Sequence record: MG592456.1
Direction: 5' to 3' (one strand)
Length of the DNA stretch: 64,000 bases
Shown here: positions 1 to 64,000 of the stretch, piece by piece
Position numbering within the stretch: position 1 is the stretch's first letter
How the letters are laid out: each line of letters starts with the position of its first letter
The notes under the pieces: generated by a model
What the model was told of the DNA's origin: nothing
The model's input: only the letters and a program-made list of their open reading frames with translations
The model's database searches: none
Made by a program: the position numbers and the translations under genes

Positions 1-7
1 CACTTAT

Positions 8-712
8 GTGCTCGATTTTAAAGAATTCGACCCGAAATCTGAGGGAATTACATCAGTTGAAGACTTACCCGTCTTCCAACGCGGATGTGATTCAAGCTAC
101 ACATGGGCTAAGAAGTATTCACATCTTGCAATGAAAACTGAAATCTCTGACGTGTGCGAAATGATGCTCGATAAATTGCCGAATCGCAAATGGGGTAAAG
201 TGCATTGGGTTATCACGGGCGGTGAGCCGATGATGAATCAGCCTCAAATCGTAGCTATGATGGAATACTTCCAGTCAATTGGTAATATGCCCGCGGGTGT
301 GACAATAGAAACAAACGGCACTCAGCCTCTGAAAATGGATTGGTTGTATGTATTCCCAGAGCTGAATTTCAGTGTATCGTTCAAGCTGTTTAATGTCACA
401 GGTGAGTTGAACGAAAAGGCAATTAAGCCTGAAATTGTCAATTCATATGCTCAAGTGGGTAACGTGTGGTTAAAGCCAGTTGTCGTTGATACAGAAGCGT
501 GCTGGAATGAGCTTGATATGTTGCTTGCTCAATATACATCACAACGAAGACTCGGCAACGTTGACGTTTATGTGATGCCGTGTGGGGCGACTCAAGAAGA
601 ACAAGAGCAAGACGGTTACATGAAATCAATTGCTAACAAAGCATTGGCTCGTGGGTATAATGTTTCTGCACGTATGCATGTGTGGATTTACGGGAATGCA
701 GTCGGCACGTAG
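8..712 (+). CDS. queE: 7-carboxy-7-deazaguanine synthase QueE (radical SAM), 5' part lies outside the window
   Basis: RGCDSSYTW (end of the CxxxCxxC cluster motif), ITGGEPMM, TIETNGT, SxSFKL and the C-terminal RMHVWIYGN match QueE. The frame is open to the window edge. Confidence 0.8.
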   Translation: MLDFKEFDPKSEGITSVEDLPVFQRGCDSSYTWAKKYSHLAMKTEISDVCEMMLDKLPNRKWGKVHWVITGGEPMMNQPQIVAMMEYFQSIGNMPAGVTIETNGTQPLKMDWLYVFPELNFSVSFKLFNVTGELNEKAIKPEIVNSYAQVGNVWLKPVVVDTEACWNELDMLLAQYTSQRRLGNVDVYVMPCGATQEEQEQDGYMKSIANKALARGYNVSARMHVWIYGNAVGT

Positions 713-738
713 TGTGCCATTTTATAAGTGAGGGTTAA

Positions 739-990
739 ATGATTATATTTGGACACGTTGTTGGTATGTTAGGTATGATTCTGATCTGCCTAGCCTTCTG
801 GTTTGTCACAACCGAACGTTACGGGCCGAAGCACAACACATACTTGTGGACAAACATGACTGGTGCGATTCTGTTGACGATTAGCTTGCTAATCAACTTC
901 AATTTAGGTAGCTTTATGATTGAGTTATTCTGGATTTGGATCAGCGGCACCGCGTTGTGGAAGAACTACAGATTGAAAAAAACTTCATAA
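739..990 (+). CDS. small multi-pass membrane protein
   Basis: GAGG RBS upstream; three hydrophobic segments. Confidence 0.7.
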   Translation: MIIFGHVVGMLGMILICLAFWFVTTERYGPKHNTYLWTNMTGAILLTISLLINFNLGSFMIELFWIWISGTALWKNYRLKKTS

Positions 991-1058
991 AGTAGTTGAA
1001 GTAGTCATGAGTTCGTGTATAATTACACATGAATTCAATGACTACTACGGATAACATA

Positions 1059-1229
1059 ATGGCTAAATCTAAAAAATCGAAAAAGGTGAAAAAAGTCGCA
1101 GCGCCTAACTTCGTTGCTAAACACATGAACACTTTCAATCATGCTACAGTTGAGGATGACCGAAAGAAACAATCCAAACGCTTAACTAATCGCAAAATGA
1201 AACATAAAGGTAAGAAATATGAGTTTTGA
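1059..1229 (+). CDS. small Lys-rich hypothetical protein
   Basis: MAKSKK start; stop overlaps the next ORF. Confidence 0.55.
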   Translation: MAKSKKSKKVKKVAAPNFVAKHMNTFNHATVEDDRKKQSKRLTNRKMKHKGKKYEF

Positions 1230-1518
1230 TTTATTTTCAGGCATCCCGGGTGGCATTGCCAAGCCGAAGTTCATCCCTGAGTGTGATGATCATCAATTTT
1301 TCGATGATTGTCGAAAATTAGACTGGTTGTATTACTTCTCAGATGACGGTCGTGTTTTTAGCGCGGGTGAACGTGCAAAGTCTGCGCTGAAGCAACGAAT
1401 CTGTAATGAACGTCGTCATGCAATATTCACAGCGTGGGGTGATTACATGACTAGCGGTCGTGGGTTCATGCGTGAGCAACTACCACTTCCAAAGTGGGAA
1501 GACTTTAAAGATGCATAA
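1219..1518 (+). CDS. hypothetical protein
   Basis: 99-aa ORF in a tightly coupled operon. Confidence 0.7.
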   Translation: MSFDLFSGIPGGIAKPKFIPECDDHQFFDDCRKLDWLYYFSDDGRVFSAGERAKSALKQRICNERRHAIFTAWGDYMTSGRGFMREQLPLPKWEDFKDA

Positions 1519-1795
1519 AGATGTACTGGGAAACGTTATTGAAATGAAAGACATTGTTTTTCGTCTTTCAAAAGAGCGTTTGTGCGTCGAGCCTTGCATC
1601 GTTACGGGATTTACCCAGTACAAAGTTTTATTAAATGACGGTTTGCAGTGCGATCCAAATCGAATCGTTGTAGTGACTGAGCAAATTCAGCATAACAAGG
1701 TCGACAACTGGTCTAATATTTTAGAATTCAAATATAGACTAAACATAATACAGGGCAATATTCGCCTCAGAAAACAAAGTGAGCAAAACAAATGA
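1511..1795 (+). CDS. hypothetical protein
   Basis: ATG at 1511 overlaps the previous stop; ATGA-coupled to the next ORF. Confidence 0.65.
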   Translation: MHKDVLGNVIEMKDIVFRLSKERLCVEPCIVTGFTQYKVLLNDGLQCDPNRIVVVTEQIQHNKVDNWSNILEFKYRLNIIQGNIRLRKQSEQNK

Positions 1796-2064
1796 CATTT
1801 TTTAAGAAGCTACTAGCACTATTCTCAAGCAAGCCACGTGAAACGTCGGCAATCCTTGACGACATGAACGAACGCGCTGCGGAATTACGCGCCCGGGCAG
1901 TTCTAGATCAAGCCAAAGTTGATGAAAACATCGCTGAAGAAACTCGCATTCGCGAAGAACTTGAAGCGAAGGTGAAAGAACTTGAACACAAAAATTGTGC
2001 TCACAAAGCGTGTATCGCACATGCAAATCGCGTCGCAGAACGTTTCGACGAATTCGTTGCCTAA
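1792..2064 (+). CDS. coiled-coil hypothetical protein
   Basis: heptad-like A/E/L-rich sequence, followed by a terminator. Confidence 0.7.
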   Translation: MTFFKKLLALFSSKPRETSAILDDMNERAAELRARAVLDQAKVDENIAEETRIREELEAKVKELEHKNCAHKACIAHANRVAERFDEFVA

Positions 2065-2093
2065 TGTAACGAATATCGCATATTAAGTTGTAA

Positions 2094-2121
2094 AAGCCTC
2101 GACTAGATTCGAGGCTTTTTT
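2094..2121 (+). terminator. intrinsic terminator
   Basis: AAGCCTCGA-loop-TCGAGGCTT followed by a T tract. Confidence 0.8.
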
Positions 2122-2156
2122 AGGTCTGTACTAAATATAGTAAACAAGGGGTACAC

Positions 2157-3284
2157 ATGAAAAACTTAAATCAATTTATGGAAGAACTTCAATTAAATGA
2201 AGTTCACGTTCGTGGTGCTAAACCGCGCAACGGGTCAAAAGTTCTTGCTAATGGTAAGAACATTTGGGTGTGGAATAACGCCCGCGAATTTCAACGACTT
2301 GCTCCGTTCATCAACCGAGAACTTGGTACTGATTTCGAAGAAGAATACGACGTTGATGACTGGTACGAAGAGGGTGCTCAAGCGGTATATGGTGAAGTTG
2401 AAAACAACAAGCTCACTCTGAACGGGTCTAGCGCATACAGACCGTCGAATACATCAGATACATTCAGAAAAACAATCAAAGCATTGAACTTGAATGGATC
2501 AAGTCGCCGAAGTCAGTCATATGACGCGAATAGCGGCGATGAAGTCGAAAACGATTTTGAAACAAGTCGATATGAGTTCAATCAAAAGCTAAGTCAAAAA
2601 CGTTTTTATCACGGGACGTCATCGAAGTATATTGAACAGACATTGAAGATGGGCTTGCGTCCATCACCCGATAAAACTCAGTTCAATGATATTGAGCACC
2701 AAGACAAAGTCTTCATTACGACTGAACTTGAAAAGGCGATGTTTCACGCGACAACCGCAGCCGAAAATACAGGTACGTTCCCTCTGATTCTTGAACTTGA
2801 ATTGCCAGATGCAGCAAAACTTGTTTCGGATTACGACGTTGTTATTGATACCATGGGTGCTGATTCTGAAGAAGCTCAAGCACTAGGCTACGATGATATT
2901 TTCTATCACGCGACTCGAAACGGGAATCACGGTAATGGTCAAAAATATGACGACATGCAGAAGAGATTCGGCAAGCGTCTTGGGCAATTGTCAACTAAAT
3001 TAGGTATATTTGGTTACAAAGGTCGAATCCCAGCAACGTTTTTCACCAAAGTGCTTGCAGATAATGACGCGATGGAAGATTCCATGCCGGATTATTACTT
3101 CAACACTAACAACGAAGAACTTGACTTCGACGAATTCGAAAAAGGTGAGGCAGCGGGGTTACGCTCGTATGATTACTGGAATGAAAATCGACCGAAAGAT
3201 TTCGTGCAAGATATAAAAGACATCTACAGCAACGTCTACGACGAATTCCAAGAGGAAGACGAAGAAGACGACTGGGACGACTAA
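2157..3284 (+). CDS. ADP-ribosyltransferase-fold protein with an internal-head-protein-like N-terminus
   Basis: FYHGTS...GLRP...KVFITT motif (HYx-type ART / KptA-like fold); N-terminus MKNLNQFMEELQLNE resembles the T4 capsid-targeting sequence; late-promoter-like CTAAATA upstream. Confidence 0.6.
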   Translation: MKNLNQFMEELQLNEVHVRGAKPRNGSKVLANGKNIWVWNNAREFQRLAPFINRELGTDFEEEYDVDDWYEEGAQAVYGEVENNKLTLNGSSAYRPSNTSDTFRKTIKALNLNGSSRRSQSYDANSGDEVENDFETSRYEFNQKLSQKRFYHGTSSKYIEQTLKMGLRPSPDKTQFNDIEHQDKVFITTELEKAMFHATTAAENTGTFPLILELELPDAAKLVSDYDVVIDTMGADSEEAQALGYDDIFYHATRNGNHGNGQKYDDMQKRFGKRLGQLSTKLGIFGYKGRIPATFFTKVLADNDAMEDSMPDYYFNTNNEELDFDEFEKGEAAGLRSYDYWNENRPKDFVQDIKDIYSNVYDEFQEEDEEDDWDD

Positions 3285-3327
3285 ATAACAGGGAGCACTT
3301 TTGCTCCCTTTTTTAGGACTCAAAATC

Positions 3328-3810
3328 ATGTATAAATGCAAACATTTTAAAATTCAAGAAATCGTAACGCCACAAATGTACGCTGCATGGGGTGATCGGT
3401 GCTGGTCATTGTTCGACGAGCGCTTGCTAATCACGCTAGACGCGCTCAGAGAACGATTCGGTTCATGTACTATCAATGACTGGATGTGGGGCGGAAACTT
3501 CAAATACAGCGGTATGAGAGACGAACACTTCTATAGTTCAGTTCAGGCGTATCTGAATTCTCGCTCACAGCACAAATATGGTCGGGCAGCAGATTGTAAA
3601 TTTTCAGCAATCGTTGCCGCCGAAGTGCGTGCATACATCCTAGAGAACCCATCTGAATTCCCACATGTCAAGTTCATTGAAACGGGACCGTTGGCGAATG
3701 GCAAGACAATGACATGGGTTCACATCGACGTACGCAATGGAGATGTGACATGCTGGTCGCCGGTTGAAGGTGTTATCTCTGCATCTGAAGTAATTCGCAG
3801 AAAACTTTAG
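3328..3810 (+). CDS. peptidase M15 family cell-wall hydrolase (endolysin candidate)
   Basis: SQHKYGRAAD (HxxxxxxD) and WVHID zinc-ligand motifs. Confidence 0.8.
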   Translation: MYKCKHFKIQEIVTPQMYAAWGDRCWSLFDERLLITLDALRERFGSCTINDWMWGGNFKYSGMRDEHFYSSVQAYLNSRSQHKYGRAADCKFSAIVAAEVRAYILENPSEFPHVKFIETGPLANGKTMTWVHIDVRNGDVTCWSPVEGVISASEVIRRKL

Positions 3811-3872
3811 TTTAGAACAGTTGTTTTTGACGCTATTATATATCCGTACTCACACAATAAAAGGTCTAATAT

Positions 3873-4583
3873 ATGGGCAAGAAAAAGCTTACTGGCGACG
3901 CAACAACATTCCGTCACGTCGAACTCATGACGCAGAATCAAGAAACGTATGCAACTGCATTGAAAGCGGCGGTTCAGCCTGACGGTAGCGATGCATTCGT
4001 ATTTGCGATTGGGTCAGCCGGTACGGGTAAAACGTGGTTGGCGACAACACTGGGTGCGGATATGTATTCTGCATTCGATTATACTCAGTTTATCATTATC
4101 AAGCCAACGATTTCATGTGGTGAAGATGTGGGGTTCTTACCGGGTACGCTTGAAGAAAAGATGGCACCTTGGATTCAAACAGTTGTTCAGCCGCTGAAGG
4201 ATCGATTGGGCACTGACAAATTCGAATGTGATTGGAATAAACGTATTCATGCTGAGCCGGTTCAATTCGTTCGTGGTAAGACATTTGATAATTGTTTTAT
4301 TGTTGTTGATGAAGCGCAGAACTTAACAAAAACTGAAGTTCAGACTATTATGACTCGTATCGGTAAAAATACGAAGATGGTATTTTGTGGTGACTTGAAG
4401 CAAAACGATCACAAGATGATTTACCGAACAGGTCAGAAAGAACTCAGTGGGCTTGCATGGGTAGTCAATGAAATTCGCACGCAACGTCGTCCGGGTATTG
4501 AAATCATCGAATTCACTAGTAAAGATGTTGTACGTTCTGGTGCGTGTAAGATGGCGCTTGAAATTTTTGAGGCGGCTCAGTAA
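3873..4583 (+). CDS. phoH: PhoH-family ATPase
   Basis: GSAGTGKT Walker A, GFLPGTLEEKM, RGKTF, VDEAQN, GDLKQ. Confidence 0.95.
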   Translation: MGKKKLTGDATTFRHVELMTQNQETYATALKAAVQPDGSDAFVFAIGSAGTGKTWLATTLGADMYSAFDYTQFIIIKPTISCGEDVGFLPGTLEEKMAPWIQTVVQPLKDRLGTDKFECDWNKRIHAEPVQFVRGKTFDNCFIVVDEAQNLTKTEVQTIMTRIGKNTKMVFCGDLKQNDHKMIYRTGQKELSGLAWVVNEIRTQRRPGIEIIEFTSKDVVRSGACKMALEIFEAAQ

Positions 4584-4894
4584 TGGCTAAATTAATCGAA
4601 AATAAAACAGTCAAGATCACAGATGTCGGCAACTTCAATCTCGTTGTGAAATTCTGGTATGAAGATGAAGACGACACGACGTGTGATACCGAAATGACTC
4701 TCGATGTCGGTGATATCGTCAATTTGAAAGTGTTTGAAGACCCGACAGTCCCGGGTGGGGTGTATTCGAGAGTTTTAAAAACGACGAAGCAATACACAAC
4801 CACGCTCGGTAATGTTGTACAAGATCGAACCTCGAAAGACTACGTGATGAAAAACGATAAGCATCGAATACAGTTCACGACTGCAATACGATGA
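4583..4894 (+). CDS. hypothetical protein
   Basis: TAATG-coupled to phoH; terminator follows. Confidence 0.7.
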   Translation: MAKLIENKTVKITDVGNFNLVVKFWYEDEDDTTCDTEMTLDVGDIVNLKVFEDPTVPGGVYSRVLKTTKQYTTTLGNVVQDRTSKDYVMKNDKHRIQFTTAIR

Positions 4895-5047
4895 AAAGAG
4901 GCCCCGATTTAGGGGCTTTTTTGTATATAATCGAGGGACATCGTGTTACTATTTTTTGATAGGGGGTGATAATGAAAGTAAATCAACCAGTCAAAACACG
5001 ATGTTCAAGTCACATCGCTGAACAACTACAGCACGCCGAGGCGATTA

Positions 5048-5776
5048 ATGAACAGAACGGAAATCATAATTCCTACAACGCAGGTTAGGAACGCAGGTTA
5101 TGAATTCGAAGTCATCGACACCAACAGATTAGACCATTTCCACGTACGCTGCGTAACAAACACGCTATATGATAACAACATAAAAGGATCACAATTAGAC
5201 GGATATCGTGTTGAGATCACATTAATGGATGCCGAATCACTTATCTTCTTGAACTCGATGAATCTCTATGCTAACTTCACGGAATCAAATAGAGCTAACA
5301 ACGGAATGAAACGTATCAAATCGGCTAGATTTGATAATCATCTGTATTATTCGGAGCAAGAATCATGGTTTAAATCAATACTAAAACAAAATAAAATCCA
5401 AGTTACATACCCTGACGGAGTGAGTCGTGCGAAGCTGCCGACGTATTATACGTGTGGCTTACGACTATCAAACGTTAGGAGATCCGCAGACAAAGCCTGT
5501 GGAATGCTATTGTTAGACGAGAATAAAAAGCCGAAAATATACGCATTTGCAATCGGTAAGCTCCGATATGTGATTTCCGCGTATGACAAGAAATTAAATC
5601 AGAATTGTCCTGCTCAAATTGGGCGAAAAACAGTTGACGTGATTGAATGTATTGATTACAATGATGAAGACGATTGGTCTGACGAACATGACCTAGAGAA
5701 CGCGCATCAGAATATGACAATCCCGGACGTCTCTGATTTGGACAAAGTATTAATGTCGCTCGACGACGAATTATGA
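5048..5776 (+). CDS. hypothetical protein
   Basis: 242-aa ORF with GAGG RBS. Confidence 0.75.
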   Translation: MNRTEIIIPTTQVRNAGYEFEVIDTNRLDHFHVRCVTNTLYDNNIKGSQLDGYRVEITLMDAESLIFLNSMNLYANFTESNRANNGMKRIKSARFDNHLYYSEQESWFKSILKQNKIQVTYPDGVSRAKLPTYYTCGLRLSNVRRSADKACGMLLLDENKKPKIYAFAIGKLRYVISAYDKKLNQNCPAQIGRKTVDVIECIDYNDEDDWSDEHDLENAHQNMTIPDVSDLDKVLMSLDDEL

Positions 5777-5785
5777 GACTTTATA

Positions 5786-6070
5786 ATGATTGAATCAAAA
5801 AACACTACAAATGAAATTGCTCTTGAAATTGCCGCTTTCGCATCACTTTTAGTAAAACTCGGCTTCGATGAATGTGTTGAAAATCAGAAATTATTTGTGG
5901 AAATGTGTAACGAAACGGGAATTAGAACATCAACAGGCAAAGAATTCACGCAGATGTCATTTAGACAAATGTTTGCCAGACTCCCCGCTAAAACAGCGCG
6001 TGAAGTTCGTGAAATATTTTCGTGGGGTGTTGATCACCAAAACGAATCAATATTAGAAACCATAAATTAA
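5786..6070 (+). CDS. asiA: anti-sigma70 factor AsiA
   Basis: EIAAFASLLVK..VEN..F...NE.G....SFR aligns by eye with T4 AsiA (EIITVASILIK..VEN..F..NEIG...SFR); converges on the holin-position gene as in T4. Confidence 0.8.
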   Translation: MIESKNTTNEIALEIAAFASLLVKLGFDECVENQKLFVEMCNETGIRTSTGKEFTQMSFRQMFARLPAKTAREVREIFSWGVDHQNESILETIN

Positions 6071-6078
6071 GGAATCAC

Positions 6079-6390
6079 ATGGAATTTGGAGATTTTGGAT
6101 ACGCATTGAGTCACCTTAGAAAAGGTACTCGATTAGGTAGAAAAGGGTGGGAAAGTTCATTACACGGACCTATGTTCATCGTACTGATGCCAGAGTTATA
6201 TCTACCTGCATTCAACACACAAGACACGTTTATAAAGGTGAATGATCGAACGGCAAAACATATCGGTGAAGACACTGCACTTGACAGTCAGCCATACATC
6301 GCAATGTTCACAGTCGATGGGAAATGGCAACCGGGATTTATCCCATCAATTGCAGATATACTAGCACACGACTGGTATATCCTCGAATAA
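6079..6390 (+). CDS. DUF2829 protein, Tad2-like cyclic-nucleotide sponge candidate
   Basis: FGYAL..LRKG.RLGRKGW ... PYIAM...G.WQP..PS.ADILA.DW pattern of DUF2829. Confidence 0.75.
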   Translation: MEFGDFGYALSHLRKGTRLGRKGWESSLHGPMFIVLMPELYLPAFNTQDTFIKVNDRTAKHIGEDTALDSQPYIAMFTVDGKWQPGFIPSIADILAHDWYILE

Positions 6391-6397
6391 CGCCCAC

Positions 6398-6429
6398 AAA
6401 AAAGGGAACACTTTAGATGTTCCCTTTTT
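6398..6429. terminator. bidirectional intrinsic terminator
   Basis: A6-GGGAACA-loop-TGTTCCC-T5 between convergent genes. Confidence 0.85.
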
Positions 6430-6438
6430 AATTCGGTC

Positions 6439-7014
6439 TTATTGGTTCCCGCTTCTAGCTGAAAGTTTGTCTACTTTCGCGTCGAGTCGATCAACTCTAT
6501 CAATCAAATGTCTACCATCCGCGCCAGTGAATTTATCTTCACCTTCATCGTGTCTGATATGCATTTCCACTCTAGCTAAATCACTCATCACTTCAGAATA
6601 TCGTTCGTTACTCAAATCGAGTTTCACCCCAAGCTCTCGCTGAGACTTCTTTAGGTCATCATACGAAACCATAAGATTCGAGTCGCCTACATCTGAAGAG
6701 ACTTGCAACGCAGTGAGATTGGCTTCAAGTCGCCCGTACTGCTTCAGCATTTCATCTTGTTTCATTACCATCAGAGAATTAGAACCCTCTAGTGAAATAA
6801 GCTGCTGTGCTTGCGTAGCACCAGTCAATTTAATGGCTGTGATCTCTTGCATTATCATGGTGTTTTGTTCAACGACGGACTTCCCTTGCTCTTGCACAAC
6901 CTGCAAAGCCTCACGCATCCCGCCGTAATTTGTTGCTACACTCATTGATGATATAGCCAGAGGAATAAGAATTGTACCCACGACGGCTAATGCTATCTGC
7001 CATAGTTTTGTCAT
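6439..7014 (-). CDS. single-TM coiled-coil protein at the T4 holin (t) locus
   Basis: N-terminal hydrophobic helix then coiled coil; TATAAATA late promoter at 7065-7072; lies between the distal tail fibre gene and asiA. Confidence 0.55.
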   Translation of the reverse strand: MTKLWQIALAVVGTILIPLAISSMSVATNYGGMREALQVVQEQGKSVVEQNTMIMQEITAIKLTGATQAQQLISLEGSNSLMVMKQDEMLKQYGRLEANLTALQVSSDVGDSNLMVSYDDLKKSQRELGVKLDLSNERYSEVMSDLARVEMHIRHDEGEDKFTGADGRHLIDRVDRLDAKVDKLSARSGNQ

Positions 7015-7064
7015 AGTATTGGTCCTATGAAGTTAGGTGATTATTTCTTATCTCTGCTCAGTAG

Positions 7065-7072
7065 TATTTATA
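7065..7072 (-). promoter_or_regulatory. T4-type late promoter TATAAATA
   Basis: exact consensus upstream of 6439-7014. Confidence 0.75.
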
Positions 7073-10000
7073 AACGAAAAATTCTCTTCCACCAAGGGCG
7101 TCTAAGCTCTTGTACGTCGCTCTGAAGAGACTTAATCATTTCTTGCTGCTCTTTGACACCTTCGATCAATAAACCCACGAGATTGCCGTATGCGACTGAA
7201 TAATGCCCATCTGGGTCGGCTTCAGTCGGGCCACCGGTCACTGCCTCGGGTAAAATCTCAAGAATCTCTTGAGCAATCACCCCAGTTTGACGACTTGTCG
7301 GGTTGTGAGCATCAGGGATAACCTCTGGGCTCATGTCAGTACGAGTATACGTATATCCACTCACTCGACAAATTTTATCAAGACTGTTACTGATTGGCTT
7401 GATGTCGGTCTTAACGCGAATATCGGAATATGCAGTTACGTTACCACTAGTCCACAATCCATCACCCATTGCCGATTTACCTGAGCCATTAGCACAGAAA
7501 ACGACTTGATGTCCACCAGCCATTGAGCCGCCAGTGCCGTTGTTAGTGTGCTTGTAAGCAAGGCCATAGAGATTGCCGAAGTTCGACCCATCTGCCAAGA
7601 TAGCGTAGCTGTTGCCCATCGACCAGATATGCCCAACTTTGGTAGAGTCATAAATGCCGTACATACCCGCTCTGCGATAACTTGTGCTATTCGCTCTAAT
7701 CTTGCCGTCACTATCAACTGTTAGACGATTGCCTAGTGCCGTAACAGTGTGGCCACTATGGTTGTGTGAGTTATCCCCAACAACTGCGCTGATTGACACA
7801 TTCGCAGAGCCATTGAATGAAACCGAGCCAGTAACGTCGCCTGTTAAGGAGATAGTTCTTGCTGTGGTTAACTTAGCAGCACTAGAGGCAGTAGAAGCAT
7901 TGCCGCTCAATGACGCCGTAATAGTTGTGCCTGAAAACTGAATGTAATTAGCGTTATTCGTGTACCAACGTTGGGTACCGCCAGTGCCACCCAACGTTTG
8001 CAGCTTAAAGCCATTATCAGTATTAACGCGCAAGATATTGTAAGCGCTGCCACTAGATGTAGCGTTCACAAGCAAGCCGCCATGACTGTTATGATCCCAA
8101 CTGCTGCCAATAGGGGTGTGCGAATAGAAGTAATCCCCCGCAGATTGAGCCGTGGCATACAAGTTTCCCGCTCTAAGCGTGTTTGTTGAGCCTTGGATCT
8201 CTACACCTGTTGACGAATACAGCGTATCGCCAGAATGCCACACAACATCATAGTAAGTGGAAGACGCATTAGATCCATTTACATCAACCGTATCAGCCCA
8301 AGTAGCTGTAGAAGCATTACCAGCTAGAGCCCCATTAAAAGTAGTAGCCCACATAGAAGTGAATTTCCATGAACTAGTACCAATCGCGCCAACACCATTA
8401 GATTGTGGTAAAAATCCAGATGATGGAGCTCGCAACCATGTACCTTGAGTCGGCAATACCTGATCATAAGAACCAGACGTTGACAGCCATGCGAATTGCG
8501 TTGCTTGCCTGCCATCTAGCAAGTCTGCATCTAAGCCAGATCCACTACCATCGTTCCCCGCGCTGTAAACTCTATTGCCCCCGTCATAAAGACCAGCGTT
8601 TGCGTTAATCGCTCCACTGGCGTTAATCGCTCCGCTAGTCAATGTGTTTGTTGCGAAATTCTGACTGCCACTACCTGCTTTATATGCAAATCTCGCATTG
8701 CTTTCAGTTTCAGTGAAATAACGCCCATCGTGAGTATGCGAGTCATTAGCCACAGTCGTGCTAATCGTAACCGTTTTATTACCAGATCCGTCGACTGACA
8801 TGCTTGCAGATCCAGTAACATCGCCTGTTAAAGTCGTTGTTAACGTTCTTGCAGTTGTCCATTTATCTGCATTCGGGTGATAATTGTCCGCAAACACGCG
8901 CTGATTGCTGTTGGCATACATGTTGCCGGCAGCGTATGTATTGCCTGTATGCCCGAGAACCCAAAACGATCTTTTGTTAATGACATGTCCACTGGTGGCA
9001 GAACCCGTGCTTGATAATACGTTGAAACTATCGTTGGAATCATTGGCATAAATGACATTATAAATGTGACCATTTTCAGTGCTGTCAAATATTGCACCCC
9101 CAGCAGTGCCTGGAACTAAACTACTATAACTGCCCGTTTTATATGACGTGTTGACAGTAACCGTTTTGTTCGCAGACCCGTCGACTGACATGCTAGCTGT
9201 ACCTGTAACATCACCAGTTAAAGTCGTCGTTAACGTTCTTGCAGTTGTCCATTTATCTGCATTCGGGTGATATCCCTCATTGAATAGACGATACCACCTC
9301 TGCCACTTGCCCGCACCATTAGGAGAGCTGGGGTTATCAGAGGCACCTCGTATATAAAACGAATTGTCGGACGAACTATACGACGATGAGATCTGCAATC
9401 CCTTTTGACTATCCTGAGACACCGAGAAAATATAAGAATACTGTACAGGATCATTAGTGCCCGGAGGGTTTCCAACCGTATAGTGTCGTAGTCGATTCCC
9501 CCCTGGACCATCCGGAGTCGACCCTCCGAGTTCGATGCCAATCCCCCCGTTAAATAAATTTAGACCAGTCCATGTGTTATTGCCGGTTAGTGGCCCATAT
9601 CGAGTGTCATGAGTATGCGAGTCATTAGCAACAGTCGTGTTGACAGTAACCGTTTTATTACCAGACCCATCAACGCTCATGCTTGCAGAACCCGATACGT
9701 CACCGGTTAAAGTCGTTGTTAAAGTTCTAGCAGTCGTCCATTTATCCGCATTCGGATGATATGCATCATGAAATACGTTATTGCCGTTGTATGTAATCGC
9801 TGACGACGCTACTCTGAATGTGCCACCCGACGTCCCAACATGAAATTCCCCATCAGTTCTTACTAATGAACTACCGAAATACACCCCGCTAGTGTGCGTG
9901 TTCTGATCGTTTATTCGCAACCATGAATCCGTCGAACGAATAGCGATCTTTGATTTCATTGAAAAATTGTCAACTGACGAATTCAACGTCGACGAATCCA

Positions 10001-10409
10001 ATGTCAATCGAGTTGTAGCTGTGTCGTTTTCACGAAGTGAAAAGGTATTACTATCGACAATCATGAACCATTTCTTGGATGTGTCAGTTTCAGTCAGAGT
10101 CAATCGAGGTGAAGTACCCTTAATCTCAATGTCGTTTCCCGTTGTTGTTAACTTCCCCGTCATTGTATCGCCAGCTCGGCTCACATAACCCGCAGCTAAG
10201 AACGGTGCGAAGTTTGCGTTGGATTCTGTTTTCGTATACGCAGAAGTCGTCCCACCATTACCCAATTCACTTGGCAGTGGCGTATCGTGTTCTGTAAAAA
10301 TTTTATATCCTTGGTAGAGAATCGTTTCACCTTGAGGATCAAAACGAAGATTCCCACCATGCCATACTATGTTACCGCCAATTGCAGTAGTCGCGCGTAG
10401 TTCTGCCAT
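7068..10409 (-). CDS. distal long tail fibre / receptor-binding protein with C-terminal S74 chaperone (paralogue A)
   Basis: G/S/T-rich fibre repeats, YSDIRVKTDI S74 autocleavage motif, GVIAQE; start MAELR has a GAGAG RBS. Confidence 0.85.
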   Translation of the reverse strand: MAELRATTAIGGNIVWHGGNLRFDPQGETILYQGYKIFTEHDTPLPSELGNGGTTSAYTKTESNANFAPFLAAGYVSRAGDTMTGKLTTTGNDIEIKGTSPRLTLTETDTSKKWFMIVDSNTFSLRENDTATTRLTLDSSTLNSSVDNFSMKSKIAIRSTDSWLRINDQNTHTSGVYFGSSLVRTDGEFHVGTSGGTFRVASSAITYNGNNVFHDAYHPNADKWTTARTLTTTLTGDVSGSASMSVDGSGNKTVTVNTTVANDSHTHDTRYGPLTGNNTWTGLNLFNGGIGIELGGSTPDGPGGNRLRHYTVGNPPGTNDPVQYSYIFSVSQDSQKGLQISSSYSSSDNSFYIRGASDNPSSPNGAGKWQRWYRLFNEGYHPNADKWTTARTLTTTLTGDVTGTASMSVDGSANKTVTVNTSYKTGSYSSLVPGTAGGAIFDSTENGHIYNVIYANDSNDSFNVLSSTGSATSGHVINKRSFWVLGHTGNTYAAGNMYANSNQRVFADNYHPNADKWTTARTLTTTLTGDVTGSASMSVDGSGNKTVTISTTVANDSHTHDGRYFTETESNARFAYKAGSGSQNFATNTLTSGAINASGAINANAGLYDGGNRVYSAGNDGSGSGLDADLLDGRQATQFAWLSTSGSYDQVLPTQGTWLRAPSSGFLPQSNGVGAIGTSSWKFTSMWATTFNGALAGNASTATWADTVDVNGSNASSTYYDVVWHSGDTLYSSTGVEIQGSTNTLRAGNLYATAQSAGDYFYSHTPIGSSWDHNSHGGLLVNATSSGSAYNILRVNTDNGFKLQTLGGTGGTQRWYTNNANYIQFSGTTITASLSGNASTASSAAKLTTARTISLTGDVTGSVSFNGSANVSISAVVGDNSHNHSGHTVTALGNRLTVDSDGKIRANSTSYRRAGMYGIYDSTKVGHIWSMGNSYAILADGSNFGNLYGLAYKHTNNGTGGSMAGGHQVVFCANGSGKSAMGDGLWTSGNVTAYSDIRVKTDIKPISNSLDKICRVSGYTYTRTDMSPEVIPDAHNPTSRQTGVIAQEILEILPEAVTGGPTEADPDGHYSVAYGNLVGLLIEGVKEQQEMIKSLQSDVQELRRPWWKRIFRL
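8730..9770 (-). repeat. three ~150-bp copies of the YHPNADKWTTARTLTTTLTGDV..NDSHTHD fibre module (a fourth copy at ~12430-12590)
   Basis: visible nucleotide and peptide repeats, differing mostly at synonymous sites. Confidence 0.85.
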
Positions 10410-10492
10410 GTTATATTCTCTCGTGTGCATTTATTATATATTTATGGTGTATTTATCAGACATAAAAAAAGCTCCCGAAGGAGCTTAATTAA

Positions 10493-13400
10493 TTAGCTAA
10501 ACAAACGTTTCCACCACGGTCGTTCAAGTCGTTCAAGTCGAGCTTCAAGTTGTTCGCGACACGCGCGTTCTTCTTTGATGCCTTCTATCAATAACCCAAC
10601 CATGTTACCGTATGCGACTGATAATGTTTCTTCGCCTGTATCTTCGTCGGTATGCGTGACTACTACTTCAGGAAGAACTTTCTGAACTTCTTGAGCAATA
10701 ACCCCCGATTGTCTCGGTCTGCCTTCGACGTCATTACGTGTGTATGTCACACCACGCAGTTGAACGATCTTGTCAAGCGAATTTTCGATCGCTTCGATAT
10801 CGTCTTTCAACTTGATATCTGAGTAAGCAGATACGTTACCCGTAGCCGAGAGGTTTCCAACAATATCACCGCCAGTGCTATGAATAATCATTTTATGAGA
10901 AGTTGTTGAACCAGCGCCTAAGCGCAATGATCCAGCGTATGATGCGTCACTATTGCCGTAAGCGATTGCCCACGCACCACCTCCATGCGAGCTACCGCCA
11001 TAAAGATTAAGCGATTGTCTACCCGTACTATTATTAGTAACAATTGTTGAGATATTGGCAGTAGTTGTGCTGTTATTTAAGATTATCGAACCATCTGTCT
11101 TAAAATCTCCTGCCGTAATATTACCCGTAGCGGTAAAGTGGCCTGCATCATCAAATGTAAATCGAGTCGTCGTACCATCACGAATATACCAATTGCCTAT
11201 ACCCGAGTTTAAATCAGTATACATGTGAGAGCCGTTGCAGAAAAACTCAACGTCATCACCAGAACCAAATCGTAGTATATCATTATCAGCTAAGTCAATT
11301 GCGGTTCTTACACTTAACGTACCATTTACAGTCAAGTTACTAGTTACTGTACCGCCAGTTAATGGCAAGTAACTATGTGTATGTGAACTAGCAGCAGCGC
11401 CAATCCACGTTCTAATGGCGGTCGTGTCGCTACAGAACCGAACAAAGTTATCGCTGCTGTTGTTGATCCTAAAAGCCATAGCTCCGCTAATAGTGGTCTG
11501 GTTGCCGTAGCTAGGGCGTAACAAGCGCACGTTAATATCACCTGAACCATCACGAACAGCAACAGTGTTAGCCGTAGCCGCTGTGGTATGAACCGTATTC
11601 GGCACGTTACTCAACCCAACTTGCGATGGAGTGTGCGTATGCGAACCCGCAGCATAATTAGTAGAACCTGTGCCGATGTTTGTATTGGCCGCACTGTATA
11701 CGCGATTACCGTTTTCATACAATAGCGAACTAAATCGTTGAGAACTGAAATTCCAAGTATTTGAATACGATGGTTGTGTGGTAACTACCGCAGATTCAGC
11801 ACCAATATCCGCGTGGTCTGCCATTATCATCACTGGAACCATCGCATTAGCAGTATTGGAGTTCACGTATACTGCGTATACTGGACGCTGATATTGATTA
11901 ACATTTCTAACAACAACTGCTAAATGCTCAACGTTTTGATACATCACTCGAACGATTTCCATGGATATATTAGATTGCGCCGCGTCCCATTTCAGATGAT
12001 ACGACCCGTTATCACCAGCAGTCGTTGTATTTACTGCCTGAACGTCAATTTTGTATCGTTGAGTGTTGCCGCTCTTTCGATTTGTCCAAATTGTCCCACT
12101 AAATCCATTTGAAGCATACGTGTTTAGTATAATATACAAATCACGAGTGCCAGCGTTGTCAACAACCTTACTGATAACGCTTCCTGTATGGCCAATTCCC
12201 ATTTCTGACAAAGACCAACTAACATTTCCCGATCCGTTTACTGATTTGCCAGTATTGCCTATTGTTAAAGTTCTAGCAGTACCCCAGTTAGCAGTAGTGA
12301 TATTAGCAGTGCCGTTAAAGCTAGTCCCGTTAATCGTTCTTGCTGTTACTAATTTAGTTGCAGAAACTGCGTTTGCACTAATCCCCAAGAATCTTGCATT
12401 ACTTTCAGTTTCAGTGTAATAACGACCATCGTGCGTATGCGAGTCATTAGCAACAGTCGTGTTGACAGTCACAGTAGTATTGCCAGCACCTGTTACAGAC
12501 ATACTTGCAGAGCCAGTAACATCGCCCGTTAATGTAGTTGTTAAAGTTCTTGCAGTCGTCCATCGATCTGCATTTGGGTGATAGTTATCAGCAAATACAC
12601 GGGATGTATTGTTAGCGAATATATTGCCTGCAACCTGAACATTACTATCACTTCTGTTACCATACATGACAATCGAGTCGACCGTGGCATTACGTCTTTT
12701 AATCTGCCATTGGTTTATTGTCCCCTCGTACCCAAATGCAGCCCCATGATTTGAACTGTCTTCGGTCATTCTAATAAATGCATCAGTGTTTGCTGAAGAT
12801 GATATATGAATGTCGCCATTTGATTTGGCGATTACCAAGTCACCTGTCATTGTATCGCCCGTTTTATTGACATAAATCGGGTTTAACGTTGTTGAGTAAT
12901 TCCCCGCGTGCAAATAAGAATATCCACCCGTGTTGGTAGTCAAATCCTTATAAGTTTTCAACCCACGAGTTGTGTTGCCTAAAAGAACATTAGTCCCATC
13001 ATTATGAATAACCTGATGCGCGCCACCGAATCCACCACCGATTGAAATCTGCTCACCTGAACGTATCTGCCCAGTGATTGAAGCAGCCCCCGCCGCAATC
13101 GATCCTGAGACTGAAGCACTTGTTGCAATCAGAGCACCTACAGATACGGATGCAAACGCACTCGCATCTTGGTCATATATGTCTAGGCGATTTGTTGACC
13201 CATTATGATTCACGCGAATGCTATTTTTACCCGAATATTGAAACCACAGCCAATCACCAGCATTCAATCTAACATGAGAGTTATGCGTCACTTCGCCATT
13301 AAACGTCCACGCACCCGTAATCGACTCTGCTTGATTCACACGAGTTAAACGAGCGCCGTCATATACGGGTACATTGTTCGTAATACCAAGATAGTGCGCC

Positions 13401-14044
13401 CCGTAATGAGTTCCATTACGAATGTAAACGTTAGCCCCAGCGCTATTACTATAAATCGACGCATACTTAGTGGAGTCAGTGCCAGATCCTAGATCCACGC
13501 CTTCTGATGAGGAAGTAGTGTTTGCAACATCCCCTGACATCAGAGGCGCAGACGTGAACAGCCAAGGGGCCGTTACAGTTTCTGGCGATGCCTTTCTGGT
13601 ATAACGATCGTCTAGAGTGTTATAACTGGCTGCTGTGAAAACTTCGCTGCCTGAGTATTTCAGAGACGTCCCGCTAAGATTCAACACGCCAGTGCCCGTA
13701 GTAGAAGTGCTAACAGCACTCGAAATTGACAAGGATGTACTAGACGAGTTCCATATGCGCCCTTGTTGTGTCGCACCGTTATACCATGTGATGTCACCGG
13801 ATGCGGAGGCAATCCCGGTAAATTGCAAATTATTTTCACCTAGAGTCAGGCTGCCGCTCATTGTATCACCAGCACGCTTCACTACCGATTCGGTTAAATC
13901 AGTATGGGGATCTGGCTTGTCGTGTTCTGTAAAAATTTTATGATCGAGATAGCGGATTGTTTCACCTTGCGGATCAAAACGCAAGTTTCCTCCGTGCCAT
14001 ACTAGATTGCCGCCGATCGCGGTTGTTGCTCTTAATTCTGCCAT
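10493..14044 (-). CDS. distal long tail fibre / receptor-binding protein with C-terminal S74 chaperone (paralogue B)
   Basis: same MAELRATTAIGGN..WHGGNLRFDPQGETI N-terminus as paralogue A; YSDIKLKDDI S74 motif; late-promoter-like CTAAATA upstream of 14044. Confidence 0.85.
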   Translation of the reverse strand: MAELRATTAIGGNLVWHGGNLRFDPQGETIRYLDHKIFTEHDKPDPHTDLTESVVKRAGDTMSGSLTLGENNLQFTGIASASGDITWYNGATQQGRIWNSSSTSLSISSAVSTSTTGTGVLNLSGTSLKYSGSEVFTAASYNTLDDRYTRKASPETVTAPWLFTSAPLMSGDVANTTSSSEGVDLGSGTDSTKYASIYSNSAGANVYIRNGTHYGAHYLGITNNVPVYDGARLTRVNQAESITGAWTFNGEVTHNSHVRLNAGDWLWFQYSGKNSIRVNHNGSTNRLDIYDQDASAFASVSVGALIATSASVSGSIAAGAASITGQIRSGEQISIGGGFGGAHQVIHNDGTNVLLGNTTRGLKTYKDLTTNTGGYSYLHAGNYSTTLNPIYVNKTGDTMTGDLVIAKSNGDIHISSSANTDAFIRMTEDSSNHGAAFGYEGTINQWQIKRRNATVDSIVMYGNRSDSNVQVAGNIFANNTSRVFADNYHPNADRWTTARTLTTTLTGDVTGSASMSVTGAGNTTVTVNTTVANDSHTHDGRYYTETESNARFLGISANAVSATKLVTARTINGTSFNGTANITTANWGTARTLTIGNTGKSVNGSGNVSWSLSEMGIGHTGSVISKVVDNAGTRDLYIILNTYASNGFSGTIWTNRKSGNTQRYKIDVQAVNTTTAGDNGSYHLKWDAAQSNISMEIVRVMYQNVEHLAVVVRNVNQYQRPVYAVYVNSNTANAMVPVMIMADHADIGAESAVVTTQPSYSNTWNFSSQRFSSLLYENGNRVYSAANTNIGTGSTNYAAGSHTHTPSQVGLSNVPNTVHTTAATANTVAVRDGSGDINVRLLRPSYGNQTTISGAMAFRINNSSDNFVRFCSDTTAIRTWIGAAASSHTHSYLPLTGGTVTSNLTVNGTLSVRTAIDLADNDILRFGSGDDVEFFCNGSHMYTDLNSGIGNWYIRDGTTTRFTFDDAGHFTATGNITAGDFKTDGSIILNNSTTTANISTIVTNNSTGRQSLNLYGGSSHGGGAWAIAYGNSDASYAGSLRLGAGSTTSHKMIIHSTGGDIVGNLSATGNVSAYSDIKLKDDIEAIENSLDKIVQLRGVTYTRNDVEGRPRQSGVIAQEVQKVLPEVVVTHTDEDTGEETLSVAYGNMVGLLIEGIKEERACREQLEARLERLERPWWKRLFS

Positions 14045-14133
14045 TAGCGTAGTTCCATAATGAAAACGTGAATATATAGCAGTATTTAGTATGGCCAAAA
14101 AAAAGGGACTCGCTAGAGTCCCTTTTGATTTCG

Positions 14134-14652
14134 TTATTTAGAATTTCGATGTCGTCGAGATTTGCGCTTGGCTTTTCTCAATTCTTTTCGCTTCGCAACT
14201 TTATCTGCTCGACGAACTGCGTCGTAATCCGCAGCACAAGACGCAGCAAACGCATCTGGTTTGAAAACGGGCTCTTGACCCACATACCCGAAGATCGTCC
14301 CTTTAGCCTCGTTATACGCAACGTGAGACTTATGTGCGGGGTCTGGGTTGATATCAACGTGAACTTCAAACCCACGAGTACCACACATTGGCTTGACTTT
14401 CATAGCAGCTTCACCGGCTTTATATACTTCCGTCATGAGTCGACTACGTATGCCGTCTTTACACGACATATATGCTGGTTCAGTCTCAACAACTTTAAAC
14501 ACTTGAGCACCTTTGTTGCCCTCGAAATGAATAATAATTACAGTTGCGTAACTAATCATGTCGCTTTTACGTTTGCTATCGCACCCGACGTACACAGTAC
14601 TGCTCGGATGGCTGTTATTGATAGCAACTTCTATGGATTCCCAATCGAACAT
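14134..14652 (-). CDS. DUF458 RNase-H-like protein
   Basis: VYVGCDS, YATVIIIH, RLMTEV, EVHVDIN, KPDAFAAS..AD motifs; GAGGA RBS before MFDWES. Confidence 0.8.
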   Translation of the reverse strand: MFDWESIEVAINNSHPSSTVYVGCDSKRKSDMISYATVIIIHFEGNKGAQVFKVVETEPAYMSCKDGIRSRLMTEVYKAGEAAMKVKPMCGTRGFEVHVDINPDPAHKSHVAYNEAKGTIFGYVGQEPVFKPDAFAASCAADYDAVRRADKVAKRKELRKAKRKSRRHRNSK

Positions 14653-14668
14653 ATCAATTTCCTCATAC

Positions 14669-14696
14669 AAAAAAGGGTGGCTGATTGCCACCCTTT
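14669..14696 (-). terminator. intrinsic terminator between DUF2828 and DUF458
   Basis: AAAGGGTGGC-AATCA-GCCACCCTTT plus T tract on the minus strand. Confidence 0.75.
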
Positions 14697-14700
14697 ATAT

Positions 14701-16134
14701 TTAAACGTCGTAGCGCTCAACATTAACTGTTTTTAACATGATCTTGACTGGCTCAAGTTCACCGCCCAACAACGAGGTCAGGATTGACGGACTACAGCCT
14801 GATACAAGTGCAGTACCCGCAGTTCCTGTTTTAACAGGGACGTTGCCCGCTCTTGCGTGAATATTCCAGAACACTAGCTGTGGCATGTCGTAACCATGAC
14901 GAGCATAATTCGACTTAATTTCGTCGAAATTGGTTTTATTAGAGGAGCGCCACCCCGCGCTATTCGCCGTGTCGAATTCCATGTCGCTCAAGATTAGCAT
15001 CTTAGTCGGCATTTCACTCTGAGGCAAGTTAGCGCTTGTTGCTCGTTCAAGCAACACATTAAAGCAGCCGCTAATGTTAGTACTCATGTCTTCACCAGCA
15101 CGTGACATGTTGGCTAAACGAGTTTGCAAATTATCACCGATTAACTTGTGAAAGTTAGGGCGACTTGAGAATGTAACGAACTGGTCTTGGAAGACGCCTT
15201 CGTTGCGCTCTGCAATGTAGATACCAAGACTCATAGCGACGTCTTTGCAAGATACACCATCGCCATATGAGTCAGCGCCGTTAATACCACAACCCATAGA
15301 GCCTGATACATCAACTACGGGTAGAATGCGCTCGTCTGAGCCTTCCATGTAGTTCGGAAGTGCTTTCCATTGCTCATTCGCAACAACGGCATTGCCGCGA
15401 CTAACACTACGCACGACATCATATGGGTATACAGCACCCGCATTAATCTTCGCTTCGCCCTTCACAAGTGATTCGATGTAGCTAGAATACTTATCAGTTG
15501 CATTGCGACCGAACGATTTTTGATAGCGTGCTGAAGCTACAGACGGCAACTTACCAAAGTCGATCGCATCCCATTCACGCGCACACATTTTCTGCTCGAC
15601 GGTGTCTGACAATGTACTAAGAATCTTGCGCCATTGCTTTGACTTAATACCAAGAGACTTGATAGTTTTCTTAAACACATGACCGTTTGCGCTACCTTCA
15701 CGAGGGAACCACTTTGCAGCTAACGAGTTTTTATCGTTGACGATTGCATGAGTCCACAATGTGATTGCATCAGCCTCAAGATCTGTACCAAATGCACACA
15801 TCAAGTCATCGAAACGACCCAATTCTGGCACTTTAGACATCACAACACGTGCAATATCAGGGCGATTGACACACAAGCGAGTAAAGATCTTACGGAAAGT
15901 TTGACGTTCCCCAGCTCCACCGCGTACATCACGTGCCCATAGCAAGATTCGAGTTGCCAGCTCAGGATTTTCACCGAATGCTCGATCGAACATACCAAGT
16001 GACTCGTTATTACCACGCATCGCGCCAATAGTAAAAAACAAGTTTAGACACTCGTTGCCTGAAGTGCTGTGAGTCACTGCACCATTTGCGGTACGTGCAT
16101 CGTTTGTTTGCATTGCGTTTAAAAAAGCTGACAT
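14701..16134 (-). CDS. DUF2828 family protein (TROVE-like helical region plus vWA domain; Ro60-like architecture)
   Basis: RDVRGGAGER, KWFPRE, KINAGAVYPYDVV, vWA MIDAS DVSGSM, ILSDMEFD, VFWN. Confidence 0.85.
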   Translation of the reverse strand: MSAFLNAMQTNDARTANGAVTHSTSGNECLNLFFTIGAMRGNNESLGMFDRAFGENPELATRILLWARDVRGGAGERQTFRKIFTRLCVNRPDIARVVMSKVPELGRFDDLMCAFGTDLEADAITLWTHAIVNDKNSLAAKWFPREGSANGHVFKKTIKSLGIKSKQWRKILSTLSDTVEQKMCAREWDAIDFGKLPSVASARYQKSFGRNATDKYSSYIESLVKGEAKINAGAVYPYDVVRSVSRGNAVVANEQWKALPNYMEGSDERILPVVDVSGSMGCGINGADSYGDGVSCKDVAMSLGIYIAERNEGVFQDQFVTFSSRPNFHKLIGDNLQTRLANMSRAGEDMSTNISGCFNVLLERATSANLPQSEMPTKMLILSDMEFDTANSAGWRSSNKTNFDEIKSNYARHGYDMPQLVFWNIHARAGNVPVKTGTAGTALVSGCSPSILTSLLGGELEPVKIMLKTVNVERYDV

Positions 16135-16169
16135 TTTATAATTCCCTAATTTGTTTGCTGTTTAATGTC
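16130..16169 (-). promoter_or_regulatory. CAGCAA-motif leader hairpin sequestering the DUF2828 RBS and start codon
   Basis: GACAUU-AAA-CAGCAAAC-AAAUU-AGGGA(SD)-AUUAUAA-AAUGUC; the closing strand contains the AUG. Confidence 0.7.
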
Positions 16170-16181
16170 GTTAATGAAGTG

Positions 16182-16210
16182 ATTATACATGAATTATCAT
16201 GCGTGTAAAC
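16182..16210 (-). promoter_or_regulatory. T4-type early promoter
   Basis: GTTTAC-N17-TATAAT. Confidence 0.85.
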
Positions 16211-16217
16211 AACTTTA

Positions 16218-16547
16218 TCAACACGAAAGACTATTTCCTCTAGTTTTCATTGTCCCGTTTTTGTCAATAACGATCAAGTAAGACCCGTTAGTGGTTCGAT
16301 TAACATGAACACTTAAATATCCGTGGTCGTTGAGATATTTCCGTATGATATTCATTGCCATTGAAGTCCCATCGTCTTTACTGTGAATACTCACTTTAAG
16401 CTTTATGGGGAAATCGATGGTCGGATTATGAGCAATTTCTGATGCCATTGCATTTTCAACTTCCGCAGTGTAATGTTCTTGCATCGTCGAGCGCAGCGAT
16501 TCGACGCGCTGTTCAATTTGTAATTTTAATTCGCCGTGTTTAATCAT
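16218..16547 (-). CDS. hypothetical protein
   Basis: 109-aa ORF overlapping the upstream stop. Confidence 0.7.
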   Translation of the reverse strand: MIKHGELKLQIEQRVESLRSTMQEHYTAEVENAMASEIAHNPTIDFPIKLKVSIHSKDDGTSMAMNIIRKYLNDHGYLSVHVNRTTNGSYLIVIDKNGTMKTRGNSLSC

Positions 16548-16788
16548 GTAACGTCCCTTGAAATTTCTTTAACATTCGATTACTAAAGTCATCTGCGTGT
16601 TCATTACCGAGCACATCGACACTTTCCCAAATATATGCATTACGGAGATCTTGCCCAACTGTGTGATGATAATCGATAACATCACACGTTTTAAAATGCT
16701 CGGCGGTTTCGGCGTCGGCATAAGTAAACGCCTTGCGCAAGAAGCTCATGCACAGTTCTTCTAAATTTTCAATTGATTTCGCGCTCAT
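16540..16788 (-). CDS. hypothetical protein
   Basis: 82-aa ORF in an operon. Confidence 0.7.
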   Translation of the reverse strand: MSAKSIENLEELCMSFLRKAFTYADAETAEHFKTCDVIDYHHTVGQDLRNAYIWESVDVLGNEHADDFSNRMLKKFQGTLHD

Positions 16789-16913
16789 GTATAACCCATC
16801 AAGTTAAGTTTCATTCGAATATATTAATCGAATACTCACGAAAACACAAGCATTATTTTCAATCAGACACAAAAAAGCCCCTTTCGGGGCTAATTTAGGC
16901 ATTTATTATTGTG

Positions 16914-18335
16914 TTACAGTGCAGCTACGGTCAAGACAACTGCATCAGATGTCACAGAACCTTCGCTGTTGGTGTAAACAACGCGATATTCGTTAGCATC
17001 AAGACCAACATCAGTCGGATCGATAACAAGTGAATCACCAGTCTCACCATCGATGTCTGCAAAACCACTACCATCATCTACTTGCCATTGCGCATCAGGG
17101 ATTGGATATCCAGTAGCTGATGCAGTGAATGTGGCAATATCGGGTTCAGTAACAGATTCTGCAACTGGCTGCGTGTCAATGGCAGGCAATTCTAGTGCAG
17201 GATCAACGGTCAATACAACTGCATCAGATGTCACAGAGCCTTCACTGTTGGTGTAAACAACACGATATTCGTTACCATCAAGACCAACATCAGTCGGATC
17301 GATAAATAACGCATCACTAGTCTCACCATCGATGTCTGCAAAACCACTACCTTCATCTACTTGCCATTGACTAGTAGGAATCGGATATCCCGTAGCTGAT
17401 GCAGTGAATGTAGCAGCATCAGGGGCATTAACAGATTCTGCTACTGGCTGTGTGTCAATGACCGGCAATTCTAGTGCAGGATCAACTTCTAGTTCAACTG
17501 CGTCAGAGAATACTTCACCTGCATCATTGAACCATCGAGCAGCAACTAAGTAGCCATCCATTGATTCTTCTGCAACGAATGTCAATTCAGGCTCGCGATG
17601 ATCATCTAATGGGTGAGACGTTGACCCGCCATCATCAGAGTAATACCAGCGAACTTCTGGAGTTGGTCGACCGGTTGCGGCACTAGTGAACGTTACTGTT
17701 TCACCCGCATTTGTGTTAACTTCAGCCGGCTGTAGCGTAACGACAGGCAACAACTGAACTGTTAATACAGCGTCTTCGCTCGTTACAACGCCCTCACTGT
17801 TAGTCCATGTCATTGTATACACGTTTCCGTCGTCAGCATCCGCCGCAGTAAACGAATAAGCGGTATTAACCTCACCGATGATGTCAACACCATCTACTTG
17901 CCATTGACCGGTTGGCTCAGGATTGCCATACGCTTCACAAGTGAAACTCACGTTCTCGCCGTCAACGACAGTCATTGAGACTGGCTGTTCGGTGATGATA
18001 GGTAGCGATGGTGCCGCAGTTGGCACAACGTCAATACGAAAGAATCGACTGTTGTGGGACTCGCGCACTAGCAGTGAACTAACTTCACCTTCCAATGCCC
18101 CACCAATCACCTCTTTAACCCACTCAGGGCTACCCGCTTCTGTAATCCCGACTGCAATCATCTTGTCAGAAATTTCTCGATACGGCTGTTGAATGTTTTT
18201 ATACGCAACTACTTGACCATAGTTGAATCGTGTTTTTGATAATGGATACTTAGGATATTCTACCTTGATTGCTGCCAATTCAGCATCATCGATGACAATT
18301 GCCATCCCTAGGTTATCATCAATAGGTGTACTCAT
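16914..18335 (-). CDS. Ig-like (I-set) repeat virion surface protein, Hoc-like
   Basis: four repeats of P.I..QP....V..G..ATF...A.G.P.P..QW...Y.....N..G; the last two are near-identical at DNA level. Confidence 0.8.
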   Translation of the reverse strand: MSTPIDDNLGMAIVIDDAELAAIKVEYPKYPLSKTRFNYGQVVAYKNIQQPYREISDKMIAVGITEAGSPEWVKEVIGGALEGEVSSLLVRESHNSRFFRIDVVPTAAPSLPIITEQPVSMTVVDGENVSFTCEAYGNPEPTGQWQVDGVDIIGEVNTAYSFTAADADDGNVYTMTWTNSEGVVTSEDAVLTVQLLPVVTLQPAEVNTNAGETVTFTSAATGRPTPEVRWYYSDDGGSTSHPLDDHREPELTFVAEESMDGYLVAARWFNDAGEVFSDAVELEVDPALELPVIDTQPVAESVNAPDAATFTASATGYPIPTSQWQVDEGSGFADIDGETSDALFIDPTDVGLDGNEYRVVYTNSEGSVTSDAVVLTVDPALELPAIDTQPVAESVTEPDIATFTASATGYPIPDAQWQVDDGSGFADIDGETGDSLVIDPTDVGLDANEYRVVYTNSEGSVTSDAVVLTVAAL

Positions 18336-18431
18336 TGTCTTTCCTTTTTTTCATGAATGTACTATATTTAGATTAACTGATCCATTGACCGTCAATAAAC
18401 TAACAGTTTATCCGTAAAAAGAAGGGATGTA

Positions 18432-18776
18432 TCAGCCCAATGGCTCAAAAAAGTGACGAATACAGCTACTATCTAGCTCTGGTCCATTTCGACCGGGCAG
18501 TGTATACTCATCATTGAACGGCTGACCACTAGCCTTTGCAATTTTGTATGCTTCAGCACGATTGTGGAAGTGACCTGATTCATCAACAAATCCCTGAGTC
18601 GTTGACTTCACGCGAAAATTCTCACCTAATGCTTTCATGACAGCAGACATGTTTCGACCGAAGTGACAGTTGTCAACAACTACAAGTGTGTCAACAAGGT
18701 TGTTATTTTCGTCATACAATTCGACTTTGTTTGCCGCAGCAGCTATCATTTTTACCATTTTACTCATATCAGGCAT
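18432..18776 (-). CDS. conserved phage hypothetical protein
   Basis: QGFVDESGHFHNRAEAYKIAKASGQ motif recognised from phage hypotheticals. Confidence 0.7.
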   Translation of the reverse strand: MPDMSKMVKMIAAAANKVELYDENNNLVDTLVVVDNCHFGRNMSAVMKALGENFRVKSTTQGFVDESGHFHNRAEAYKIAKASGQPFNDEYTLPGRNGPELDSSCIRHFFEPLG

Positions 18777-18782
18777 TTTGTA

Positions 18783-19022
18783 TTATTCCAACCAATAGTT
18801 TAAATCAAATGCAGACTCTAGGATCGGGTTACATGATAACCAGTACTTTAGAGGCTGCCCTTTACTTTCGAGTGTGACTACACCGTCTCGCTCCGTCACT
18901 TGATAAATCAATTGACCGTCGATGGATGCATCAATAAACCCCGAGCGTGGGTGTACACTAACAGTGAATCCATGTTCTTTAAACAGAGATTGCACGACGT
19001 GACTTTCCTTTTTAAGATTCAT
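18783..19022 (-). CDS. hypothetical protein
   Basis: AGAG RBS before MNLKK; the longer annotated N-terminus overlaps the opposite-strand gene. Confidence 0.65.
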   Translation of the reverse strand: MNLKKESHVVQSLFKEHGFTVSVHPRSGFIDASIDGQLIYQVTERDGVVTLESKGQPLKYWLSCNPILESAFDLNYWLE

Positions 19023-19083
19023 ATTATTCTCTATAATGTGTCTGATAAATACAAAGATACAGTAATAACGAGTGAGTGTCAAC

Positions 19084-19455
19084 ATGAAAAGCGAAAGAAT
19101 ACCATCATTTGATGAATATCTCAATGAAGGGTGGTTTGAACGACAATGGAGTCGATATAAAGCGGGTGCTGACTCGCGCATGATCAAGAAACTTGCAAAG
19201 ATGCATACTAAGCTACTGCATATTGAACAGAAAGCCAAACAGAACAAGTACAGATATGAAGTCGTTAGATTTAATTACGAGCATATTAAGCTGAATGTCC
19301 TAGACGCGAAACGTTTGGTGAATAAGCTGCGATACAAGAAAGGACTTGGCGAAGAGCTATTGCTGGCCATGGATAAACTTGATAAGGATCTAGATCGCCT
19401 GAATGACGTTGCGGTTGAAGGGTTAAATGAATTGATGATACACCATAAAATATAA
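19084..19455 (+). CDS. putative internal head protein
   Basis: MKSERIPSFDEYLNE/G capsid-targeting-like leader; GATAAATA late-promoter-like site upstream. Confidence 0.55.
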   Translation: MKSERIPSFDEYLNEGWFERQWSRYKAGADSRMIKKLAKMHTKLLHIEQKAKQNKYRYEVVRFNYEHIKLNVLDAKRLVNKLRYKKGLGEELLLAMDKLDKDLDRLNDVAVEGLNELMIHHKI

Positions 19456-19477
19456 AAGCCCCTTTCGGGGCCTTTTT

Positions 19478-19690
19478 TTATGCAGAGTGGCGTAACTTAT
19501 GATTAATGTGTTGATCGACAACCGTGGAGTACCATAGGTGCTTCTTATAGTACTTTTCATCTACTTTATTGCATTGATATTTTCTAAATTCTCTACGAAG
19601 GCGAGCAATGAATTTATTGAGCGCCTTACGTATTTTACAGATTTCAGCTAATTCTAAACGTTTAAGTACTTCTTCAGAAAGTATTTCCAT
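19478..19690 (-). CDS. basic hypothetical protein
   Basis: GAGG RBS before MEILSEE. Confidence 0.65.
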   Translation of the reverse strand: MEILSEEVLKRLELAEICKIRKALNKFIARLRREFRKYQCNKVDEKYYKKHLWYSTVVDQHINHKLRHSA

Positions 19691-19785
19691 GATTGTGTTA
19701 CCTCTTAGTTTATTAGAACAAGGCGGGCTAGGGAATTGAACCCCAAACAAACACCATTCCCACCATAGAAGTCACACCGTCTAGT

Positions 19786-19992
19786 TTAGTAGGCTAGACT
19801 CTGAGCGAGCCGCAATTTCTCGCGATCTGATAATTCTGTTTTTATTTCAACTACCTCCTCATCTTTTTCATCTACACTAACCGAAACCTTCTTTTTCGCA
19901 TCTGGGCCAATATTATCCCACAATGGACTTGAATACCATGCATCACTGCATTGATTACCCTTTCCGCGCCCAGCGCGTGCGTCACTACTCAT
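19786..19992 (-). CDS. hypothetical protein
   Basis: ORF overlapping the stop of 19985-20254; start uncertain. Confidence 0.45.
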   Translation of the reverse strand: MSSDARAGRGKGNQCSDAWYSSPLWDNIGPDAKKKVSVSVDEKDEEVVEIKTELSDREKLRLAQSLAY

Positions 19993-20254
19993 CAGATTTC
20001 TTCGTTGCTTGGCGTGCCAAAGCCGCAGTTCCAGCAATAGCCGCTACTTTAGCACCCGTCTTAGCAGCACTGCCCACCTTTTTTGCCTTGTCACGAAGCG
20101 AAGACTTCTTCGACTGTGGCTTGTCTTTCGACTGTGGCTTGTCTTTCGACTGTGGCTTGTCTTTCGACTGTGGCTTGTTATTTGACTTAGGCTTTTTATT
20201 CGGCTTAGCCTCTTGAAGTTGTCCCATGAACTCTTCAAAAGTTTTTTCACTCAT
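19985..20254 (-). CDS. Lys-rich putative internal head protein with KDKPQS repeats
   Basis: MSEKTFEEFMGQLQE/A leader; GGAG RBS; CTAAATA upstream. Confidence 0.7.
   Translation of the reverse strand: MSEKTFEEFMGQLQEAKPNKKPKSNNKPQSKDKPQSKDKPQSKDKPQSKKSSLRDKAKKVGSAAKTGAKVAAIAGTAALARQATKKSDE
20109..20180 (-). repeat. 18-bp coding tandem repeat, about 4 copies (KDKPQS)
   Basis: TTCGACTGTGGCTTGTCT repeated on the + strand. Confidence 0.9.
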
Positions 20255-20291
20255 TGTGATTCTCCATAGTTGAATATGATAGTATTTAGAA

Positions 20292-20666
20292 CTATAAAAA
20301 GCTTTCTGTTATGCATAGCTTAGTTTTAATCTCAATCTTGGACGGTTCACGACTCATTAGCGCATCATCAAGGGTGAATGATTCGTTGAACCCTCGAAAT
20401 TTCCGCAATGCCGCGTCTGTATGAAACTCTAAGCGCTCACATCGCGTAATAGGTGTCTTTGTTCGGTCATTGTTAGGATATACCTTGACAGCTCGATACA
20501 CGAACAATCCGTGAATTACATTAGCTGCAATTGAAATGTGACTTTGGTAGGTGTCTCCACGGAAACTGCTATGCGTATACGGGACGAATTTGATTTCTGC
20601 ATCATGGAGGGAGGCAATGCGTTTTAGCTTGCCCATTGATACGAATTTGTTATGGATCGGGAACAT
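20292..20666 (-). CDS. hypothetical protein
   Basis: 124-aa ORF downstream of a GTTTAC-type early promoter. Confidence 0.7.
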   Translation of the reverse strand: MFPIHNKFVSMGKLKRIASLHDAEIKFVPYTHSSFRGDTYQSHISIAANVIHGLFVYRAVKVYPNNDRTKTPITRCERLEFHTDAALRKFRGFNESFTLDDALMSREPSKIEIKTKLCITESFL

Positions 20667-20765
20667 GATATTTCTCGTTTAATGAATGATAGTTCAATTT
20701 ACATCATTTCTCAAACGCTGTAAACAAAAAAACCCGCCATAGGCAGGTTTATTGTGTAAATCAAC

Positions 20766-20914
20766 AGACATCGGTGCAAGTTTTCGATACATTGCAATCG
20801 GATCCGAGTCATTTCCTACTCATCACACCGAGGGCGAACATTATCGCTGAGAAAGCAGCTAGTTGCCCATATTACTTTTATAGTTTAGTTTTTATTAGTT
20901 GCTGAAAAATGTCT
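20766..20914 (-). ncRNA. CAGCAA-motif RNA, long form
   Basis: AGACAUU-UUU-CAGCAACU ... GAUGUCU closing helix; follows tRNA-Ser and precedes a terminator. Confidence 0.5.
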
Positions 20915-20927
20915 TATTTACGTAATC

Positions 20928-21016
20928 TGGCAGAGATAGTGGGAGTCGAACCCACACAGCGCTATTAACACCGGACGCCTTAGCAGGGCGTTGACATACC
21001 GTTAGTCCATATCTCT
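20928..21016 (-). tRNA. trnS: tRNA-Ser(GCT)
   Basis: cloverleaf, ACGCC-CTGCTAA-GGCGT, long variable arm, CCA. Confidence 0.95.
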
Positions 21017-21225
21017 GTAATTTTCCACCATTGTGGTTGACACACTGCCCAATCCCAAGTGCCGTGACTAAACCATGTAGCTTTCCTTGCTGGCATGTCT
21101 AGTTCCCTTGCTGGCTCACGGTCTACATACGAATACCTTTTCGCTTTACGCCGATACCATTGCAATTTAAAGACCCCGCATTCAGGTCTATTCACCATCT
21201 TTCGATTCGCATTGCTAGGTGAATT

Positions 21226-21302
21226 TGGTGCGTGTAGAGAGATTCGAACTCTCACATTCTAGCGTTTGAAGCTAGCGACTCTGCCAATTGGCCTATACAC
21301 GC
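21226..21302 (-). tRNA. trnL: tRNA-Leu(CAA), short variable loop
   Basis: CTAGC-TTCAAAC-GCTAG, A73, CCA. Confidence 0.9.
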
Positions 21303-21384
21303 TTTGTCTTACTTGCATTCACTATACTATGCTTTATACAAGTGTTAAACAATTTATTTGAATTAAATTCAAATCTTTCTAAAT

Positions 21385-21461
21385 TGGTGCGCGTAAGCGG
21401 AGTCGAACCGCTATCAAAGAGATTTTAAATCTCCCACCTCTGCCAATTGGATCATACGCGC
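21385..21461 (-). tRNA. trnL: tRNA-Leu(TAA), short variable loop
   Basis: GGAGA-TTTAAAA-TCTCT, A73, CCA. Confidence 0.9.
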
Positions 21462-21512
21462 AAAGTTTGTTCTGTCATTAGTACTTATAACTATACTTTT
21501 GACGTTTGAATT

Positions 21513-21588
21513 TGGAGCTGGTACGCAGAATCGAACTGCGACCTAAGGATTTGCAATCCCCTATCCTACCTGATTAGACCATAGGAGC
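21513..21588 (-). tRNA. trnC: tRNA-Cys(GCA) with two C:C mismatches in the acceptor stem
   Basis: GGGGA-TTGCAAA-TCCTT, U73, CCA; the 5' end overlaps the endonuclease ORF. Confidence 0.75.
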
Positions 21589-22197
21589 ATGTTTACAATT
21601 ATCAAAGTGCCACCGTTTCATAACACCGCCCTTGCCAACTTTACCACAATGAGGACACGTGACTTCATCAATCGAGTGTTCTTCATAATGCCTCTTCAAA
21701 CTCTCTGAAATTTTTTGCTTTTGTGATTCAGTCTTATCTTGTTTGCCAATCTTTATACCATGTTCGACCGCCGCAGCATAACGCTCTTCGCCACGTTTTA
21801 CCCAATAATTATCAGCGTACTTCTCTCTGATTTTATCACTCACCGCACGACCAGACAACGTTTTAGAAATTTTCGCCTTAGATTCATCAGTGTGTGGTAT
21901 CCCACTACGATTAAGATGGTCGAACCCACCTTCACCACCCAACTTCAGATTATATGTCATGGAGTTTTCTACAAACTCACGATCAACATACACAGCCTCA
22001 CGCTCGTACATTTCATCAGAACTGTCACATTGTTCTAGAATTTCACACTCGAAGCTATCAACGCCATACTTGTTAATTGCACGTTTCAGAAGCTTACCGG
22101 ATCCGATATACCCATCTTCTAGGTCTTCGGTTTTGTGTGCTCCGATGTAGATCTTACCATTGGTTTTATTAGTGGTTTTATAAACAATATAATACAT
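21574..22197 (-). mobile_element. free-standing Seg-like GIY-YIG homing endonuclease gene with NUMOD3 and C-terminal CPHC..RWHFDNC domain
   Basis: IVY-KTTN..NGKIYIG..K...GYIGSG..L..AI.KYG..F..EIL; inserted in the tRNA cluster as T4 segB is. Confidence 0.85.
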
Positions 22198-22203
22198 ATC
22201 AAA

Positions 22204-22252
22204 CTCCTATACTATTATTTATAATAGTAGTATAAGAGTTTAACAATGTCAA
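22204..22252 (-). promoter_or_regulatory. homing-endonuclease control region: late promoter inside an SD-sequestering hairpin plus a sigma70 promoter
   Basis: TATAAATA at 22216-22223 within the stem ACTATTAT/ATAATAGT, which extends into AGG of the SD; TTGACA-N17-TACTAT at 22224-22252. Confidence 0.65.
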
Positions 22253-22267
22253 TAAAAAAAGAATACC

Positions 22268-22385
22268 TAGGTTGAGCGGAACAGCGTGCAATAATCAATA
22301 GAATTCAAGTATGACTCTACCTATGCGCATCACCGTCTACTATGTCGGGCTATCCATTATGCCCCGTGATGCAATTCCAAACCTA
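22268..22385 (-). ncRNA. unidentified structured RNA
   Basis: nested helices UAGGUU/AACCUA, GGAA/UUCC, GCAUCAC/GUGAUGC, GGGC/GCCC; no ORF; U tract after it. Confidence 0.5.
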
Positions 22386-22563
22386 ATTAGCTCTGTTTAG
22401 TCGTTTTAGTCCTCGACGATATCCAGTCTCGCTTTATCGAATCTCTTCGATATAACTACTATACATCTTGATACAACGACAATAAACAACTATTTTCATT
22501 TAATTTCACTTTTCAGAATAAAATTAAAAAAAAAGGATAATCTTTCGATTATCCTTAAATGAT

Positions 22564-22655
22564 GTGCATTGCTCGGCTTACTGGCGATCTTAATGGGTAT
22601 TTCAAGCATACAGAATTTCCGAGCGCTACTACAATGCTTTTTTCGCTAAATGCAC
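22564..22655 (-). ncRNA. unidentified structured RNA directly 3' of tRNA-His
   Basis: GUGCAUU/AAUGCAC and GCUCGG/CCGAGC helices. Confidence 0.45.
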
Positions 22656-22657
22656 TT

Positions 22658-22734
22658 TGGGGTGACCGACGGGACTCGAACCCGCAACCGCCATCTTCAC
22701 AGGATGGAGCTCTCCCAGTTGAGCTACGGCCACA
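22658..22734 (-). tRNA. trnH: tRNA-His(GTG)
   Basis: CCATC-CTGTGAA-GATGG, C73, CCA; the genomic -1 base is T, not G. Confidence 0.93.
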
Positions 22735-22747
22735 CCAAAGTACACTT

Positions 22748-22822
22748 TGGTAGTTCTGGAGAATTTCGAAATCTCGACTTCTTCCTTGTAAGGGAAGCAC
22801 TCTGCCTCTGAGTTACAGAACT
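22748..22822 (-). tRNA. trnV: tRNA-Val(TAC)
   Basis: CTTCC-CTTACAA-GGAAG, CCA. Confidence 0.95.
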
Positions 22823-22986
22823 ATTCTTTTAGAATAAAATATAGGATAAATCCAGAACACACGAATCATTTTAACTTCGTAAGTTGGCGCATGACGATTG
22901 TCACAATTATACAGTGTCAATACATTGAAAAACTGCCACCACTTATCAGGCTTAACGTATTTCTTCGAATTATCATAAAGATTCAT
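22813..22986 (-). CDS. small hypothetical protein (57 aa)
   Basis: GAGA RBS, MNLYDNSKK...; the stop falls in the 5' end of tRNA-Val. Confidence 0.55.
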   Translation of the reverse strand: MNLYDNSKKYVKPDKWWQFFNVLTLYNCDNRHAPTYEVKMIRVFWIYPIFYSKRIVL

Positions 22987-23002
22987 ATTATATTCTCAAT
23001 TA

Positions 23003-23190
23003 AATTGAAGTGATGTGCCGAGTTAGCGGAGTACTGTTTCAACCCTCTGGGTCTCGCCTGCACATCATTATCCCACACGTTACTTTACTTCAAAAACATC
23101 GCTCATCGTCGCGTGTATACTTCAATTCAGCATAAGCCTCTCTTCCGATATACAAGCGGAAGTTACATTTGATTCTCCACGACATTGAGC
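23003..23190 (-). ncRNA. unidentified structured, possibly pseudoknotted RNA
   Basis: helices AAUUGAAGU/ACUUCAAUU, GAUGUGC/GCACAUC, CUUCCG/CGGAAG, GCUCA/UGAGC. Confidence 0.55.
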
Positions 23191-23195
23191 AAATT

Positions 23196-23271
23196 TGGAG
23201 CAGGAGACGAGATTCGAACTCGCGGCTTCCGACGTGGAAGGACGGCACTCTACCAATTGAGTTACACCTGC
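23196..23271 (-). tRNA. trnG: tRNA-Gly(TCC)
   Basis: CCGTC-CTTCCAC-GTCGG, U73, CCA. Confidence 0.93.
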
Positions 23272-23497
23272 TTTAAAACTTTAGAATTAAGTATTTTATA
23301 CACGAATATCAGGTTCGTGTCAATCTGAAGCATTAAACAAATCTTGAATTGCTTTCAAGTTTGCTAGCTCTACTTTAAGTGCTCTTATAAAGAACGGGTT
23401 TGACTCATAAAAAAGTCTGTCTTCAACATCACGTATTTGCACACGAATGTTGCCCTTGCTTAGTGTAAAGTAATCATGCTTCTTTTCCTTTAGAATT

Positions 23498-23573
23498 TGG
23501 TAGTGCCACTGACAATCGAAGTCAGAACTGAACCGTTATGAGCGGTCCGCTATGCCACTTTAGCTACAGCACC
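23498..23573 (-). tRNA. tRNA(CAT), elongator Met or Ile2
   Basis: GACCG-CTCATAA-CGGTT, A73, CCA. Confidence 0.85.
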
Positions 23574-23876
23574 ATTGTAGCAACTATTAGTTGCTATGGA
23601 TATCAAGATACAGATAATCACGAAGTGTTTTATCGTCTTTTGCTTTAATCGCGGTTGACTATTCACTTTATTCGCTAGTGAAAGCTATCGCCTGATTCAG
23701 TGACGCACCTATTCTCATGTTTCCATAAGAAGATATCTTTCTCTTGAGACAATGCAAGCACTATCCGAGTTAAGATGATCACTTTGAGTATGATTATTTT
23801 TTGCGGTACATTATCTTACTCAACATATGCGCCATGCCGAAGCAGAGGGATCACAGTATGATGAGCTTCTTAATTT

Positions 23877-23952
23877 TGGTACGCCTACTAGGATTCGAAC
23901 CTAGACTTCAACCTTAGAAGGGTCGAGTGCTCGTCCATTACACCATAAGCGC
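23877..23952 (-). tRNA. trnR: tRNA-Arg(TCT)
   Basis: CGACC-CTTCTAA-GGTTG, CCA. Confidence 0.93.
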
Positions 23953-24032
23953 TTTGTAAAAAACTATTCCATAAGCTGTCATCGAAGATGATAGTAAGTG
24001 AAAATTCGATACTCATGTGAATAGTGTTAAAT

Positions 24033-24108
24033 TGGTGGAGACGGTCGGAGTCGAACCGACAACAGTCTGCGTGCAAGGCAAACTCGCTCCCTCAGTACAT
24101 GCGTCCCC
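24033..24108 (-). tRNA. trnA: tRNA-Ala(TGC), irregular D arm
   Basis: G3:U70, A73, TTTGC-CTTGCAC-GCAGA, CCA. Confidence 0.9.
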
Positions 24109-24115
24109 AATTTGT

Positions 24116-24337
24116 TTATGATAGATTAGCGACTACTGCTTCACTCCAGCCATATAGCTCATCAAGTTCGTCTGCATCGTCAATGCCAGTATCTTTTAAC
24201 AGACTAGATATGACCATCTGCTCGATTTCGTCAGACGTTGCGTCCGCTGCCACTGAATATACTTCTTCGTTGTTATTGCCACCGAATTGACCACCGAAGT
24301 CATATTCACACCAAACTTGGATATATTTTAAGCTCAT
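24116..24337 (-). CDS. small acidic hypothetical protein
   Basis: 73-aa ORF with GAGA RBS between tRNAs. Confidence 0.7.
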   Translation of the reverse strand: MSLKYIQVWCEYDFGGQFGGNNNEEVYSVAADATSDEIEQMVISSLLKDTGIDDADELDELYGWSEAVVANLS

Positions 24338-24359
24338 ATATTTCTCACATAATTAAAAA

Positions 24360-24433
24360 TGGTGCTTCTAGGCGGACTCGAACTGCCACGACTTGATTAC
24401 AAAACAAGCATACTGCCATTATATTATAGAAGC
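24360..24433 (-). tRNA. trnT: tRNA-Thr(TGT)
   Basis: CTTGT-TTTGTAA-TCAAG, CCA. Confidence 0.9.
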
Positions 24434-24438
24434 GAATC

Positions 24439-24543
24439 TGAGTGTGTATTTACCAGCGCACCAGCGTGCATACCAAGCACTGCGAGAATCGAACTCGCGC
24501 CGTTCGTGTAAAAGACGAATTTGTTGTTTGCTGTAAACACTCA
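24439..24543 (-). ncRNA. circularly permuted tRNA mimic (YrlA-like) with CAGCAA motif and Lys anticodon loop
   Basis: terminal helix UGAGUGU/ACACUCA, UUA-CAGCAAAC, UUCGU-CUUUUAC-ACGAA, GCGAG-UUCGAUU-CUCGC T arm, loop-closed GUGC/GCAC acceptor-like stem, D-like arm; no CCA. Confidence 0.8.
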
Positions 24544-24551
24544 ATAGTATT

Positions 24552-24625
24552 TGGCAGGTCTAATAGGGTTCGAACCTATACCACGTCTGTCAAAGAGACG
24601 GGTGCTTCCATTACACCATAGACCT
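24552..24625 (-). tRNA. trnQ: tRNA-Gln(TTG)
   Basis: CGTCT-CTTTGAC-AGACG, G73, CCA. Confidence 0.95.
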
Positions 24626-24647
24626 AAATTTATTCATAAATGATTTT

Positions 24648-24723
24648 TGGCAGAGCCGACGGGTTTCGATCCCGCTACCTTCGCTGTGACAGAGCGATGT
24701 TCTACCGATTGAACTACGGCTCT
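24648..24723 (-). tRNA. trnD: tRNA-Asp(GTC)
   Basis: TCGCT-CTGTCAC-AGCGA, G73, CCA; T loop ATCGAAA; the leader pairs with CCA and trailer. Confidence 0.93.
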
Positions 24724-24766
24724 CCAAAAATCACTTTGGGATGCTTAACTGTGCATCAACAGAATT

Positions 24767-24841
24767 TGGCAGGGGTACAAGGACTCGAACCCTGACGAGC
24801 GGATTTGGAATCCGCCATGCTACCATTGACATCACACCCCT
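24767..24841 (-). tRNA. trnW: tRNA-Trp(CCA)
   Basis: GCGGA-TTCCAAA-TCCGC, G73, CCA. Confidence 0.95.
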
Positions 24842-24855
24842 ATGTACTTTAAAAC

Positions 24856-24929
24856 TGGTAGTCTCACAGAGACTTGAACTCTGACCGTTCGGTTATCAGC
24901 CGAGTGCTCTACCATTGAGCTATGAGACT
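24856..24929 (-). tRNA. trnI: tRNA-Ile(GAT)
   Basis: CTCGG-CTGATAA-CCGAA, CCA. Confidence 0.93.
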
Positions 24930-24933
24930 AAAT

Positions 24934-25020
24934 TGGCGGAAGAATAGAGATTCGAACTCTAATGCCCATTTCTGAACGTCGGTTTTCAAGACCGGTGCAA
25001 TACCATTATGCGATTCTTCC
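24934..25020 (-). tRNA. trnS: tRNA-Ser(TGA)
   Basis: CCGGT-CTTGAAA-ACCGA, long variable arm, G73, CCA. Confidence 0.95.
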
Positions 25021-25026
25021 ATTGTT

Positions 25027-25103
25027 TGGTTGCGTGAGGGTAGATTCGAACTACCGACCTTTAGCTTATGAGGCTAACGAGCTGACCACTGCTCTACTCC
25101 GCA
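25027..25103 (-). tRNA. trnM: tRNA-Met(CAT), initiator-like D arm, bulged acceptor stem
   Basis: TTAGC-CTCATAA-GCTAA, CCA; acceptor 3' strand is 8 nt. Confidence 0.85.
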
Positions 25104-25119
25104 TTTGTATCTTAATTTG

Positions 25120-25308
25120 TTACTTTTCGAACTGAACTTTACATGCGTCTGACTCAAAAACAAACTTACCAGTCGCATTTTCTTGAATCTCGACTGTACA
25201 TCGTTTAGTATCAAGCTCACCACTTGTTGTTACATCTTTAACTGTGATGCCAGATGCAGCACATGCAGTCAATGATAATGCCATTACAATTGCAGCAATA
25301 AATTTCAT
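25120..25308 (-). CDS. small lipoprotein
   Basis: MKFIAAIVMALSLTAC lipobox. Confidence 0.8.
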   Translation of the reverse strand: MKFIAAIVMALSLTACAASGITVKDVTTSGELDTKRCTVEIQENATGKFVFESDACKVQFEK

Positions 25309-25327
25309 GTAAAACCTTTTCTGAATT

Positions 25328-25413
25328 TGGTGGTTCACCTAGGACTCGAACCTAGAATACCCGTTAGGGTGGAGGATTTACAATCCCCTGACTTACCATT
25401 AGTCTAATGAACC
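25328..25413 (-). tRNA. trnY: tRNA-Tyr(GTA)
   Basis: GGGGA-TTGTAAA-TCCTC, long variable arm, CCA. Confidence 0.95.
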
Positions 25414-25418
25414 GAATG

Positions 25419-25492
25419 TGGTGCTCTATACGGGAGTCGAACCCGTCTCTTCACATTGAAAGTGTGATGACCTACCGATAGTCGAATAGAGC
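25419..25492 (-). tRNA. trnE: tRNA-Glu(TTC)
   Basis: TCACA-CTTTCAA-TGTGA, CCA. Confidence 0.95.
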
Positions 25493-25586
25493 AAAAAAAA
25501 TATTTTTTAATGAAACAAGCAAGTCATTTGATTTTCATCGAATTGATCATTTAACGGGCCCAGCTTCTTTCACTAAAAGATATTTT

Positions 25587-25721
25587 CTAATATCCCTTTA
25601 ATCTTTGTCTCTGTCTAGCAGCCTTTAACTTAGCACGCTGACCGTATTGCTTTTCTAGTTTAGCACCATGATAACTATGATACTGATAATGACAAGATAA
25701 TTTCTTATAAAGACCTTTCAT
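25587..25721 (-). CDS. small basic hypothetical protein
   Basis: GGGGG RBS before MKGLYKK. Confidence 0.55.
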   Translation of the reverse strand: MKGLYKKLSCHYQYHSYHGAKLEKQYGQRAKLKAARQRQRLKGY

Positions 25722-25747
25722 ATACCCCCCTAGATTTTGATTATAAC

Positions 25748-25805
25748 AGAATGCGTTTTGCTTGAAAGCCAATTTTCAAATTTTGTTGTTTGCTGAATAC
25801 ATTCT
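25748..25805 (-). ncRNA. minimal CAGCAA-motif RNA with Glu-type anticodon loop
   Basis: AGAAUGU-AUU-CAGCAAAC...UUGG-CUUUCAA-GCAA...GCAUUCU. Confidence 0.7.
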
Positions 25806-25836
25806 TAATCTATCACAAGACTCACGCCTTGAAATT

Positions 25837-25911
25837 TGGTGCACCCTCGCAGACTCGAACTGCGTACCTCGGGACTTCAATCCGATGCTTTTCCTGTTAA
25901 GCTAAAGGTGC
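25837..25911 (-). tRNA. trnF: tRNA-Phe(GAA), atypical anticodon arm
   Basis: TCGGA-TTGAAGT-CCCGA (A31:C39, G37), short variable loop, CCA. Confidence 0.8.
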
Positions 25912-25912
25912 T

Positions 25913-25987
25913 TGGTGCGTCGCCTGAGATTTGAACTCAGACCAACTTGGTTAAAAGCCAAGTGTACTACCATTATACTAACGACGC
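25913..25987 (-). tRNA. trnK: tRNA-Lys(TTT)
   Basis: CTTGG-CTTTTAA-CCAAG, CCA. Confidence 0.95.
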
Positions 25988-26003
25988 ATTTGTTACTTTA
26001 ATA

Positions 26004-26078
26004 TGGCGCTGATGGAGAATTTCGAAATCTCGACCTGAGAGTTAACAGCTCCCTGCTCTGCCTCTGAGCTACATCAGC
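26004..26078 (-). tRNA. trnN: tRNA-Asn(GTT)
   Basis: GGGAG-CTGTTAA-CTCTC, G73, CCA. Confidence 0.95.
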
Positions 26079-26084
26079 TAAATT

Positions 26085-26161
26085 TGGTGCGCATGGAGAG
26101 ACTCGAACTCTCAACTTCTGGTTTCTAAAACCAGTGACTCTGCCAATTGGCCTACACGCGC
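26085..26161 (-). tRNA. trnL: tRNA-Leu(TAG), short variable loop
   Basis: CTGGT-TTTAGAA-ACCAG, A73, CCA. Confidence 0.9.
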
Positions 26162-26423
26162 TTTGTTCTTTGTGTTAGTTTCGAACGTTTCATCGTTCTT
26201 AGCTATTGTACACGTTGTTTTCGTTAATGTAAACATCTTTTTTACTTTTATTTGAAGTAGTTAATGTTTTCATTTTCGAGTGTTTATATTAACACTGATT
26301 AAGAACGTATTAAACAAATCATTTAATAAACTGTTAAATTCTATCTCACGACAGTAGATAACATGATACGGTCCTAAGCGTATCAAAACTACAAGTGACA
26401 GTCAATGACTATCGCTTTAAAAT

Positions 26424-26501
26424 TGGTACACCATATAAGATTCGAACTTATAACCTTTCCCTTCGTAGGGGAGTGCTCTATTCCAGTTGAGCTAATGGTG
26501 C
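26424..26501 (-). tRNA. trnR: tRNA-Arg(ACG)
   Basis: CTCCC-CTACGAA-GGGAA, CCA. Confidence 0.93.
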
Positions 26502-26602
26502 ATTGACGACTTTACGGCACTATGAATAGTGAGTCGTCACCGTAAACTTCGGGAGAAGTTATTCTTATCTGACTCGATTAAACTAATCAAATCAACTGTA
26601 TA

Positions 26603-26680
26603 TGGTCCGGATAGAAGGATTCGAACTTTCGACTTCATCGTCCCAAACGATGCGCTCTGGCCTGACTGAGCTATACCCGG
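26603..26680 (-). tRNA. trnP: tRNA-Pro(TGG)
   Basis: CATCG-TTTGGGA-CGATG, A73, CCA. Confidence 0.95.
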
Positions 26681-27089
26681 ATTATCTTGTAACTTAGTTT
26701 ATTATACTCAACTTTCGAATACATTAAACTAAATTTTAGACATAAAAAAAGACGCTAATTAGCGTCCTAGAGTATTGGAAATATACTTTCGGACTATTTG
26801 TGGATATCCCACTTCTGTTCATTAATCGGATTCGCTAGATACACGGATTCTAGGCGCATAAACGTGCCGCGATGTCCTTTAAATGTATTTGCAATCGAAT
26901 CTTTCATGATTTCTCTCTGAACGTAATTAAAATGTTTTGTTTCTATAATAGTACTTATAACACTAAAATCGACGATTCGTGTTATTTTAGCAATAAACCG
27001 CAAATAAATTGCATTTATTTTAAAAAAATTGTGCTCCGTGTGGACTTTAACCACTCCAACCGTCGAAGCTAACGGTTATTCAAACTGAA

Positions 27090-27419
27090 CTAGCCGTATG
27101 TTCTATCAGCAATGATTAGCAAATTACCAGGCATAATACCCATAGTTGACTCTTTATATGGCTTAACTCTATCTAACCAGCGAGTTTTCGCTAATATATG
27201 ACCACCAAGAACTGACAAAATTGCATAACCACTATCAAACCCATCAGGTTGTATTCGCAATTGCTCAATCTGTTTCATCAAGTCAGTGACCCAATGTACT
27301 TGGTCTCCTTCCGTAACGACGTACACACCGGGCGGTAAGAAACGTTTAGTCTTGATACCATATTCTCTTGAAACACGAAGCAAGCTTTCATGAAGCGCTA
27401 CATTGTTAAATTCAATCAT
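27090..27419 (-). CDS. hypothetical protein
   Basis: 109-aa ORF with AGAG RBS. Confidence 0.7.
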   Translation of the reverse strand: MIEFNNVALHESLLRVSREYGIKTKRFLPPGVYVVTEGDQVHWVTDLMKQIEQLRIQPDGFDSGYAILSVLGGHILAKTRWLDRVKPYKESTMGIMPGNLLIIADRTYG

Positions 27420-27459
27420 GTAATATACTCTACCGTAAAAACATATTTATACTGATAAA

Positions 27460-27990
27460 CTATCGCAATTTGAACGCGAGATTTCGATACTGAGAGCTGC
27501 GTTTATTCTTGATTGAATGGAACTTAGCCCAGTCAATCTTAATCGGGCAATTTTTGCTGCCGATACGTGCTAAAAACACATTTTCGCGCGGATACTTTTC
27601 TTGATATTCAGAAATTCTCTTCTGCAACCCAGCCGCATACTTACCACAAGCTCTGTTATAGTCAGTCTTTGAAAACTTACCATCACGAGTTTTGTTTACG
27701 TCATAGTTAACTGACGGTCTATAAACCCGCGCTTCAGTCGATGACCAGCCCATATTGAAGCTATATTCAACTTCAGCACGAAGAACACCTGTATCTCGAT
27801 TTCGTGCTAACACGACCCATCCACGAGTTCTAGTGAAGTCTTTAAACGTATGCGTCTTGTCATAATTCTGATGACGGTTGTTATACAAGTTACGAAGAAC
27901 TGTTTTAACATCACTCGACATAGAGTCACGCTGTTCTTTAGTGAACGCAATTCCAAATCGTTGTAACTTTATCTGTAGTTTAGGTTTCAT
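27460..27990 (-). CDS. basic hypothetical protein
   Basis: GAGA RBS before MKPKLQ; the annotated upstream extension overlaps an RNA element. Confidence 0.7.
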   Translation of the reverse strand: MKPKLQIKLQRFGIAFTKEQRDSMSSDVKTVLRNLYNNRHQNYDKTHTFKDFTRTRGWVVLARNRDTGVLRAEVEYSFNMGWSSTEARVYRPSVNYDVNKTRDGKFSKTDYNRACGKYAAGLQKRISEYQEKYPRENVFLARIGSKNCPIKIDWAKFHSIKNKRSSQYRNLAFKLR

Positions 27991-28006
27991 AATAATATTC
28001 TCTTGT

Positions 28007-28242
28007 CGCCCACAAGAGGACTCGAACCTCTTTCTAACACAACACATCATCAACCCGATCAGGGTTTCGAAGTAAGAACTAATCAGCATATCAGATCATA
28101 AAGAGCATTATTTACGTCCGCAGATTCGACTCCACTCGCGATTTTTGACTCTAGGCTCGGTGATTCATCACGAAACGAGATAATTAATCAAGCTTTGTGG
28201 TAATGTCGAGCAAACACTGCGTATAGTACACCTGTTGCGGGC
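28007..28242 (-). ncRNA. ~236-nt tRNA-like RNA (acceptor stem and T arm around a large insert)
   Basis: GCCCGCA/UGUGGGC acceptor-like stem, AAGAGG-UUCGAGU-CCUCUU T arm, no encoded CCA. Confidence 0.6.
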
Positions 28243-28406
28243 ATTGTTAAGTTATCAAGTCTGTCTCGACTTGAACTTCATTATTTCATACTTGAATCTT
28301 AAATACAAGCTTTATTTTAAAAAAAATCAGGATTAATGTGAGACTTCTGCGTGTATTAAGCATCTTCCCGATGCACCTGAACACTATTTACATTCTCACT
28401 TTAAAT

Positions 28407-28482
28407 TGGTGGCCCACGATCGGATTCGAACCGATAACCCTACAGTTATGAGCTGTGCGCACTACCATTGTGCTACGGGGCC
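28407..28482 (-). tRNA. tRNA(CAT), Ile2-like acceptor (GGCCCC), bulged acceptor stem
   Basis: CACAG-CTCATAA-CTGTA, A73, CCA. Confidence 0.85.
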
Positions 28483-28488
28483 GTTATG

Positions 28489-28659
28489 TTAATCGATTGT
28501 CGGTTCAACTCGTGGCTTAGTGCCATGATAAGCGTGACCTTGGTCTTCAACGCGATATGTTGATGGGTTAAACTTGTTCGGGCGTTTTTGCACACCACGA
28601 ACGACAATCCATATAGCCGACAAAACGCTAGCTGCGATTATTAATAATCCTAAATCCAT
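28489..28659 (-). CDS. small membrane protein
   Basis: MDLGLLIIAASVLSAIWIVVR TM helix, GAGG RBS. Confidence 0.6.
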   Translation of the reverse strand: MDLGLLIIAASVLSAIWIVVRGVQKRPNKFNPSTYRVEDQGHAYHGTKPRVEPTID

Positions 28660-28671
28660 GTTCATTTCCTC

Positions 28672-29064
28672 TTATTTTCTCAACCATTCACCGAAATGAT
28701 TACCGAACATATGACATTCAAATGTAATCACATCGACTGTTTTACGTGAAGATTCTACATCATGTTTATGCAGCGTGTCAAGACGATATGCACATTTTAA
28801 AAGTTCTTTTGTTGTTCTTAAAATATCGTGATAGTCAGGTGCAATCAATTGCGGATGACTACTTAAATTTTCAAGTGCATATTCGATCTTACTGTAAGCA
28901 CCTAATGCAATGAAATTCACGATTAATCTATAGTGCATTTCTATCGCAAACCCAGAATGTTCTCGTAAATTACGTTTTACAATCTGACTTCTTGCTAGAA
29001 TCTCATCAAGTTCAGCGCAAATAGCGTTGAACTCGTGATTATACGGGTTGAAAATGTTTTCCAT
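28672..29064 (-). CDS. hypothetical protein
   Basis: 130-aa ORF with GGGGA RBS. Confidence 0.7.
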   Translation of the reverse strand: MENIFNPYNHEFNAICAELDEILARSQIVKRNLREHSGFAIEMHYRLIVNFIALGAYSKIEYALENLSSHPQLIAPDYHDILRTTKELLKCAYRLDTLHKHDVESSRKTVDVITFECHMFGNHFGEWLRK

Positions 29065-29077
29065 TTGATCCCCTATA

Positions 29078-29221
29078 TTTCATTATGGCAGATCGCACTC
29101 GTTCGAACGTCCCCAGTTAGCTCTTTCGAAGTTTCGCGAATTTCGAGCGTGAGCGGCGTGGAGTTGCTTCTGTGCTTATTCATGACTTATCACCACGAAC
29201 AAATGCGTTCCCATAATGAAA
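29078..29221 (-). ncRNA. unidentified structured RNA
   Basis: 11-bp UUUCAUUAUGG/CCAUAAUGAAA helix plus a 12-bp inner helix containing G:U pairs. Confidence 0.55.
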
Positions 29222-29230
29222 CATTAAAAT

Positions 29231-29354
29231 TGGTGGAGAGAGCGGGATTCGAACCACGCGACCGAAAGATTTACTTAGTTAAAAGTTTGCAGTAGGCATT
29301 CTTGTCAGAATACACATAACATTCTTTTGCTCTACCAGACTGAGCTATCTCTCC
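29231..29354 (-). ncRNA. tRNA body with CAGCAA-type insert in the anticodon arm
   Basis: GGAGAGA/UCUCUCC-A-CCA, D arm, bulged T arm; insert GUAUUCU-GACA-AGAAUGC-CUA-CUGCAAAC. Confidence 0.75.
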
Positions 29355-29402
29355 ATTTGCAGCGCTGTGTTTACTGCATGAACACAGCGCCAATACTTCT
29401 CA

Positions 29403-29533
29403 TATGCCTAACCAACTATACACAACCCAAAATCGTGCGCTGGAAGCATCGATACATCAAACATCGACACGTAAGCAGTTGGTGCGATATACGCGCACAC
29501 CCATTCTTCCAAAAGTTCTGAGGCATACAGAAC
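29403..29533 (-). ncRNA. pseudoknotted structured RNA
   Basis: the hairpin loop UAUGCCU is complementary to AGGCAUA ~110 nt downstream; ACCAACU/AGUUGGU helix. Confidence 0.55.
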
Positions 29534-29588
29534 GATATTCATGAGTGCGAGTAAAAATTCAAACATTTTCACCCCACTTAGTATTAGT

Positions 29589-29732
29589 GAGAGTGCATTG
29601 AGCGGGGTGCAGGAATCGAACCTGCGTCACGATCTTTGAAGGATATGCGTTTTGGTTGCTGAATACAAGCTTGTCAGCTTGCGTTTAGCTACGTGTGTTA
29701 TCCACTACACCAACCCCGCTCAATGCACTCTC
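29589..29732 (-). ncRNA. tRNA body with CAGCAA insert, UCA anticodon-like loop and 20-bp extended acceptor helix
   Basis: GCGGGGU/ACCCCGC, D and T arms; GCAAGCU-GACA-AGCUUGU-AUU-CAGCAACC; AUC-CUUCAAA-GAU; no CCA. Confidence 0.75.
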
Positions 29733-29733
29733 T

Positions 29734-29887
29734 AATATTTTTTATGTACGCTATTGCGCTGACCATCATGCGAATATCTAACATGACTAGCCTTTGATTA
29801 CAACCTACCCCGCTAAGAGTGATTGTCGCGCGTCAGGGCTTAACTGACATTATGTATTTCATTAGTCTAACGTACATAAAAAATATT
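29734..29887 (-). ncRNA. unidentified structured RNA closed by a perfect 17-bp helix
   Basis: AATATTTTTTATGTACG / CGTACATAAAAAATATT, with internal hairpins GUCAG/CUGAC and UCAUG/CAUGA. Confidence 0.55.
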
Positions 29888-30035
29888 GTTCATCTTCAGC
29901 GAAGAGACAGAAACGATGAACCTAGTCTGCTTAATCTGTATGAATGATATCAACTTTTCAGTAGAAGTCAAACACTTTTAAAATATTTATTCATCAAATC
30001 AAGAGTTTATTTCGTCTCTCGACTTGATGAATTAC

Positions 30036-30064
30036 ATTCTACACCCATTTTGAAGATAGTCAAC
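30036..30064 (-). promoter_or_regulatory. early/sigma70 promoter driving the RNA cluster
   Basis: GTTGAC-N17-TAGAAT; similar promoters recur at ~29950, 26700, 26200, 23300, 22460 and 21320. Confidence 0.7.
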
Positions 30065-30080
30065 AACTATCTTCAAATAA

Positions 30081-30332
30081 TTACGTTTGAATGATAATGC
30101 CGCTTTCAGTTTCACCTGCTTCTAGGCATTGATGCTTGATCTGTAGCTGCGTAACGGCAGCTTGCAATTCGTTAATTGCACGATCATACAGCTTCATGTT
30201 TCGCCCTTGCGAGGCAATTTGGTCAGCTTGCATGCCGATGATATATGTCAACAGTACAATGTTTTCATCCGTTGTAAGTTCTTCACCGGCATCATACTTG
30301 TCAACAACGGCTTTAGTAGATAGATCACTCAT
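30081..30332 (-). CDS. hypothetical coiled-coil protein
   Basis: ORF overlapping the gp57B stop. Confidence 0.65.
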   Translation of the reverse strand: MSDLSTKAVVDKYDAGEELTTDENIVLLTYIIGMQADQIASQGRNMKLYDRAINELQAAVTQLQIKHQCLEAGETESGIIIQT

Positions 30333-30780
30333 TGTTTTCAATCCAATTCAAATCTAGTGGCTCAACGTACTCATCTACTAGACGAATATCGAGATTAACA
30401 AATAGTGGAGTTATTTTGTCATCGTATGACAGCGTAACGTGCGGGGAGTAATCAGGGTAGTCATGTGTCCCACCAGCAGATATCAAGTCATCATGACGCT
30501 CTGAGAGCGCATCACAACTAAGTTTAGCAACGACAGCGTATTTGCCGTCTTGCGTCTTCCAGCAGTCCACATAATTAACCTTTGCTTGATAAGTGTTATC
30601 AGTCGCAGGTACATCTAGTTGTTTACGACTATACAATATAGTCGCGTGGAATTGCTTTGAATCTAATGGATTAGTTAGACGAAGAACTCGTTGCAGAGTG
30701 ATTAACTCTTGTTGACTCGCTTCGTCTAACTTAACACCGACATAAGTTCCCTGAGTCTCATTGTACTCAGAAAGATTCAT
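30325..30780 (-). CDS. 57B: gp57B, 2H phosphoesterase-like
   Basis: two HxT/S motifs (FHATILYS, PHVTLSY); T4 gene order. Confidence 0.9.
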   Translation of the reverse strand: MNLSEYNETQGTYVGVKLDEASQQELITLQRVLRLTNPLDSKQFHATILYSRKQLDVPATDNTYQAKVNYVDCWKTQDGKYAVVAKLSCDALSERHDDLISAGGTHDYPDYSPHVTLSYDDKITPLFVNLDIRLVDEYVEPLDLNWIENNE

Positions 30781-30789
30781 GCGTGTTCC

Positions 30790-31071
30790 TTAATCTACAA
30801 GTTCAGCTTCAGCAGCTTCAGCAGCTTCTTCAGCAGCTTCAGGGCGTTCCGCTTTGCCAGTCAAGTATGCAACTTCATCAACATAGTTCTGAAGACTAGC
30901 AGCCTTTTCTTGGTCGAAATCTAAAAGTTGTGCCAGAATGTTGACAAATTGGCCGAATGAACCGCGTTCTGCTTCAAGTGCTTCTTGTAAGTCGAATACT
31001 CGAACCTTCAAGCCCTTTGCAGTTTCAGTTAGTTGTTCGATTTGCTTTTCTGGAGTTTGTTCTTGTGACAT
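30790..31071 (-). CDS. 57A: gp57A tail fibre assembly chaperone
   Basis: acidic coiled coil LKVRVFDLQE, located between gene 1 and 57B. Confidence 0.75.
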   Translation of the reverse strand: MSQEQTPEKQIEQLTETAKGLKVRVFDLQEALEAERGSFGQFVNILAQLLDFDQEKAASLQNYVDEVAYLTGKAERPEAAEEAAEAAEAELVD

Positions 31072-31076
31072 GAGTA

Positions 31077-31721
31077 TTACCTTAAATTTAAGTTTTTAAT
31101 TTTTTCATAAAGATCGCCAATCGACCCATCATTTTGTATTTGAATTGCGCTTTCAATAAATTGCAATTCGGTATCGCTGATGTGATTCGATGCAAGTGAA
31201 CCAGCTCGATTAACTTGCAACACAGTTCCACCTAGCTCGTGAACTAATGCTAATTCATTTTCGAATCGAACGTCCGTTATTATAAATGTTAATTCGGGGT
31301 TGTTAAACATCATTTTGTTATATTTATTACGAGCATAATTGACCCAATGTTGATCATCAAGTGATCGTGCAACGTCAGTGCCTGTAAGTTGGAGTAAGTC
31401 GCGTATACTGAATAGACCTTGATGGTCTAGCAATGTGTAATATACATAGTCGTAATCTGCGGCAACGTCTGCGTATTCGCAGCACTTTAAAACTATTTCA
31501 ATAGCCTCATCCAAATTGAACGTAGGGACTTCCCTATCGAATCCATCTTGTCCGTCAACGTCTGCATATTCGTAGCCGTATTTACTAAGCTCGATCATCA
31601 GACCCTCTTTAATTGGATCTGCAAATTTATACACACACGTTTCGCCAGCCCCCATTTCTTGTATAGCACAAGCGACGGTATCTTTACCCGAACGCTTCAT
31701 GCCATTAATTCCTACTATCAT
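31077..31721 (-). CDS. 1: deoxynucleoside monophosphate kinase
   Basis: GMKRSGKDT P-loop, FADPIK, RDLLQLTGTDVAR, ITDVRFENE. Confidence 0.93.
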   Translation of the reverse strand: MIVGINGMKRSGKDTVACAIQEMGAGETCVYKFADPIKEGLMIELSKYGYEYADVDGQDGFDREVPTFNLDEAIEIVLKCCEYADVAADYDYVYYTLLDHQGLFSIRDLLQLTGTDVARSLDDQHWVNYARNKYNKMMFNNPELTFIITDVRFENELALVHELGGTVLQVNRAGSLASNHISDTELQFIESAIQIQNDGSIGDLYEKIKNLNLR

Positions 31722-31800
31722 AGCTGTACCATGTTATTGTTGTTTGTGTATGTGTAATTATACAATAAGAATCAAGCACTCTAAACAGTAGCAAGTCATG

Positions 31801-32081
31801 TCATTCTCTAATATTTCTAATTTCTCTAAGAACACTAAAATCACTAATTCTACTAAGATGAGACGGAATTTTTCCACCACAGCCAAATCCTTTCGCTTCG
31901 CTTGATTTCTTCAGACACAAGAGTAATTGATCTTCAATTCATCATTGGGTCATGTTCATTCTCTAATTTCTCTAATATTTCTAATTTCTCTAAGAACACT
32001 AAAATCACTAATTCTACTAAGATGAGACGGAATTTTTCCGCCTCGCCAAATCCTTTCGCTTCGCTTGGTTTCTTCTAGACA
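31801..32081 (+). repeat. two tandem copies of a ~110-bp non-coding repeat (third copy, inverted, at 58355-58485)
   Basis: CTAATTTCTCTAAGAACACTAAAATCACTAATTCTACTAAGATGAGACGGAATTTTTCC...CTTCGCTTG..TTCTTC at ~31801-31917 and ~31950-32081. Confidence 0.95.
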
Positions 32082-32101
32082 TAAAAAAAGCCCTTTCGGG
32101 C

Positions 32102-32635
32102 TTAATTCATTTGTGGAGTAATCACAGTAGCTACTTCATCAACTATGCTTATCATTTCAAAGTAAGAATATTCGAAATCGACATCACATGTAACTGTCTC
32201 AACGTCTCCAGCTTCGGTGTAGTTGAATTCGACTACACCGAGACTTTTAGGAAACGGGTTCATGAATCGAAATGTTGCAACAACCTTGTCTTTGTTGTTA
32301 TCGAGAACATGAAGCAGCATTGAAGCAGGTGTACAACCATCACTATTGCTAGGTCCTGTTGGGTTGTTCATTGTCATCATCCAACGATACAGTTCGGCAT
32401 ACGTTATCATGTTCTCATCAACAAGAAATTGAATTGTCAAGTCATCATAACTTGTACCTGTACCTGCAATGTTGTTGTTAGATAGTTTAGAGTACTTTGG
32501 GCCTCTTGCTATAGATGCAACTTCCATAGTAACCGAAGGTATCTGAGCAGATTGAATCTGCCATTGAAACGTGTCAGTATTCCCATTGTCTGGTATATCA
32601 AGTCGGAAGCCATTCTTCGCTAATAGATTAATCAT
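32102..32635 (-). CDS. 3: tail completion / sheath stabiliser gp3
   Basis: NLLAKNGFRL..P, GT..YDDLTIQFLVDENM..Y.ELYRWM tube-like fold; gene order. Confidence 0.85.
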   Translation of the reverse strand: MINLLAKNGFRLDIPDNGNTDTFQWQIQSAQIPSVTMEVASIARGPKYSKLSNNNIAGTGTSYDDLTIQFLVDENMITYAELYRWMMTMNNPTGPSNSDGCTPASMLLHVLDNNKDKVVATFRFMNPFPKSLGVVEFNYTEAGDVETVTCDVDFEYSYFEMISIVDEVATVITPQMN

Positions 32636-34605
32636 TAGTTGTAATTCCTTCTAAAACCAGTGTTCTTAGCATCGCTATTGACTGTGACTGGGGTGTTGAA
32701 GCTAGTATGATTTTGCACCGAACTAACTGAATTTTGAATTGCAGTTTGAGCTTGTGTAACGCCACGTTTGCTAGCCTCTAACAAGTCATTCGCTTTAGCT
32801 TCTGCTGTAATTATTGCAGCTTGTCCCTTAGCCTTGAGTGCTTCTAACTGTTCAGCTCTTGCTTTCTCTTTTGCCGCTTGCAGTGCAATCGCATTCATTT
32901 CTTTCTTTTCAGCCACACCGTTAATAAGTTCTTTGTCGAGATCTTCCAATCCAGTTGCAAGAGAACCTACCGCATCTTTAAGACCATTTCCCATAGCCAC
33001 ATATGCACCTACATATGCTTTAGCGCCTTTGACGATCCCATCAGTAACAGCGTCACCTGCATTTTTAACGTAATTGGTGTCAAAACGTTCATCGATTCTA
33101 CCTTGTGTGGATGCTTTTCTTGCATCTAGCGTTGCGCGTTCATCGTCAATGTTCGAATTATCTATGAACTTATTCATCCCATCAGATCTAGCCCAATCTG
33201 GTAGCATTTTCAGTGTGTTGACTGCAAATTCTTTAATTCCTAGCATCATTTCGTCAATAGCAATCATCAACAATTCAAATGCATCTGGTATTGAAGCAAA
33301 TCCCGCAATAACGTTGTTAACTGCATTCACATACATGTTGAACGCGGTTGTGATCATCCGTTTCATTGTATTGAATCTCGACATCAAGCCATCGAACAGT
33401 CCGACGGGCATAGAGTCTTTGATGTCATCACCCACCATCCCAAACCATGATCCGATTGTATCAATCATGCCTGTGAACGCTGCACCGATCTTGTCCATCA
33501 GCAACGCCCGTTTTTCGGGATCACTGAAAATGCTCGTTAACGACGCCCAGATGCGATCAAGTTCCTCTTCGAATAATTTGTATATGCCGTAACCCGCAAT
33601 CATAGCCGCTAACCCGACGGGCGACATCATCAAGGTTACCATGCGACCTAATCCTAAGAATAAGCGCTTGACGACAAACAACATCCACCCTTTGACGGTC
33701 CCACCTAGATCTTGTGCTAGTTTCTGAATTACACCACCACCAGTTTGCCCAAATTTACCGAATCCTAATAATATATTTGATACAACCTTGCCCAATTTGC
33801 CGAATTTGCCCCCAGCAGCAGTAGCACTCATCATTGTGGTTGCAAATGTTGCTAGTTTTCCGCCTGCAAACGCAATACCTACCCCTAAATATTGAAACAG
33901 TTTTGCTATCCACCCGAGTTGTTTACCCGCAAGATGATCTGCAACACGTTTAATATCCGACGCAATATTACGTTGAACTTTCATGTTCTCTTTGTTATAC
34001 TTCTGAAGTGTCTTGCGATTACGATTTTCCGTAAGGAGTTGATACGCGAAGATCTTCTTGTACAAGTTGCTGATATAGCCCACAGTCAACGGAGAGTTCT
34101 GTCCCGCGCCATTCTTCAAGAAATCGTTTAAGTCGTCGGATGCGTTCGCTTGGAGCCCGATAGTACGCTTTAAGTCGTTCACTCTGAAGATAAGTCGTTC
34201 AGCCCAGCGTGTAAATCCCTCCTGAGCACGTGCGAACTGCATTTTTGCAGTTAAGTGCATTCCCTCGACCCCGTTTTGGATTCGAGCTAGATGCCCCTTG
34301 AAATCAAGGGATGTTCTCATGATATCCGCGAGTGAAACTATAGCCGCGCGAATTTTATTTGATGACGATTCGAAGTTACCCATCACACGTTGAAATAACG
34401 TTTTTTGTTTTTCAACGGCTTCTGTGTTAACTTTAAAGACAGCATTGAAAGTGTCAAGCAGAGTCGCAGTCGTAATATCGATGTTTCCGATGTTACGAGC
34501 AATACGCTGCATGGTATACACTTCAGGACGGTCTTCTTGTTGCAGAATCATCATATCCAATCGTCCGATTATCTCGTTGATCTTCTTTGTGTTATCTGCT
34601 GACAT
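32635..34605 (-). CDS. tape-measure / baseplate hub protein (gp29-like)
   Basis: long helical protein with a Gly/Ala-rich hydrophobic centre, next to hub assembly genes. Confidence 0.6.
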   Translation of the reverse strand: MSADNTKKINEIIGRLDMMILQQEDRPEVYTMQRIARNIGNIDITTATLLDTFNAVFKVNTEAVEKQKTLFQRVMGNFESSSNKIRAAIVSLADIMRTSLDFKGHLARIQNGVEGMHLTAKMQFARAQEGFTRWAERLIFRVNDLKRTIGLQANASDDLNDFLKNGAGQNSPLTVGYISNLYKKIFAYQLLTENRNRKTLQKYNKENMKVQRNIASDIKRVADHLAGKQLGWIAKLFQYLGVGIAFAGGKLATFATTMMSATAAGGKFGKLGKVVSNILLGFGKFGQTGGGVIQKLAQDLGGTVKGWMLFVVKRLFLGLGRMVTLMMSPVGLAAMIAGYGIYKLFEEELDRIWASLTSIFSDPEKRALLMDKIGAAFTGMIDTIGSWFGMVGDDIKDSMPVGLFDGLMSRFNTMKRMITTAFNMYVNAVNNVIAGFASIPDAFELLMIAIDEMMLGIKEFAVNTLKMLPDWARSDGMNKFIDNSNIDDERATLDARKASTQGRIDERFDTNYVKNAGDAVTDGIVKGAKAYVGAYVAMGNGLKDAVGSLATGLEDLDKELINGVAEKKEMNAIALQAAKEKARAEQLEALKAKGQAAIITAEAKANDLLEASKRGVTQAQTAIQNSVSSVQNHTSFNTPVTVNSDAKNTGFRRNYN

Positions 34606-34772
34606 TATTTGGATTCCTCATTCTTTTGTTTAATGTGGTGTATTAGTTGCGCAGCGTAAATCTCCCGCTCGAATAGAACCATCGTTTCGAGGTCGTACAA
34701 AGTGAAAGAGCCATGAGTGATCATGGCGAAATTCTCCTTGTAATACTCTTCTAGTGAGTATCTACCGAGCAT
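34605..34772 (-). CDS. baseplate hub assembly catalyst (gp51-like)
   Basis: YYKENFAM..H...L..LETM...EREIY motif; TAATG-coupled to gp26. Confidence 0.7.
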   Translation of the reverse strand: MLGRYSLEEYYKENFAMITHGSFTLYDLETMVLFEREIYAAQLIHHIKQKNEESK

Positions 34773-35620
34773 TAAACGAAAAAATCTTCGATTCCTCTCA
34801 ATACGACCTTTTCTGTGTTGCCACACTTTGGACATTTAACGTCAATTACCGACGTCACTCGCGGAACGCTGTCCACGAATGTTTGAACTTTCTTGAATGC
34901 TGCCGTATCAAGTTCACCCATTATGTCAACTAATTGATTCTGAGCCTCAAGCTCTTCTTTGGTATATGTTGCATCACCAACGTGAACGCTTTTGATTGAC
35001 TCGACTGCAATATCAAATAACCCCTGTGGAGTATTTGGATCGTTGTTCTCATACACGCGAATGCCGGGATGTTGAAGATCAATAACAACGTGTGCATTTA
35101 CCTGAACGGATGTTTCACCACTAAATGATGGAACAAAAGCGCTACGTAAATCAATATTTGCTACGATTTTGGTTCCACATAATTCAGAGCTTGGGGCAAA
35201 TACTGCTTCAATTGCTTCGTGGTCTGACTGTGCGACAATTTCTGCAAACAAATCGTCGGCTGTTTTTTCAGGTAGTTCAGCTTCAGCAGCACGCATTTCT
35301 TCAAGTTCTTCTGCTGGACGTTCAGCGCAGCAATTGTATTCAGCTTGTATGCTGTTAACACCATTGCTGTTCATGTACATGTGTACAAATAGATATTCAG
35401 CATCACCGACCGTAAGGTCTTCAATGTTAATGTCTGACACGATGCAGTTTTTAAGGCACTGTTCAATTGCATCAACCTTTTCTTCAGATTCATTTGCAAT
35501 CAATAGTGCCTTGTGCTCTTTTGCTAACATTGCTCGAAGTTTAACTTCAGCCCCAGATGATGGTAGTTTTACAGAATATTGTGGCGCAGCTAGTACGCTT
35601 ATATCAAATGCTTTTGTCAT
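34772..35620 (-). CDS. 26: baseplate hub assembly protein gp26
   Basis: P.YSVKLPSSGAEV..RAML.KE.K.LL, C..CPKC, LRGIEDFF. Confidence 0.85.
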   Translation of the reverse strand: MTKAFDISVLAAPQYSVKLPSSGAEVKLRAMLAKEHKALLIANESEEKVDAIEQCLKNCIVSDINIEDLTVGDAEYLFVHMYMNSNGVNSIQAEYNCCAERPAEELEEMRAAEAELPEKTADDLFAEIVAQSDHEAIEAVFAPSSELCGTKIVANIDLRSAFVPSFSGETSVQVNAHVVIDLQHPGIRVYENNDPNTPQGLFDIAVESIKSVHVGDATYTKEELEAQNQLVDIMGELDTAAFKKVQTFVDSVPRVTSVIDVKCPKCGNTEKVVLRGIEDFFV

Positions 35621-35632
35621 AATATTTTTACC

Positions 35633-36370
35633 TTAAATTAACCCACTAAGGGCTTCCGATCCAGTGTTGAAAAATGAGTTGTATGTCTTTTCGAACTCAC
35701 CCGTGATTCCTAGCGCGTCTGATAGTTCACTTGATAAATCTTCCGACATGTATGTTGCGCTTTCGTATACAAATTCGACTTCGAATTCTGCGATTGCGTT
35801 GTTGTTTTCATAGCCCAGTTGAACACCACCCACTCTTGTAGGGAATGCGTTTCTTAAACTAGTCATTGTTACCATGTTAGCATCGCGATTGTAAGTGTAG
35901 ATTTCAATCGTTCTAACGTAGTTTGCGAAGAACCCGACTTGCGCTGAGTCGTTCTTGTAAATTTGTTTGAACCACCCGAGCATCATCTTCCTCTCTGGGT
36001 GTGTGCTTGACAAGTACATAGTCATCGTCACAGGTTCATCCGTTTTTGTTTTGACGACGTGATGTGGCTTTCTGCGCGTCTTGTCGACGTCAGTTTCATA
36101 TGATGAACCCGGGATGTTGACAGACTTAACCATCATTCCCATATTTCGTTCATATTCAAATCCAGCGCCGAATAAATCGGCGGTTGCCACTAGCGCATCA
36201 GTCACCCCGATGCCCTTTACCGTATCAGTTGCCGTGTCAAATACCGTTAGACCCGTATTCAAAACCTGCTTCGCTGTGTCTTGCAGCGATGCGAATCGCA
36301 CCGCGTACAAGTTTTGACGAGCAAGATCATCACCGTTCATTTTTGACAGGAATTTTCCTACATCCATCAT
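35633..36370 (-). CDS. 54: baseplate tail-tube initiator gp54
   Basis: LARQNLYAV, VKSVNIPG, NAFPTRVGGVQLGYENNNAIAEFEVEF. Confidence 0.85.
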   Translation of the reverse strand: MMDVGKFLSKMNGDDLARQNLYAVRFASLQDTAKQVLNTGLTVFDTATDTVKGIGVTDALVATADLFGAGFEYERNMGMMVKSVNIPGSSYETDVDKTRRKPHHVVKTKTDEPVTMTMYLSSTHPERKMMLGWFKQIYKNDSAQVGFFANYVRTIEIYTYNRDANMVTMTSLRNAFPTRVGGVQLGYENNNAIAEFEVEFVYESATYMSEDLSSELSDALGITGEFEKTYNSFFNTGSEALSGLI

Positions 36371-36372
36371 TG

Positions 36373-36975
36373 CTATTTGCCTCTTCTATATCGATCATCG
36401 TAAGCACGAACAGCAGAAATATTACGACCATTTTTAGCAACAAATTGCTGAATTGGCATATAGATCACATTGAACCAGTCCATCGGCTTCACTTCTTCAA
36501 GTGACCCTTTGACTCGTCCTAAAATGTATAATTTCACCATGTGTTTACTAAATTTTACGTTCTTGACTCTACCCCAGTCGACTATCAATCTAGTGTTATT
36601 ACTAACGACTTTCGTATTCGAGTATCGGATTACCTTGGTTAAGAATTTTTCACGTTCTTTCGGTGGGATATAGTGCAAGTTCAATCCGAGCATATATCCC
36701 TTCGAAACACCTAGACAGAGTACGCAAGGGAATTTATCCCAATATGGCAGTTCTGCCTTTGTCTTAGCATCATACGCAAACACATACATGTTGCCTTTGT
36801 GAGGCATTTGCACTTTTTTGCTTCGAATTGCGTCGTGAACACGCTTCTTGAACCACGAGATTGATTTTCGTTGATTCTTCGCTACTGGTGTCCTACCAAG
36901 TTCATGCATCTGAGCTTGAAAGCTACTCAGAAGACTTGGTTTCTTCTTTTTCGCACCATCAACTGGTCTAGCCAT
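36373..36975 (-). CDS. 2: DNA end protector gp2
   Basis: FAYDAKTK..LPYWDKFP, GLNLHYIPP..R. Confidence 0.93.
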   Translation of the reverse strand: MARPVDGAKKKKPSLLSSFQAQMHELGRTPVAKNQRKSISWFKKRVHDAIRSKKVQMPHKGNMYVFAYDAKTKAELPYWDKFPCVLCLGVSKGYMLGLNLHYIPPKEREKFLTKVIRYSNTKVVSNNTRLIVDWGRVKNVKFSKHMVKLYILGRVKGSLEEVKPMDWFNVIYMPIQQFVAKNGRNISAVRAYDDRYRRGK

Positions 36976-37447
36976 TCTCCACCTCTTTGCGTTTGCAATT
37001 GTCGAAGTGATATCGTTTCATTGCACTACCCCTTCCTGTTTTATTACAGTGTGGGCAGGTAGATTCAACTCTCATTCGCTCTTTGGTTTCATCAGACAGC
37101 TTTCTTGCTGACAATGATTCTGATATTCGTTTCTTAGTTTCTTCTGATTTTGGTTTGCCGTAACAGTTATGATTTACGCCGCTATTCTTTTTATTCTTTT
37201 CAGAAATAATAGCTTTAGTTTCATCACTATGGCGATTTCCGTAATTAGAAGCACTCTCGCCTGTTCTTTTTGATGCAGCGATTGACATTTTCTCTTTAGC
37301 TTCTTTGCTATGAGATTTTCCCTTAAACGGGCTGGTAGCATGTGTTTTACACAATTTTGCCTCGTCTATAGTGCGTTTAATGTCGTCGATGAAATCATGA
37401 CAAATCAAGCTTTCATCGACCCACGATTGATCTGAGAAGTCTATCAT
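36968..37447 (-). CDS. NUMOD3-repeat DNA-binding protein without a recognisable nuclease domain
   Basis: repeated HS.E.K..IS motifs and CPHC..G...MKRYHFDNC end; ATGA-coupled to the gp4 stop. Confidence 0.7.
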   Translation of the reverse strand: MIDFSDQSWVDESLICHDFIDDIKRTIDEAKLCKTHATSPFKGKSHSKEAKEKMSIAASKRTGESASNYGNRHSDETKAIISEKNKKNSGVNHNCYGKPKSEETKKRISESLSARKLSDETKERMRVESTCPHCNKTGRGSAMKRYHFDNCKRKEVENG

Positions 37448-37899
37448 GTTCTTAACCCTATCAATTTTCTTAACGATATTTCGGTTAGCACGCGAAATTG
37501 CCATCCTTTTTGGTTGGCATACTTGATTGCTGCTGCCCACTTATCTTGATTCACTTGGTAAGTATATATCTCGTTCACTAAACGCTTTCTAGCCTTTTCC
37601 GTCAGACGTTGCGGCTTTTCTGGCGGCTGCGTCTCTTTATGCGGCTTGATCTCAAAAATAAATTCTCTGCCATCAATGAACTTCAAGTAAAAATCCATGA
37701 AGTATCTTCGTTTCTTACCGCCATCAGCCGAGCTAACATACGGTATTACTATTTCTTCACTGTTCCATCGAACGACGTTTGGGTTTGCGTCTGCCCATCG
37801 CATGAATGAGAGTTCCCAGCTACTGCGATACTCAATCTTTTGATAGTTCCCTTTGTATTTCGATTTGTTCGTTGGAACATACTTTCCAGAATATGCCAT
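37444..37899 (-). CDS. 4: head completion nuclease gp4
   Basis: YSGKYVP.N..KY.G, YRSSWE..F, YFMDFY, EIKP..T.PP. Confidence 0.95.
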   Translation of the reverse strand: MAYSGKYVPTNKSKYKGNYQKIEYRSSWELSFMRWADANPNVVRWNSEEIVIPYVSSADGGKKRRYFMDFYLKFIDGREFIFEIKPHKETQPPEKPQRLTEKARKRLVNEIYTYQVNQDKWAAAIKYANQKGWQFRVLTEISLRKLIGLRT

Positions 37900-37964
37900 A
37901 CACGTCTCCTTTCTTATATTTAGTAACCTTTCTAAATACAGTATATATTTTAGAGGAAAATGAA

Positions 37965-39104
37965 ATGGCAGATATCAGTATCGGTGGAGATCAAGGTGAT
38001 TCAATTGTCACTCAGACATCAAGCCAAACTAACAATAGTGGCGGTGCTAATTCGTCCGACTCGAATACCGTTGAAACTACGGGTGACAAAACGGGATACA
38101 GTAGTGAACTCGTATTTGTCAAACACGCTACGTTTCCACCCAACATCGGGGCGGAAACTGGACACCCGAATTTCTTTATGTTTCGAGCATATGATTTAAC
38201 AAGCACTACAAAGAAATTTTACACGGATATGCGAAGTTCGTTCACGTCAACTAATAATAGCTCAGGTGATACGACTACGGAAATCCCTAGTTCGTTGATG
38301 ACAACAATCGCACTTTATGCTCCTAACGTGGTAGAAGAAGTATCACATGAATATGACAAAACTACGTCAACAGTTCTGGGTGATTTTTTATCCGACGCAG
38401 CGGGAATTGTAGGTTCTAGTTCGATTCAAGATGGCGTAGATAAGGCTGGGAAAGCAGCGACAACTGGTGCTGGCGCGTTGACTGCGCAAGTTCAGCGTTC
38501 GTTGATTCAATCCAACGCAGCAGCACAGTTGAGAAAGAGCAGCACAGTCGTGACGGATAACGTTACTGTAACAGCGTATAAAGGGACGGCATGCCGTCAA
38601 CAGACGTTAATGTATCAGTTCCATCCAAAGTCGCTTGACGAGCTTAAAACAGTTGCTAGCATAATAAAAACATTCTACGGTCTGTCACTTGCAGTTAAGG
38701 GTCAAATTGGGGGAGTGTTAGGTGACGTGGGGTCGGAGAATTCATCATCATTCAAAAATGGGTTTTCGAAATATGCAACGTTGTTGAAAACCCCACCGGT
38801 GTGGATGATTGAAGAAATTTCAGATTCGGCATTAACGAGACACACGCCTAGATTCATTTTTGGGCCAGCTGGTATTACTTCGGTTAAGTTGAATCGAACG
38901 CCAGATCAGTATTGGAGAACATTCCGAGACACCGCGGGTGATCCCGCAGGGATTGAACTCGAATTGACATTTACTGAACTTATTCCACTCGATCGTGCAA
39001 TGTATCAATCTGATATGTTAAGCAGTGTAGGTGGTTACGTCAACAATTCCGGGGCGGCTCAATCAACTGATTCAGGCAGCATTTTTTCAGATATATTTTC
39101 ATAA
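37965..39104 (+). CDS. 48: baseplate tail-tube cap gp48
   Basis: F.FRAY, FHPKS..E...I..F, FGPA.ITSV, P..IELELTFTE; GAGG RBS. Confidence 0.85.
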   Translation: MADISIGGDQGDSIVTQTSSQTNNSGGANSSDSNTVETTGDKTGYSSELVFVKHATFPPNIGAETGHPNFFMFRAYDLTSTTKKFYTDMRSSFTSTNNSSGDTTTEIPSSLMTTIALYAPNVVEEVSHEYDKTTSTVLGDFLSDAAGIVGSSSIQDGVDKAGKAATTGAGALTAQVQRSLIQSNAAAQLRKSSTVVTDNVTVTAYKGTACRQQTLMYQFHPKSLDELKTVASIIKTFYGLSLAVKGQIGGVLGDVGSENSSSFKNGFSKYATLLKTPPVWMIEEISDSALTRHTPRFIFGPAGITSVKLNRTPDQYWRTFRDTAGDPAGIELELTFTELIPLDRAMYQSDMLSSVGGYVNNSGAAQSTDSGSIFSDIFS

Positions 39105-39114
39105 GGGAACATTC

Positions 39115-39693
39115 ATGATTTTTTCTATATTTGAGGCTACTGAATATCAAAATGTGGCAACCGCTGATATATTCAAAAATTTGAATTATTATCACAAACA
39201 AATCATCGGTGATTATACGACTATTCAGTACACAATTAAGGGCGATCTTCGCCCTGAGCAAGTCGCATATGAGATATACGGCGACTCATCACTATATTGG
39301 GTTATATTACTGCTGAACACTCGTGTTGACCCATTTTACGACTGGATTCTACCCAACGAAGCCGTATCGGGAAATGCGATTTATCGATATCAGTGGATCG
39401 GGACGAATGAACAAGTACATCATCACGTTGATGCTGAGGGTAAGTGGTGGTACAACATGATCGAAGACCCTGAAAATCCACGCACGTGGTACAACGAATT
39501 TGATTTTGTTGAGAATGCACCTGAAGAGGGACAAGAAGACTATCGCGAGATTTTATATAGTGGTGTCATGATTCCCGTTTCAGTTGATGAATATGAATTT
39601 AATAAAAATGAACGTGCTCGTACGATCTTGGTTTTAGACACTGACGATCTGAGTACATATATCAGTTCATTTATGTCACTAGCAGGGGTATAA
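39115..39693 (+). CDS. 53: baseplate wedge gp53 (LysM)
   Basis: RPEQVAYEIYGDSSLYWVILLLN...PFYDW. Confidence 0.9.
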   Translation: MIFSIFEATEYQNVATADIFKNLNYYHKQIIGDYTTIQYTIKGDLRPEQVAYEIYGDSSLYWVILLLNTRVDPFYDWILPNEAVSGNAIYRYQWIGTNEQVHHHVDAEGKWWYNMIEDPENPRTWYNEFDFVENAPEEGQEDYREILYSGVMIPVSVDEYEFNKNERARTILVLDTDDLSTYISSFMSLAGV

Positions 39694-39694
39694 C

Positions 39695-40966
39695 ATGTTT
39701 GAAATGCGCTCCGCCAATCCATCAGAGAACTTTTTGGTTAGTAATATTATCATTCGTGGTATTAATTATGCATCTACAATCGAAAATCAAATAACTCACA
39801 TGGAAATTTATGAAAGTCTTGAAGGATTGACGTCCGGTGTTGTTATGTTTACCGATAGCTCGGGCGTAGCTGATACACTAAGACTCACCGGATTCGAGGC
39901 AATTGACGTTGAATTTGCGTCACTTGTAGGGGCTGATGTGAATAAAGTCTATAAAAAGTCGTTTCGTTGTACTGGGATTTCTCGACATCCATCACGCACG
40001 GGCAATAGTGAAACGATATTACTTCGTTTCACCAACAACCTGCTAACGTTAAACGATTATACTAAGCGCCCATATGTGTTCAAAAAAACGAGCGTTTCCA
40101 ATATCATCAAATATATTTTAGATGATCTCGGTGATGAAGCACCTACGTATGAACTTGAGGCTACTTTATATCAACGCGATTTTGTTACTCACATCACCAA
40201 GCCGCTGGACGCCATTCGCAGCCTAATCGATTATGCAGCTACGGATGAAAGCAACAGTTGTAAATTCATGTTTTATGAAGACCGAGACGGAATTAAACTA
40301 TCCTCAGTTGGGGCGATTCGAAGTAAGGAATATGACTTCACTATTCGCAAAGGTGCCGATACAGGTGACGGGAAATGGACATCAGGTGAAGGGCAAGCCA
40401 TCACAGCGCGTCGCGTAGTTGGGAAAGAGTTATCCAATATGCATGAGATTTCTGCTGGGTTGTTTGGATCTCGTACGTATTCACATAGTCTAATTCGCAA
40501 GAAGTTGATAACTAAAGATGTTCGTCGTGGCGATTACATTGATCAGGTTGGTGTATTAAATGACATTGCTCATATGTACACATCCGAAGACGTATTTCCG
40601 AGTGAGGTATTAGAGGTTAATCAGCCATTAAACAGTATCCAACTAGTGTCTAACGATGGGTTTTACGAACATGATAACAAGCACCCGCTTGGGTCAATTC
40701 ATGGCGTATCATTGATGGAAGAAACGTACTTAGACGCAAAACAAATACTAGTCGAGATTCCCGGGAACACAAATATCACCGTAGGTGACGTCGTGTTCAT
40801 GGACTATCACTCAATTCGAGGTGAATCTATCGCCAGCCAAGACATTTCCGGCAGATGGATCGTTCGTGAATTAAAACATAGAGTTGAGCAGAGTCAATTC
40901 ATCACTACACTTGAGCTTACTAGCGACTCGTCGGTGAATATCGCGGTTGCGGGAGGGAAGTCATAA
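39695..40966 (+). CDS. 27: baseplate hub gp27
   Basis: IYESL, FMFYED.DG, IPGNTNITVGD, GRWIV..LKH; directly before gp5. Confidence 0.75.
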   Translation: MFEMRSANPSENFLVSNIIIRGINYASTIENQITHMEIYESLEGLTSGVVMFTDSSGVADTLRLTGFEAIDVEFASLVGADVNKVYKKSFRCTGISRHPSRTGNSETILLRFTNNLLTLNDYTKRPYVFKKTSVSNIIKYILDDLGDEAPTYELEATLYQRDFVTHITKPLDAIRSLIDYAATDESNSCKFMFYEDRDGIKLSSVGAIRSKEYDFTIRKGADTGDGKWTSGEGQAITARRVVGKELSNMHEISAGLFGSRTYSHSLIRKKLITKDVRRGDYIDQVGVLNDIAHMYTSEDVFPSEVLEVNQPLNSIQLVSNDGFYEHDNKHPLGSIHGVSLMEETYLDAKQILVEIPGNTNITVGDVVFMDYHSIRGESIASQDISGRWIVRELKHRVEQSQFITTLELTSDSSVNIAVAGGKS

Positions 40967-42207
40967 TGTTTATGGGATTAGATGGGTTTGAATGGTGGCA
41001 GGGTGTGGTTGAAGACCGCACGTCTGATCCACTCAAACTAGGTAGAATGAAAGTGCGAATGATCGGCTTGCACCCCGATAAGAAAAGTTCCGACTCGGGG
41101 ATTCGTACTGAGGAATTGTTGTGGGTTTTCCCGATGCAATCTCTTCAAAATGCAGCGATGAATGGTATTGGGTCAGCTCCGATTGGAGTTGTAGAGGGAA
41201 CATGGGTTTTTGGGTTTTTTCGTGACACATTACGTCAAGATCCAGTTGCAATCGGAGTACTACCCGGAATCCCTGAAGATCTCCCGAATGGTAGCGTTGG
41301 GTTCAACGACCCGAATGAGAAATACCCGCTTGCTGATAAATTAAACGAACCTGATACGAATCGTCTTGCGCGCAACGACGTCGATGCTGATGATTATGAT
41401 GAATCTACATCTAAGTCGGATTTCGATAGTGGCGCAACTGATTATATCTTTCGCCCACATGACATCATCACAGCGAAACGCGCTGCTGAAGAAAAGTCTA
41501 TTCCGACCGCGGGATATGATGCAGATGGGCCCACGTATGATGAATTAGAGACGCCGTATGCGGCTCAGTACCCATTTAATCATGTTCATGAGTCCGAATC
41601 AGGGCATATACATGAAGTTGATGACACAGAGGGTGCAGAGCGTCTCCATACGTATCACAGAATGGGAACATTTGAAGAAATTCACCCGGATGGTAGCAAA
41701 GTAACGAAAATTGTAGGTGATGATTTTGAAATAGTTGTCAACGATAAGAATGTACTCGTCAAGGGTAATCTAAACGTGACCGTCGTCGGGGATTCGACGT
41801 TTTATTGTCAAGGAAATACAACTCAACAAATCGACGGGGATCTTAAACAGCACGTTAAGGGTAATACCGAACTACATGTTGAGCAGAACGTCACACAGAC
41901 GATTGATGGTGATGTGACACAAACAGTGCATAAGAATGTGACACAAACAGTCGATCAGAACGTCACACAGACAGTAGACGGTAATGTTGAACAGACAGTG
42001 GGCGGAAATATCCAAAGCACTGTTAACGGTGATTACACGCAACATGTAGCGGGAAATTTCACTCTAACAGTGGGCGGTTCAATGTCAGAAAGCGTTAGCT
42101 CTTCGTTTTCAAGATCAGCAGCTAGTATCAGTGATGATGGTGGTGGTGCTACCTTGTTGTTAGCAGGCGCAGCAGCACTAGACGGCTCAACAGTAAGTTT
42201 GGGGTAA
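40966..42207 (+). CDS. 5: baseplate central spike gp5 (OB fold plus beta-helix, no lysozyme domain)
   Basis: WWQGVVEDR.DPLKLGR..VR, YPFNHV.ESESGH..E.DDT.G.ER, 8-residue V.QTVD/G repeats. Confidence 0.95.
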   Translation: MFMGLDGFEWWQGVVEDRTSDPLKLGRMKVRMIGLHPDKKSSDSGIRTEELLWVFPMQSLQNAAMNGIGSAPIGVVEGTWVFGFFRDTLRQDPVAIGVLPGIPEDLPNGSVGFNDPNEKYPLADKLNEPDTNRLARNDVDADDYDESTSKSDFDSGATDYIFRPHDIITAKRAAEEKSIPTAGYDADGPTYDELETPYAAQYPFNHVHESESGHIHEVDDTEGAERLHTYHRMGTFEEIHPDGSKVTKIVGDDFEIVVNDKNVLVKGNLNVTVVGDSTFYCQGNTTQQIDGDLKQHVKGNTELHVEQNVTQTIDGDVTQTVHKNVTQTVDQNVTQTVDGNVEQTVGGNIQSTVNGDYTQHVAGNFTLTVGGSMSESVSSSFSRSAASISDDGGGATLLLAGAAALDGSTVSLG

Positions 42208-42208
42208 T

Positions 42209-42688
42209 ATGGCAACTATTCTACCAGAAACGCTAGATGAAACGTCCGAGATTGTGAATGTCAATGTGACATTCACAGCTCAACTCGACATTGACGAAAC
42301 ACTAGTGGACATTAATATCACAGCTCACAGAGCTAATTCAGGTATCACGGTATCGGGTTCTAGTTTTAGCGGTGCGTACATTGATTCGTTTGATTTAGGT
42401 ACAGGTGCATTGAAATACAGAGACACACGCGATGATTCATATCACGTCGTTGATTCGTTTGACCAGCTACCTTCAAATCCACAACATGGTCATGTTTATG
42501 AATTTAATGCACCTAGTCCATTAACGACTGACTATGACTACACAGTAACATTGAATTATATTTTTACTGATCCAGTGACAATGTTACCAACGCCTATGCA
42601 ATTAGTCCGAACTATCGATCATACAGTAGTTGGGAATTATAGTGCTTGGGGTCAACAATTAAGAGATTACATAGCAGGGGGTGAATAA
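42209..42688 (+). CDS. gp5.1-like protein
   Basis: position between gp5 and PAAR; ILP..L pattern. Confidence 0.6.
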   Translation: MATILPETLDETSEIVNVNVTFTAQLDIDETLVDINITAHRANSGITVSGSSFSGAYIDSFDLGTGALKYRDTRDDSYHVVDSFDQLPSNPQHGHVYEFNAPSPLTTDYDYTVTLNYIFTDPVTMLPTPMQLVRTIDHTVVGNYSAWGQQLRDYIAGGE

Positions 42689-42984
42689 TGCCAGCATTAG
42701 CAAGAGCAGGGGATTCGACCACAGGACATGAAACGTACCCACCAACGACAGTGGTTGGCGGTAGTAGTAAAGTAACGGCAGAGGGTGTTGGGGTTTTATC
42801 GAAAGACAATTTAATTCACGTCACGCACTGTAATACGGTTGATCCGTATGATTGTCACGCAGGTAGCGCAGCAACATACAGTGATAAAGTCTTTATAGAG
42901 GGAAGTCCCGCGATTCGCATCGGTGACACTATAACGTGCGGCGATACAGTCGCGGGTGGTGCAGGGAAAGTAATCAGCGCTTAA
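42688..42984 (+). CDS. 5.4: PAAR spike-tip protein gp5.4
   Basis: PALARAGD.TTGH, H..H, EG.PA.RIGD...CG. Confidence 0.93.
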   Translation: MPALARAGDSTTGHETYPPTTVVGGSSKVTAEGVGVLSKDNLIHVTHCNTVDPYDCHAGSAATYSDKVFIEGSPAIRIGDTITCGDTVAGGAGKVISA

Positions 42985-43355
42985 TCTTTGAACTTTTCAG
43001 CCAACGATTTATCGATGATTTTAGTAGCTTCTGAATCGACTCCCGTGAGAAGATCTTCATCAGTTTTGCGAGTTTTATCAGTTAGGACGGGAACTTCGAT
43101 TTCTGTGAATTGATCAACTTTATATGCGGCGGTGTCATTTGTTATCGGAGTTACAGATGGTCGAGTGAGCGGAGATGTAGCAATTTTAACCGCGCCTAGA
43201 AGCACTGTAGCAATCAATATTCCCATAATGACACGAGCATATGGGAAAGCTAGTTTTTGCTTTGCTAGTTTAGCGACAATGAATATCACAAGTAGTGCAA
43301 GTAGTGCAAATGCGGCGATGCCAAAGATTGGTGCGAGTGCTAATACGAATTCCAT
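42981..43355 (-). CDS. two-TM membrane protein
   Basis: two hydrophobic helices; downstream of the SPFH gene. Confidence 0.75.
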   Translation of the reverse strand: MEFVLALAPIFGIAAFALLALLVIFIVAKLAKQKLAFPYARVIMGILIATVLLGAVKIATSPLTRPSVTPITNDTAAYKVDQFTEIEVPVLTDKTRKTDEDLLTGVDSEATKIIDKSLAEKFKD

Positions 43356-43408
43356 GATTTTTCCTTAATAAAAGAGCGACTAGATTAGTCGCTCTTATTG
43401 TTTTGAAT

Positions 43409-44281
43409 TTACTTAACTGGTGTTTGTAAAGCTAAACCGTCAAGCATTTTAACAGGGACGAACACTTTGTTTGTTGAACTTGCCATGATTCGTAGAGTTT
43501 TTTGCTCTTCGATGAAGCGGTAGTTATCAGTCATCAACGCATCAGCCACTTGAGATTTCGTTGCAGCTTCATAAAGTTCGATTGCTCGTTCCTTCTTGGC
43601 AACTTCTTCACGAGTCGCAATCTTGATTAAGTCAAGTTTACGGTCGGCTTTAACTGTGTTTTCTTGCTCACGACGTTCAGCCGCAGTTTCTTTCGCAGTT
43701 GTAATGATCGCTGGGTAGTCAACATTAGTTAGACCCGCAATTTTCAATACAAACGGGGTATCGCTAAGACGTTTGTTCAGCTCTTGTTGTAGATAAGTGT
43801 TAACTTTACCACGCTCTGACGCAATTTCATCAATCGAGAACTGGGTCAAGATATCAGGAATAATCGTATTCAGCTTAGGCTTTGCGTATGTTTTATATAC
43901 ACGTTCCTGTCCAATTCGTCCAATCTGATTGTGGCTACCTTGCTGAAACGGGACCTTTGTAAAAATGAAGTCATATTTCGCTGGGTCTACAGACATCGTC
44001 ATTTCAACTGAATACGATAAGACCAAGTCGTCTTGAGGAATCAATGTCTTGAACGACTCAGTATAGAATGTATCGGATACGTCAAGTAAGATTAGACGAT
44101 CCGGATAACGCCATGCGTAATCTAAACGAAACTTCGATGGTGTGCGAACCTCTGCACTGAACCCGTCTTTCGTTTGAATCTTACCAACATATCCCGTCGG
44201 GATTTCAGCAGGTGTGCCGCAACCAGTCAATCCGATTGCTAGTGCTGCAACAGCGGCGAATTTTAAAATGTTTTTGAACAT
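43409..44281 (-). CDS. SPFH/band-7 domain lipoprotein
   Basis: LTGC lipobox, IPTGYVG, IASERG.V, coiled-coil C-terminus. Confidence 0.8.
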   Translation of the reverse strand: MFKNILKFAAVAALAIGLTGCGTPAEIPTGYVGKIQTKDGFSAEVRTPSKFRLDYAWRYPDRLILLDVSDTFYTESFKTLIPQDDLVLSYSVEMTMSVDPAKYDFIFTKVPFQQGSHNQIGRIGQERVYKTYAKPKLNTIIPDILTQFSIDEIASERGKVNTYLQQELNKRLSDTPFVLKIAGLTNVDYPAIITTAKETAAERREQENTVKADRKLDLIKIATREEVAKKERAIELYEAATKSQVADALMTDNYRFIEEQKTLRIMASSTNKVFVPVKMLDGLALQTPVK

Positions 44282-44355
44282 GTTTTACTCTCTTAGTTAG
44301 AAGGTTACAATCACAAATTCTATTTTTTAATGCGCTTCGTTGCGCTGAGGACTGA

Positions 44356-44400
44356 ATAATACGACAGGTCGGCTAGCATGTCAAGCATTTTCTATAAATA
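44356..44400. promoter_or_regulatory. divergent promoters: sigma70 TTGACA-N17-TATTAT (minus, 44356-44384) and late TATAAATA (plus, 44393-44400)
   Basis: consensus matches. Confidence 0.8.
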
Positions 44401-44421
44401 AAGAGAAATAGGAGGCAGTAA

Positions 44422-44841
44422 ATGTCAATTTCAGAGTTAAACACACTAAAGCCCGGGAGTTATTACTTTAGTGACATCCCGTCGAACTTCAGTAAAAGCG
44501 TGATCAACAATGATCTGAGTGCGTCATATGACTTAAAGGCTATTCAAGAATCGATATTAGGTATTGTTAGTACAAATAGAGGCGAGCGACCGTTCGCGCC
44601 TGAGTTCGGGTGTGATATAAGCAATCAATTGTTTGAAAATATTTCACCTGCTAGCGCATATTCAATAAAGTACAGCATTGAGAACGCAGTTTCACAGTGG
44701 GAGCCACGTGTGTCGATTATACAAGTTGATGTTATTCCGGTGTATGATGCTAATACATACAATGTAGTCGTGCAGTATCATCTGAAGACCAACTTTGACC
44801 GGTCGTTTGCACTAAATACTCAACTAGTGAATCGATTGTAA
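44422..44841 (+). CDS. 25: baseplate wedge gp25
   Basis: AIQESI..I..TNRGERPF.PEFGC, WEPRV. Confidence 0.95.
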   Translation: MSISELNTLKPGSYYFSDIPSNFSKSVINNDLSASYDLKAIQESILGIVSTNRGERPFAPEFGCDISNQLFENISPASAYSIKYSIENAVSQWEPRVSIIQVDVIPVYDANTYNVVVQYHLKTNFDRSFALNTQLVNRL

Positions 44842-44925
44842 TACGAAGCCCGCGCATTGCGGGCTTTTTTGTGTATTAAATATAAGAAATGATATTTACA
44901 TAATTTACACCAATAGGGGAATGAC

Positions 44926-46884
44926 ATGACAACTAACACGAATTTGCCTGTTAGTTCTGGCTCGTTTGAAGAAATCAAGCAACGCCTTATTCAATATTTG
45001 AAAGGGCAGGACGAGTTCAAAGATTATGATTTCGCGGGAAGTCGTCTTAACGTACTAACAGATTTATTAGCATATAACACCATGTATATGCAGCACTACT
45101 CGAATGCTGCATTGTATGAAGGGTTTATTCGCACCGCTCAGAAACATAGTAGTGTTGTTCAGCACGCGCAAGACTTGGGTTACGCGCCAAGTTCAATGAC
45201 TGCATCAACACACACGATTGGAATCAAAGCATTTCATGCTGAAAACCCAGTCGAGATCACACTGGGCACAGGCACTCGTTTTTCAGCTAACGTTGACAAC
45301 GTGCATTATTATAACTACATCGTGTGGGAGCCGCACATCCTAATTGGTGCGAAAGTGGACCCGTTAACACCGACTTCGCCACTATACTATCAAGCCAATA
45401 TCGATCTCGTTCAGGGCACGTTGGGTAGACATGAAGAATACTTCACCGAATCTTCAACGATTACTATTCGAGATCCAGACTTAGATAGAAATTATGTGCG
45501 TGTGTTTATTGACAATGCCGAATGGACGAACTGGACGGACAAATCAATCGTGAACACGACGGGTGGGTCGAATGTATTCTATTTGCGTGAAAATGTCGAC
45601 GGATACACGGAAGTGTATTTCGGTGAAGGTGAATTAACGGATTTCACTGAGAGTTCTGGGGCATATAACCCAGGTTATATTGGTGGGTTGCGTCCTATTG
45701 CTGGGCAGCGAGTTAGAGTGCAATACTTGAAAACTCAAGGACCTATTGCTAACGGTGCAGAAGAGTTCACGTGGGCTGATGATATCCCGAACTTCCAGCT
45801 TGATGATAAGAACATCGACGATAACCCGTATGACGATGAAAACTTTTCGGGGTCAATCGGTGGTGGTTATGCAGAAGGGACAGAGCGTATTCGTGAACTT
45901 GCTCCGATCTTCAGAGAGTCACAACGTCGCTGTGTTACTAAGCTTGATTACGAGACATTCGTGTCGCAGAAGTTCGGTAACATTGTACAGGCAGTTCAGG
46001 TGTTTGGTGGGACGGATAAGCCGGGTTATGTTTTTATTGCGATTAAGCCCAAGAGCGGTTTGACATTGCCACAGGTGGTTCGAAATGACATCGAAGAATA
46101 TCTAAGTGAATTCAATATCGTTACTGTTACCGCTAAAGTAGTAGACCCTGATTACTTGTACATCAACCATGATTTGAGTATTAACTATCGTATTGGATCG
46201 CTGTCTGAAGGTGCGGATTACTTAAAATCGCAAATCATTGACTCAATTTCTAACTATTATTACAACGAAGTTGAGATTTTTAACGCATCGTACCATGTTT
46301 CGAAAATGCTTACGTATGTTGATGACGCTCACGAGTCAATTCTTGGGTCGCGCTGTGACATTTCACTGATTCGTGAAGTTGTCAATTTTGCACAGACTCC
46401 GATGTCTGGGTATAGTTTCTTAAACCCAGTTGTGACACGCTCTGTAAAATCTGCCGAAGTTACATACATACCTGGGGGGTATACAGTTTCTATCAAATCA
46501 ACTGACAATCGAACTGCGCCGACTGAGGAAGATATCGGTACATTATTGCTAGGTCCATTTGCTGCGGGTGATATCACAGATGCAATCGACCCCGAAACAG
46601 GCAATGTGGCGTACGAGTACACGGACGACGATTTCGACCGTGAGACGATTGATGGGCGTAGCTTATACTATCGTATCGGGACTGTCAACTACAGTTCGGG
46701 TTTGATGGATTACGACTTTCACAATTTGGGTGTGGACTCATCAGATTGGAATGTGGTTGGCAACTTAATTATTTCATCACTCCCAACACGTACAAACGTG
46801 TATACGGCAGATGGTAGTTTGATTGTATATGAGAACGCACTTCGCCCACAATACACAAATATTATTTTGGAAGGTATTTCTTAA
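44926..46884 (+). CDS. 6: baseplate wedge gp6
   Basis: F..IK..L..YL.GQ.EF.DYDFAGS.L..L.DLLAYNT, RCVT..DY. Confidence 0.95.
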   Translation: MTTNTNLPVSSGSFEEIKQRLIQYLKGQDEFKDYDFAGSRLNVLTDLLAYNTMYMQHYSNAALYEGFIRTAQKHSSVVQHAQDLGYAPSSMTASTHTIGIKAFHAENPVEITLGTGTRFSANVDNVHYYNYIVWEPHILIGAKVDPLTPTSPLYYQANIDLVQGTLGRHEEYFTESSTITIRDPDLDRNYVRVFIDNAEWTNWTDKSIVNTTGGSNVFYLRENVDGYTEVYFGEGELTDFTESSGAYNPGYIGGLRPIAGQRVRVQYLKTQGPIANGAEEFTWADDIPNFQLDDKNIDDNPYDDENFSGSIGGGYAEGTERIRELAPIFRESQRRCVTKLDYETFVSQKFGNIVQAVQVFGGTDKPGYVFIAIKPKSGLTLPQVVRNDIEEYLSEFNIVTVTAKVVDPDYLYINHDLSINYRIGSLSEGADYLKSQIIDSISNYYYNEVEIFNASYHVSKMLTYVDDAHESILGSRCDISLIREVVNFAQTPMSGYSFLNPVVTRSVKSAEVTYIPGGYTVSIKSTDNRTAPTEEDIGTLLLGPFAAGDITDAIDPETGNVAYEYTDDDFDRETIDGRSLYYRIGTVNYSSGLMDYDFHNLGVDSSDWNVVGNLIISSLPTRTNVYTADGSLIVYENALRPQYTNIILEGIS

Positions 46885-49800
46885 TGGCTGACTTACTGCA
46901 AGCGCCTCCGATTACGGAGGTTAACATCGACAAACTGACACGGAACTATGTTGAGCTTTCGTGGTCGCCTGTGGGTGAAAACTTTAGATATGAAATCCAG
47001 CTACGCTCGGCAGTTCTTGCCCCACTGATCGAACTACAGCAGTTCGCACCTATATACCCAAATACGTATACGGGTGAGACGAGTTTATTTGCAAATATCA
47101 ACTCATCGGTGCGCTACTATCAGTGGCGCATCCGATCAGTATATACAAATTTCGCCCCGGGTGAGTGGACTGAGTCTGATATTGGATACACGACTGAATC
47201 TAACGATTACATCGTATCCTCTCAACTTGAGTTTACACCCGCTGCCTCATTCATTGAAGCGCGTTTGAATGGTGACGATGACAAATACTTAAACGAGCGT
47301 AACACTCTACAGGCAACATTGGTGCGCCCGGGGTATGAATTCAACACGAATATGTCCAACGTTGAATCTGCGGCATATTGGTTCGTCACAAACCCTGAGT
47401 TTAGTGCAAACTACGGGCAGATTCCCACGGTCTGTCAAAATCGAAATCGCGTGATTCCATCCGTTATTGATGATGTGATCTACGCATTTGAGCGTTGGCA
47501 AGAAGTTTGTAAAATTTCGAATGATGGTGGTAAAACTTGGTTTACATATCGAGCAACGAACTCGCGCCTTGGCAATCCTGTGTATGACTGTATTTGTAAG
47601 CAATCTGATACATTCAGCTACCTTCTTGGGTACGACTATCTGATTCAAGGTGTTGCGTCGACGGATGTTGATTACTCGCATGATATTCAAACTGAGTACT
47701 CTCATGCATCGGTTGATTTGACGTTTGATAAATTAGATGTTGATTTAGGATTCGGATTTGTGGTTGAACGATTTAAAGATCTAGCAATACTGCCACCACA
47801 AGTACGACATACCGCGGATGCGTTTGGTGTAGATAACGTAATGACCGTCGTTAGTTCGGGTAACACTTATGTGTGGCACAACAACCGAATCCCGACCATT
47901 TACGATAATGTGTCATCTGATTTATACGGTGAGCGTATTTTTGAATACACATCAGTAGTTAATGACGAGCCTGTATTCTTTGAAGATTATATCGTGCGTG
48001 ATGATGTAAGTCGACCACTGTTTGACGAGACAACCGCTGACGTAGTGGTCTCTAAGATTGAATATTTCAAAGACCCCGATATTGGCGTTGATTATCAAGA
48101 CGGCTCTATGTATGCACTTGTTTTAGGTGAGTGGGAACATGATTCTTCAGGAAAGCGTATTGGGATATCAGATCCGAATGAAATTCGTGGTGTATATCAA
48201 CTGCAACGCGAAACGATCATGGATGAACTGATTGTTGTTGGCTACACAAACTTGAGTTGGGATCGTGTGTACGGGCTCAGTCAAGGTGAACGTAATTTGA
48301 TCAATGAGAGAACTGTTATGTCTCGTGACAACGATCACCTGATCGTAGGTCATGACTTAGCTGTCAATTATGGTGCTGAGGGTGAACCTGTCTATGACAA
48401 TCGCCAAGAATCTAGCGGAGCTCCGGGCAATTATCACTCAACACTCGGTAGTGAATACGGTACAATTGATGACCCATTACTTGTTATTGGCGACGATGGT
48501 GTTTCAGAAGCGGTGAGAATGTTCACCAAGCCATTCTTTACGACTCACAAACAGCCATTTAAGCAGATCATTGCGACGAAAGACGGTATTGCGTGGGATC
48601 ATAAGCCACAGGATTATTACGGTTCAGCGAATTTCAATTGGATGCATCGTGCTCAAACTCGCGACTGGAAATCGTGGGCAAATGATATCATGTACTACAA
48701 GACGACTTCTCTATTCCGTCGCGATTTTGTCGGCGACTGGCAAGAAACTTACGATCGTGGCGAGTACAAGTTAGAAGCACCTGATCTTAATGTATTTGGG
48801 TATAACGGATATGCCGATGGGGCAATCATTCATTCTGCGAATGACAACAAGGTAATCGGATATTACAAGTTCCCATATCGCGTAGCGGAAACCGCACCGA
48901 TAGTTTGGTCGCCATCACGTCGCGTAATCGAAGCTAGTATGACAAATTATGTCCCGGTTATTGTCGAGCCGGACGCGCCAGATCCGACTACTATGCTAGA
49001 CCCAACCCTTACGCCACTCATCTACAAGATGATGCCAGAAAACTATTTAGACGCGGATGGATTCTACCAATCTTTCGCAAAGCATTACTTAGATTTCATT
49101 AGTAAAGGTGACGGTACAGCGTACAGCAACGTATACAATTTACTGAACAGTCAGAACCCACTTGACGATCATTATACTGAATATTTTCACAAGTTGATTT
49201 ACGAGCGCAATAGAACGCTTGATGTTGAGAAAAAGGACGCAGTTGTTAAGTTTTTCTTAGCGCGTCGAGCCGACTTCTACAGCACAAAGGGTATCATAGA
49301 CTCGTACAAGTTCTTATTCAAATTGCTTTACAATGAAGATTTAGACGTTGAAATTGAATCTCTAAACGTATTTGAATACTCAGTTGTTGTTGCTTCAAAT
49401 GACGTGACATCTGACATCGTCGGGACTCGAATAAACTCGACTGACGGGCAAGCGGATGTGACGTATATATCCCGAACTTACATTGAAGGGAAGCGATATT
49501 GGAAATTGACGTTGAACAACCTAATTGGTGAATTTAATGTCGGTGATACTATTGAAAGTGAACACGATTCTGAGTTTTCCGCAACTGCATTGACTTCAGT
49601 TCAAGGGGTTCGCTCAGATTATGACTCAAATGAGTTTTTAGACCGCAGTAAGGCATATTATGTCATGAAACTCCGTTCAGAAATGCAATTAAGTCAGTAC
49701 AAAGACGACGTGATTCGATTTGTACACCCAGTCGGATTTGGATTCTTAGGTATTACTCTACTAACGGTATTGATCAATCAGGGTATTTCAGTAGAACATC

Positions 49801-50372
49801 ATGAAACCGTCATTGATACGTTTCGTTCGATTCGATATGATAATGGAATTGGGTTAGGATTTACTGAAGAAACCTCATTTTTAGATATATCTGATAATCG
49901 ACAGTATAATGAATTCAATGAATTATTATTGAAGCCGAACCCATCGAATGGCCTTGAGCCGCTAGATGTTGTAATTCATGACCGTGTTGCGGGTATCCCC
50001 GGTATCACAGAGACTGAATACAACGAGTACTGGGCAAATTCACGCCAAATTAGTGTCAATGAGTATGCGCCTGTAGATGCAGTGCGATACACAGAGATAA
50101 ATACAGGCGATATGAATGACGAATGGGGTGGGGTGCAGAGAGTGATAAACCCAGATTACAACCCAGTTGCCAAAATACAAAGCGCAGATATAAATGGATC
50201 AGTTCAATGGTCGATGACTGCATACGAACGAGCGCCATCATTCATGCTCGATATGTCAACTGCGGCAACGTCAATGTCTGAAATGTACAGAGACGAAGAA
50301 CTACGATTGAAAGACAATATTGGCAACCCATATGACCCTGAAGTGGCAAGCCAAAAACGAATAGGTGAATAA
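46884..50372 (+). CDS. 7: baseplate wedge initiator gp7
   Basis: FN3-like N-terminus, FYSTKG...SY.FLFKLLYNE, RFVHPVGFGF. Confidence 0.9.
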   Translation: MADLLQAPPITEVNIDKLTRNYVELSWSPVGENFRYEIQLRSAVLAPLIELQQFAPIYPNTYTGETSLFANINSSVRYYQWRIRSVYTNFAPGEWTESDIGYTTESNDYIVSSQLEFTPAASFIEARLNGDDDKYLNERNTLQATLVRPGYEFNTNMSNVESAAYWFVTNPEFSANYGQIPTVCQNRNRVIPSVIDDVIYAFERWQEVCKISNDGGKTWFTYRATNSRLGNPVYDCICKQSDTFSYLLGYDYLIQGVASTDVDYSHDIQTEYSHASVDLTFDKLDVDLGFGFVVERFKDLAILPPQVRHTADAFGVDNVMTVVSSGNTYVWHNNRIPTIYDNVSSDLYGERIFEYTSVVNDEPVFFEDYIVRDDVSRPLFDETTADVVVSKIEYFKDPDIGVDYQDGSMYALVLGEWEHDSSGKRIGISDPNEIRGVYQLQRETIMDELIVVGYTNLSWDRVYGLSQGERNLINERTVMSRDNDHLIVGHDLAVNYGAEGEPVYDNRQESSGAPGNYHSTLGSEYGTIDDPLLVIGDDGVSEAVRMFTKPFFTTHKQPFKQIIATKDGIAWDHKPQDYYGSANFNWMHRAQTRDWKSWANDIMYYKTTSLFRRDFVGDWQETYDRGEYKLEAPDLNVFGYNGYADGAIIHSANDNKVIGYYKFPYRVAETAPIVWSPSRRVIEASMTNYVPVIVEPDAPDPTTMLDPTLTPLIYKMMPENYLDADGFYQSFAKHYLDFISKGDGTAYSNVYNLLNSQNPLDDHYTEYFHKLIYERNRTLDVEKKDAVVKFFLARRADFYSTKGIIDSYKFLFKLLYNEDLDVEIESLNVFEYSVVVASNDVTSDIVGTRINSTDGQADVTYISRTYIEGKRYWKLTLNNLIGEFNVGDTIESEHDSEFSATALTSVQGVRSDYDSNEFLDRSKAYYVMKLRSEMQLSQYKDDVIRFVHPVGFGFLGITLLTVLINQGISVEHHETVIDTFRSIRYDNGIGLGFTEETSFLDISDNRQYNEFNELLLKPNPSNGLEPLDVVIHDRVAGIPGITETEYNEYWANSRQISVNEYAPVDAVRYTEINTGDMNDEWGGVQRVINPDYNPVAKIQSADINGSVQWSMTAYERAPSFMLDMSTAATSMSEMYRDEELRLKDNIGNPYDPEVASQKRIGE

Positions 50373-51396
50373 CGTGGCAAAAATTTATAGATCTACGATC
50401 ACAACTGAATATCGAGTGAATAACTTGATGAACTTTTATGACAAAATTGGTGACGCTGATGATCTGAACACGGTGTATCTCATGTTCGGGCGTCCACAGC
50501 CATGGTCAGACCGCGAGGACGAAATAAACTTCGCGCCTCCATACCCTAACGATACCCCAGATGGTCAAGCTGACGTCTGGGCTCGTCAGATGGGCATGAT
50601 TAAAATTCCAAAGGCGCAATTGCGCCCTGTTATACCGCGTAAGGATTGGGGAGATCCGGATCTGAATAATGCACTGAACTTCACGTTTGGAGACATTGTA
50701 ACGGTCAATACAATGTCTGTCAACCGCCACCCGAGTGCTTTGAATGGTTACATGGTATATCGATGCATTGATGTGCCTGAAACAGATCCGAACAACTCGA
50801 ATATCCGCGGTACATGTTCGGTCGGTTCAGTGACAGACAAGGGTGACTGTGTTGCAATTGGTGGGACGTGGTCAGCCCCGTCTTCACCCGGCAACATCGA
50901 GAATATCCCGCACGGTACGAGTAATGCCGTTGACACTCTAGATGGCTACGTATGGGAGTATTTGTACACCATACCACCCAGTGAAGTGTTGACGAACGTT
51001 ACTCGCGAATACATAGTCTGTCCATTCCCCGACGATGTTGTGAATGACCGTGCGGCATGGGGATTAGACCAAAACATCGTGTATAACGCGGACTATGACG
51101 ATACGATCTTCAGTGTAGGGGCTGTTAATCTGAGATTTCGAGCTAAATTGAGTGGGTCTGACTTTATTCACTTGTTTGGTCCCGGAAACACGGGATATCG
51201 ACAGATTTCTATTGTTCAAAACCCATTACTATTGCGCGAAGATAATTCCGTTATTGATGTTAAGGCAACTGGCAATTTATACTCGCCACATGAGATACAA
51301 GAAGGGGCTGGGCAGATGATTTACATGGAAAATCGACAGCCGATCCGAAAAACGTTGGATCAAGTGGAAGAGTTCAACATTATATACAGCTTTTAG
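50365..51396 (+). CDS. 8: baseplate wedge gp8
   Basis: FGR..PW...E, PPYP.D, VYRC, DGY.WEYLYTIP, YMENR.PI. Confidence 0.95.
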   Translation: MNNVAKIYRSTITTEYRVNNLMNFYDKIGDADDLNTVYLMFGRPQPWSDREDEINFAPPYPNDTPDGQADVWARQMGMIKIPKAQLRPVIPRKDWGDPDLNNALNFTFGDIVTVNTMSVNRHPSALNGYMVYRCIDVPETDPNNSNIRGTCSVGSVTDKGDCVAIGGTWSAPSSPGNIENIPHGTSNAVDTLDGYVWEYLYTIPPSEVLTNVTREYIVCPFPDDVVNDRAAWGLDQNIVYNADYDDTIFSVGAVNLRFRAKLSGSDFIHLFGPGNTGYRQISIVQNPLLLREDNSVIDVKATGNLYSPHEIQEGAGQMIYMENRQPIRKTLDQVEEFNIIYSF

Positions 51397-51446
51397 TTCA
51401 ACTAAATAAATAAATAAACTCACGGGGCTCGATTAGAACCCCTTTC

Positions 51447-52415
51447 TTGGAGATAGAAATGGGAAGAAGCAGACTAGAAACAGGTACTGCGGGTTCTGTT
51501 GGTACAGGTGACACGATTCACAATGGGGGTAACAAGCTACGTGACAACTCAGACGAGTTTTATCACATTGCAGCCGACTTCGAGCTAACTGACGCTGGCG
51601 AGGGTTATCTACCTGCGTACAACGACGTTGCCCCGCGACCTCACGCAGGTGGTTACTGGCAGAGAATTCCTGCAAGTTCAACCGCAGGTGGCTCAGGCGG
51701 TCCAAACTCGACGAACTTACTGTCATCAATTGTGACCGGTGGTAAGTATGATGTCGATACGTCATCATTAGGTGGTGGTGCAAGCATGGCTTTGTTATTG
51801 CCTAAGATCGGGACGGCGGCAGGTATGGCTAAACGCGGTGAGCAGATTCACTTCCAAAACACGACCGCGACACTTGACACAAATCCGGTCGTATTGACAC
51901 CCGCAGCGGGCGACGCATTAGTCGGCGCATCTGAGACGAACGGCACGACAATCGTACGGACCAATCGTAGTGTTATAACGTGTACTGTCATCGATGATGG
52001 GACTGGCATTGCGGGTACTCCTCAGTGGGGTGTTCGAATTGAAGCCGTAGTTGGCGACTTTGGCGCACCGGTTAATGATACGATTTACTCAATCCCAAAA
52101 ACAACAACTGTCACTCTCCCGCTATTCGATAGCAGTTCATATGCAGCAGTTAAGTTGATGGTGTACTGCGAAAACAGTGACCCATCCCTAGGTGGTGCGG
52201 TAACACGCAGAAGTACGTCGGAATTATTAGTGTTAAATAACATTACAAACGTTTATGTTGATGAATACTCAGTAATCAACACCGACAAAGATTTTGGGAA
52301 CTTAGTTTTGATTAGTCCACGCATTGATGCTGGTGAAGTTGTTATTGATATTACATCTAATGACGATAACGTATCAATTGCTGTTAAGTCAATCGAAACA
52401 ATCAGACTTTCGTAA
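51447..52415 (+). CDS. 9: baseplate tail-fibre connector gp9
   Basis: G..G..GTGD....GG.KL..N..E.Y N-terminal motif; start could be the ATG at 51459. Confidence 0.8.
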   Translation: MEIEMGRSRLETGTAGSVGTGDTIHNGGNKLRDNSDEFYHIAADFELTDAGEGYLPAYNDVAPRPHAGGYWQRIPASSTAGGSGGPNSTNLLSSIVTGGKYDVDTSSLGGGASMALLLPKIGTAAGMAKRGEQIHFQNTTATLDTNPVVLTPAAGDALVGASETNGTTIVRTNRSVITCTVIDDGTGIAGTPQWGVRIEAVVGDFGAPVNDTIYSIPKTTTVTLPLFDSSSYAAVKLMVYCENSDPSLGGAVTRRSTSELLVLNNITNVYVDEYSVINTDKDFGNLVLISPRIDAGEVVIDITSNDDNVSIAVKSIETIRLS

Positions 52416-52424
52416 GGGACAATA

Positions 52425-54674
52425 ATGAAACAGACGATCAACGTCGGGCAAATTGTCGATGATGGTACCGGTGACTACCTAAGACAAGGTGGCATTAAAA
52501 CTCGCGACAACTTCGATGAAATTTACGCACAATTAGGTGACGGTAGTAGAGTTTATGCTGCCGGTGCTTGGCGTGGGTGGAAATTCGCATCGACATTCCT
52601 TAACGGCGACACAGTATACACCCCAGCGAATGCTGAAAACTATTTTGATGAGAATGGGAACGGTCAGGGGCCCGAGCTACGAGTTGAGTTCGGTGAAGCA
52701 TGGACCGTCGATACCACATTAGGTGCATTGAACGTGTACTTACCCGCGGGGGTAGAAGAAGCCGACTACGGTAAAGCTATTCGAGTGCGAGACGTTAAAG
52801 GCACGTGGAATAAACAGCCAGTAACAGTGTATCCGAACACCAAAGATTCAATTAAACGAGTTGCAGGCAGTTCGAATTTAGAAATCGGTGCGGGTGCTGA
52901 ATTTAAAAACGATTATCAAGACTTGGAATTGGTGTTTACACCACCCCGTCACTGGGAATATGTGTCGCAGAAATACGTAAATGGGTTGACGTTCGGTGAC
53001 GTTCCCAGCGTTTTGCGTCGAGCTTCATTATCCCGAGATCAACAGCGCGATTTTAATATGTCGATGCTGCTTGGCGGTGGCGTTTATAACACAGCAGCGA
53101 TTGAACTTTATCGCAGAGGTAACTTGATGTACTTCGGTGAAGACTTAAATGACTTCAGCGATTACGGGTCAGTTCCTCTACACACAGTGCCATCATGGAT
53201 TTCAAATAACCCAGAGACATATTATGTCGGTGACTTAGTTCGTGGCGATTCGATAACGGGTCGTGATGACCGTGTTTGGCAGTGTTTGATAGAACACAAC
53301 AGTATCGGTGCATGGGAAGATCTCAAATGGAGTGAATTTGCCGAATACCCTGAGTTAGAAGATCATACGGGCTCCACTGCGTATGTGACATCAGATATCG
53401 TAACACAAGACCACGGTGGATTCTCTCAGGCATTTGAATGTTTAATTTCACATTCATCACCGGCTGGATACACTGATTTAACACTCGACACATTGAAATG
53501 GAAGCAGTTAACAAACGACGATCTTGCTCAATTAGATGGCAAAACGATTCGATTGCGTCTACCTGCGAATGTGAATGATCCTATCGCGATGGTGACGTAT
53601 CTATCAGACGTTTCGAGTTTCAGAAGTAGTTACGTATTGAACTCAGTCAAAGTCGTATCTGAGAACAACTACGCCATTGACCCATCAACCGGATCTGTTG
53701 TCAAGAAAGACCTAGTGCCTGAAATGTCAATGAAGTTAGTTGAATTTGGTCTACCTGAGTATACACAATATAATCCCGAAACACTAGAAGTTTTAGTGAA
53801 TGGTACGCAATTAACTCGCCCAAATACTGCGGGTATTGGGGATAGTTTTAGTGGCGACCCATATGATTACGATTACGTGCAAGATACCAGTGGTCGATGG
53901 AACACGATTATCTTCTCCGAAGCACTCGTAGACAGCGACATTGTTACCGTTCGTTGGTATGACAATGTAATCGGAACGTTATTGTCATGGGATGAAGGCG
54001 ACGACAATCTACAAGAACGAACTCGTGAACTGTTCGTTTCACGAGACGATTGGGCTGACGTACGTCGATTTAATAAAATTGCATATGGTGATGTTCTAAA
54101 CCCATCGGCTGCTAATACTGAAGTGTTGCCAGATCCAGAGACATTCGCACCGGGTGGCACTTTATCATCGCTATTCGAAAGTATCTATCCCGTTGGGACG
54201 ATTTACACAAATGCGAATAACCCAAATAACCCAGCGCAATATATGGGATTCGGGACGTGGGTGCGTATAGCTGAGGGTCAGGTTATAGTCGGGTGGAACC
54301 CAGAGGACGATGGTCAGTTCCATCGAAATAACAACAATAGTAACATAGCACAGGCTGGTGGCACAGGTGGCTCCATTGGTGTGACTCTTGTTACAGAGAA
54401 CATACCTGAGCTGATCAGTACAACTAATCCAGATTATAATGATGTATCTGAAAGAAATATTGGTAACATTACTGAACAGTACAGCTTAGTTGCGCGTTCG
54501 GCTACTGCTGGCGGAAACATAAATTTGAACGGTTGCTTAGGTGACCCTGAGAATACAACACCACTTGCGTACTATGCTGAAGAGCCGATCAAGGTAAACC
54601 ACGGTCAAATTGCTCAGGCTGTTAACGTTACTCAGCCGTTCATCACTGCATATACTTGGATAAGGACTGTATAA
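52425..54674 (+). CDS. 10: baseplate wedge / tail pin gp10 with inserted CBM-like repeats
   Basis: MKQTINVGQIVDDGTGDYLR.GG.K, YPVGTIY.N..NP.NP..YMGFGTW, QP.IT.Y.WIR. Confidence 0.95.
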   Translation: MKQTINVGQIVDDGTGDYLRQGGIKTRDNFDEIYAQLGDGSRVYAAGAWRGWKFASTFLNGDTVYTPANAENYFDENGNGQGPELRVEFGEAWTVDTTLGALNVYLPAGVEEADYGKAIRVRDVKGTWNKQPVTVYPNTKDSIKRVAGSSNLEIGAGAEFKNDYQDLELVFTPPRHWEYVSQKYVNGLTFGDVPSVLRRASLSRDQQRDFNMSMLLGGGVYNTAAIELYRRGNLMYFGEDLNDFSDYGSVPLHTVPSWISNNPETYYVGDLVRGDSITGRDDRVWQCLIEHNSIGAWEDLKWSEFAEYPELEDHTGSTAYVTSDIVTQDHGGFSQAFECLISHSSPAGYTDLTLDTLKWKQLTNDDLAQLDGKTIRLRLPANVNDPIAMVTYLSDVSSFRSSYVLNSVKVVSENNYAIDPSTGSVVKKDLVPEMSMKLVEFGLPEYTQYNPETLEVLVNGTQLTRPNTAGIGDSFSGDPYDYDYVQDTSGRWNTIIFSEALVDSDIVTVRWYDNVIGTLLSWDEGDDNLQERTRELFVSRDDWADVRRFNKIAYGDVLNPSAANTEVLPDPETFAPGGTLSSLFESIYPVGTIYTNANNPNNPAQYMGFGTWVRIAEGQVIVGWNPEDDGQFHRNNNNSNIAQAGGTGGSIGVTLVTENIPELISTTNPDYNDVSERNIGNITEQYSLVARSATAGGNINLNGCLGDPENTTPLAYYAEEPIKVNHGQIAQAVNVTQPFITAYTWIRTV

Positions 54675-55360
54675 TGACTACCAAAGCAAGAGACTCTTCA
54701 AGAGTGTTCAACAACTTGTCAAGTCACAAGACGTTTAATCAAAACGCGATTGACGATGCTGGGTTATTTCCCGGCAATCGTTTCAATTTTAGAGGGGCCG
54801 TGTTAGGCGACTCAACGATTGATGAAATGGACGAGGGAGCATGGGACCCTAACGTTCAATCGGCTGTAATGCAACTTGCTATGGCGGCTGTAATGCCGGT
54901 CGGTGCAATTATTATGTCAACTGATGGCTCAAACCCGTTTAGCACGAATCAGTTTAATGAAACGATCACGTTTGGTGGGGAATCAGACGTTGAGCATATT
55001 ACACTGTATCAAGTACCCGTGCAACTGGAAGTAGGTGATTCTAACAACGTTATTGCAGAAAAGGTATTTATTACCCTGCTTGAAACGGGTCTGTTCGATA
55101 TGACCCCATCAGATCACGTGGCTCCGTCGAACACATTCCTGCTGAAGCATCGCAGTTCTAGACCACATAACTCTGAGTATGAACCAACGCTCACTGACAT
55201 ACTAGACGAATTCGGTGCACCTACAGGTATACAAGCTCAAAGTGTCATCACAGGGTCGTCAGACGGTCAGAACAGCCTTGGATATGGGGAGTGGGAACTT
55301 TATTACACTGATTTGTTAACATTCCCAGACCCTGTGTATTATTACAGAAGGATTGCATAA
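54674..55360 (+). CDS. 11: baseplate wedge / tail pin gp11
   Basis: order after gp10; PVGAIIMS, YGEWE, YYYRRIA. Confidence 0.8.
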   Translation: MTTKARDSSRVFNNLSSHKTFNQNAIDDAGLFPGNRFNFRGAVLGDSTIDEMDEGAWDPNVQSAVMQLAMAAVMPVGAIIMSTDGSNPFSTNQFNETITFGGESDVEHITLYQVPVQLEVGDSNNVIAEKVFITLLETGLFDMTPSDHVAPSNTFLLKHRSSRPHNSEYEPTLTDILDEFGAPTGIQAQSVITGSSDGQNSLGYGEWELYYTDLLTFPDPVYYYRRIA

Positions 55361-56898
55361 TGTCAGGTACAAACATATTCACACACGCAAGTGATGCTGC
55401 TCAATATGTGTACCTACAACCATTTACTGCACCTGCTAAAGCATTCGAATCCGGTGGTGATGTTCAGAGTTTGTTGGAGCAAATTAATATAGCTGCACTT
55501 GCTCCGTTCCCCGTGCCGGAAATTGCAACGCAAACAGAATATGGGGCTGTTGGGTACGCAACACAAACAATCGCCAATGCACTGGATGACGTCGTTTTAG
55601 TGGTAACCCCGAAAAAGCTAGCAGGTGTCGATACATTTGTATCACCAGCAACTGCAACTCAACGGGGATTGATGAGAGAGATTTCAAGTCCCGAACTAAC
55701 TCGTGATTTTGCGACGTCAGAAGCAACAAAATTGATGTCATATAGACGCATTGAAGAAATGCTCTCTGTCCGAACCGCACTTACTGATGATGGACAAGAT
55801 TCATCTAGTGGATTCGCTCGTTTTTCGACACTTAGTGAAACACTAGCACTAAGTTCATCTACAATCGCTACGCCATTGCGTACGTGGAATCTTATTCAGG
55901 CTAACGTTCCAGAACCGTGGGCACAAGCGACAGAAACTAAAAACGGTGTTTTGCGTACGCTCGCTGAGAGTGATGCGCAGAAGTCGGATGCGTCGATTGC
56001 AATAAGCGTAGGGTCTATTGAATATCTAAACGCATCAACGTCGAAACGTGGGGTTTTTAAACTTGCTGACGTTGCATTAGATCGCACAATATCCACCGCA
56101 GATGAGTACATTGCCACTGCGGGTAATATAGATAGTTTCGGAGCCACGTCGACGTTAGCGGGGGTATTTAAGCTGCCTACTGGGTTTGTTGACGACTCGA
56201 CGCAAGCACTCAGTGCAGCGCGTGGGTTCGAACTTGATGATAAACTCGATGTTGATGGCGGCACAATAACCGGTATTTTGAAGTGTGACAACATCACTGC
56301 TGTCAATAAGGAACGAATCAGACAGACATGGTACAATGGTTCATACTACTATGACGTCGTGAATAATTATGAAATGTTCCCGAACAATCAACTGAATGCT
56401 AGAGTAGGGCTTGCGGGTCGACCAATAGGTAGTATATATCACTCGACCTCAAGTGTCAACCCATCAACGATATTTGGCGGCACGTGGACGAGAATATCAG
56501 GCGGTCAGACTATGATGGGGCAAGGTCAGGGCAGCGATGGGAACACAAGTCGTTATTTCTCGGCGGGCGCACAAGGCAATAATACGGTTGTAAAATTAGT
56601 TGAGTCTAATCTACACGTGCATAAACATTTCGGATGGGGTGAAGCTTACGGCACGACACAGGGTGATTGTATCAGGTATGACACATATCGTGGGCCATAC
56701 GGGCCATGGCTATACTGTGCTGAATACGAAGTCGATAAATATTGGCAATTCGGCACCAGCACCACGAAAAATCACGTCGGGTCACATAGCACCGATAAAG
56801 ATAATTACTTGTATTACAACGAGCCAGTCGGTGGGGATGAGTCACATGAGAATATGATGCCCTATTACACTGTGTATATTTGGAGACGAATCAAATGA
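55360..56898 (+). CDS. short tail fibre paralogue 1 (gp12-like)
   Basis: H.SD.AQYV N-terminus, AT....G repeats, PIGSIY..., HxHxH tip, MPYYTVYIWRR. Confidence 0.85.
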   Translation: MSGTNIFTHASDAAQYVYLQPFTAPAKAFESGGDVQSLLEQINIAALAPFPVPEIATQTEYGAVGYATQTIANALDDVVLVVTPKKLAGVDTFVSPATATQRGLMREISSPELTRDFATSEATKLMSYRRIEEMLSVRTALTDDGQDSSSGFARFSTLSETLALSSSTIATPLRTWNLIQANVPEPWAQATETKNGVLRTLAESDAQKSDASIAISVGSIEYLNASTSKRGVFKLADVALDRTISTADEYIATAGNIDSFGATSTLAGVFKLPTGFVDDSTQALSAARGFELDDKLDVDGGTITGILKCDNITAVNKERIRQTWYNGSYYYDVVNNYEMFPNNQLNARVGLAGRPIGSIYHSTSSVNPSTIFGGTWTRISGGQTMMGQGQGSDGNTSRYFSAGAQGNNTVVKLVESNLHVHKHFGWGEAYGTTQGDCIRYDTYRGPYGPWLYCAEYEVDKYWQFGTSTTKNHVGSHSTDKDNYLYYNEPVGGDESHENMMPYYTVYIWRRIK

Positions 56899-58328
56899 CG
56901 GAAAAGGGAACTCAAATCTTCAATCATGTTATTGATGATGCGAGTACAGTTACAGTCGAAGTTGCAGGTACTGCCTTCGAGGGTTTAACGGATGGATTTA
57001 ATGATGTGCAAACGTGTCTTGAATTGATTGACGCACATGCGCTGACTGATCTACCAGACATACCACATGCGTCTGAAACCGTTGCTGGTGTAACATTACT
57101 AGCAGGGAATACTCAAGTCGTAGATGCGTCGAATGATGCATCTGCGGTAACACCGGGCGCGCTCAATTATTGGATGGAAAATCATGCGACCGCGACTGAA
57201 TCTCAATTCGGTTACGTCAAGATAATCACAACAAACACGATCGATACAGTTGCACCGAGTTCGCCAGTTGAAGCGGCACAAAAGCACGCATTCACGTTAA
57301 AGACGCTGAATTATGCTATCAATACGCGCTTGTATGCGTCTGAGAGCAGCGCAGGAGCAGTTCGACTAGCAACACAAGCACAAGCTGTTTCAACGGGCAC
57401 TCTGAGCAATACAGTTGCAATGACGCCCCAACGTGTAAAGCAGATGATTGATGTCTGGGCCAACTCACCTGTATCAGATGCCACTGAGACGACAAAAGGT
57501 CTAATTCGTCTAGCAAATGGGACTGAAGTCAATTCAGTCGCTGCGGCAGAACAAAATCTTGCAATATCACCGTATAGATTTAACAGCCGAACAGCGACTA
57601 CTACACGTAAGGCTGGCTTCTTTGTTGCGGATTCTACTGTTGCAAATGCCAGAACATCTAACGAACACGCAGTAACAGCCGGGAATATTGATTTGTTTTC
57701 GGCAACGAGTACTCGTGTCGGTGTTGCGAAGTTAGCTAATAATCTCACAACGAATGACTCAAATCAAGCACTAAGTGCAGCAATGGGTTATAAATTGAAT
57801 AACGAGAAGATTGGTGTCTCAGGCGGAACAGTTACTGGTACATTAAAAATAAACACGATGCAATCAGTATCGGGTGTTTCTTTGATGAGTAACGGGTTAA
57901 TTGCAGCACGTGCAATGTTGAACATGTATCCAGTAGGTGCAATTTATATGTCACTGTTATCCTCGAATCCTTCGACATTGTTCGGTGGCGGTACTTGGTC
58001 AAGAATTGCACAAGGGCGTGTTTTAATATCACAGGGTACTAACGGGGGAGTGACATTCAACAATCGTCAAACTGGCGGTGAGTATGAAGTTACTCTGACT
58101 GAAAGTACAATGCCCACTCATAAACATGCTGGTTGGGGTGAAGCTTTCGACAATTCAGATAACGGTATTGGGTTTGGTATTGCTAAAGAATACGGCCGAA
58201 ACAATCCGGGCAGTAAGAGTACAGACAAGGACAATTACTTGTATTATAGCTCTCCTGTAGGTGGTGGATTACCCCACAACAACATTCAGCCATATTATAC
58301 TGTGTATATGTGGGAAAGAACTGCTTAA
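56895..58328 (+). CDS. 12: short tail fibre paralogue 2 (gp12)
   Basis: ASETVAG..., YPVGAIY, HKHAGWGE, QPYYTVYMWERTA. Confidence 0.85.
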   Translation: MTEKGTQIFNHVIDDASTVTVEVAGTAFEGLTDGFNDVQTCLELIDAHALTDLPDIPHASETVAGVTLLAGNTQVVDASNDASAVTPGALNYWMENHATATESQFGYVKIITTNTIDTVAPSSPVEAAQKHAFTLKTLNYAINTRLYASESSAGAVRLATQAQAVSTGTLSNTVAMTPQRVKQMIDVWANSPVSDATETTKGLIRLANGTEVNSVAAAEQNLAISPYRFNSRTATTTRKAGFFVADSTVANARTSNEHAVTAGNIDLFSATSTRVGVAKLANNLTTNDSNQALSAAMGYKLNNEKIGVSGGTVTGTLKINTMQSVSGVSLMSNGLIAARAMLNMYPVGAIYMSLLSSNPSTLFGGGTWSRIAQGRVLISQGTNGGVTFNNRQTGGEYEVTLTESTMPTHKHAGWGEAFDNSDNGIGFGIAKEYGRNNPGSKSTDKDNYLYYSSPVGGGLPHNNIQPYYTVYMWERTA

Positions 58329-58354
58329 AACTAAGGGTAAGACTTGTTCTTGCC

Positions 58355-58485
58355 CTTTTTTATGTCTAGAAGAAACCAAGCGAAGCGAAAGGATTTGGCG
58401 AGGCGGAAAAATTCCGTCTCATCTTAGTAGAATTAGTGATTTTAGTGTTCTTAGAGAAATTAGAGATCTTAGAGATATTAGTGTT
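58355..58485 (-). repeat. third (inverted) copy of the ~110-bp repeat
   Basis: reverse complement is identical to ~31981-32085 over about 105 bp. Confidence 0.95.
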
Positions 58486-58506
58486 ATTCAATACCCATTG
58501 CATTGC

Positions 58507-58514
58507 TATAAATA
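58507..58514 (+). promoter_or_regulatory. T4-type late promoter TATAAATA
   Basis: consensus upstream of wac. Confidence 0.8.
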
Positions 58515-58554
58515 GTAGTAAGCTATGTTCATTTAAAAATCAAAGGGAACAAAC

Positions 58555-60246
58555 ATGACAATTCAAAAGCCTATCATTGAAGAGCTTAGATACGTGAATG
58601 GTCAACCAGACCCATCACTCCGTCCCGACCAGACACGTCTGAATTGGGCAAAAAATGGGGAGTCGATGACTGGTGCATCTGGTGACACTGTATCTGACGG
58701 CGTTTTAAATCGCCCGGCAGTTCAAGTTCAAGAAAACGTAGTAAACTCTCATAACAATACAAAAGCACAGCAAGTTGCAATTGAAGAAGTGATCGACACG
58801 GTAAATGATCTGACAGGTGGTGGCTCCGCAGATCTTGGGTCACGTATAACACAAGCTGAATTCGATATTGACGTTCTTGACGGACAAGTTGATGACTTGA
58901 AGACGAGTGTGGGTGTTGCATCGACACAAACTGAACTTGCATCAGGTCTGCATTTGGGCGTTGAGAGCGTAACGAATGATGTGGGTGTGCGTAATACACA
59001 AGACGTACCTAACGAAGTTGAAAACAACGATACTGTTCGTAAAGATTTATTCTTTATCAAGCGACGCATCGGGAATGATTACAACTATGACGTGAATGGG
59101 AATCCTCAGACTGATAATCCAGCCAGTGGGATGAAATATCAGATTGATGACCTGTATAACAGAACGTCGACGATTAATGCTGAAATTGGTGAAGATGCAA
59201 TTCAAGGCACGATTAACGGACGAATCTATAATTTAGAACAAAATTCTCAATCTGGATCTGTTGCTCAATTGCGTCTTGAAATGGGGGAGACTGTAGACGC
59301 TGATGCGGGTAGACCTGTATATTTGCGTTTGGATGATGTTGAAAGCACCGTGGTTGAACATGATGCGGACATCACATTGTTGCAAGAAACTCTCGAAACC
59401 CCGACTACCGGAGTTGTGGCTCGCGTTACTGCGAACGAAACTGCGATTTCACTTATTGGCACCCAGACTAACGACAATACTTTGTCTATTCAGGGAACTA
59501 CAGTCGATATTGGTGTATATTTGGGCGGTGACACGTATACGGGTTCAATGAAAGGTCGTTTGTCATATCACGACGAACAAATTGATTCATTATGGGGTCG
59601 TCTAGGTACTACGGATGAAACTACTGGGACTATCTCATATCGAGTTAAAGAACTCGAAGACAGTCTTGGCGATTCAAACGACCCTGCGCAATTCACTGCA
59701 TGGTATTCAATTCGTGAAAGTGAAGGTGATATCACGACATTGCAAGCACAGACACAGGGGATTATTGCGGAAGTTGGGACATCCGACACTGAAGTTGGGA
59801 CTCTTCGCAATCGAGTTTCGGTGCTTGAGCAGCAAAGTTCACACGCATTGATTACATCAGAAGAGCCAGACACAGTTACGATCCCGACTACTCCGACTGA
59901 CATATTCTCATTAGTGGTCGAAGAAGCCGATTTAGATGGGTTCTCGTACAACAATGGTGTATTGACTCGCACAGGAACAACTGAATATCAAGATGTATTG
60001 ACTATCGCGTGGGTGGTGTATGAGCCTGATAGTGTAGCTGCAAACTTGCAATTTAGTGTTGAGATCGTTGATGTAGATACTAATATTACAATTCATGATT
60101 TTGATCGTAAGTTACGTGCAGATCTTGTATCAACGTTCGCAATTACCAAGGTGGTCTCGATGAAGCCGGGAAGTACGATGACGATTAAAGTTAGTTCTGA
60201 TGCAACAAGCGTGATTGAACATGATTCATTAACCGTCAAACTCTAA
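58555..60246 (+). CDS. wac: fibritin (whisker/collar)
   Basis: L.YV.G.P...Q.R.NW.KNGE...GA......G.LNR..VQ.Q.N followed by a segmented coiled coil. Confidence 0.9.
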   Translation: MTIQKPIIEELRYVNGQPDPSLRPDQTRLNWAKNGESMTGASGDTVSDGVLNRPAVQVQENVVNSHNNTKAQQVAIEEVIDTVNDLTGGGSADLGSRITQAEFDIDVLDGQVDDLKTSVGVASTQTELASGLHLGVESVTNDVGVRNTQDVPNEVENNDTVRKDLFFIKRRIGNDYNYDVNGNPQTDNPASGMKYQIDDLYNRTSTINAEIGEDAIQGTINGRIYNLEQNSQSGSVAQLRLEMGETVDADAGRPVYLRLDDVESTVVEHDADITLLQETLETPTTGVVARVTANETAISLIGTQTNDNTLSIQGTTVDIGVYLGGDTYTGSMKGRLSYHDEQIDSLWGRLGTTDETTGTISYRVKELEDSLGDSNDPAQFTAWYSIRESEGDITTLQAQTQGIIAEVGTSDTEVGTLRNRVSVLEQQSSHALITSEEPDTVTIPTTPTDIFSLVVEEADLDGFSYNNGVLTRTGTTEYQDVLTIAWVVYEPDSVAANLQFSVEIVDVDTNITIHDFDRKLRADLVSTFAITKVVSMKPGSTMTIKVSSDATSVIEHDSLTVKL

Positions 60247-60256
60247 GGGGTGATAT

Positions 60257-61183
60257 ATGCAAACTTATAATGCAACATCACCTCGCGAAATGAAAGATTT
60301 GATTTTAAGGCGCTTAGGTGCGCCTATCATCAACGTCGAAGTATCTGAAGATCAGATATATGATTGTATTTCACGTGCGTTGGAATTATTCATTGAATAT
60401 CACCCAGATGGGGTGAACAAAACATATTCTATCATTTCTCTTAATGAAGAGCAAGCAGCAACGGGTATTTTCACACTCGACATCCCAGCCACCGCAGTGA
60501 CTAAAATCCTGCGTAGTGAAAGTTCATTTTGGACTATGGACGGCAATGCTACATATTCATGGTTCAGTGATTTTTTGACTGGGTTAGCAGGGGGTGCAGG
60601 TAGTGGCGGGTGTAGTTCGTATCACAATGGTATGTTAGGTGGTAGTAGTGGTCTTAGTGATTATTATAACTTGATGAGTTATAAAAACACAATGATGGAT
60701 ATTCTATCGCCAGAGCACGATTACTGGTATAATGCAGTAAACAAGACAATTAAAATCAATGCGAACTTAGTTGCGGGTGAGTGTATCGTAATTGAAGCAT
60801 TCGTACCAACTACATTGCTTGTGCAAGAATCAGCAACGGGTATCATCGGTAACAGCGCAGCGACTATCGGGTCTTATGAAGACGTGACGACACAGCAAAG
60901 TTGGGATGATCCTTATAGCGTATTACGTCAGAATAACACGATTGGTAACCCAAATCAATATGCCGAGCAAAATGCTTATAGTGTTCGATGGGTGAAGGAC
61001 ATGGCAACTGCATTTGTTAAGCAGTTGAACGGTGTTATTCTGAAGAAGCAGCAAGGGTTACAACTACCGGGTGGTGTCATGGTTGATGGTCAGACAATGT
61101 TCGATGAAGCGAAAGACGAAATTGAACGTCTTCGCGAAGAATTGATGTCATTAACTCAGCCACTTGGCGTGTTTATGGGGTGA
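60257..61183 (+). CDS. 13: neck protein gp13
   Basis: LKDLILRRLGAPIINVEV..DQ..DCI.RALE, WVK..ATA..K, LPGGV..DG. Confidence 0.95.
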   Translation: MQTYNATSPREMKDLILRRLGAPIINVEVSEDQIYDCISRALELFIEYHPDGVNKTYSIISLNEEQAATGIFTLDIPATAVTKILRSESSFWTMDGNATYSWFSDFLTGLAGGAGSGGCSSYHNGMLGGSSGLSDYYNLMSYKNTMMDILSPEHDYWYNAVNKTIKINANLVAGECIVIEAFVPTTLLVQESATGIIGNSAATIGSYEDVTTQQSWDDPYSVLRQNNTIGNPNQYAEQNAYSVRWVKDMATAFVKQLNGVILKKQQGLQLPGGVMVDGQTMFDEAKDEIERLREELMSLTQPLGVFMG

Positions 61184-61187
61184 TTTC

Positions 61188-62024
61188 ATGGGTGCATACG
61201 ACGATAACACAGGTGGTATGTTTGCGAAGTTGGAAAATAACAAGGGTTTCGACAAGATCTACAATGATCATCTAATAAACCCTTATTTCAATTGGGTCAA
61301 TCATACAAACGAACAAAATTTAACTGATATGTTAGTTGCAGAGGCTGTGATTAACCGCGGAGTCGAGTGCGTGTACATTCGTCGCGAAATGACGAATGTC
61401 GACTTGATATTTGGCGAAGATCCGTTAAGTAAATTTACAAAGAATTTCAGAATGGCATTGTACGTTGAGTCATTTGAAGGGTGGGATGGCGATGGCGATT
61501 GGTTCAGTAAGTTCGGATTTCAAGTTAATGATGAAATGAACGTGTGCATCAACCCTAAACTATTCAATCAGCAAGGTGATGGCAAGCAACCGTTAATGGG
61601 TGATTTAATTTACTTCCCTATGGCAAATAGTCTGTTCGAGATTAGTTGGGTCGAGAAGGAAGACCCTTGGTATATGAACGGCGCGCTACCTATGCGTAAA
61701 ATGAAAATGGTTAAATTTGTGTACTCCGGTGAAGAAATTCAACTTGAGCGCCCCGAATCAGTCATCGACTCGATTTCAGATTTGATGTCATTCGGTAATG
61801 AGGAGACAGACGAAATGATTGACATTGGCAAAATCAATGCATTAGACGGTCGCTGGGACGATGGCATTACACAAGGGGAGGAGATGGATCAACTTGAAGA
61901 AGAAGTTGAGCAGTTTTATCAAAGCGAACAAGTCGTACCGCGCCCTAGTGATGTTCAGCCTGTTGACCCACGATCTCGTCCTGTTGGATTCAAGGCAAAC
62001 AATAACCCATTTAATGGGTTTTAA
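61188..62024 (+). CDS. 14: neck protein gp14
   Basis: EQ.L.D.LVAE....GV...YI.RE, FSKFG, GDLIYFP...LFEI..VE...P.Y. Confidence 0.95.
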   Translation: MGAYDDNTGGMFAKLENNKGFDKIYNDHLINPYFNWVNHTNEQNLTDMLVAEAVINRGVECVYIRREMTNVDLIFGEDPLSKFTKNFRMALYVESFEGWDGDGDWFSKFGFQVNDEMNVCINPKLFNQQGDGKQPLMGDLIYFPMANSLFEISWVEKEDPWYMNGALPMRKMKMVKFVYSGEEIQLERPESVIDSISDLMSFGNEETDEMIDIGKINALDGRWDDGITQGEEMDQLEEEVEQFYQSEQVVPRPSDVQPVDPRSRPVGFKANNNPFNGF

Positions 62025-62032
62025 GGAGCACC

Positions 62033-63268
62033 ATGAAAGGGTATTTCTATCACAATTCGATACGAAAATACGTACTTCTGATGGGAAACTTGTTCTCGAA
62101 TATATACGTCGCTAGAGGTGATGAATATAGAAAGGTGCCAATTACAGTGTCGTCAAAGGAGCAATTCGTTGCTGCTTTGAATAGTCAAGAACTGAATGGC
62201 GACAACTCAATTGCAAAAGTGGCGACGATGTTGCCACGCATTGGGTTAGACATGGTTTCGTGTACGTACGATTCGACTCGAAAAACAAACATTACAAATC
62301 GAAAATTGTCTCGCGACGTTACGGGAGACAGACCGAAGTCAAATACTCAATTTAATCCAGTGCCGTACGATTTTGAATTTGAGGTTAGTTTATATACGCG
62401 ACATCAAGACGATGCGTTTCAGATTATAGAACAGATTCTACCATACTTTCAGCCACAATTCAATGTAATGATCAAAGAATTGAACGAAAGTGAAGTTGTA
62501 GTTGATCAGCGCGATATTCCAATCATTCTGGAATCTGCTGTGCCTGAGACGACATTTGAAGGTGGTGCAGGTGAAATGCGTCACATCGAATGGACGCTGA
62601 ATATGCGTATGAAAGGCTGGTTATATCCACCTACAAGCTCACAATTCGGTGAAATTCGCACGATTTACTTGGATTTCAACGACGAAGAACAAGTGATCAT
62701 ACATGCTGAACGTGTTCCGGTCGAAAGTACATCTGAATTCACGTGGTTACGCCGCAGTGAAGTATCGCTTGATTATGAGGCATCATGGAGATCTTCCGTT
62801 GATTCGCTGTATGACGTAGAGTGGGATTATCAGCCAGTTGTAGAAGCAAGTTATTCTACTGATTGGTACCAACGTCCTCAAGTCGATGCTGAATATGAAC
62901 ATAGATTCAACGTGAGGTCAGAGATTGATTTGACTCTAGAATCTGCATGGGATTATCAAACAGTTGTCGACGGGGTTTATTCAGTCGAGTGGGATTATCA
63001 GTCAGTTGTAGATGCAAGTTATTCCATTGAGTGGGATTATCAGTCAGTTGTAGACGCAAGTTATTCCATTGAGTGGGATTATCAGTCAGTTGTAGATGCA
63101 GGTTATTCAACCGAATGGGATTATCAGTCAGTTGTAGATGCAAGTTATTCAACCGAATGGGATTATCCACCTTCGACAGTTGTAGATGCAAGTTATTCAA
63201 CCGAATGGTCTCGTCGTTCTGAAGTTAGTGCCTACTCCAATACGTTGTGGGAGAGCGAAGACTTCTAA
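62033..63268 (+). CDS. 15: tail terminator gp15 with C-terminal 14-aa repeat extension
   Basis: YFYH.SIRKY...G.LF, VPI....KE, LPR, QILPYFQP; followed by YSxEWDYQSVVDAS repeats. Confidence 0.93.
   Translation: MKGYFYHNSIRKYVLLMGNLFSNIYVARGDEYRKVPITVSSKEQFVAALNSQELNGDNSIAKVATMLPRIGLDMVSCTYDSTRKTNITNRKLSRDVTGDRPKSNTQFNPVPYDFEFEVSLYTRHQDDAFQIIEQILPYFQPQFNVMIKELNESEVVVDQRDIPIILESAVPETTFEGGAGEMRHIEWTLNMRMKGWLYPPTSSQFGEIRTIYLDFNDEEQVIIHAERVPVESTSEFTWLRRSEVSLDYEASWRSSVDSLYDVEWDYQPVVEASYSTDWYQRPQVDAEYEHRFNVRSEIDLTLESAWDYQTVVDGVYSVEWDYQSVVDASYSIEWDYQSVVDASYSIEWDYQSVVDAGYSTEWDYQSVVDASYSTEWDYPPSTVVDASYSTEWSRRSEVSAYSNTLWESEDF
62760..63240 (+). repeat. 42-bp coding tandem repeat (~10 degenerate copies, the last 5 near-perfect)
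   Basis: GAGTGGGATTATCAGTCAGTTGTAGATGCAAGTTATTCCATT unit. Confidence 0.9.
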
Positions 63269-63341
63269 ATCAATGTTTTGTACATAAACTCAACGGTCTT
63301 CTAAATAAGAAGACCGCACTATTTTTTACGGAGATCTATAA

Positions 63342-63890
63342 ATGGCTATTTTAACTAGTGATTTAAAATTTAACAAAAGCCTGCACGTCGTTGCAGCATC
63401 GGTGGGAAATGGAAACACTCATGACCTAGAAATAGATTCACTTGGTGGGGGTATTAGTGAGACTGAATTAATTTCAGGTGAGCTACATGGTCTGTTCGAC
63501 GCAGTCCCATCGTCAGAAGCGCTTTCAGGTCGCACTGAGTATCGTTTAATTTACGTGCGCAACAATCACGCCACGCAAACTTTATATGATGCGCGAGTAT
63601 TCATCACTGCGAATACAGTTTCCCTTGAGTCCACTATGGAAATCGGGCTTGATCCCGTTGCTGGAAATGCAGAAGATTCCGTTATTTTACTAGACGACGA
63701 AGTTGATTCTGGTGACGCTCTTCAGGCTGTTGTGTGGGCAGAACATGCTACATTTGCAGAGGGGTTATCGATTGGTAATTTGAATGCAGGTGAGCAACGC
63801 GCAATTTGGGCTCGTCGAATAATTGATGCAGGCGCAACACCCACTGCTGAATCGGCTACATTTGTCATTAGAGGCGACACTGACGCATAA
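63342..63890 (+). CDS. late, probably structural, hypothetical protein
   Basis: GGAG RBS, CTAAATA upstream; LFD.V...EA..G..EYR.IYVRN motif recognised from phage virion proteins. Confidence 0.7.
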   Translation: MAILTSDLKFNKSLHVVAASVGNGNTHDLEIDSLGGGISETELISGELHGLFDAVPSSEALSGRTEYRLIYVRNNHATQTLYDARVFITANTVSLESTMEIGLDPVAGNAEDSVILLDDEVDSGDALQAVVWAEHATFAEGLSIGNLNAGEQRAIWARRIIDAGATPTAESATFVIRGDTDA

Positions 63891-64000
63891 TCGCGTGATT
63901 AAAAGCTGTGTGCTTAACGTACGCAGCTTTTAATCGTCTCGACTAGTGCTTGTGTACAATTAACGCAAATACGCTTATGAGAGCGTTTAGAGAGGAAAAC

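What the first reader, a model, noticed from the sequence alone, without database searches (positions are those of the whole stretch)
25748..25805. 58-nt minimal CAGCAA RNA displaying a tRNA-Glu anticodon loop
It consists only of the helix AGAAUGU/GCAUUCU, AUU-CAGCAAAC and a weak hairpin whose loop CUUUCAA is identical to that of the phage tRNA-Glu (25419). It looks like the smallest unit: protein-binding handle plus anticodon bait. An alternative UUGAAA/UUUCAA hairpin is also possible, so the loop assignment is uncertain.
Basis: partly seen in the sequence, partly recalled or inferred. Interest (0 to 1): 0.7.

Follow-up and report, generated by a model that had tools for sequence, protein, structure and literature searches.

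The report
Y-RNA-like small RNA of a phage
The 58-nt element is a real, conserved small RNA gene in the tRNA cluster of a KVP40-like Vibrio phage, and it is most likely the RNA partner of the phage's own Ro60-like ring protein rather than a decoy carrying a tRNA-Glu anticodon loop.

Summary
The sequence, the 7-bp terminal helix and AUU-CAGCAA are present at 25748-25805 on the minus strand. The fold alone is unremarkable (z -0.99), and the CUUUCAA match to tRNA-Glu is at chance level: 32% of shuffles carry some anticodon-loop 7-mer. Homologues settle the structure. About 30 KVP40-like phages and three marine T4-like contigs carry the same 57-69-nt RNA. The terminal helix is 98.7% paired, with compensatory changes at 5 of 7 pairs. 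The handle (7-bp helix, 3 nt, CNGCA) recurs in larger tRNA-like RNAs, inside about 45-nt insertions in phage tRNA genes, and around circularly permuted tRNA-Leu genes. Every handle-bearing phage checked encodes a DUF2828/DUF7788 protein (window 14701-16134) that looks like Ro60 (TROVE plus vWA). T4 has neither. In three distant lineages the RNA lies within 500 nt downstream of that gene. Best reading: a Y-RNA-like partner of a divergent Ro60, not yet described. It also resembles Dictyostelium Class I RNAs feature by feature, which is unexplained. Binding and expression are untested.

The parts
25748..25805 (-). A-type small RNA (the finding). It consists of a terminal helix, a spacer, the CNGCAA motif, one inner hairpin and the 3' helix strand.
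   Evidence: Sequence. Model R1 scores it 69.4 bits.
25799..25805 (-). 5' strand of the terminal helix, AGAAUGU. It is preceded by the conserved UUA (25806-25808), giving the conserved start ..AAG.
   Evidence: The helix is 98.7% paired over 11 sequences. Five of 7 pairs show compensatory changes and the G-C second pair is invariant.
25790..25798 (-). Spacer AUU plus motif CAGCAA. Family-wide the pattern is N-U-N-C-N-G-C-A(-A). It is predicted to be single-stranded.
   Evidence: Invariant columns in alignments A2, A4 and A6. Three exact copies of the 16-nt form occur in the genome.
25762..25779 (-). Inner hairpin UUGAAA / loop AUUGGC / UUUCAA.
   Evidence: It is in the MFE, with pair probabilities 0.71-0.86. 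Homologues have a hairpin at the same place with a different stem sequence (CUUUU/AAAAG) and AUUUGGA-type loops.
25748..25754 (-). 3' strand of the terminal helix, GCAUUCU. It is followed by the conserved GUU (25745-25747), giving the conserved end CUGU.
24439..24543 (-). B-type paralogue. The same handle (UGAGUGU-UUA-CAGCAAAC ... ACACUCA) closes a tRNA-like body made of an anticodon-like arm (loop CUUUUAC), a T arm and a D-like hairpin with loop UUGGUAU. It is syntenic, after tRNA-Gln, in KVP40, F86, nt-1, ValKK3, K566 and VS1.
   Evidence: Rfam tRNA model 34.9 bits over part of it. Repeats D13 and D17. Folds and relatives.
23612..23816 (-). F-type paralogue (205 nt): AGAUAAU-GUA-CCGCAAAA ... 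AUUAUCU-GU. It lies between tRNA-Arg and tRNA-Met, as in KVP40.
   Evidence: The helix changes compensatorily against KVP40 (AGACAAU/AUUGUCU) and F86 (AGGCAAU/AUUGCCU). The structure of the interior was not analysed.
20766..20914 (-). E-type paralogue after tRNA-Ser: AGACAUU-UUU-CAGCAAC ... GAUGUCU-GU.
   Evidence: The motif and 5' strand are conserved in six phages. The interior is poorly conserved.
29601..29719 (-). tRNA-like gene C2 (GenBank 'tRNA-OTHER'; anticodon-position loop CUUCAAA; no encoded CCA). It carries the hairpin form of the handle at 29649-29682: GCAAGCU-GACA-AGCUUGU-AUU-CAGCAAC.
   Evidence: (fold z -3.41).
29234..29354 (-). tRNA-Asn(GUU)-like gene D, with a roughly 46-nt insertion in or next to the anticodon loop. 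The insertion carries the hairpin form of the handle at 29280-29313: GUAUUCU-GACA-AGAAUGC-CUA-CUGCAAAC. The hairpin stem is 6/7 identical to the terminal helix of the finding.
   Evidence: Rfam tRNA model 52.1 bits..
14701..16134 (-). Candidate protein partner: a 477-aa DUF2828 + DUF7788 protein (PHROG 850, 'RNA-binding protein') that looks like Ro60 (TROVE plus vWA). It is on the same strand, 9.6 kb from the finding.
   Evidence: Pfam scan. PHROG. Presence and absence across phages. Ro60 likeness.

Best explanation
The element is a small non-coding RNA gene of about 58-64 nt.

Proposed mechanism:
1. It is co-transcribed with the phage's minus-strand tRNA cluster.
2. It is freed by the processing that matures the neighbouring tRNAs.
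3. Its two ends pair into a 7-bp helix. The sequence of the helix drifts, but its length, its second G-C pair and its flanks (A-AG ... CU-GU) are kept.
4. Directly after the 5' strand come three nucleotides with a fixed central U, then the single-stranded motif C-N-G-C-A-A.
5. The rest is an A-rich linker and one small hairpin.
6. The helix plus motif is a handle that docks the phage's own Ro60-like ring protein (TROVE-like HEAT ring plus vWA domain, window 14701-16134).
7. The RNA would then act as Y RNAs do for Ro60: it occupies or gates the ring and tethers it to other factors such as exoribonucleases or RNA-repair enzymes.

The larger paralogues carry the same handle on tRNA-like bodies. 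The handle is also embedded in several phage tRNA genes, so the same protein would be brought to those RNAs.

Shown here: the sequence, the conservation, the helix and inner hairpin by covariation, the family, the genomic linkage to the protein gene, and the Ro60 likeness of the protein.

Inferred: transcription and processing, binding, and everything downstream of binding.
For: 1. It is a real structured RNA.
- It is conserved but unannotated in 30 Vibrio phage records.
- Model R1, built from nine copies, finds untrained copies in F86 (51.8 bits), D484 (39.4), K566 (35.6) and a marine contig (24.9 bits, E 0.002).
- The terminal helix is 98.7% paired in 11 sequences, with compensatory changes at 5 of 7 pairs. 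No shuffle out of 500 reaches the observed pairing or covariation score.
- The inner hairpin keeps its place with a different stem sequence.

2. Its position favours a tRNA-like processing unit.
- In the relatives it sits 5 nt after the CCA of tRNA-Trp and about 12 nt before the next tRNA.

3. The handle defines a family.
- Alignment A4 of 23 hairpin-form copies has U, C, G, C, A invariant and all 7 stem pairs covarying, with 96.9% paired.
- The bracket-form ends A-AG/CU-G equal the hairpin-form loop context CU-GNNA-AG.

4. The protein link.
- PF11443 is found in MG592456, KVP40, F86 and S13, and not in T4, which also lacks the RNA module.
- In Cronobacter phage S13 the gene lies just upstream of three handle-bearing tRNA(-like) genes.
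- In marine T4-like contigs whose protein is only about 53% identical, an A-type RNA lies 15 to about 500 nt downstream of the gene. The helix there is AGGUUCC/GGAACCU, or UGGUUCC/GGAACCA in L163.

5. The protein is Ro60-like.
- With its own families left out, about 80 of the 100 nearest named ESM-Atlas clusters are TROVE plus vWA_Ro60, scoring 0.92-0.93 and including chordate RO60.
- A TROVE model aligns to a DUF2828/DUF7788 model at TM 0.65-0.68 over 446 residues.
- 9 of 34 homologues hit Pfam vWA_Ro60 and 12 of 34 hit VWA_2.
- DVSGSM (a MIDAS motif) is invariant.
- There is a weak profile hit to the Thermus-phage Ro60 structure.

6. Precedent.
- Y RNAs are encoded next to Ro60 genes in more than 250 bacteria and phages and often carry tRNA-like domains (PMC4201824).
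- A Thermus-phage Ro60 binds two adjacent Y-like RNAs and PNPase (PMC12135203).
Against: - No expression or binding data exist. No infection transcriptome was found, and the complex predictor did not run.
- In the window the gene and the RNA are 9.6 kb apart, not adjacent.
- The canonical Ro60-binding motif of bacterial Y RNAs (GNCGAAN0-1G) is absent. The Rfam YrlA model gives no hit on the element.
- The Ro60 likeness of the protein rests on language-model features, predicted-model comparisons and weak HMM hits. No structure could be predicted here.
- Four of the eight gene contexts examined have no adjacent RNA.
- The thermodynamic signal of the element itself is nil.
Confidence: 0.55

Rival explanations
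1. The helix plus CNGCA module is the cis-signal of an RNA cutting-and-joining system, a functional analogue of the archaeal and algal bulge-helix-bulge system. On this reading the roughly 45-nt insertions are protein-dependent tRNA introns, and the permuted tRNA-Leu genes are matured through joining of their ends. The 58-nt element would be a minimal, body-less substrate that may end up as a tiny circular RNA or that titrates the machinery. This rival is compatible with the Ro60-like protein serving as the platform.
For: - Insertions carrying the module sit at 26/27, 28/29, 31/32 and 37-39 of otherwise complete tRNAs.
- The Rfam tRNA model still scores these tRNAs at 40.9-56.9 bits.
- In the C and G types, removing the insert restores a perfect 5-bp anticodon stem (read directly from the sequences).
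- Ci1 and S13 carry 3'-half-before-5'-half tRNA-Leu(UAA) genes bracketed by the handle. After rotation and removal of the module, ARAGORN calls a canonical cloverleaf.
- A 2H phosphoesterase (57B) and, in one marine contig, an RNA ligase plus kinase lie nearby.
- Iyer et al. describe TROVE proteins as RNA-repair platforms in jumbo phages (PMC7824862).
Against: - No spliced, ligated or circular product has been observed.
- No endonuclease candidate was found among the cluster ORFs.
- The distances from the motif to the inferred junctions vary from 11 to 22 nt, so there is no fixed cleavage rule.
- The insertion interior is strongly conserved in sequence (85.7% identity between a Vibrio phage and a Cronobacter phage). 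That is unlike introns that are merely removed.
- The brute-force deletion test with ARAGORN was uninformative.
Confidence: 0.2
2. One reading: the element is a decoy that displays a tRNA-Glu anticodon loop to a Glu-specific anticodon nuclease such as RloC.
For: - The 7-mer CUUUCAA equals the tRNA-Glu anticodon loop.
- The hairpin lies where paralogue B has its anticodon-like arm.
- Most homologous loops have 7 nt with U at position 2 and a purine at position 6.
Against: - CUUUCAA is base-paired in the favoured and conserved hairpin. The displaying hairpin is energetically unfavourable (-1.3 against -5.0 kcal/mol).
- No homologue has CUUUCAA or a UUC triplet in the loop.
- A match to some anticodon-loop 7-mer occurs in 32% of shuffles.
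- There is no T arm or D arm to give a tRNA shape.
Confidence: 0.04
3. The element is only the promoter and 5' leader of the small ORF NVP1081O_316 (25587-25721).
For: TGTTATAAT, an extended -10 element, starts right at the 3' strand of the helix. A GGGGGG Shine-Dalgarno sequence and an ATG follow. The ORF has weak homologues in two KVP40-like phages.
Against: - The consensus scan finds no sigma-70-type promoter here.
- In all relatives the element is followed by a tRNA, not an ORF. The aligned flank there reads GUUUAAUUU or GUUUUAUUC.
- The compensatory changes argue for RNA pairing.
- The marine copies lie 3' of a gene and 5' of another RNA.
Confidence: 0.04
4. The element is a decaying remnant of a tRNA or permuted tRNA gene with no function of its own.
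For: It shares 16-17 nt (CAGCAAACAACAAA..UU) with the tRNA-like paralogue B. It looks like B stripped of its T and D arms.
Against: It is kept at about 58 nt, with compensatory helix changes and invariant motif positions, across Schizotequatrovirus, Mylasvirus and unrelated marine T4-like phages.
Confidence: 0.07

Closest known systems
Y RNAs and Y-like RNAs of bacteria and phages (YrlA/YrlB, Rfam RF02553; Yrl1/Yrl2 of Thermus phage phiLo)
   Same: - They are small RNAs of about 60-130 nt whose 5' and 3' ends pair into a stem that carries a conserved protein-binding motif.
- The rest of the RNA is variable.
- Several paralogues occur per genome, and some have tRNA-like domains.
- They are encoded near a Ro60-family (TROVE plus vWA) gene, including in phages (PMC4201824, PMC12135203).
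   Different: - The protein belongs to separate Pfam families (DUF2828/DUF7788), not TROVE PF05731.
- The motif is N-U-N-CNGCAA beside a 7-bp helix, not GNCGAAN0-1G in a bulged stem.
- The YrlA model gives no hit.
- The 58-nt member has no tRNA-like domain.
- The RNAs sit in a tRNA cluster, and the handle also occurs inside tRNA genes and around permuted tRNAs. None of that is known for Y RNAs.
- Binding is untested.
Class I RNAs of dictyostelid social amoebas (Rfam RF01414; Kjellin et al. 2021, PMC7919456)
   Same: - Length (42-65 nt, median about 60).
- A short stem joining the 5' and 3' ends whose structure, not sequence, is kept.
- A conserved start AAG and end CUGU, with the G pairing the C.
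- A motif (C)CUUACAGCAA right after the 5' stem strand, unpaired. Its near-invariant C6, C9, A10 and A11 coincide with the phage invariants, and its position 7 is free in both families.
- An A/U-rich variable remainder.
- All phage copies scanned against Rfam (7 phages; F86, K566/D484 were not scanned, the marine L160 copy gave no hit) give full-length hits of 24.7-31.8 bits.
   Different: - The hits are below Rfam's gathering score of 41.5.
- Class I RNAs are eukaryotic nuclear genes with a DUSE promoter, and the phage RNAs have nothing comparable.
- The stem is 6 bp in Class I RNAs and 7 bp here.
- Class I RNAs are known to bind the RRM protein Rnp1A. No link to a TROVE-family protein is known.
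- Kjellin et al. (PMC7919456) report that the class is absent outside Dictyostelia.
- Whether the likeness reflects descent, a shared kind of partner or chance is open.
Phage T4 stable RNAs species 1 and 2 (rnaC, rnaD)
   Same: They are small stable RNAs of unknown function encoded inside the tRNA cluster of a T4-like phage and matured with the tRNAs.
   Different: T4 has no handle (7-bp helix, 3 nt, CNGCA), no R1 hit and no DUF2828 gene. There is no sequence similarity.
Bulge-helix-bulge introns and circularly permuted or split tRNA genes of archaea and some algae
   Same: One small RNA motif occurs in three settings: within insertions in tRNAs, between the leader and trailer of permuted tRNA genes, and around other small RNAs.
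   Different: The motif is not a 3-4-3 bulge-helix-bulge. It lies in the middle of the insertion, not at the exon borders. No splicing endonuclease is known in bacteria or these phages, and no processing has been shown.
tRNA (RF00005)
   Same: The genomic slot is between tRNAs. The terminal helix has 7 bp, like an acceptor stem. One hairpin lies where paralogue B has its anticodon-like arm.
   Different: There is no D arm, T arm or CCA. Neither ARAGORN nor the Rfam tRNA model calls it.

Membership tests
Y RNA / YrlA-type Ro60 partner RNA | Encoded close to a Ro60-family (TROVE plus vWA) gene | tested here: met
   The same phage encodes a Ro60-like DUF2828/DUF7788 protein 9.6 kb away. The RNA lies within about 500 nt downstream of the gene in S13/Ci1 and in two marine lineages. 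Caveat: the protein is a divergent family, and four other contexts lack an adjacent RNA.
Y RNA / YrlA-type Ro60 partner RNA | The 5' and 3' ends pair into a stem that holds the conserved binding site | tested here: met
   A 7-bp terminal helix with covariation and invariant flanking and motif positions.
Y RNA / YrlA-type Ro60 partner RNA | Conserved GNCGAAN0-1G (CGAA) motif, and an Rfam YrlA model score of at least 69 bits | tested here: not met
   The motif is CNGCAA. There is no YrlA hit on 25748-25805 at E up to 5.
Y RNA / YrlA-type Ro60 partner RNA | tRNA-like domain (true of YrlA, not of all Y RNAs) | tested here: not met
   Absent from the 58-nt element. Present in paralogue B, which has an anticodon-like arm, a T arm and a D-like arm.
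Y RNA / YrlA-type Ro60 partner RNA | Physically bound by the Ro60-family protein | not testable with these tools
   The complex prediction was not run by the tool. The test needs EMSA, RIP or CLIP.
Dictyostelium Class I RNA (RF01414) | Covariance-model score at or above the gathering score (41.5 bits) | tested here: not met
   24.7 bits in the window. 27.0-31.8 bits in five relatives. All hits are full length, 1-56 of 56.
Dictyostelium Class I RNA (RF01414) | Length 42-65 nt, a terminal stem with compensatory changes, the motif next to the 5' stem strand, and AAG start with CUGU end | tested here: met
   Alignments A2 and A6 and pair counts, compared with the description in PMC7919456.
Dictyostelium Class I RNA (RF01414) | DUSE promoter about 60 nt upstream, and a dictyostelid nuclear gene | tested here: not met
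   This is a phage gene inside a bacterial-type tRNA polycistron.
tRNA | Cloverleaf with D, anticodon and T arms, recognised by ARAGORN or RF00005 | tested here: not met
   No call at 25748-25805.
   CUUUCAA lies in the stem of the favoured and conserved hairpin. It is absent from all homologues. The match is at chance level.
Bulge-helix-bulge intron / permuted tRNA system | A 3-nt bulge, 4-bp helix, 3-nt bulge at the junctions, and a splicing endonuclease | tested here: inconclusive
   No BHB geometry was seen by eye in the C, D, G and S13/Ci1 modules. No systematic search was done, and no endonuclease search beyond Pfam and PHROGs of the cluster ORFs.

The most novel reading that the evidence does not exclude
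The 7-bp helix plus N-U-N-CNGCAA handle is the recognition element of a so far undescribed and very widespread RNP system of T4-like phages, built on a divergent Ro60 (DUF2828/DUF7788, more than 8,700 clusters at 50% identity). The system would act on free small RNAs, on tRNAs carrying the handle as a roughly 45-nt insertion, and on circularly permuted tRNA genes, which implies RNA cutting and joining in phage-infected bacteria. The enigmatic Class I RNAs of Dictyostelium would be the same kind of RNA, that is, partner RNAs of a TROVE-family protein, by descent or by convergence.
Probability: 0.2. Interest if true: 0.9.

Novelty: new variant of a known kind. Interest (0 to 1): 0.75.

Why it matters
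- If the RNA is the partner of the DUF2828/DUF7788 protein, it assigns a ligand and a testable function to one of the commonest 'RNA-binding protein' families of marine and enteric T4-like phages.
- It would extend the Ro60 and Y RNA paradigm to a second protein family with a different RNA code.
- It explains several 'pseudo-tRNA' and 'tRNA-OTHER' annotations in KVP40-like genomes.
- The same handle inside tRNA genes and around permuted tRNA-Leu genes raises the possibility of protein-dependent tRNA splicing or end-joining in phages. To my knowledge, permuted tRNA genes and such splicing have been reported only for archaea and eukaryotes (from memory; no paper retrieved here states it).
- The point-by-point likeness to Dictyostelium Class I RNAs, whose function has been open for twenty years, gives a concrete hypothesis to test there: do they bind a TROVE-family protein?

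Tried and rejected
- Exact-pattern scans of IMG/VR with two 17-18-nt forms of the motif gave 107 and 24 stretches. Nearly all were chance matches inside coding sequence.
- blastn of the element with its flanks found only the phage itself. The search for related loci with 57B found only KVP40 and VH7D.
- The short pattern WTNCWGCAAMC and the loose rule '7-nt helix + 2-3 nt + CNGCA + partner within 400 nt' are not specific.
- The brute-force deletion scan with ARAGORN was too permissive to locate intron borders.
- The promoter scan found nothing at the element.
- Pfam and PHROGs on nine small ORFs of the tRNA cluster gave no nuclease, ligase or RNA-binding domain.
- Ideas considered from memory and dropped for lack of fit: MotA-box or early promoter, boxA/nut antitermination, CRISPR-repeat mimic, hammerhead and other small ribozymes (no Rfam hit), C/D or H/ACA guide, Hfq ARN site, IS200/IS605-like element.
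- The RNA-seq search for KVP40 found no infection transcriptome.
- The profile search of protein representatives listed only close relatives, so it could not bridge to TROVE.
- Literature searches found no description of the RNA family, the insertions or the permuted tRNAs.
Full report
**Where the window comes from.** The window is part of Vibrio phage 1.081.O._10N.286.52.C2 (MG592456.1), a KVP40-like T4-type jumbo phage. Twenty-six tRNA genes lie on the minus strand between 20.9 and 28.5 kb. The finding sits between tRNA-Phe (25837-25911) and a 44-codon ORF (25587-25721).

**The observation.**
- The fold of the 58-mer is no better than that of shuffles: -8.2 kcal/mol, z -0.99.
- The CUUUCAA 7-mer is identical to the anticodon loop of the phage tRNA-Glu. 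However, 32% of dinucleotide shuffles of the 58-mer contain one of the 24 anticodon-loop 7-mers of this phage.
- The hairpin that would expose CUUUCAA costs energy relative to the terminal helix alone (-1.3 against -2.79 kcal/mol).
- So the sequence is there, but neither the fold nor the anticodon identity is evidence by itself.

**Comparative evidence that the element is real.**
- The 16-nt motif around CAGCAA occurs three times in the 239-kb genome, always on the tRNA strand inside the tRNA cluster. The reversed control occurs 0 times (repeats D13 and D17).
- A blastn search with the KVP40 counterpart finds the element, unannotated, in 30 Vibrio phage records.
- In those phages it lies 5 nt after the CCA of tRNA-Trp and about 12 nt before the next tRNA.
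- A covariance model built from nine copies (R1) finds untrained copies in F86 (51.8 bits), D484 (39.4) and K566 (35.6). In these the motif reads CUGCAA.
- Over 11 sequences, including three from unrelated marine T4-like contigs, the terminal helix is 98.7% paired. Five of its seven pairs show compensatory changes (AGAAUGU/GCAUUCU, AGCAAUC/GAUUGCU, AGUAAUC/GAUUACU, AGGUUCC/GGAACCU, UGGUUCC/GGAACCA), and the second pair, G-C, is invariant.
- The inner hairpin keeps its position while its stem sequence changes (UUGAAA/UUUCAA in the window, CUUUU/AAAAG or U-run/A-run elsewhere). Its loops are AUUUGGA, AUUUGCA, AUUUUAA, AUUUUGA, AUUUGAA(G) and AUUGGC.
- CUUUCAA is therefore stem, and no homologue offers a Glu anticodon.

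**The handle is shared by a family.**
- The handle is a helix of 7 bp, then three nucleotides with a fixed central U, then C-N-G-C-A(-A). It recurs in two topologies.
- Bracket form: the helix joins the two ends of an RNA. In the window these are the finding (58 nt), B (24439-24543), F (23612-23816) and E (20766-20914). The relatives add an 87-nt H type. B encloses an anticodon-like arm, a T arm and a D-like hairpin.
- Hairpin form: the same helix is closed by a GNNA loop and lies inside an insertion of about 45 nt in otherwise complete tRNA genes. In the window these are C2 (29601-29719) and D (29234-29354). KVP40, nt-1, ValKK3, VS1, F86 and K566 have three to five each.
- In 23 hairpin-form copies all seven stem pairs covary (96.9% paired), and U, C, G, C, A are invariant.
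- The outer end of the bracket helix (A-AG ... CU-G) equals the loop context of the hairpin form (CU-GNNA-AG). The two forms are therefore circular permutations of one motif.
- A blastn search with C2 also hits Cronobacter phages S13 and LPCS28 and Citrobacter phage Ci1. Identity is 85.7% over the 42-nt module, although the tRNA bodies differ.
- Those phages carry two insertion-bearing tRNAs each. They also carry a gene in which the 3' half of a tRNA-Leu(UAA) precedes its 5' half, the whole being bracketed by the handle. After rotation and removal of the module, ARAGORN draws a canonical long-arm tRNA-Leu.
- T4 has none of this.

**A candidate protein partner.**
- In S13 the three handle-bearing genes lie just downstream of a 467-aa protein with DUF2828 and DUF7788 domains.
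- The same family is encoded by 1.081.O (window 14701-16134, same strand), KVP40 and F86, but not by T4. It is PHROG 850, 'RNA-binding protein'.
- In marine T4-like contigs whose protein is only about 53% identical to the window's, a 57-59-nt A-type RNA lies 15 nt (L160, L161) or one small ORF (L158, L163) downstream of the gene. A second, larger bracket RNA and a terminator follow it.
- Three independent lineages with the RNA within 0.5 kb of the gene, in genomes of 150-250 kb, is hard to ascribe to chance.
- Four other contexts, and the Vibrio phages, have the RNAs kilobases away.

**The protein looks like Ro60.**
- When its own two families are excluded, about 80 of the 100 nearest named ESM-Atlas clusters are TROVE plus vWA_Ro60 (scores 0.92-0.93, including chordate RO60).
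- A TROVE cluster model superposes on a DUF2828/DUF7788 model at TM 0.65-0.68 over 446 residues.
- Nine of 34 homologues hit Pfam vWA_Ro60 and twelve hit VWA_2.
- A DVSGSM MIDAS motif is invariant.
- The family profile weakly hits the Thermus-phage Ro60 structure.
- A structure prediction could not be obtained.
- The family is very large: 8,708 clusters at 50% identity.

**Most likely mechanism.**
- Ro60 proteins bind Y RNAs through a conserved site in the stem formed by the RNA's two ends.
- Bacterial and phage Y RNAs are encoded beside the Ro60 gene and often contain a tRNA-like domain (PMC4201824).
- A Thermus-phage Ro60 binds two adjacent Y-like RNAs and recruits host PNPase (PMC12135203).
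- Iyer et al. regard phage TROVE proteins as RNA-repair platforms with a tRNA-like partner (PMC7824862).
- The element fits this pattern. It has a terminal stem with a conserved single-stranded motif beside it, a variable rest, several paralogues (some tRNA-like) and linkage to a Ro60-like gene.
- I therefore read it as the minimal Y-RNA-like partner of a divergent Ro60.
- Transcription with the tRNAs, release by tRNA processing, binding and downstream action are inferences.
- It is not a member of the YrlA family as defined. The CGAA motif and the Rfam model are not matched.

**Rivals.**
- The handle may instead, or in addition, mark RNAs for cutting and joining. The insertions restore perfect anticodon stems when removed, and the permuted tRNA-Leu needs its ends joined to become a tRNA. 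However, no product, no nuclease and no fixed cleavage geometry were found.
- The promoter/leader reading rests on TGTTATAAT next to the helix in this phage only. It is contradicted by the relatives and by the scan.
- A functionless relic is contradicted by the covariation.
- The anticodon-bait reading fails, as described above.

**An unexplained likeness.**
- At relaxed thresholds Rfam aligns every A-type copy full length to the Dictyostelium Class I RNA model: 24.7 bits in the window, up to 31.8 bits (E 1.8e-4 for the 241 nt searched) in ValKK3 and phi-Grn1. The gathering score is 41.5.
- The published description of Class I RNAs (PMC7919456) lists these features: about 60 nt; a short terminal stem kept by compensatory changes; start AAG and end CUGU, with the G pairing the C; and the unpaired motif CCUUACAGCAA next to the 5' stem strand, with C6, C9, A10 and A11 near-invariant.
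- This matches the phage RNA point by point, including the free position between C and G.
- The eukaryotic promoter is of course absent, and the score threshold is not met, so I do not file the element there. Whether this is descent, a shared kind of partner or coincidence cannot be decided here.

**Verdict.** The element is a genuine, conserved and so far unannotated small RNA. It is the smallest member of a family that no Rfam model or paper found here describes. The anticodon-bait idea is wrong in its particulars, while the 'handle' idea is probably right. The most likely role is partner RNA of a Ro60-like phage protein (confidence about 0.55). The insertion-bearing and permuted tRNA genes that share the handle are a separate lead and are arguably more surprising.

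Noticed in passing
window 29601-29719 and 29234-29354 (minus); L138 13121, 13508, 13749, 13872, 15546; L137 13143, 13509, 13643; L150 2471-2713; L151 2364-2598: tRNA genes of T4-like phages carry conserved insertions of about 45 nt: a 7-bp hairpin with a GNNA loop, 3 nt, then CNGCA. The insertions sit at positions 26/27, 28/29, 31/32 or 37-39. GenBank lists them as tRNA-OTHER, pseudo or long tRNAs. In the C and G types, removing the insert restores a perfect anticodon stem. They look like small non-group-I tRNA introns or built-in protein handles.
   Followed up: partly
L151 2615-2745 (Citrobacter phage Ci1); L150 2729-2863 (Cronobacter phage S13): These are circularly permuted tRNA-Leu(UAA) genes. 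The 3' half with T arm (and CCA in S13) precedes the 5' half, and the whole is bracketed by the 7-bp helix plus CUA-CWGCA handle. After in-silico rotation, ARAGORN calls a canonical tRNA-Leu. To my knowledge permuted tRNA genes have not been reported from bacteria or phages.
   Followed up: partly
window 25745-25808 (minus); L140 18570-18627; L146-L149: Every A-type copy scanned, except the marine L160 copy, is aligned full length to the Rfam Dictyostelium Class I RNA model, below threshold (24.7-31.8 bits against 41.5). Each shares its AAG start, CUGU end, terminal stem and CAGCAA motif.
   Followed up: partly
window 14701-16134 (minus): A 477-aa DUF2828/DUF7788 protein (PHROG 850) resembles Ro60 (TROVE plus vWA, with an invariant DVSGSM). 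The family has more than 8,700 clusters at 50% identity in metagenomes. An RNaseH-like ORF (14134-14691) follows it here and in two metagenomic contigs.
   Followed up: partly
L160 11506-11790; L158 11990-12290; L163 from 7850: In marine T4-like contigs a second, larger bracket RNA of about 270 nt (GGAUMGG-UA-CAGCAAAAAG ... CNAUCC) follows the A-type RNA downstream of the Ro60-like gene. It ends at a strong terminator. No Rfam family matches it.
   Followed up: no
window 25587-25721 (minus): Small ORF NVP1081O_316 (44 aa, basic C-terminus) lies directly after the element. It is preceded by TGTTATAAT and a GGGGGG Shine-Dalgarno sequence. There are weak tblastn matches in Vibrio phages V05 and VH1_2019, and no Pfam or PHROG family.
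   Followed up: partly
window 21574-22197 (minus): A GIY-YIG/NUMOD3 homing-endonuclease-like gene lies inside the tRNA cluster. Its 3' end overlaps tRNA-Cys (21513-21588). This recalls segB in the T4 tRNA cluster.
   Followed up: no
window 30325-30780 (minus): A 57B-like 2H phosphoesterase ('RNA ligase/cyclic nucleotide phosphodiesterase') lies immediately upstream of the tRNA cluster. The position is syntenic in all KVP40-like phages, and in T4 57B also lies upstream of the tRNA cluster, separated from it by ipI and trna.2-trna.4.
   Followed up: no
window ~29361-29392 (minus): A very stable hairpin (a 10-bp G+C-rich stem around CAUGCAGU) lies just upstream of the insertion-bearing tRNA D. 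Its role is unknown.
   Followed up: no
window 19985-20254 (minus): This ORF has tandem KPQSKD repeats: 18-nt DNA repeats seen as four equally spaced matches on the plus strand.
   Followed up: no
L138 17530-17616; L139 18495-18581; L140 18067-18153; L143 17793-17879: An 87-nt bracket-form RNA (H type, AGCUUGC-AUA-CUGCAA ... GCAAGCU-GU) has a conserved internal hairpin. It is present in KVP40, nt-1, ValKK3 and VS1 but was not found in the window.
   Followed up: no

What the first reader, a model, noticed from the sequence alone, without database searches (positions are those of the whole stretch)
29231..29354. CCA-ended tRNA body with the CAGCAA module inserted in the anticodon arm
Normal acceptor and D arm and CCA, but the anticodon stem (AAAGA/UCUUU) encloses ~50 nt containing GUAUUCU-GACA-AGAAUGC-CUA-CUGCAAAC. 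Here the motif helix is closed by a GACA loop, whereas the free-standing copies have open ends at the same place, so they are circular permutants. Software would call this an intron, but it has no group I or BHB features. It could be a chargeable protein-tethered tRNA mimic.
Basis: partly seen in the sequence, partly recalled or inferred. Interest (0 to 1): 0.7.

Follow-up and report, generated by a model that had tools for sequence, protein, structure and literature searches.

The report
tRNA-shaped Y RNA of a phage
What genome annotation calls an intron-containing tRNA-Asn (or a pseudo-tRNA) in this KVP40-like Vibrio phage is most likely a tRNA-shaped non-coding RNA whose anticodon arm carries the docking site for the phage's Ro60-like protein, making it a Y RNA built the other way round from the known bacterial ones.

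Summary
Window 29231-29354 (minus strand) is a full tRNA cloverleaf with an encoded CCA (Rfam tRNA, 52 bits). Its AAAGA/UCUUU anticodon stem encloses 53 nt instead of a 7-nt loop.

The insert is a conserved module, not junk or an intron. It consists of an A-rich lead-in, a 7-bp hairpin capped by GNNA, a 3-nt linker and CWGCAA. All 7 hairpin pairs covary across 20 copies.

The same module occurs in other tRNA-like bodies of KVP40-like, Cronobacter S13-like and a 233-kb phage. It also occurs in an open-ended, circularly permuted form: 29 strict matches on the sense strand and none on the antisense strand of 80 metagenomic loci of the DUF2828 gene. Copies lie beside that gene, in its mRNA leader next to the ribosome-binding site, and downstream of a mycobacteriophage "Ro-like" gene.

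The window's DUF2828/DUF7788 protein (14701-16134) has the Ro60 fold; the top ten Foldseek PDB hits are all Ro60.

Best reading: an unspliced, non-decoding Y-RNA-type tRNA mimic. It has the termini of a real tRNA and a closed protein-binding helix, the reverse of YrlA. Protein binding, aminoacylation and absence of splicing are inferred, not shown; no RNA data could be obtained. I class it as a new variant of a known kind.

The parts
29231..29354 (-). Element A: tRNA-shaped RNA with encoded CCA. It has a 7-bp acceptor stem, D arm, 5-bp anticodon stem, variable loop and T arm, and the anticodon stem encloses 53 nt.
   Evidence: Rfam tRNA 52.1 bits over the full model. Sequence read. Orthologues in about 50 KVP40-like phages and in Cronobacter phage S13. 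Nine-sequence alignment with the cloverleaf conserved and compensatory changes in pair 7-66 and the T stem.
29285..29322 (-). The module inside element A: lead-in AUGUUAUGU, hairpin GUAUUCU/AGAAUGC (29296-29313) with GACA loop, linker CUA, then CUGCAAAC (29285-29292).
   Evidence: Covariance model R1 hit at 29282-29323, 37.2 bits. Hairpin covariation across 20 copies.
29231..29233 (-). Genome-encoded CCA 3' end after discriminator A73.
   Evidence: Sequence. The 3' flank resembles that of the bona fide tRNAs of the cluster (repeat family D11).
29589..29732 (-). Element B: a second module-bearing tRNA-like RNA. It has a T arm, a D-like arm, a 20-bp terminal helix in place of a 7-bp acceptor stem, and no CCA. 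The module lies at 29651-29692.
   Evidence: R1 hit of 54.2 bits. MFE fold -63.9 kcal/mol. GenBank labels it 'tRNA-OTHER'. Orthologues found.
24439..24543 (-). Open-ended (permuted) module with a tRNA-like interior: UGAGUGU-UUA-CAGCAAAC ... T arm ... AAAUAC-ACACUCA-GAUU.
   Evidence: Scan. Weak Rfam tRNA hit at 24474-24542, 34.9 bits. Fold. Only the first 37 nt are conserved in nt-1 and CZ01, so this part is less certain.
25744..25805 (-). Short open-ended module: AGAAUGU-AUU-CAGCAAAC ... AAAAC-GCAUUCU-GUUA.
   Evidence: Scan. Fold is not better than shuffles. No orthologue in sequenced phages. It overlaps a promoter-like TATAAT. Tentative.
14701..16134 (-). Gene for the 477-aa DUF2828 + DUF7788 protein, a Ro60-fold (HEAT ring plus vWA) protein and the proposed partner of the module.
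   Evidence: Pfam. AlphaFold2 model pLDDT 82.6. Foldseek PDB top ten hits are all Ro60, E 5e-8 to 6e-6, TM 0.47-0.64. Nearest ESM Atlas clusters are TROVE + vWA_Ro60. PHROG 850 'RNA-binding protein'.
16130..16169 (-). Leader of the DUF2828 mRNA with a mini open module: GACAUU-AAA-CAGCAAAC ... (SD AGGGAA) ... AAUGUC. The 3' strand contains the AUG start codon.
   Evidence: Sequence. The same arrangement occurs in KVP40 and VH7D. Leader modules next to the SD occur in 12 of 76 DUF2828 loci against 1.3% of background windows. The helix is thermodynamically weak.
29944..30063 (-). Two sigma-70-like promoter matches upstream of elements B and A. No terminator-like site on the minus strand lies between them and the tRNA cluster.
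   Evidence: These are consensus matches only.
26004..26078 (-). Ordinary tRNA-Asn(GUU) of the same phage. It is context, because it makes a second, spliced tRNA-Asn unnecessary.
   Evidence: ARAGORN and Rfam.

Best explanation
Element A is a stable, unspliced, non-decoding RNA with the body and ends of a tRNA. Because of that shape it is probably cut out of the early tRNA-cluster transcript by RNase P and 3' trimming, like its neighbours, and keeps a CCA end.

Its anticodon stem does not end in an anticodon loop. It continues into an asymmetric internal loop (A-rich 5' side, NUU-CWGCAA 3' side) and a 7-bp helix capped by GNNA. This module is the recognition site for the phage's Ro60-like ring protein (DUF2828/DUF7788, window 14701-16134).

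The RNA therefore acts as a Y RNA. The module docks on the protein, and the tRNA-shaped body protrudes as a handle that tRNA-recognising factors can bind. Possible factors are PNPase as in the RYPER complexes, tRNA end-processing or repair enzymes, or host tRNA-targeting nucleases.

The same module in the leader of the DUF2828 mRNA probably lets the protein repress its own translation.

Relative to YrlA-type Y RNAs the molecule is circularly permuted. In YrlA the protein-binding helix is open and the acceptor stem is closed. Here the helix is closed and the acceptor stem is open.

Shown: the structure, conservation, covariation, permutation, genomic linkage to DUF2828 genes and the Ro60 fold. 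Inferred: binding, processing, autoregulation and the downstream effector.
For: 1. The cloverleaf is intact and under selection. It scores 52 bits on Rfam tRNA. The D arm, acceptor stem and CCA are invariant from Vibrio phages to Cronobacter phage S13. Pair 7-66 and the T stem show compensatory changes.

2. The insert is a conserved module. Twenty copies align without gaps, 7 of 7 hairpin pairs covary and 97% of cells are paired.

3. The module sits in at least five different RNA bodies: A, B, KVP40 pseudo-tRNAs 3 and 5, and S13_2. Several of these have no anticodon-like context.

4. Linkage to DUF2828:
- In S13 and an S13-like contig, the two module RNAs lie about 500 nt downstream of the gene.
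- In 80 IMG/VR DUF2828 loci, strict matches number 29 on the sense strand and 0 on the antisense strand. They typically lie about 210-260 nt after the stop codon or directly before the start codon.
- Flank features that were not used for selection occur in 50 of 214 sense-strand candidates and 1 of 173 antisense candidates.
- Leader modules next to the SD occur in 12 of 76 loci against 1.3% of background windows.

5. Whole-record searches find the closed module only in the tRNA-like clusters of phages that carry DUF2828, and none in T4, which lacks the gene.

6. The protein has the Ro60 fold.

7. In mycobacteriophage Lolly9 the 'Ro-like RNA binding protein' is a DUF2828/DUF7788 protein. It is followed by three open CAGCAA modules, and the middle one carries a YrlA-like T arm, closed acceptor and D arm.

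8. The Rfam YrlA model gives sub-threshold hits (28-38 bits) across these elements.

9. Precedents in the literature:
- YrlA RNAs are tRNA mimics encoded beside Ro60 orthologues, and M. smegmatis YrlA is cut by RNase P and receives CCA (PMC4201824).
- YrlA is described as resembling a circularly permuted tRNA (bioRxiv 10.1101/312249).
- A phage Ro60 binds phage Y-like RNAs and host PNPase (PMC12135203).
Against: - No RNA or protein-binding data exist. No sequencing run holds the window, and two RNA runs laid on the KVP40 locus gave no reads.
- In this phage the DUF2828 gene lies 13 kb from element A, although on the same strand.
- Only 26 of 80 DUF2828 loci have a strict module within 6 kb. 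A large clade (L013-L043) shows none near the gene.
- The module lacks the GNCGAA(N)G motif reported for Rsr-bound Y RNAs, and element A itself does not reach any YrlA score.
- Eight of eight Vibrio-phage orthologues keep AUGUUA or ACGUUG at the place of an anticodon loop. A residual anticodon-like function, or recent descent from a tRNA-Asn, therefore cannot be excluded.
Confidence: 0.68

Rival explanations
1. It is a real tRNA-Asn(GUU) gene with a small intron at position 37/38. The intron is removed to give a decoding tRNA.
For: - tRNAscan-type annotation in GenBank calls it tRNA-Asn with anticodon GTT.
- The first seven nucleotides after the stem read A-U-GUU-A-U, with U33 and A37 in place.
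- GUU is kept in all eight Vibrio-phage orthologues.
- These phages encode RNA ligases, as reported in the literature on KVP40 Rnl2.
Against: - At 46-48 nt the insert is far too small for a group I intron, and Rfam gives no intron or ribozyme hit.
- No two 3-nt bulges around a 4-bp helix can be drawn at the junctions, so there is no bulge-helix-bulge motif.
- The insert is more conserved than an excised spacer needs to be, and it covaries.
- The same insert occurs in RNAs without any anticodon context and as free-standing RNAs beside DUF2828 genes.
- S13_1 has UAGAAAA and K566 has C33 at the supposed anticodon loop.
- The phage already has a normal tRNA-Asn(GUU) at 26004-26078.
Confidence: 0.07
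2. The module is functional but its partner is not DUF2828. It could be a processing or stability element, a site for another phage or host protein, or a decoy that traps host anticodon nucleases or other tRNA-targeting defences. On this view the co-location with DUF2828 reflects shared regulation only.
For: - Element A is 13 kb from the DUF2828 gene in this phage.
- Most DUF2828 loci lack a strict module nearby.
- The module differs from the published Ro60-binding motif (PMC4201824).
- The RNAs sit inside tRNA clusters, where decoy or repair functions would make sense.
Against: - The module lies in the leader of the DUF2828 mRNA itself, next to the SD or start codon, in many unrelated phages.
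- The strand bias of 29:0 follows the gene's orientation.
- The module is absent from T4, which lacks the gene.
- The Ro60 fold predicts exactly this kind of RNA partner.
Confidence: 0.2
3. It is a dead tRNA gene disrupted by insertion of a short repeated element, that is, a pseudogene as annotated in KVP40.
For: - KVP40 annotates the orthologues as tRNA-Pseudo-3, -4 and -5.
- Papers on phi-pp2, phi-Grn1 and phi-St2 speak of 'pseudo-forms' (PMC3468402, PMC5107563).
- The module is a repeated element.
Against: - The tRNA body is nearly invariant between phages whose flanking DNA is only about 75% identical, and even in Cronobacter phage S13, where element A is 73% identical overall.
- Stems in both the body and the insert change by compensation.
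- The encoded CCA is kept.
Confidence: 0.03

Closest known systems
YrlA-type bacterial and phage Y RNAs with Rsr/Ro60 (Rfam RF02553; Chen et al. 2014, PMC4201824; Wang et al. 2018, bioRxiv 10.1101/312249)
   Same: - A tRNA-like L-shaped domain (T arm, D arm, acceptor) whose anticodon-stem equivalent continues into a protein-binding helix with an asymmetric internal loop.
- Encoded on the same strand as, and often beside, a Ro60-fold HEAT-ring plus vWA protein.
- Several such RNAs per genome.
   Different: - Topology is permuted. YrlA has its ends in the protein-binding helix and a closed acceptor hairpin without a free CCA. Element A has a closed helix (GNNA cap), an open 7-bp acceptor stem and an encoded CCA.
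- The motif is NUU-CWGCAA with an A-rich opposite strand, not GNCGAA(N)G.
- The protein matches Pfam DUF2828/DUF7788, not TROVE.
- Rfam YrlA scores stay below the threshold.
[quoted passage not shown]
   Same: A Y RNA that ends up with tRNA-like 5' and 3' ends, including CCA, at a 7-bp acceptor stem while keeping the Ro-binding helix.
   Different: That RNA becomes two pieces held together by base pairing, because both the helix and the acceptor stem are open. Element A is a single chain, and its CCA is genome-encoded.
Thermus phage phiLo Ro60 with Yrl1 and Yrl2 (PMC12135203; PDB 9KOP, 9L5Y)
   Same: A phage-encoded Ro60-fold protein with phage-encoded Y-like RNAs next to the gene. Binding was shown in vitro, and the complex engages host PNPase.
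   Different: - Canonical TROVE protein.
- Open stem-bulge-stem RNAs with a CGAA motif.
- No tRNA-shaped body with CCA was described.
Intron-containing tRNA genes (bacterial group I introns in anticodon loops; archaeal and eukaryal bulge-helix-bulge introns)
   Same: Extra sequence at or next to position 37/38 of a cloverleaf. Annotation software reports element A in this way.
   Different: - No group I core.
- No BHB motif.
- No splicing endonuclease is known in these hosts.
- The insert is itself conserved, covaries, and exists outside tRNAs.
Circularly permuted tRNA genes of red and green algae and one archaeon (cited in bioRxiv 10.1101/312249)
   Same: Shows that tRNA-shaped RNAs can exist in both gene orders: ends at the acceptor stem or ends at the anticodon stem.
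   Different: Those are precursors that are processed into ordinary decoding tRNAs. Here both permutations appear to be end products built around a protein-binding module.
Phage T4 small stable RNAs species 1 and 2 (rnaC, rnaD)
   Same: Small RNAs of about 120-140 nt and unknown function at the end of a T4-type tRNA cluster. rnaC has a T-arm-like hairpin.
   Different: - No module: zero R1 hits in the T4 genome, and no motif on inspection.
- T4 has no DUF2828 gene.

Membership tests
Decoding tRNA | Cloverleaf with acceptor stem, D arm, T arm and conserved tertiary nucleotides | tested here: met
   Rfam RF00005 at 52.1 bits over model positions 1-71. U8, A14, G18/G19 and the UUCGAAU T loop are read.
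Decoding tRNA | Seven-nucleotide anticodon loop with an anticodon conserved among orthologues | tested here: not met
   53 nt lie between the stem strands. The supposed loop is AUGUUAU here, ACGUUGA in K566 and GUAGAAA in S13.
Decoding tRNA | Aminoacylation | not testable with these tools
   Only A73 and CCA can be read. No G3:U70 pair and no long variable arm are present.
Intron-containing tRNA | Group I catalytic core, or a bulge-helix-bulge motif, at the exon-intron junctions | tested here: not met
   No Rfam intron or ribozyme match at E up to 10 in 26700-30400. The insert is 46-48 nt. By inspection of the folds, no 3-nt/4-bp/3-nt motif can be drawn.
Intron-containing tRNA | Insert removed from the mature RNA | not testable with these tools
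   No run holds the window. RNA runs laid on the KVP40 locus gave 0 reads.
Y RNA (YrlA type) | tRNA-like domain joined through its anticodon-stem equivalent to a protein-binding helix | tested here: met
   (cloverleaf plus module hairpin). Compare the open forms with T arm, closed acceptor and D arm in L059, L090, L072 and L100.
Y RNA (YrlA type) | Encoded with a Ro60-family protein gene, on the same strand and usually within a few kb | tested here: inconclusive
   Same strand but 13 kb apart in this window. About 500 nt apart in S13. 29:0 strand-specific association in 26 of 80 DUF2828 loci.
Y RNA (YrlA type) | 5' and 3' ends pair to form the Ro-binding helix, and the acceptor-like stem is closed | tested here: not met
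   In element A the helix is capped by GACA and the acceptor stem is open with CCA. This is the circular permutation.
Y RNA (YrlA type) | GNCGAA(N)G motif and the Rfam RF02553 gathering score (69 bits) | tested here: not met
   No such motif; the conserved sequence is CWGCAA. YrlA hits are only 28-38 bits and span neighbouring elements.
Y RNA (YrlA type) | Bound by the Ro60-family protein | not testable with these tools
Ro60 / TROVE proteins (for the DUF2828 protein) | HEAT-repeat ring plus C-terminal vWA domain (Ro60 fold) | tested here: met
   Foldseek top ten hits are all Ro60, E 5e-8 to 6e-6, TM 0.47-0.64 over the whole length. The invariant DxSxS (D275, S277, S279) is seen in the 30-sequence alignment.
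Ro60 / TROVE proteins (for the DUF2828 protein) | Match to Pfam TROVE (PF05731) | tested here: not met
   Pfam finds DUF2828 + DUF7788 only. PF05731 finds nothing in the three phage genomes at E up to 0.01, while the controls respond. A profile search against PDB gives only E 0.087 to the phiLo TROVE protein.

The most novel reading that the evidence does not exclude
Element A is a Y RNA that is also a working tRNA end. It is CCA-tailed and perhaps aminoacylated, so it would physically couple a Ro60-like ring to the machinery that handles tRNAs: EF-Tu, synthetases, the CCA-adding enzyme, the ribosome, or host anticodon nucleases that it would trap. If so, it would be the missing un-permuted form showing that Y RNAs arose from tRNAs by insertion of a protein-binding helix into the anticodon loop. 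The CWGCAA module and DUF2828 would then define a large phage ribonucleoprotein family: 710 phage records and more than 7,900 metagenomic proteins carry a homologue.
Probability: 0.2. Interest if true: 0.9.

Novelty: new variant of a known kind. Interest (0 to 1): 0.72.

Why it matters
Y RNAs and Ro60 are conserved from bacteria to humans, yet two things remain open: what the tRNA-like domain of bacterial Y RNAs is for, and how these RNAs arose.

A natural Y-type RNA with the ends of a real tRNA, beside permuted copies in the same genome, gives a direct handle on both questions. It can be tested for RNase P processing, CCA repair, charging and EF-Tu binding. It also supports a tRNA origin by insertion at the anticodon loop.

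It explains the 'pseudo-tRNAs' and the false 'tRNA-Asn with intron' calls in KVP40-like genomes. It assigns an RNA partner and a likely autoregulatory site to DUF2828, a very common phage protein family with no experimental characterisation.

It also gives a simple searchable signature (helix, then NUU-CWGCAA, with an A-rich opposite strand) for finding these RNAs. No family in Rfam 15 matched them at or above its threshold.

Tried and rejected
- RNA evidence. No public run holds the window's locus. For the KVP40 orthologous locus, two RNA-seq runs with the same species label contained no reads, and two contig sets showed no joints. Splicing and RNA ends therefore remain untested.
- Protein-RNA complex prediction. 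The job was not folded by the tool, so it is not evidence either way.
- Homology to T4 rnaC and rnaD. They share synteny and size only; they have no module and give no R1 hit.
- Rfam. No family other than tRNA reaches its threshold. No intron, ribozyme or riboswitch appears even at E up to 10. YrlA is sub-threshold, and part of that signal comes simply from two adjacent tRNA-like bodies.
- Sequence-only link of DUF2828 to Ro60. phmmer and hmmsearch against PDB gave only E 0.087. The link needed the structure model.
- Resemblance of AGAAUGC in element A to the CGAAUGC of the YrlA consensus. Rejected as a homology argument, because in the orthologues those positions are ordinary covarying helix positions.
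- The two open copies in the window. They are not conserved in other sequenced phages, and one overlaps a promoter-like site, so I list them as tentative.
- Literature. Searches found no paper on DUF2828 function or on these pseudo-tRNAs as Y RNAs. The supplements of Chen et al. 2014 and the 2020 review by Sim et al. were not available.

Full report
**Where the window comes from.** The 64-kb window is identical to Vibrio phage 1.081.O._10N.286.52.C2 (MG592456.1), a KVP40-like Schizotequatrovirus. It carries a minus-strand cluster of 26 ordinary tRNA genes between 20.9 and 28.5 kb. The finding lies at the upstream end of that cluster, just downstream of the 1 / 57A / 57B gene block.

On the minus strand, 29234-29354 matches the complete Rfam tRNA model (52.1 bits, E 2.7e-8) with 48 extra nucleotides in the anticodon loop. 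CCA follows at 29231-29233. Reading the sequence:
- The acceptor stem is GGAGAGA/UCUCUCC, the discriminator is A73, and CCA is encoded.
- The D arm and the T loop are standard.

ARAGORN skips the element. GenBank calls it a 121-nt tRNA-Asn(GTT). In KVP40 the orthologue is 'tRNA-Pseudo-4'. Papers on related phages speak only of pseudo-forms (PMC3468402, PMC5107563).

**The insert is a conserved structured module.** About 50 KVP40-like phages, and also Cronobacter phages S13 and LPCS28, have orthologues of element A. A second element, B (window 29589-29732), and further 'pseudo-tRNAs' in the relatives carry the same insert in otherwise different bodies.

Twenty copies align without gaps. The layout is an A-rich lead-in (consensus AAAC), a 7-bp hairpin, a GNNA cap (GACA, GAUA, GUAA, GUCA, GUUA), a 3-nt linker (AUU or AUG) and CWGCA(A). 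All seven hairpin pairs show changes on both sides. Of the cells, 97% are paired, against 72% in shuffles and at most 48% when the partner column is slid.

A covariance model of the module (R1) finds only elements A and B in the window. In whole genomes it finds only the tRNA-like clusters: 2 hits in this phage, 5 plus 1 weak in KVP40, 2 in S13, 2 in a complete 233-kb IMG/VR phage and none in T4.

The tRNA body of element A is also under selection. The acceptor stem, D arm and CCA are invariant from Vibrio phages to S13. Pair 7-66 and the T stem change by compensation.

**It is not an intron.**
- The insert is 46-48 nt. Rfam gives no intron or ribozyme hit even at E up to 10.
- No bulge-helix-bulge motif can be drawn from the folds.
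- The apparent anticodon context (A-U-GUU-A-U) is not kept. K566 has C at position 33 and S13 has UAGAAAA.
- The phage has a normal tRNA-Asn(GUU) at 26004-26078.
- The same insert occurs in RNAs with no anticodon context at all.

I could not test splicing directly. No run holds the window, and RNA runs laid on the KVP40 locus had no reads.

**The circular permutation is real.** Open-ended copies have the order: helix 5' strand, NUU, CWGCAA, an interior, an A-rich stretch, helix 3' strand, GAYA(A). This is the closed module cut in its cap. They occur in the window at 24543-24439 (with a T arm inside; also a 34.9-bit Rfam tRNA hit) and at 25805-25744. Both window copies are poorly conserved in other sequenced phages, so I treat them as tentative. 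The better evidence comes from related loci, described next.

**Linkage to the DUF2828 gene.** The window encodes one DUF2828 + DUF7788 protein (14701-16134, minus strand).
- In S13 its 49%-identical homologue lies about 500 nt upstream of the two module-bearing tRNA-like genes.
- I fetched 80 IMG/VR loci around DUF2828 genes. A strict pattern for the module, open or closed, gave 29 hits in 26 loci on the gene's strand and none on the opposite strand over 938 kb. Most hits lie 207-260 nt after the stop codon or 13-14 nt before the start codon.
- When candidates were chosen by the helix and CNGCA alone, three unselected features (A-rich strand, a G after the 3' strand, a 5' strand starting RG) occurred together in 50 of 214 sense-strand candidates and 1 of 173 antisense candidates.
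- Looser variants appear in further loci.
- Long open forms have the YrlA layout of T arm, closed acceptor hairpin and D arm inside the module helix. Examples are L059 3266-3380 and L090 about 5870-6000, both ending directly before the start codon, and several copies in L072.
- In many unrelated phages the leader of the DUF2828 mRNA is itself a mini module whose 3' strand runs into the Shine-Dalgarno sequence. This occurs in 12 of 76 loci against 1.3% of background windows.
- In this window, KVP40 and VH7D, the leader helix GACAUU/AAUGUC includes the AUG (window 16130-16169). The helix is weak on its own.

**The protein has the Ro60 fold.** Sequence searches alone barely see this, and the Pfam TROVE model finds nothing in the three phage genomes. 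An AlphaFold2 model built from 30 homologues (pLDDT 82.6, pTM 0.83) gives Ro60 as all ten best Foldseek PDB matches. These include Xenopus and human Ro60 and the Thermus phage phiLo Ro60, with E from 5e-8 to 6e-6 and TM from 0.47 to 0.64 over the full length. The next matches are isolated vWA domains at E above 0.01.

The ESM Atlas look-alikes, once DUF2828 clusters are skipped, are TROVE + vWA_Ro60 clusters. PHROGs names the family 'RNA-binding protein'.

Homologues occur in 710 phage records. Among them are mycobacteriophage proteins annotated 'Ro-like RNA binding protein'. The one in Lolly9 is DUF2828 + DUF7788 by Pfam. It is followed by three open CAGCAA modules, and the middle one holds a YrlA-like tRNA domain (Rfam YrlA 37.7 bits).

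**Interpretation.** Ro60-family proteins work with Y RNAs.
- Bacterial YrlA RNAs are tRNA mimics encoded next to the Ro60 orthologue. M. smegmatis YrlA is even cut by RNase P and receives CCA (PMC4201824).
- YrlA has been described as resembling a circularly permuted tRNA without a free CCA end (bioRxiv 10.1101/312249).
- A phage Ro60 binds phage Y-like RNAs and host PNPase in vitro (PMC12135203).
- For a P100-like Listeria phage, abundant RNAs near an Rsr-like gene were proposed to be Y RNAs (PMC12282133).

Element A fits this design with one difference. The protein-binding helix is closed and the acceptor stem is open with CCA. It is the un-permuted, tRNA-ordered version.

I therefore read it as a Y-RNA-type partner of the DUF2828 protein. 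It would be processed like a tRNA, would not be spliced and would not decode. The leader copies suggest that the protein represses its own translation. What the tRNA-shaped handle recruits is not known. Candidates are PNPase, tRNA end-processing or repair enzymes, or host tRNA-targeting nucleases. Whether it is charged is also untested.

**Limits.**
- Binding, processing, autoregulation and the effector are inferences.
- In this phage the gene and the RNA are 13 kb apart.
- Only a third of DUF2828 loci show a strict module nearby.
- The motif differs from GNCGAA(N)G, and Rfam YrlA scores stay below the threshold of 69 bits. The element is therefore not a member of RF02553 as that family is defined.
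- The complex predictor did not run the protein-RNA job.

**Verdict.** The element is a new variant of a known kind, a Y RNA / Ro60 ribonucleoprotein. It is notable for its tRNA topology with CCA and for exposing a widespread RNA module that Rfam 15 does not list and that goes with DUF2828 proteins.

Noticed in passing
window 16130-16169 (-): The 5' leader of the DUF2828 gene forms a mini CAGCAA module whose 3' strand contains the start codon. Leaders of DUF2828 genes in many unrelated phages have the module running into the Shine-Dalgarno sequence. This suggests translational autoregulation.
   Followed up: partly
window 29589-29732 (-): Element B has a perfect 20-bp terminal helix instead of a 7-bp acceptor stem and has no CCA. 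The helix covaries in K566 and F86. It may be an RNase III-type processing site or another way of closing the tRNA-like domain.
   Followed up: partly
window 29361-29396 (-): A 10-bp hairpin (GCGCUGUGUU ... AACACAGCGC) lies directly upstream of element A and is followed by UGCAAAU. This resembles the CUGCAAA part of the module without the linker. Its meaning is unknown.
   Followed up: no
window 30325-30780 (-): The gene annotated as 57B / 'RNA ligase / cyclic nucleotide phosphodiesterase' matches Pfam Acb1 (anti-CBASS 2H phosphodiesterase) at E 7e-44.
   Followed up: no
window 21574-22197 (-): A GIY-YIG / NUMOD3 homing-endonuclease-like gene sits inside the tRNA cluster, as segB does in T4.
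   Followed up: no
window 2157-3284 (+) and 3873-4583 (+): A weak PARP-catalytic-domain match (E 1.5e-5, just below the Pfam cut-off) and a PhoH-like ATPase.
   Followed up: no
window 31804-31878 and 31968-32042: Two 75-nt direct repeats, 99% identical and 164 nt apart, lie in the intergenic region upstream of the dNMP kinase gene. A related 31-nt piece occurs at 58439-58469.
   Followed up: no
window 16914-18335 (-): A 473-aa protein with four immunoglobulin-like domains contains a 279-nt tandem duplication (16927-17484, 89% identical).
   Followed up: no
L002 4104-4168 and L008 1432-1551 (KVP40, V05): The Rfam YrlA model matches across the junction of two adjacent module-bearing tRNA-like genes: the 3' half of one plus the 5' half of the next. 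This is the arrangement from which Wang et al. proposed that YrlA could have evolved (a dimeric tRNA precursor).
   Followed up: partly
L058 8125-8333 (+): A group I intron match (51.5 bits, just above the threshold) lies about 750 nt downstream of a DUF2828 gene in a 465-kb IMG/VR contig, close to a tmRNA-like fragment.
   Followed up: no
L011 2909-3172 (-), phage T4: T4 rnaC and rnaD occupy a position similar to elements A and B at the end of the tRNA cluster and have similar sizes. They lack the module, and T4 lacks DUF2828.
   Followed up: yes

What the first reader, a model, noticed from the sequence alone, without database searches (positions are those of the whole stretch)
29589..29732. 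UCA-loop tRNA mimic with CAGCAA insert and a sealed 20-bp acceptor helix
It has D and T arms, the GACA-capped motif helix, and then a hairpin with loop CUUCAAA, the tRNA-Sec/opal-reading loop. The acceptor stem continues into a further 13 perfect base pairs and there is no CCA, so it is probably uncharged unless processed. It may be a decoy for tRNA-Sec or UGA-reading factors, or a precursor of an opal suppressor.
Basis: partly seen in the sequence, partly recalled or inferred. Interest (0 to 1): 0.72.

Follow-up and report, generated by a model that had tools for sequence, protein, structure and literature searches.

The report
Phage tRNA gene with structured insert
This is a conserved gene of a KVP40-like Vibrio phage for a tRNA-shaped RNA whose anticodon stem is split by a 47-base structured insert, one member of a widespread, phage-only and apparently uncharacterised class of interrupted tRNA genes, not a selenocysteine-tRNA mimic.

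Summary
The described structure is real, on the minus strand (29589-29732). It has a 7-bp acceptor stem extended by 13 more pairs, D and T arms, a GACA-capped hairpin, CAGCA, and an AUC/CUUCAAA/GAU hairpin. No CCA is encoded. Fold z-score is -9. In 14 orthologues 99.3% of pair cells are paired and 23 of 42 pairs change on both sides.

The window is Vibrio phage 1.081.O (Schizotequatrovirus). Relatives annotate these genes as "pseudo" or undetermined tRNAs.

Removing 47 nt between tRNA positions 28 and 29 gives a perfect 71-nt cloverleaf with anticodon UCA. The same insert module interrupts at least 57 distinct tRNA genes in large phages. It is a 7-bp hairpin with a GNNA loop, 3 nt, then CNGCA, usually starting UA and ending AU. 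All 57 are called tRNAs after in-silico removal and none before. No convincing copy turned up in 185,579 bacterial and archaeal genomes.

It is not tRNA-Sec. The UCA loop is not conserved among orthologues, and TGA is an ordinary stop here.

My best reading is an intron-like intervening sequence removed by an unknown cut-and-join pathway. The flanking helix would be a processing stem. The main rival is an unspliced tRNA-like RNA.

The parts
29720..29732 (-). 5' strand of the 13-bp helix that extends the acceptor stem (GAGAGUGCAUUGA)
   Evidence: Pairs perfectly with 29589-29601. The helix is present in all B1/B2 orthologues with compensatory changes; 13 of 21 pairs of extension+acceptor change on both sides and 100% of cells are paired.
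29713..29719 (-). Acceptor stem 5' strand, tRNA positions 1-7 (GCGGGGU)
   Evidence: Seven pairs with 29602-29608; covaries across orthologues.
29695..29710 (-). D arm (GUGU-AGUGGAUA-ACAC), with the GG of the D loop
   Evidence: Read directly. The stem is essentially invariant in 14 relatives, 100% paired with a single one-sided change.
29692..29694 (-). Positions 26-28 (A, C27, G28): end of the proposed 5' exon
   Evidence: C27-G43 and G28-C42 are invariant. Positions 27-28 are CG in 42 of 44 family members with the insert at 28/29.
29645..29691 (-). 47-nt insert (intervening sequence) between tRNA positions 28 and 29; starts UA, ends AU
   Evidence: Its removal gives a 71-nt sequence whose MFE is a cloverleaf (-29.0 kcal/mol) and which ARAGORN calls a tRNA with anticodon tca. 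The module is shared by at least 57 distinct phage tRNA genes.
29665..29682 (-). Insert hairpin GCAAGCU-GACA-AGCUUGU (7 bp, GNNA tetraloop closed by CU/AG)
   Evidence: 6 of 7 pairs change on both sides in the orthologues. Of 49 family hairpins, 43 have G..A loops and 34 have the CU/AG closing pairs.
29657..29661 (-). Conserved CAGCA (C-N-G-C-A) motif, 3 nt after the hairpin
   Evidence: Present in 42 of 44 inserts at position 28/29. The spacer is 3 nt in 41 of 49 members. Its flank (AGC-A-AC) can pair with G28 plus the insert's start (GU-A-GCU).
29630..29644 (-). Positions 29-43: AUC / CUUCAAA / GAUCG (rest of the anticodon stem plus the 7-nt loop)
   Evidence: Read directly. The stem is invariant in 14 of 14 relatives, while the loop varies and is sometimes 8 nt.
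29637..29639 (-). Would-be anticodon UCA
   Evidence: Positions 34-36 of the in-silico spliced form. It is not conserved in the orthologues.
29609..29629 (-). Variable loop UGAC and T arm GCAGG-UUCGAUU-CCUGC
   Evidence: Read directly. 4 of 5 T-stem pairs change on both sides. This is the only part picked up by Rfam, as a 13-bit tmRNA fragment.
29602..29608 (-). Acceptor stem 3' strand (ACCCCGC); the next base, U at 29601, is the would-be discriminator; no CCA follows
29589..29601 (-). 3' strand of the extension helix (UCAAUGCACUCUC)
29235..29354 (-). Sister element A: tRNA-Asn(GUU)-like gene with the same insert module (GUAUUCU-GACA-AGAAUGC, CUA, CUGCA) in the anticodon loop; CCA encoded
   Evidence: Rfam tRNA at 52.1 bits with a 48-nt insertion. 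GenBank annotates it tRNA-Asn GTT. The motif search finds only these two copies in the window, against 0.13 expected.

Best explanation
The element is a transcribed gene for a tRNA precursor of a phage-specific lineage, called 'B2' here, one of two paralogues in KVP40-like Schizotequatroviruses. Its anticodon stem is interrupted between nucleotides 28 and 29 by a 47-nt structured intervening sequence. That insert belongs to a widespread class found only in large phages. The class module is a 7-bp hairpin with a GNNA loop closed by CU/AG, a 3-nt spacer and C-N-G-C-A. The insert usually begins UA after C27-G28 and usually ends AU.

Shown: the structure, its conservation and covariation; the family; and that precise removal restores canonical tRNAs.

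Inferred mechanism: the RNA is released from a longer transcript through the 20-bp terminal helix, a double-strand-specific processing stem of the RNase III type, followed by RNase P and 3' trimming. The insert folds into a long irregular hairpin whose base includes G28. An as yet unidentified nuclease (or nucleases) cuts after G28 and before A29. The acceptor, D and T helices hold the two halves together, so the product is a nick inside the anticodon-stem duplex. An RNA ligase seals it; Rnl2-type nick-sealing ligases are present in this phage clade. The phage CCA-adding enzyme adds CCA. In this phage the product would carry anticodon UCA, but the loop is evolutionarily labile, so UGA reading is not the conserved function of the lineage.
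For: Structure and selection:
- Fold z-score is -9.03.
- 99.3% of pair cells are paired and 23 of 42 pairs are compensatory across 14 relatives.

Identity of the window and existing annotation:
- The window is MG592456.1, and the element is annotated tRNA-OTHER.
- KVP40 homologues are annotated tRNA-Pseudo-3/4/5.

In-silico removal:
- Removing the insert gives a cloverleaf MFE and an ARAGORN tRNA call.
- The same solver finds 57 distinct insert-bearing genes. These come from Schizotequatroviruses, Citrobacter phage Ci1, Yersinia phage fHe-Yen9-04 and about 40 IMG/VR contigs.
- 57 of 57 are called tRNAs after removal and 0 of 57 before.
- The restored anticodon arms are canonical for Asp, Gly, Glu, Pro, Asn, Thr, Lys and Met.
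- The discriminator base mostly fits the restored anticodon: U73 in 3 of 4 Gly(UCC) and G73 in 4 of 5 Asp(GUC) (the identity rules are from my own knowledge).

Splice-site and module regularities:
- UA start in 39 of 44, AU end in 35 of 44, C27-G28 in 42 of 44, CNGCA in 42 of 44.
- GNNA loop in 43 of 49 and 3-nt spacer in 41 of 49.
- G28 plus the insert's 5' end pairs with nucleotides just 3' of CNGCA, for example GUAUAU/AUAUAC, GUAUUA/UAAUAC and GUAAA/UUUAC. The mean helix length is 3.33 against 2.92 +/- 0.12 for swapped partners.

Distribution and available enzymes:
- The class looks phage-specific: 36 pattern hits in viral contigs are nearly all genuine, while none of 14 hits in 185,579 bacterial/archaeal genomes looks like a tRNA.
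- Rnl2 homologues occur in 53 Vibrio phage records, including nt-1.
- A tRNA nucleotidyltransferase is reported for the KVP40/phi-pp2 clade (PMC3468402).
- Promoter-like sites lie 210-330 nt upstream on the same strand, though they are not enriched over chance.
Against: - No RNA data exist, so splicing is not shown.
- No endonuclease candidate was found. No archaeal-type endonuclease or RtcB turned up among the neighbours scanned. The adjacent '57B RNA ligase' is Acb1.
- A bulge-helix-bulge cannot be drawn, and no ribozyme family matches.
- No insert-free allele of the recurrent lineages exists in IMG/VR or in 241 million metagenome records.
- The insert-bearing genes are paralogues of the phage's ordinary tRNAs for the same codons, not orthologues (at most 75% identity). 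The insert may therefore be a permanent functional part.
- Most B2 orthologues restore an 8-nt loop (AUUCAUAA), which is odd for a decoding tRNA.
- The sealed acceptor stem without CCA is unusual for a tRNA gene.
- T4 also has Rnl2 but no such inserts.
Confidence: 0.55

Rival explanations
1. The RNA is never spliced. It is a stable tRNA-shaped non-coding RNA whose insert hairpin and sealed acceptor helix are functional parts. It could be a decoy or sponge for host tRNA-targeting nucleases or tRNA-binding factors. It could also be the tRNA-like partner of the phage's Ro60-like (ROT/TROVE, DUF2828) RNA-binding protein, comparable in topology to Deinococcus Yrn1.
For: - The acceptor end is closed by 13 extra conserved pairs and lacks CCA.
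- Insert-free alleles were never found.
- The genes duplicate codon specificities the phage already covers.
- The anticodon loop is the only fast-changing part and is 8 nt long in most orthologues.
- The window encodes a Ro60-like DUF2828+DUF7788 protein at 14701-16134.
- That protein family lies within a few hundred nt to a few kb of insert-bearing tRNAs in Ci1, L133, L139, L136, L142, L152, L154, L145 and L010.
- In cells, Ro60 proteins work with tRNA-like Y RNAs (PMC4201824, PMC7824862).
- T4 has two stable RNAs of unknown function (rnaC, rnaD) in the same syntenic region.
Against: - Family members outside Schizotequatrovirus sit in ordinary tRNA arrays with free, CCA-encoded ends. They restore fully canonical anticodon arms whose identity fits the discriminator base.
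- There is no Ro-binding GNCGAAN(0-1)G motif and no YrlA hit.
- Felixounavirus, Campylobacter, Listeria and Mycobacterium phages have the DUF2828 gene but no insert-bearing tRNA beside it. The co-location may only reflect a shared tRNA/RNA-repair neighbourhood.
- The Ro-like gene is 13.5 kb away in this window.
Confidence: 0.3
2. One reading: a tRNA-Sec / UGA-decoding mimic that titrates SelB, SelA or release factor 2, or an opal suppressor as the conserved purpose of the locus.
For: - The loop CUUCAAA gives U33 and anticodon UCA.
- ARAGORN labels the spliced form tRNA-SeC(tca), but purely from the anticodon.
- An unrelated family member in Yersinia phage fHe-Yen9-04 also restores UCA (AUUCAAC), and the common 8-nt loop AUUCAUAA contains UCA.
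- U73 with G1-C72, C2-G71 and G3-C70 resembles glycine identity. Classical glyT-derived UGA suppressors exist (my own knowledge, not tested).
Against: - No tRNA-Sec architecture is present, and there is no tRNA-Sec model hit.
- The closest orthologues carry UCU, UUC or 8-nt loops instead.
- TGA is used as a normal stop in 5 of 46 long ORFs, and there are no credible in-frame TGAs.
Confidence: 0.07
3. The insert is a small self-cleaving or self-splicing RNA that removes itself without proteins.
For: The single-stranded nucleotides are strongly conserved (CU-GNNA-AG, CNGCA). A helix places the 5' junction next to the conserved motif.
Against: At 38-63 nt it is far below the size of group I or group II introns. 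No hit to any Rfam ribozyme family appears even at E <= 10. The 5' exon ends in G, not the U of a group I P1 helix. The CUGAYAAG loop lacks the hammerhead's catalytic G.
Confidence: 0.05
4. It is a decaying tRNA pseudogene, as the 'tRNA-Pseudo' labels in KVP40-type annotations imply.
For: tRNA finders give low scores or undetermined anticodons (PMC3468402, PMC5107563).
Against: There are compensatory changes in every helix and invariant stems over several phage genera. The same module appears in dozens of unrelated phage contigs.
Confidence: 0.03

Closest known systems
Archaeal/eukaryal protein-spliced tRNA introns (bulge-helix-bulge, including non-canonical positions in archaea)
   Same: A short (tens of nt) intervening sequence in or next to the anticodon arm of an otherwise normal tRNA gene. 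Precise removal restores a cloverleaf. Positions vary between genes (28/29, 31/32, 37/38 here).
   Different: No bulge-helix-bulge can be drawn. The 5' junction lies inside a helix (G28 paired with an insert C). The insert carries its own conserved sequence module. The hosts are bacteriophages of bacteria, where no splicing endonuclease is known, and none was seen.
Group I introns in bacterial and phage genes (e.g. tRNA-Leu, tRNA-Ile of bacteria)
   Same: The only known introns of bacterial tRNA genes; they sit in the anticodon arm.
   Different: They are at least 200 nt, lie in the loop, follow a U.G pair in P1 and are found by Rfam. Here the insert is 38-63 nt, follows G28 and has no model hit.
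'Enigmatic introns' of Lak megaphage tRNAs (Devoto et al., bioRxiv 10.1101/356790)
   Same: Oversized 'pseudo' tRNAs in large phage genomes, interpreted as intron-containing. The sequences are highly conserved and the mechanism is unknown.
   Different: Those were placed with the eukaryotic tRNAscan model at the canonical loop position, and no shared module was described. I could not compare the sequences. The family here is defined by a hairpin + CNGCA module and a stem position.
KVP40 tRNA-Pseudo-3/-4/-5 and 'trnX/tRNA-OTHER' annotations in phi-pp2, phi-Grn1, phi-ST2
   Same: These are the same genes or their paralogues.
   Different: The literature treats them as low-scoring pseudo-forms (PMC3468402, PMC5107563). 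The B1/B2 copies are mostly unannotated or overlaid by hypothetical ORFs.
T4 stable RNAs species 1 and 2 (rnaC, rnaD)
   Same: 120-140-nt stable RNAs of unknown function in the syntenic tRNA region between gene 57B and e. rnaC has a T arm.
   Different: No sequence similarity, no hairpin + CNGCA module and no restorable cloverleaf.
Bacterial Y RNAs (YrlA, Deinococcus Yrn1) bound by Ro60
   Same: A tRNA-like domain plus a long terminal helix without a free CCA. A Ro60-like gene lies in the same window and often near family members.
   Different: YrlA is circularly permuted (T arm, acceptor-like hairpin, D arm) and has the GNCGAAN(0-1)G motif (PMC4201824). Here the order is that of a normal tRNA, the motif is absent and there is no Rfam hit.

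Membership tests
Canonical tRNA | 7-bp acceptor stem, D arm with GG, T arm with GTTCRANYC-type loop | tested here: met
   GCGGGGU/ACCCCGC; GUGU-AGUGGAUA-ACAC; GCAGG-UUCGAUU-CCUGC; the pairs covary.
Canonical tRNA | Contiguous 5-bp anticodon stem with a 7-nt loop (U33, purine 37) | tested here: not met
   The stem is split by 47 nt after position 28. ARAGORN and the Rfam tRNA model do not call the locus. It is met only after in-silico removal: CGAUC-CUUCAAA-GAUCG.
Canonical tRNA | Free 3' end with CCA (encoded or added) and aminoacylation | not testable with these tools
   CCA is not encoded, and the 3' trailer UCAAUGCACUCUC is paired with the 5' leader. A CCA-adding enzyme is reported in the clade (PMC3468402).
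tRNA-Sec | 8/5 (bacterial) acceptor/T helices, 6-bp D stem with 4-nt loop, long variable arm, G73 | tested here: not met
   7/5 helices, 4-bp D stem with an 8-nt loop, 4-nt variable loop UGAC, U73. No RF01852 hit at gathering threshold or at E <= 10.
tRNA-Sec | Anticodon UCA conserved among orthologues | tested here: not met
   Loops seen: CUUCAAA, AUUCUAA, AUUUCAA, AUUUCCAA, AUUCAUAA, AUAGGGA, AUUAGGA.
Bulge-helix-bulge tRNA intron | Two 3-nt bulges separated by a 4-bp helix carrying the splice sites | tested here: not met
   Checked by hand on this element and on L135. The 5' junction is inside a helix and the 3' junction follows a 4-10-nt single strand. No dedicated BHB scanner was run.
Bulge-helix-bulge tRNA intron | Splicing endonuclease (EndA family) in the genome | not tested
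   Only about 35 neighbouring ORFs were scanned against Pfam/PHROGs, and none matched. The rest of the 239-kb genome was not scanned.
Group I intron | Catalytic core of at least about 200 nt, P1 with U.G at the 5' splice site, Rfam model match | tested here: not met
   47 nt; the exon ends in G; no hit.
Small self-cleaving ribozymes (hammerhead, twister, pistol, hatchet, hairpin) | Match to a family covariance model | tested here: not met
   No match at E <= 10 in 26600-32000.
Y RNA (YrlA type) | T arm, then acceptor-like hairpin, then D arm, with termini at the anticodon side; GNCGAAN(0-1)G motif; gene next to Ro60 | tested here: not met
   The order is the normal tRNA order. The motif is absent. 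No Rfam hit here or next to the Ro-like gene. The Ro-like gene is present but 13.5 kb away.
Phage insert-bearing tRNA family (defined here) | Insert after C27-G28 beginning UA and ending AU | tested here: met
   CG|UAGC...GCAU|AUC. Family frequencies are 42/44, 39/44 and 35/44.
Phage insert-bearing tRNA family (defined here) | 7-bp hairpin with GNNA loop closed by CU/AG, 3-nt spacer, C-N-G-C-A | tested here: met
   GCAAGCU-GACA-AGCUUGU, AUU, CAGCA. Family frequencies are 43/49, 34/49, 41/49 and 42/44.
Phage insert-bearing tRNA family (defined here) | Removal of the insert yields a sequence called a tRNA | tested here: met
   ARAGORN of 57 after removal, including this element, and 0 of 57 before.

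The most novel reading that the evidence does not exclude
Large bacteriophages carry their own, so far undescribed tRNA splicing system. A structured intron of about 47 nt (GNNA-capped hairpin + CNGCA) sits inside the anticodon stem at position 28/29. It would be recognised and excised by a phage- or host-encoded nuclease. The result would be a nicked duplex that is the natural substrate of Rnl2-type RNA ligases, whose biological substrate in phages has never been identified. The intron would keep a special set of phage tRNAs inactive or nuclease-proof until processed. These include ones with odd loops, such as UCA here or the recurrent 8-nt AUUCAUAA.
Probability: 0.35. Interest if true: 0.88.

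Novelty: new variant of a known kind. Interest (0 to 1): 0.7.

Why it matters
Bacteria and their phages are thought to lack protein-spliced tRNA introns. The only tRNA introns known there are self-splicing group I introns. This work defines a phage-specific class of short, structured intervening sequences that split otherwise canonical tRNA genes, often inside the anticodon stem. It shows strong covariation and conserved junction rules. The class has been passed over as "pseudo-tRNAs" since the KVP40 genome.

If the inserts are removed, there is a new RNA processing pathway to find. It would also give a plausible natural role to phage RNA ligase 2 and to the end-healing enzymes clustered near these genes. 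If they are not removed, this is a new family of tRNA-shaped regulatory or decoy RNAs.

Either way, tRNA counts and codon-usage arguments for large phages are currently wrong for these genes. The question is directly testable with one small-RNA sequencing experiment on KVP40-infected Vibrio.

Tried and rejected
- **57B as a splicing enzyme.** The neighbouring '57B RNA ligase / 2H phosphoesterase' (30325-30780) is Acb1, the anti-CBASS nuclease (Pfam 6.8e-44). Rejected.
- **Insert-free alleles.** I searched for them to fix the junctions. None were found in IMG/VR or in metagenome contigs.
- **Orthology with the phage's ordinary tRNAs.** Identity is at most 75%, so there is no presence/absence polymorphism.
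- **Guilt by association.** I clustered 944 ORFs around 50 loci.
  - The top cluster is a Ro60-like DUF2828 protein.
  - DSP-type phosphatase, AAA_33 kinase and metallophosphoesterase genes recur with it.
  - Four other DUF2828-bearing phage groups have no insert-bearing tRNA nearby. The link is suggestive only.
- **phrog_15953 protein (27460-27990).** It lies next to insert-tRNAs in both this phage and Citrobacter phage Ci1.
  - The word-indexed homology search found only itself.
  - The exhaustive search gave 61 relatives.
  - The AlphaFold model with that alignment is confident (pLDDT 90.4).
  - It matches nothing in the PDB (best E 0.6) and only unnamed viral proteins. No function could be inferred.
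- **Ro-like protein against PDB sequences.** No hit.
- **YrlA or other Rfam families near the Ro-like gene.** None.
- **T4 rnaC/rnaD.** No similarity to the module.
- **First IMG/VR motif scan.** It was too loose and gave mostly chance hits, which I filtered by script.
- **ARAGORN with intron option.** It places introns inconsistently and gives poor stems. Not used.
- **Literature.** Eight searches found no description of this insert class.
- **Not built.** I did not build a covariance model of the family.
Full report
**What is there**

The feature lies on the minus strand. Read 5' to 3' from 29732 down to 29589, the RNA has these parts (coordinates checked):
- a 13-nt leader, GAGAGUGCAUUGA;
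- an acceptor strand, GCGGGGU, then UG;
- a D arm, GUGU-AGUGGAUA-ACAC;
- A26, C27, G28;
- 47 nt of insert;
- AUC-CUUCAAA-GAU-CG;
- a variable loop, UGAC;
- a T arm, GCAGG-UUCGAUU-CCUGC;
- the acceptor strand ACCCCGC;
- a trailer, UCAAUGCACUCUC, that pairs perfectly with the leader.

The minimum-energy fold is -67.2 kcal/mol against -35.7 +/- 3.5 for shuffles (z = -9.03). ARAGORN finds 26 ordinary tRNAs at 20928-28482 on the same strand but not this element. Rfam finds those tRNAs plus a 121-nt tRNA with a 48-nt insertion at 29234-29354, which I call element A. At E <= 10, Rfam reports only a 13-bit tmRNA fragment on this element's T arm. It reports no tRNA-Sec, Y RNA or ribozyme family.

**Where the window comes from**

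The window is identical to Vibrio phage 1.081.O._10N.286.52.C2 (MG592456.1), a KVP40-like Schizotequatrovirus. GenBank annotates the element as tRNA-OTHER with an unknown anticodon, and element A as tRNA-Asn GTT. KVP40 lists homologous or paralogous genes as tRNA-Pseudo-3, -4 and -5. Papers on phi-pp2 and phi-Grn1/phi-St2 mention them only as low-scoring pseudo-forms (PMC3468402, PMC5107563). About 50 phage records carry an orthologue covering at least 80% of the element.

**Conservation**

KVP40-like phages have two paralogues of this gene.
- B1 has acceptor CGAGUGU and an encoded ACCA.
- B2 has acceptor GCAGGGU or UGCGGGU and the trailer UCAA.

The window has only B2. I aligned 14 B1/B2 sequences with their flanks (A1) and counted pairs for the structure I propose:
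- 99.3% of cells are standard pairs.
- 23 of 42 pairs change on both sides (0 of 500 shuffles reach this).
- Versions with partners slid by one to three columns reach only 28-50% pairing.
- The extension+acceptor helix is 100% paired, with 13 of 21 pairs compensatory.
- In the insert hairpin 6 of 7 pairs are compensatory, and in the T stem 4 of 5.
- The D stem is essentially invariant (one one-sided change) and the two parts of the anticodon stem (C27-G43, G28-C42; AUC/GAU) never vary.

A decaying pseudogene is excluded.

**The anticodon loop**

The loop is the one part that does vary:

| Gene copy | Loop |
|---|---|
| Window B2 | CUUCAAA |
| D482 B2 | AUUCUAA |
| V05 B2 | AUUUCAA |
| VH7D B2 | AUUUCCAA (8 nt) |
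| KVP40, CZ01, F86, nt-1, VS2 B2 | AUUCAUAA (8 nt) |
| B1 | AUAGGGA or AUUAGGA |

None of the tRNA-Sec hallmarks is present either: the body has 7/5 helices, a 4-bp D stem, a 4-nt variable loop and U73. TGA ends 5 of 46 long ORFs in the window. The three places with open frames on both sides of a TGA are either a normal stop followed by the next gene's ATG, or lie opposite real genes.

**The insert is an intervening sequence**

Take out the 47 nt between G28 and A29. The two CG pairs then stack on AUC/GAU to give CGAUC-CUUCAAA-GAUCG, a perfect 5-bp stem and 7-nt loop. The 71-nt product folds into a cloverleaf as its MFE, and ARAGORN calls it a tRNA with anticodon tca.

The same operation works elsewhere:
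- KVP40 Pseudo-3: CGUGC-CUGUUAA-GCACG, Asn.
- Citrobacter phage Ci1: Glu UUC and Lys CUU.
- Yersinia jumbo phage fHe-Yen9-04: three genes.
- IMG/VR viral contigs found with two pattern scans.

A script looks for acceptor, D and T arms and then for the split that restores five anticodon-stem pairs. It found 60 distinct candidates, of which 57 were kept after dropping tRNA dimers. ARAGORN of 57 after removal and 0 of 57 before.

The restored anticodon arms are canonical for Asp GUC, Gly UCC, Glu UUC, Pro UGG, Asn GUU, Thr UGU, Lys UUU/CUU and Met CAU. U73 accompanies 3 of 4 Gly genes and G73 accompanies 4 of 5 Asp genes. This is what the E. coli identity rules lead one to expect; those rules are my own knowledge. 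That concordance is hard to explain unless the restored anticodon is the functional one.

**The insert module**

Inserts are 38-63 nt long, with a median of 47. Family frequencies:

| Feature | Frequency |
|---|---|
| 7-bp hairpin followed by C-N-G-C-A | 49 of 57 |
| Loop is G..A (GACA 20, GAUA 10, GUUA 6, others fewer) | 43 of 49 |
| Closing pairs CU/AG | 34 of 49 |
| 3-nt spacer | 41 of 49 |
| Preceding exon bases CG (28/29 type) | 42 of 44 |
| Insert starts UA (28/29 type) | 39 of 44 |
| Insert ends AU (28/29 type) | 35 of 44 |

G28 plus the first four to six insert bases can pair with bases just 3' of the CNGCA motif. Examples are GUAUAU/AUAUAC, GUAUUA/UAAUAC, GUAAA/UUUAC, GUAUG/CAUAC and GAAG/CUUC. 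In this element the pairing is GU-A-GC with GC-A-AC. The mean contiguous helix is 3.33 bp, against 2.92 +/- 0.12 when partners are swapped between inserts (maximum 3.24 in 200 trials). This is a modest but real signal.

The insert is thus a long irregular hairpin. Its base contains the 5' junction. The 3' junction follows after a short single strand.

The position differs between genes. It is 28/29 in most, 31/32 in Ci1-Lys and Yen-2, and in the anticodon loop in element A and its orthologues. Only two copies of the module occur in the window, against 0.13 expected.

**Distribution**

The B-type pattern gave 36 hits in IMG/VR, nearly all with perfect acceptor and T stems. Many come from contigs of 100-520 kb. 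The same pattern gave 14 hits in one genome each of 185,579 bacterial and archaeal species, and none of them is tRNA-like. On this evidence the class is phage-specific.

I found no insert-free alleles:
- none of the AUUCAUAA lineage in IMG/VR or in 241 million metagenome records;
- none of the UCC/GGA-stem lineages in IMG/VR.

The insert-bearing genes are paralogues of the phage's ordinary tRNAs, not orthologues.

**How it may work**

Shown: the structure, the family, and the restoration of tRNAs on removal.

Inferred: the 20-bp terminal helix is the kind of substrate that double-strand-specific RNase III cuts. It occurs only in the Schizotequatrovirus B1/B2 copies, which stand alone rather than in tight arrays. 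I therefore read it as a processing or stabilising stem. RNase P cleavage, 3' trimming and CCA addition would follow. A tRNA nucleotidyltransferase is reported for KVP40/phi-pp2 (PMC3468402) and annotated in Ci1.

Excision at 28/29 would leave the halves held together by the acceptor, D and T helices, with a nick inside a duplex. Sealing such nicks is the textbook in vitro activity of T4/KVP40 RNA ligase 2 (my own knowledge). Rnl2 homologues are present in 53 Vibrio phage records.

The nuclease is unknown. The adjacent '57B RNA ligase' is Acb1. No bulge-helix-bulge can be drawn and no ribozyme model matches.

Several IMG/VR loci carry, 2-3 kb from an insert-bearing tRNA, a cluster of a Ro60-like DUF2828 protein, a DSP-type phosphatase, an AAA_33 (polynucleotide-kinase-like) protein and a metallophosphoesterase. 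This looks like an RNA end-healing set, but it could equally serve tRNA repair.

**The main rival**

The RNA may not be spliced at all. Points in favour:
- the sealed acceptor end;
- the missing CCA;
- the labile or 8-nt loop;
- the absence of insert-free alleles;
- the redundancy with ordinary tRNAs.

The window encodes a Ro60-like protein at 14701-16134 (named 'Ro-like RNA binding protein' in mycobacteriophage records). Ro60 proteins use tRNA-like Y RNAs (PMC4201824; PMC7824862; a phage example is in PMC12135203).

Points against:
- YrlA is circularly permuted and carries a GNCGAAN(0-1)G motif that is absent here.
- No Y RNA model matches here or next to the Ro-like gene.
- Four other phage groups with the DUF2828 gene have no insert-bearing tRNA beside it.

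I give this rival 0.3.

**Candidate protein followed and dropped**

A protein of unknown function (phrog_15953, 27460-27990) lies next to insert-bearing tRNAs both here and in Ci1. An exhaustive search gave 61 relatives. The AlphaFold model with them is confident (pLDDT 90.4). The fold matches no solved structure (best E 0.6) and only unnamed viral proteins. It remains an orphan.

**Comparison and verdict**

The closest known things are:
- protein-spliced tRNA introns of archaea and eukaryotes (same logic, different motif and host);
- the 'enigmatic' tRNA introns noted in Lak megaphages (10.1101/356790);
- T4's stable RNAs rnaC and rnaD (same region, no similarity).

Eight literature searches found no description of this insert class or of its junction rules. 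I rate it a new variant of a known kind. It would become a new kind if the excision machinery proves novel.

The Sec/opal-decoy reading is not supported. 'A precursor that must be processed' is the part that survives.

Noticed in passing
window 29235-29354 (-): Element A: a second insert-bearing tRNA gene (Asn GUU). It has the same hairpin + CUGCA module, placed in the anticodon loop, and CCA is encoded. Orthologues are KVP40 tRNA-Pseudo-4 and genes in D482, F86 and VS2.
   Followed up: partly
window 14701-16134 (-): Ro60-like RNA-binding protein (Pfam DUF2828 + DUF7788; phrog_850). The same family lies close to insert-bearing tRNAs in Citrobacter phage Ci1 and many IMG/VR contigs, and occurs in 710 phage records. 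No Y-RNA-like partner was detected next to it.
   Followed up: partly
window 30325-30780 (-): The homologue of T4 57B, annotated 'RNA ligase' in relatives, is Acb1, the anti-CBASS cyclic-nucleotide phosphodiesterase (Pfam PF23474, E 6.8e-44).
   Followed up: yes
window 27460-27990 (-); L121 6552-6935: phrog_15953 protein of unknown function, next to insert-bearing tRNAs in two unrelated Straboviridae. The AlphaFold model is confident (pLDDT 90.4) with no match to any solved structure. R142, G144, C148 and P149 are nearly invariant.
   Followed up: yes
window 21574-22197 (-): GIY-YIG / NUMOD3 homing-endonuclease-like ORF inside the tRNA array, as segB is in T4. HNH endonuclease genes sit likewise in related tRNA regions.
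   Followed up: no
window 24474-24542 (-): A 69-nt tRNA-like sequence found by Rfam only (34.9 bits, gathering score 29) and not called by ARAGORN.
   Followed up: no
L100, L134, L136, L140, L142, L144, L146, L148, L152-L154, L162; KVP40/CZ01/F86/nt-1/VS2 B2: The restored anticodon loop is the same 8-nt AUUCAUAA in many unrelated phage contigs, on covarying stems (UCC/GGA versus AUC/GAU). It is never found without the insert. This may be a quadruplet-reading or non-decoding tRNA.
   Followed up: partly
L136 10016-12967; L142 4425-8343; L152, L154: Conserved cluster of a Ro60-like protein, a DSP-type Cys phosphatase, an AAA_33 kinase and a metallophosphoesterase, 2-3 kb from an insert-bearing tRNA. 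It looks like an RNA end-healing module with no ligase in view.
   Followed up: partly
window 29364-29393 (-): A 10-bp GC-rich hairpin (GCGCUGUGUU-CAUGCAGUA-AACACAGCGC) six nt upstream of element A, in the 230-nt spacer that separates A and B in this phage. In D482 and F86 the two genes are only 13 nt apart.
   Followed up: no
L120 712-933 (KVP40.0319); L125 and L127 annotations: Annotated hypothetical ORFs overlap the B1/B2 genes and several ordinary tRNAs in KVP40, D482 and F86. They are probably spurious calls over RNA genes.
   Followed up: no
window 14134-14691 (-) and 16914-18335 (-): An RNase H-like ORF (PF04308) directly downstream of the Ro-like gene, and a four-Ig-domain protein (Hoc-like) upstream of it.
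   Followed up: no
L171 2344-2439 (Mycobacterium phage Lumos): An unannotated 96-nt sequence with a perfect 7-bp acceptor stem, a T arm and ACCA, in a phage that also has the Ro-like gene. It does not have the insert module.
   Followed up: no
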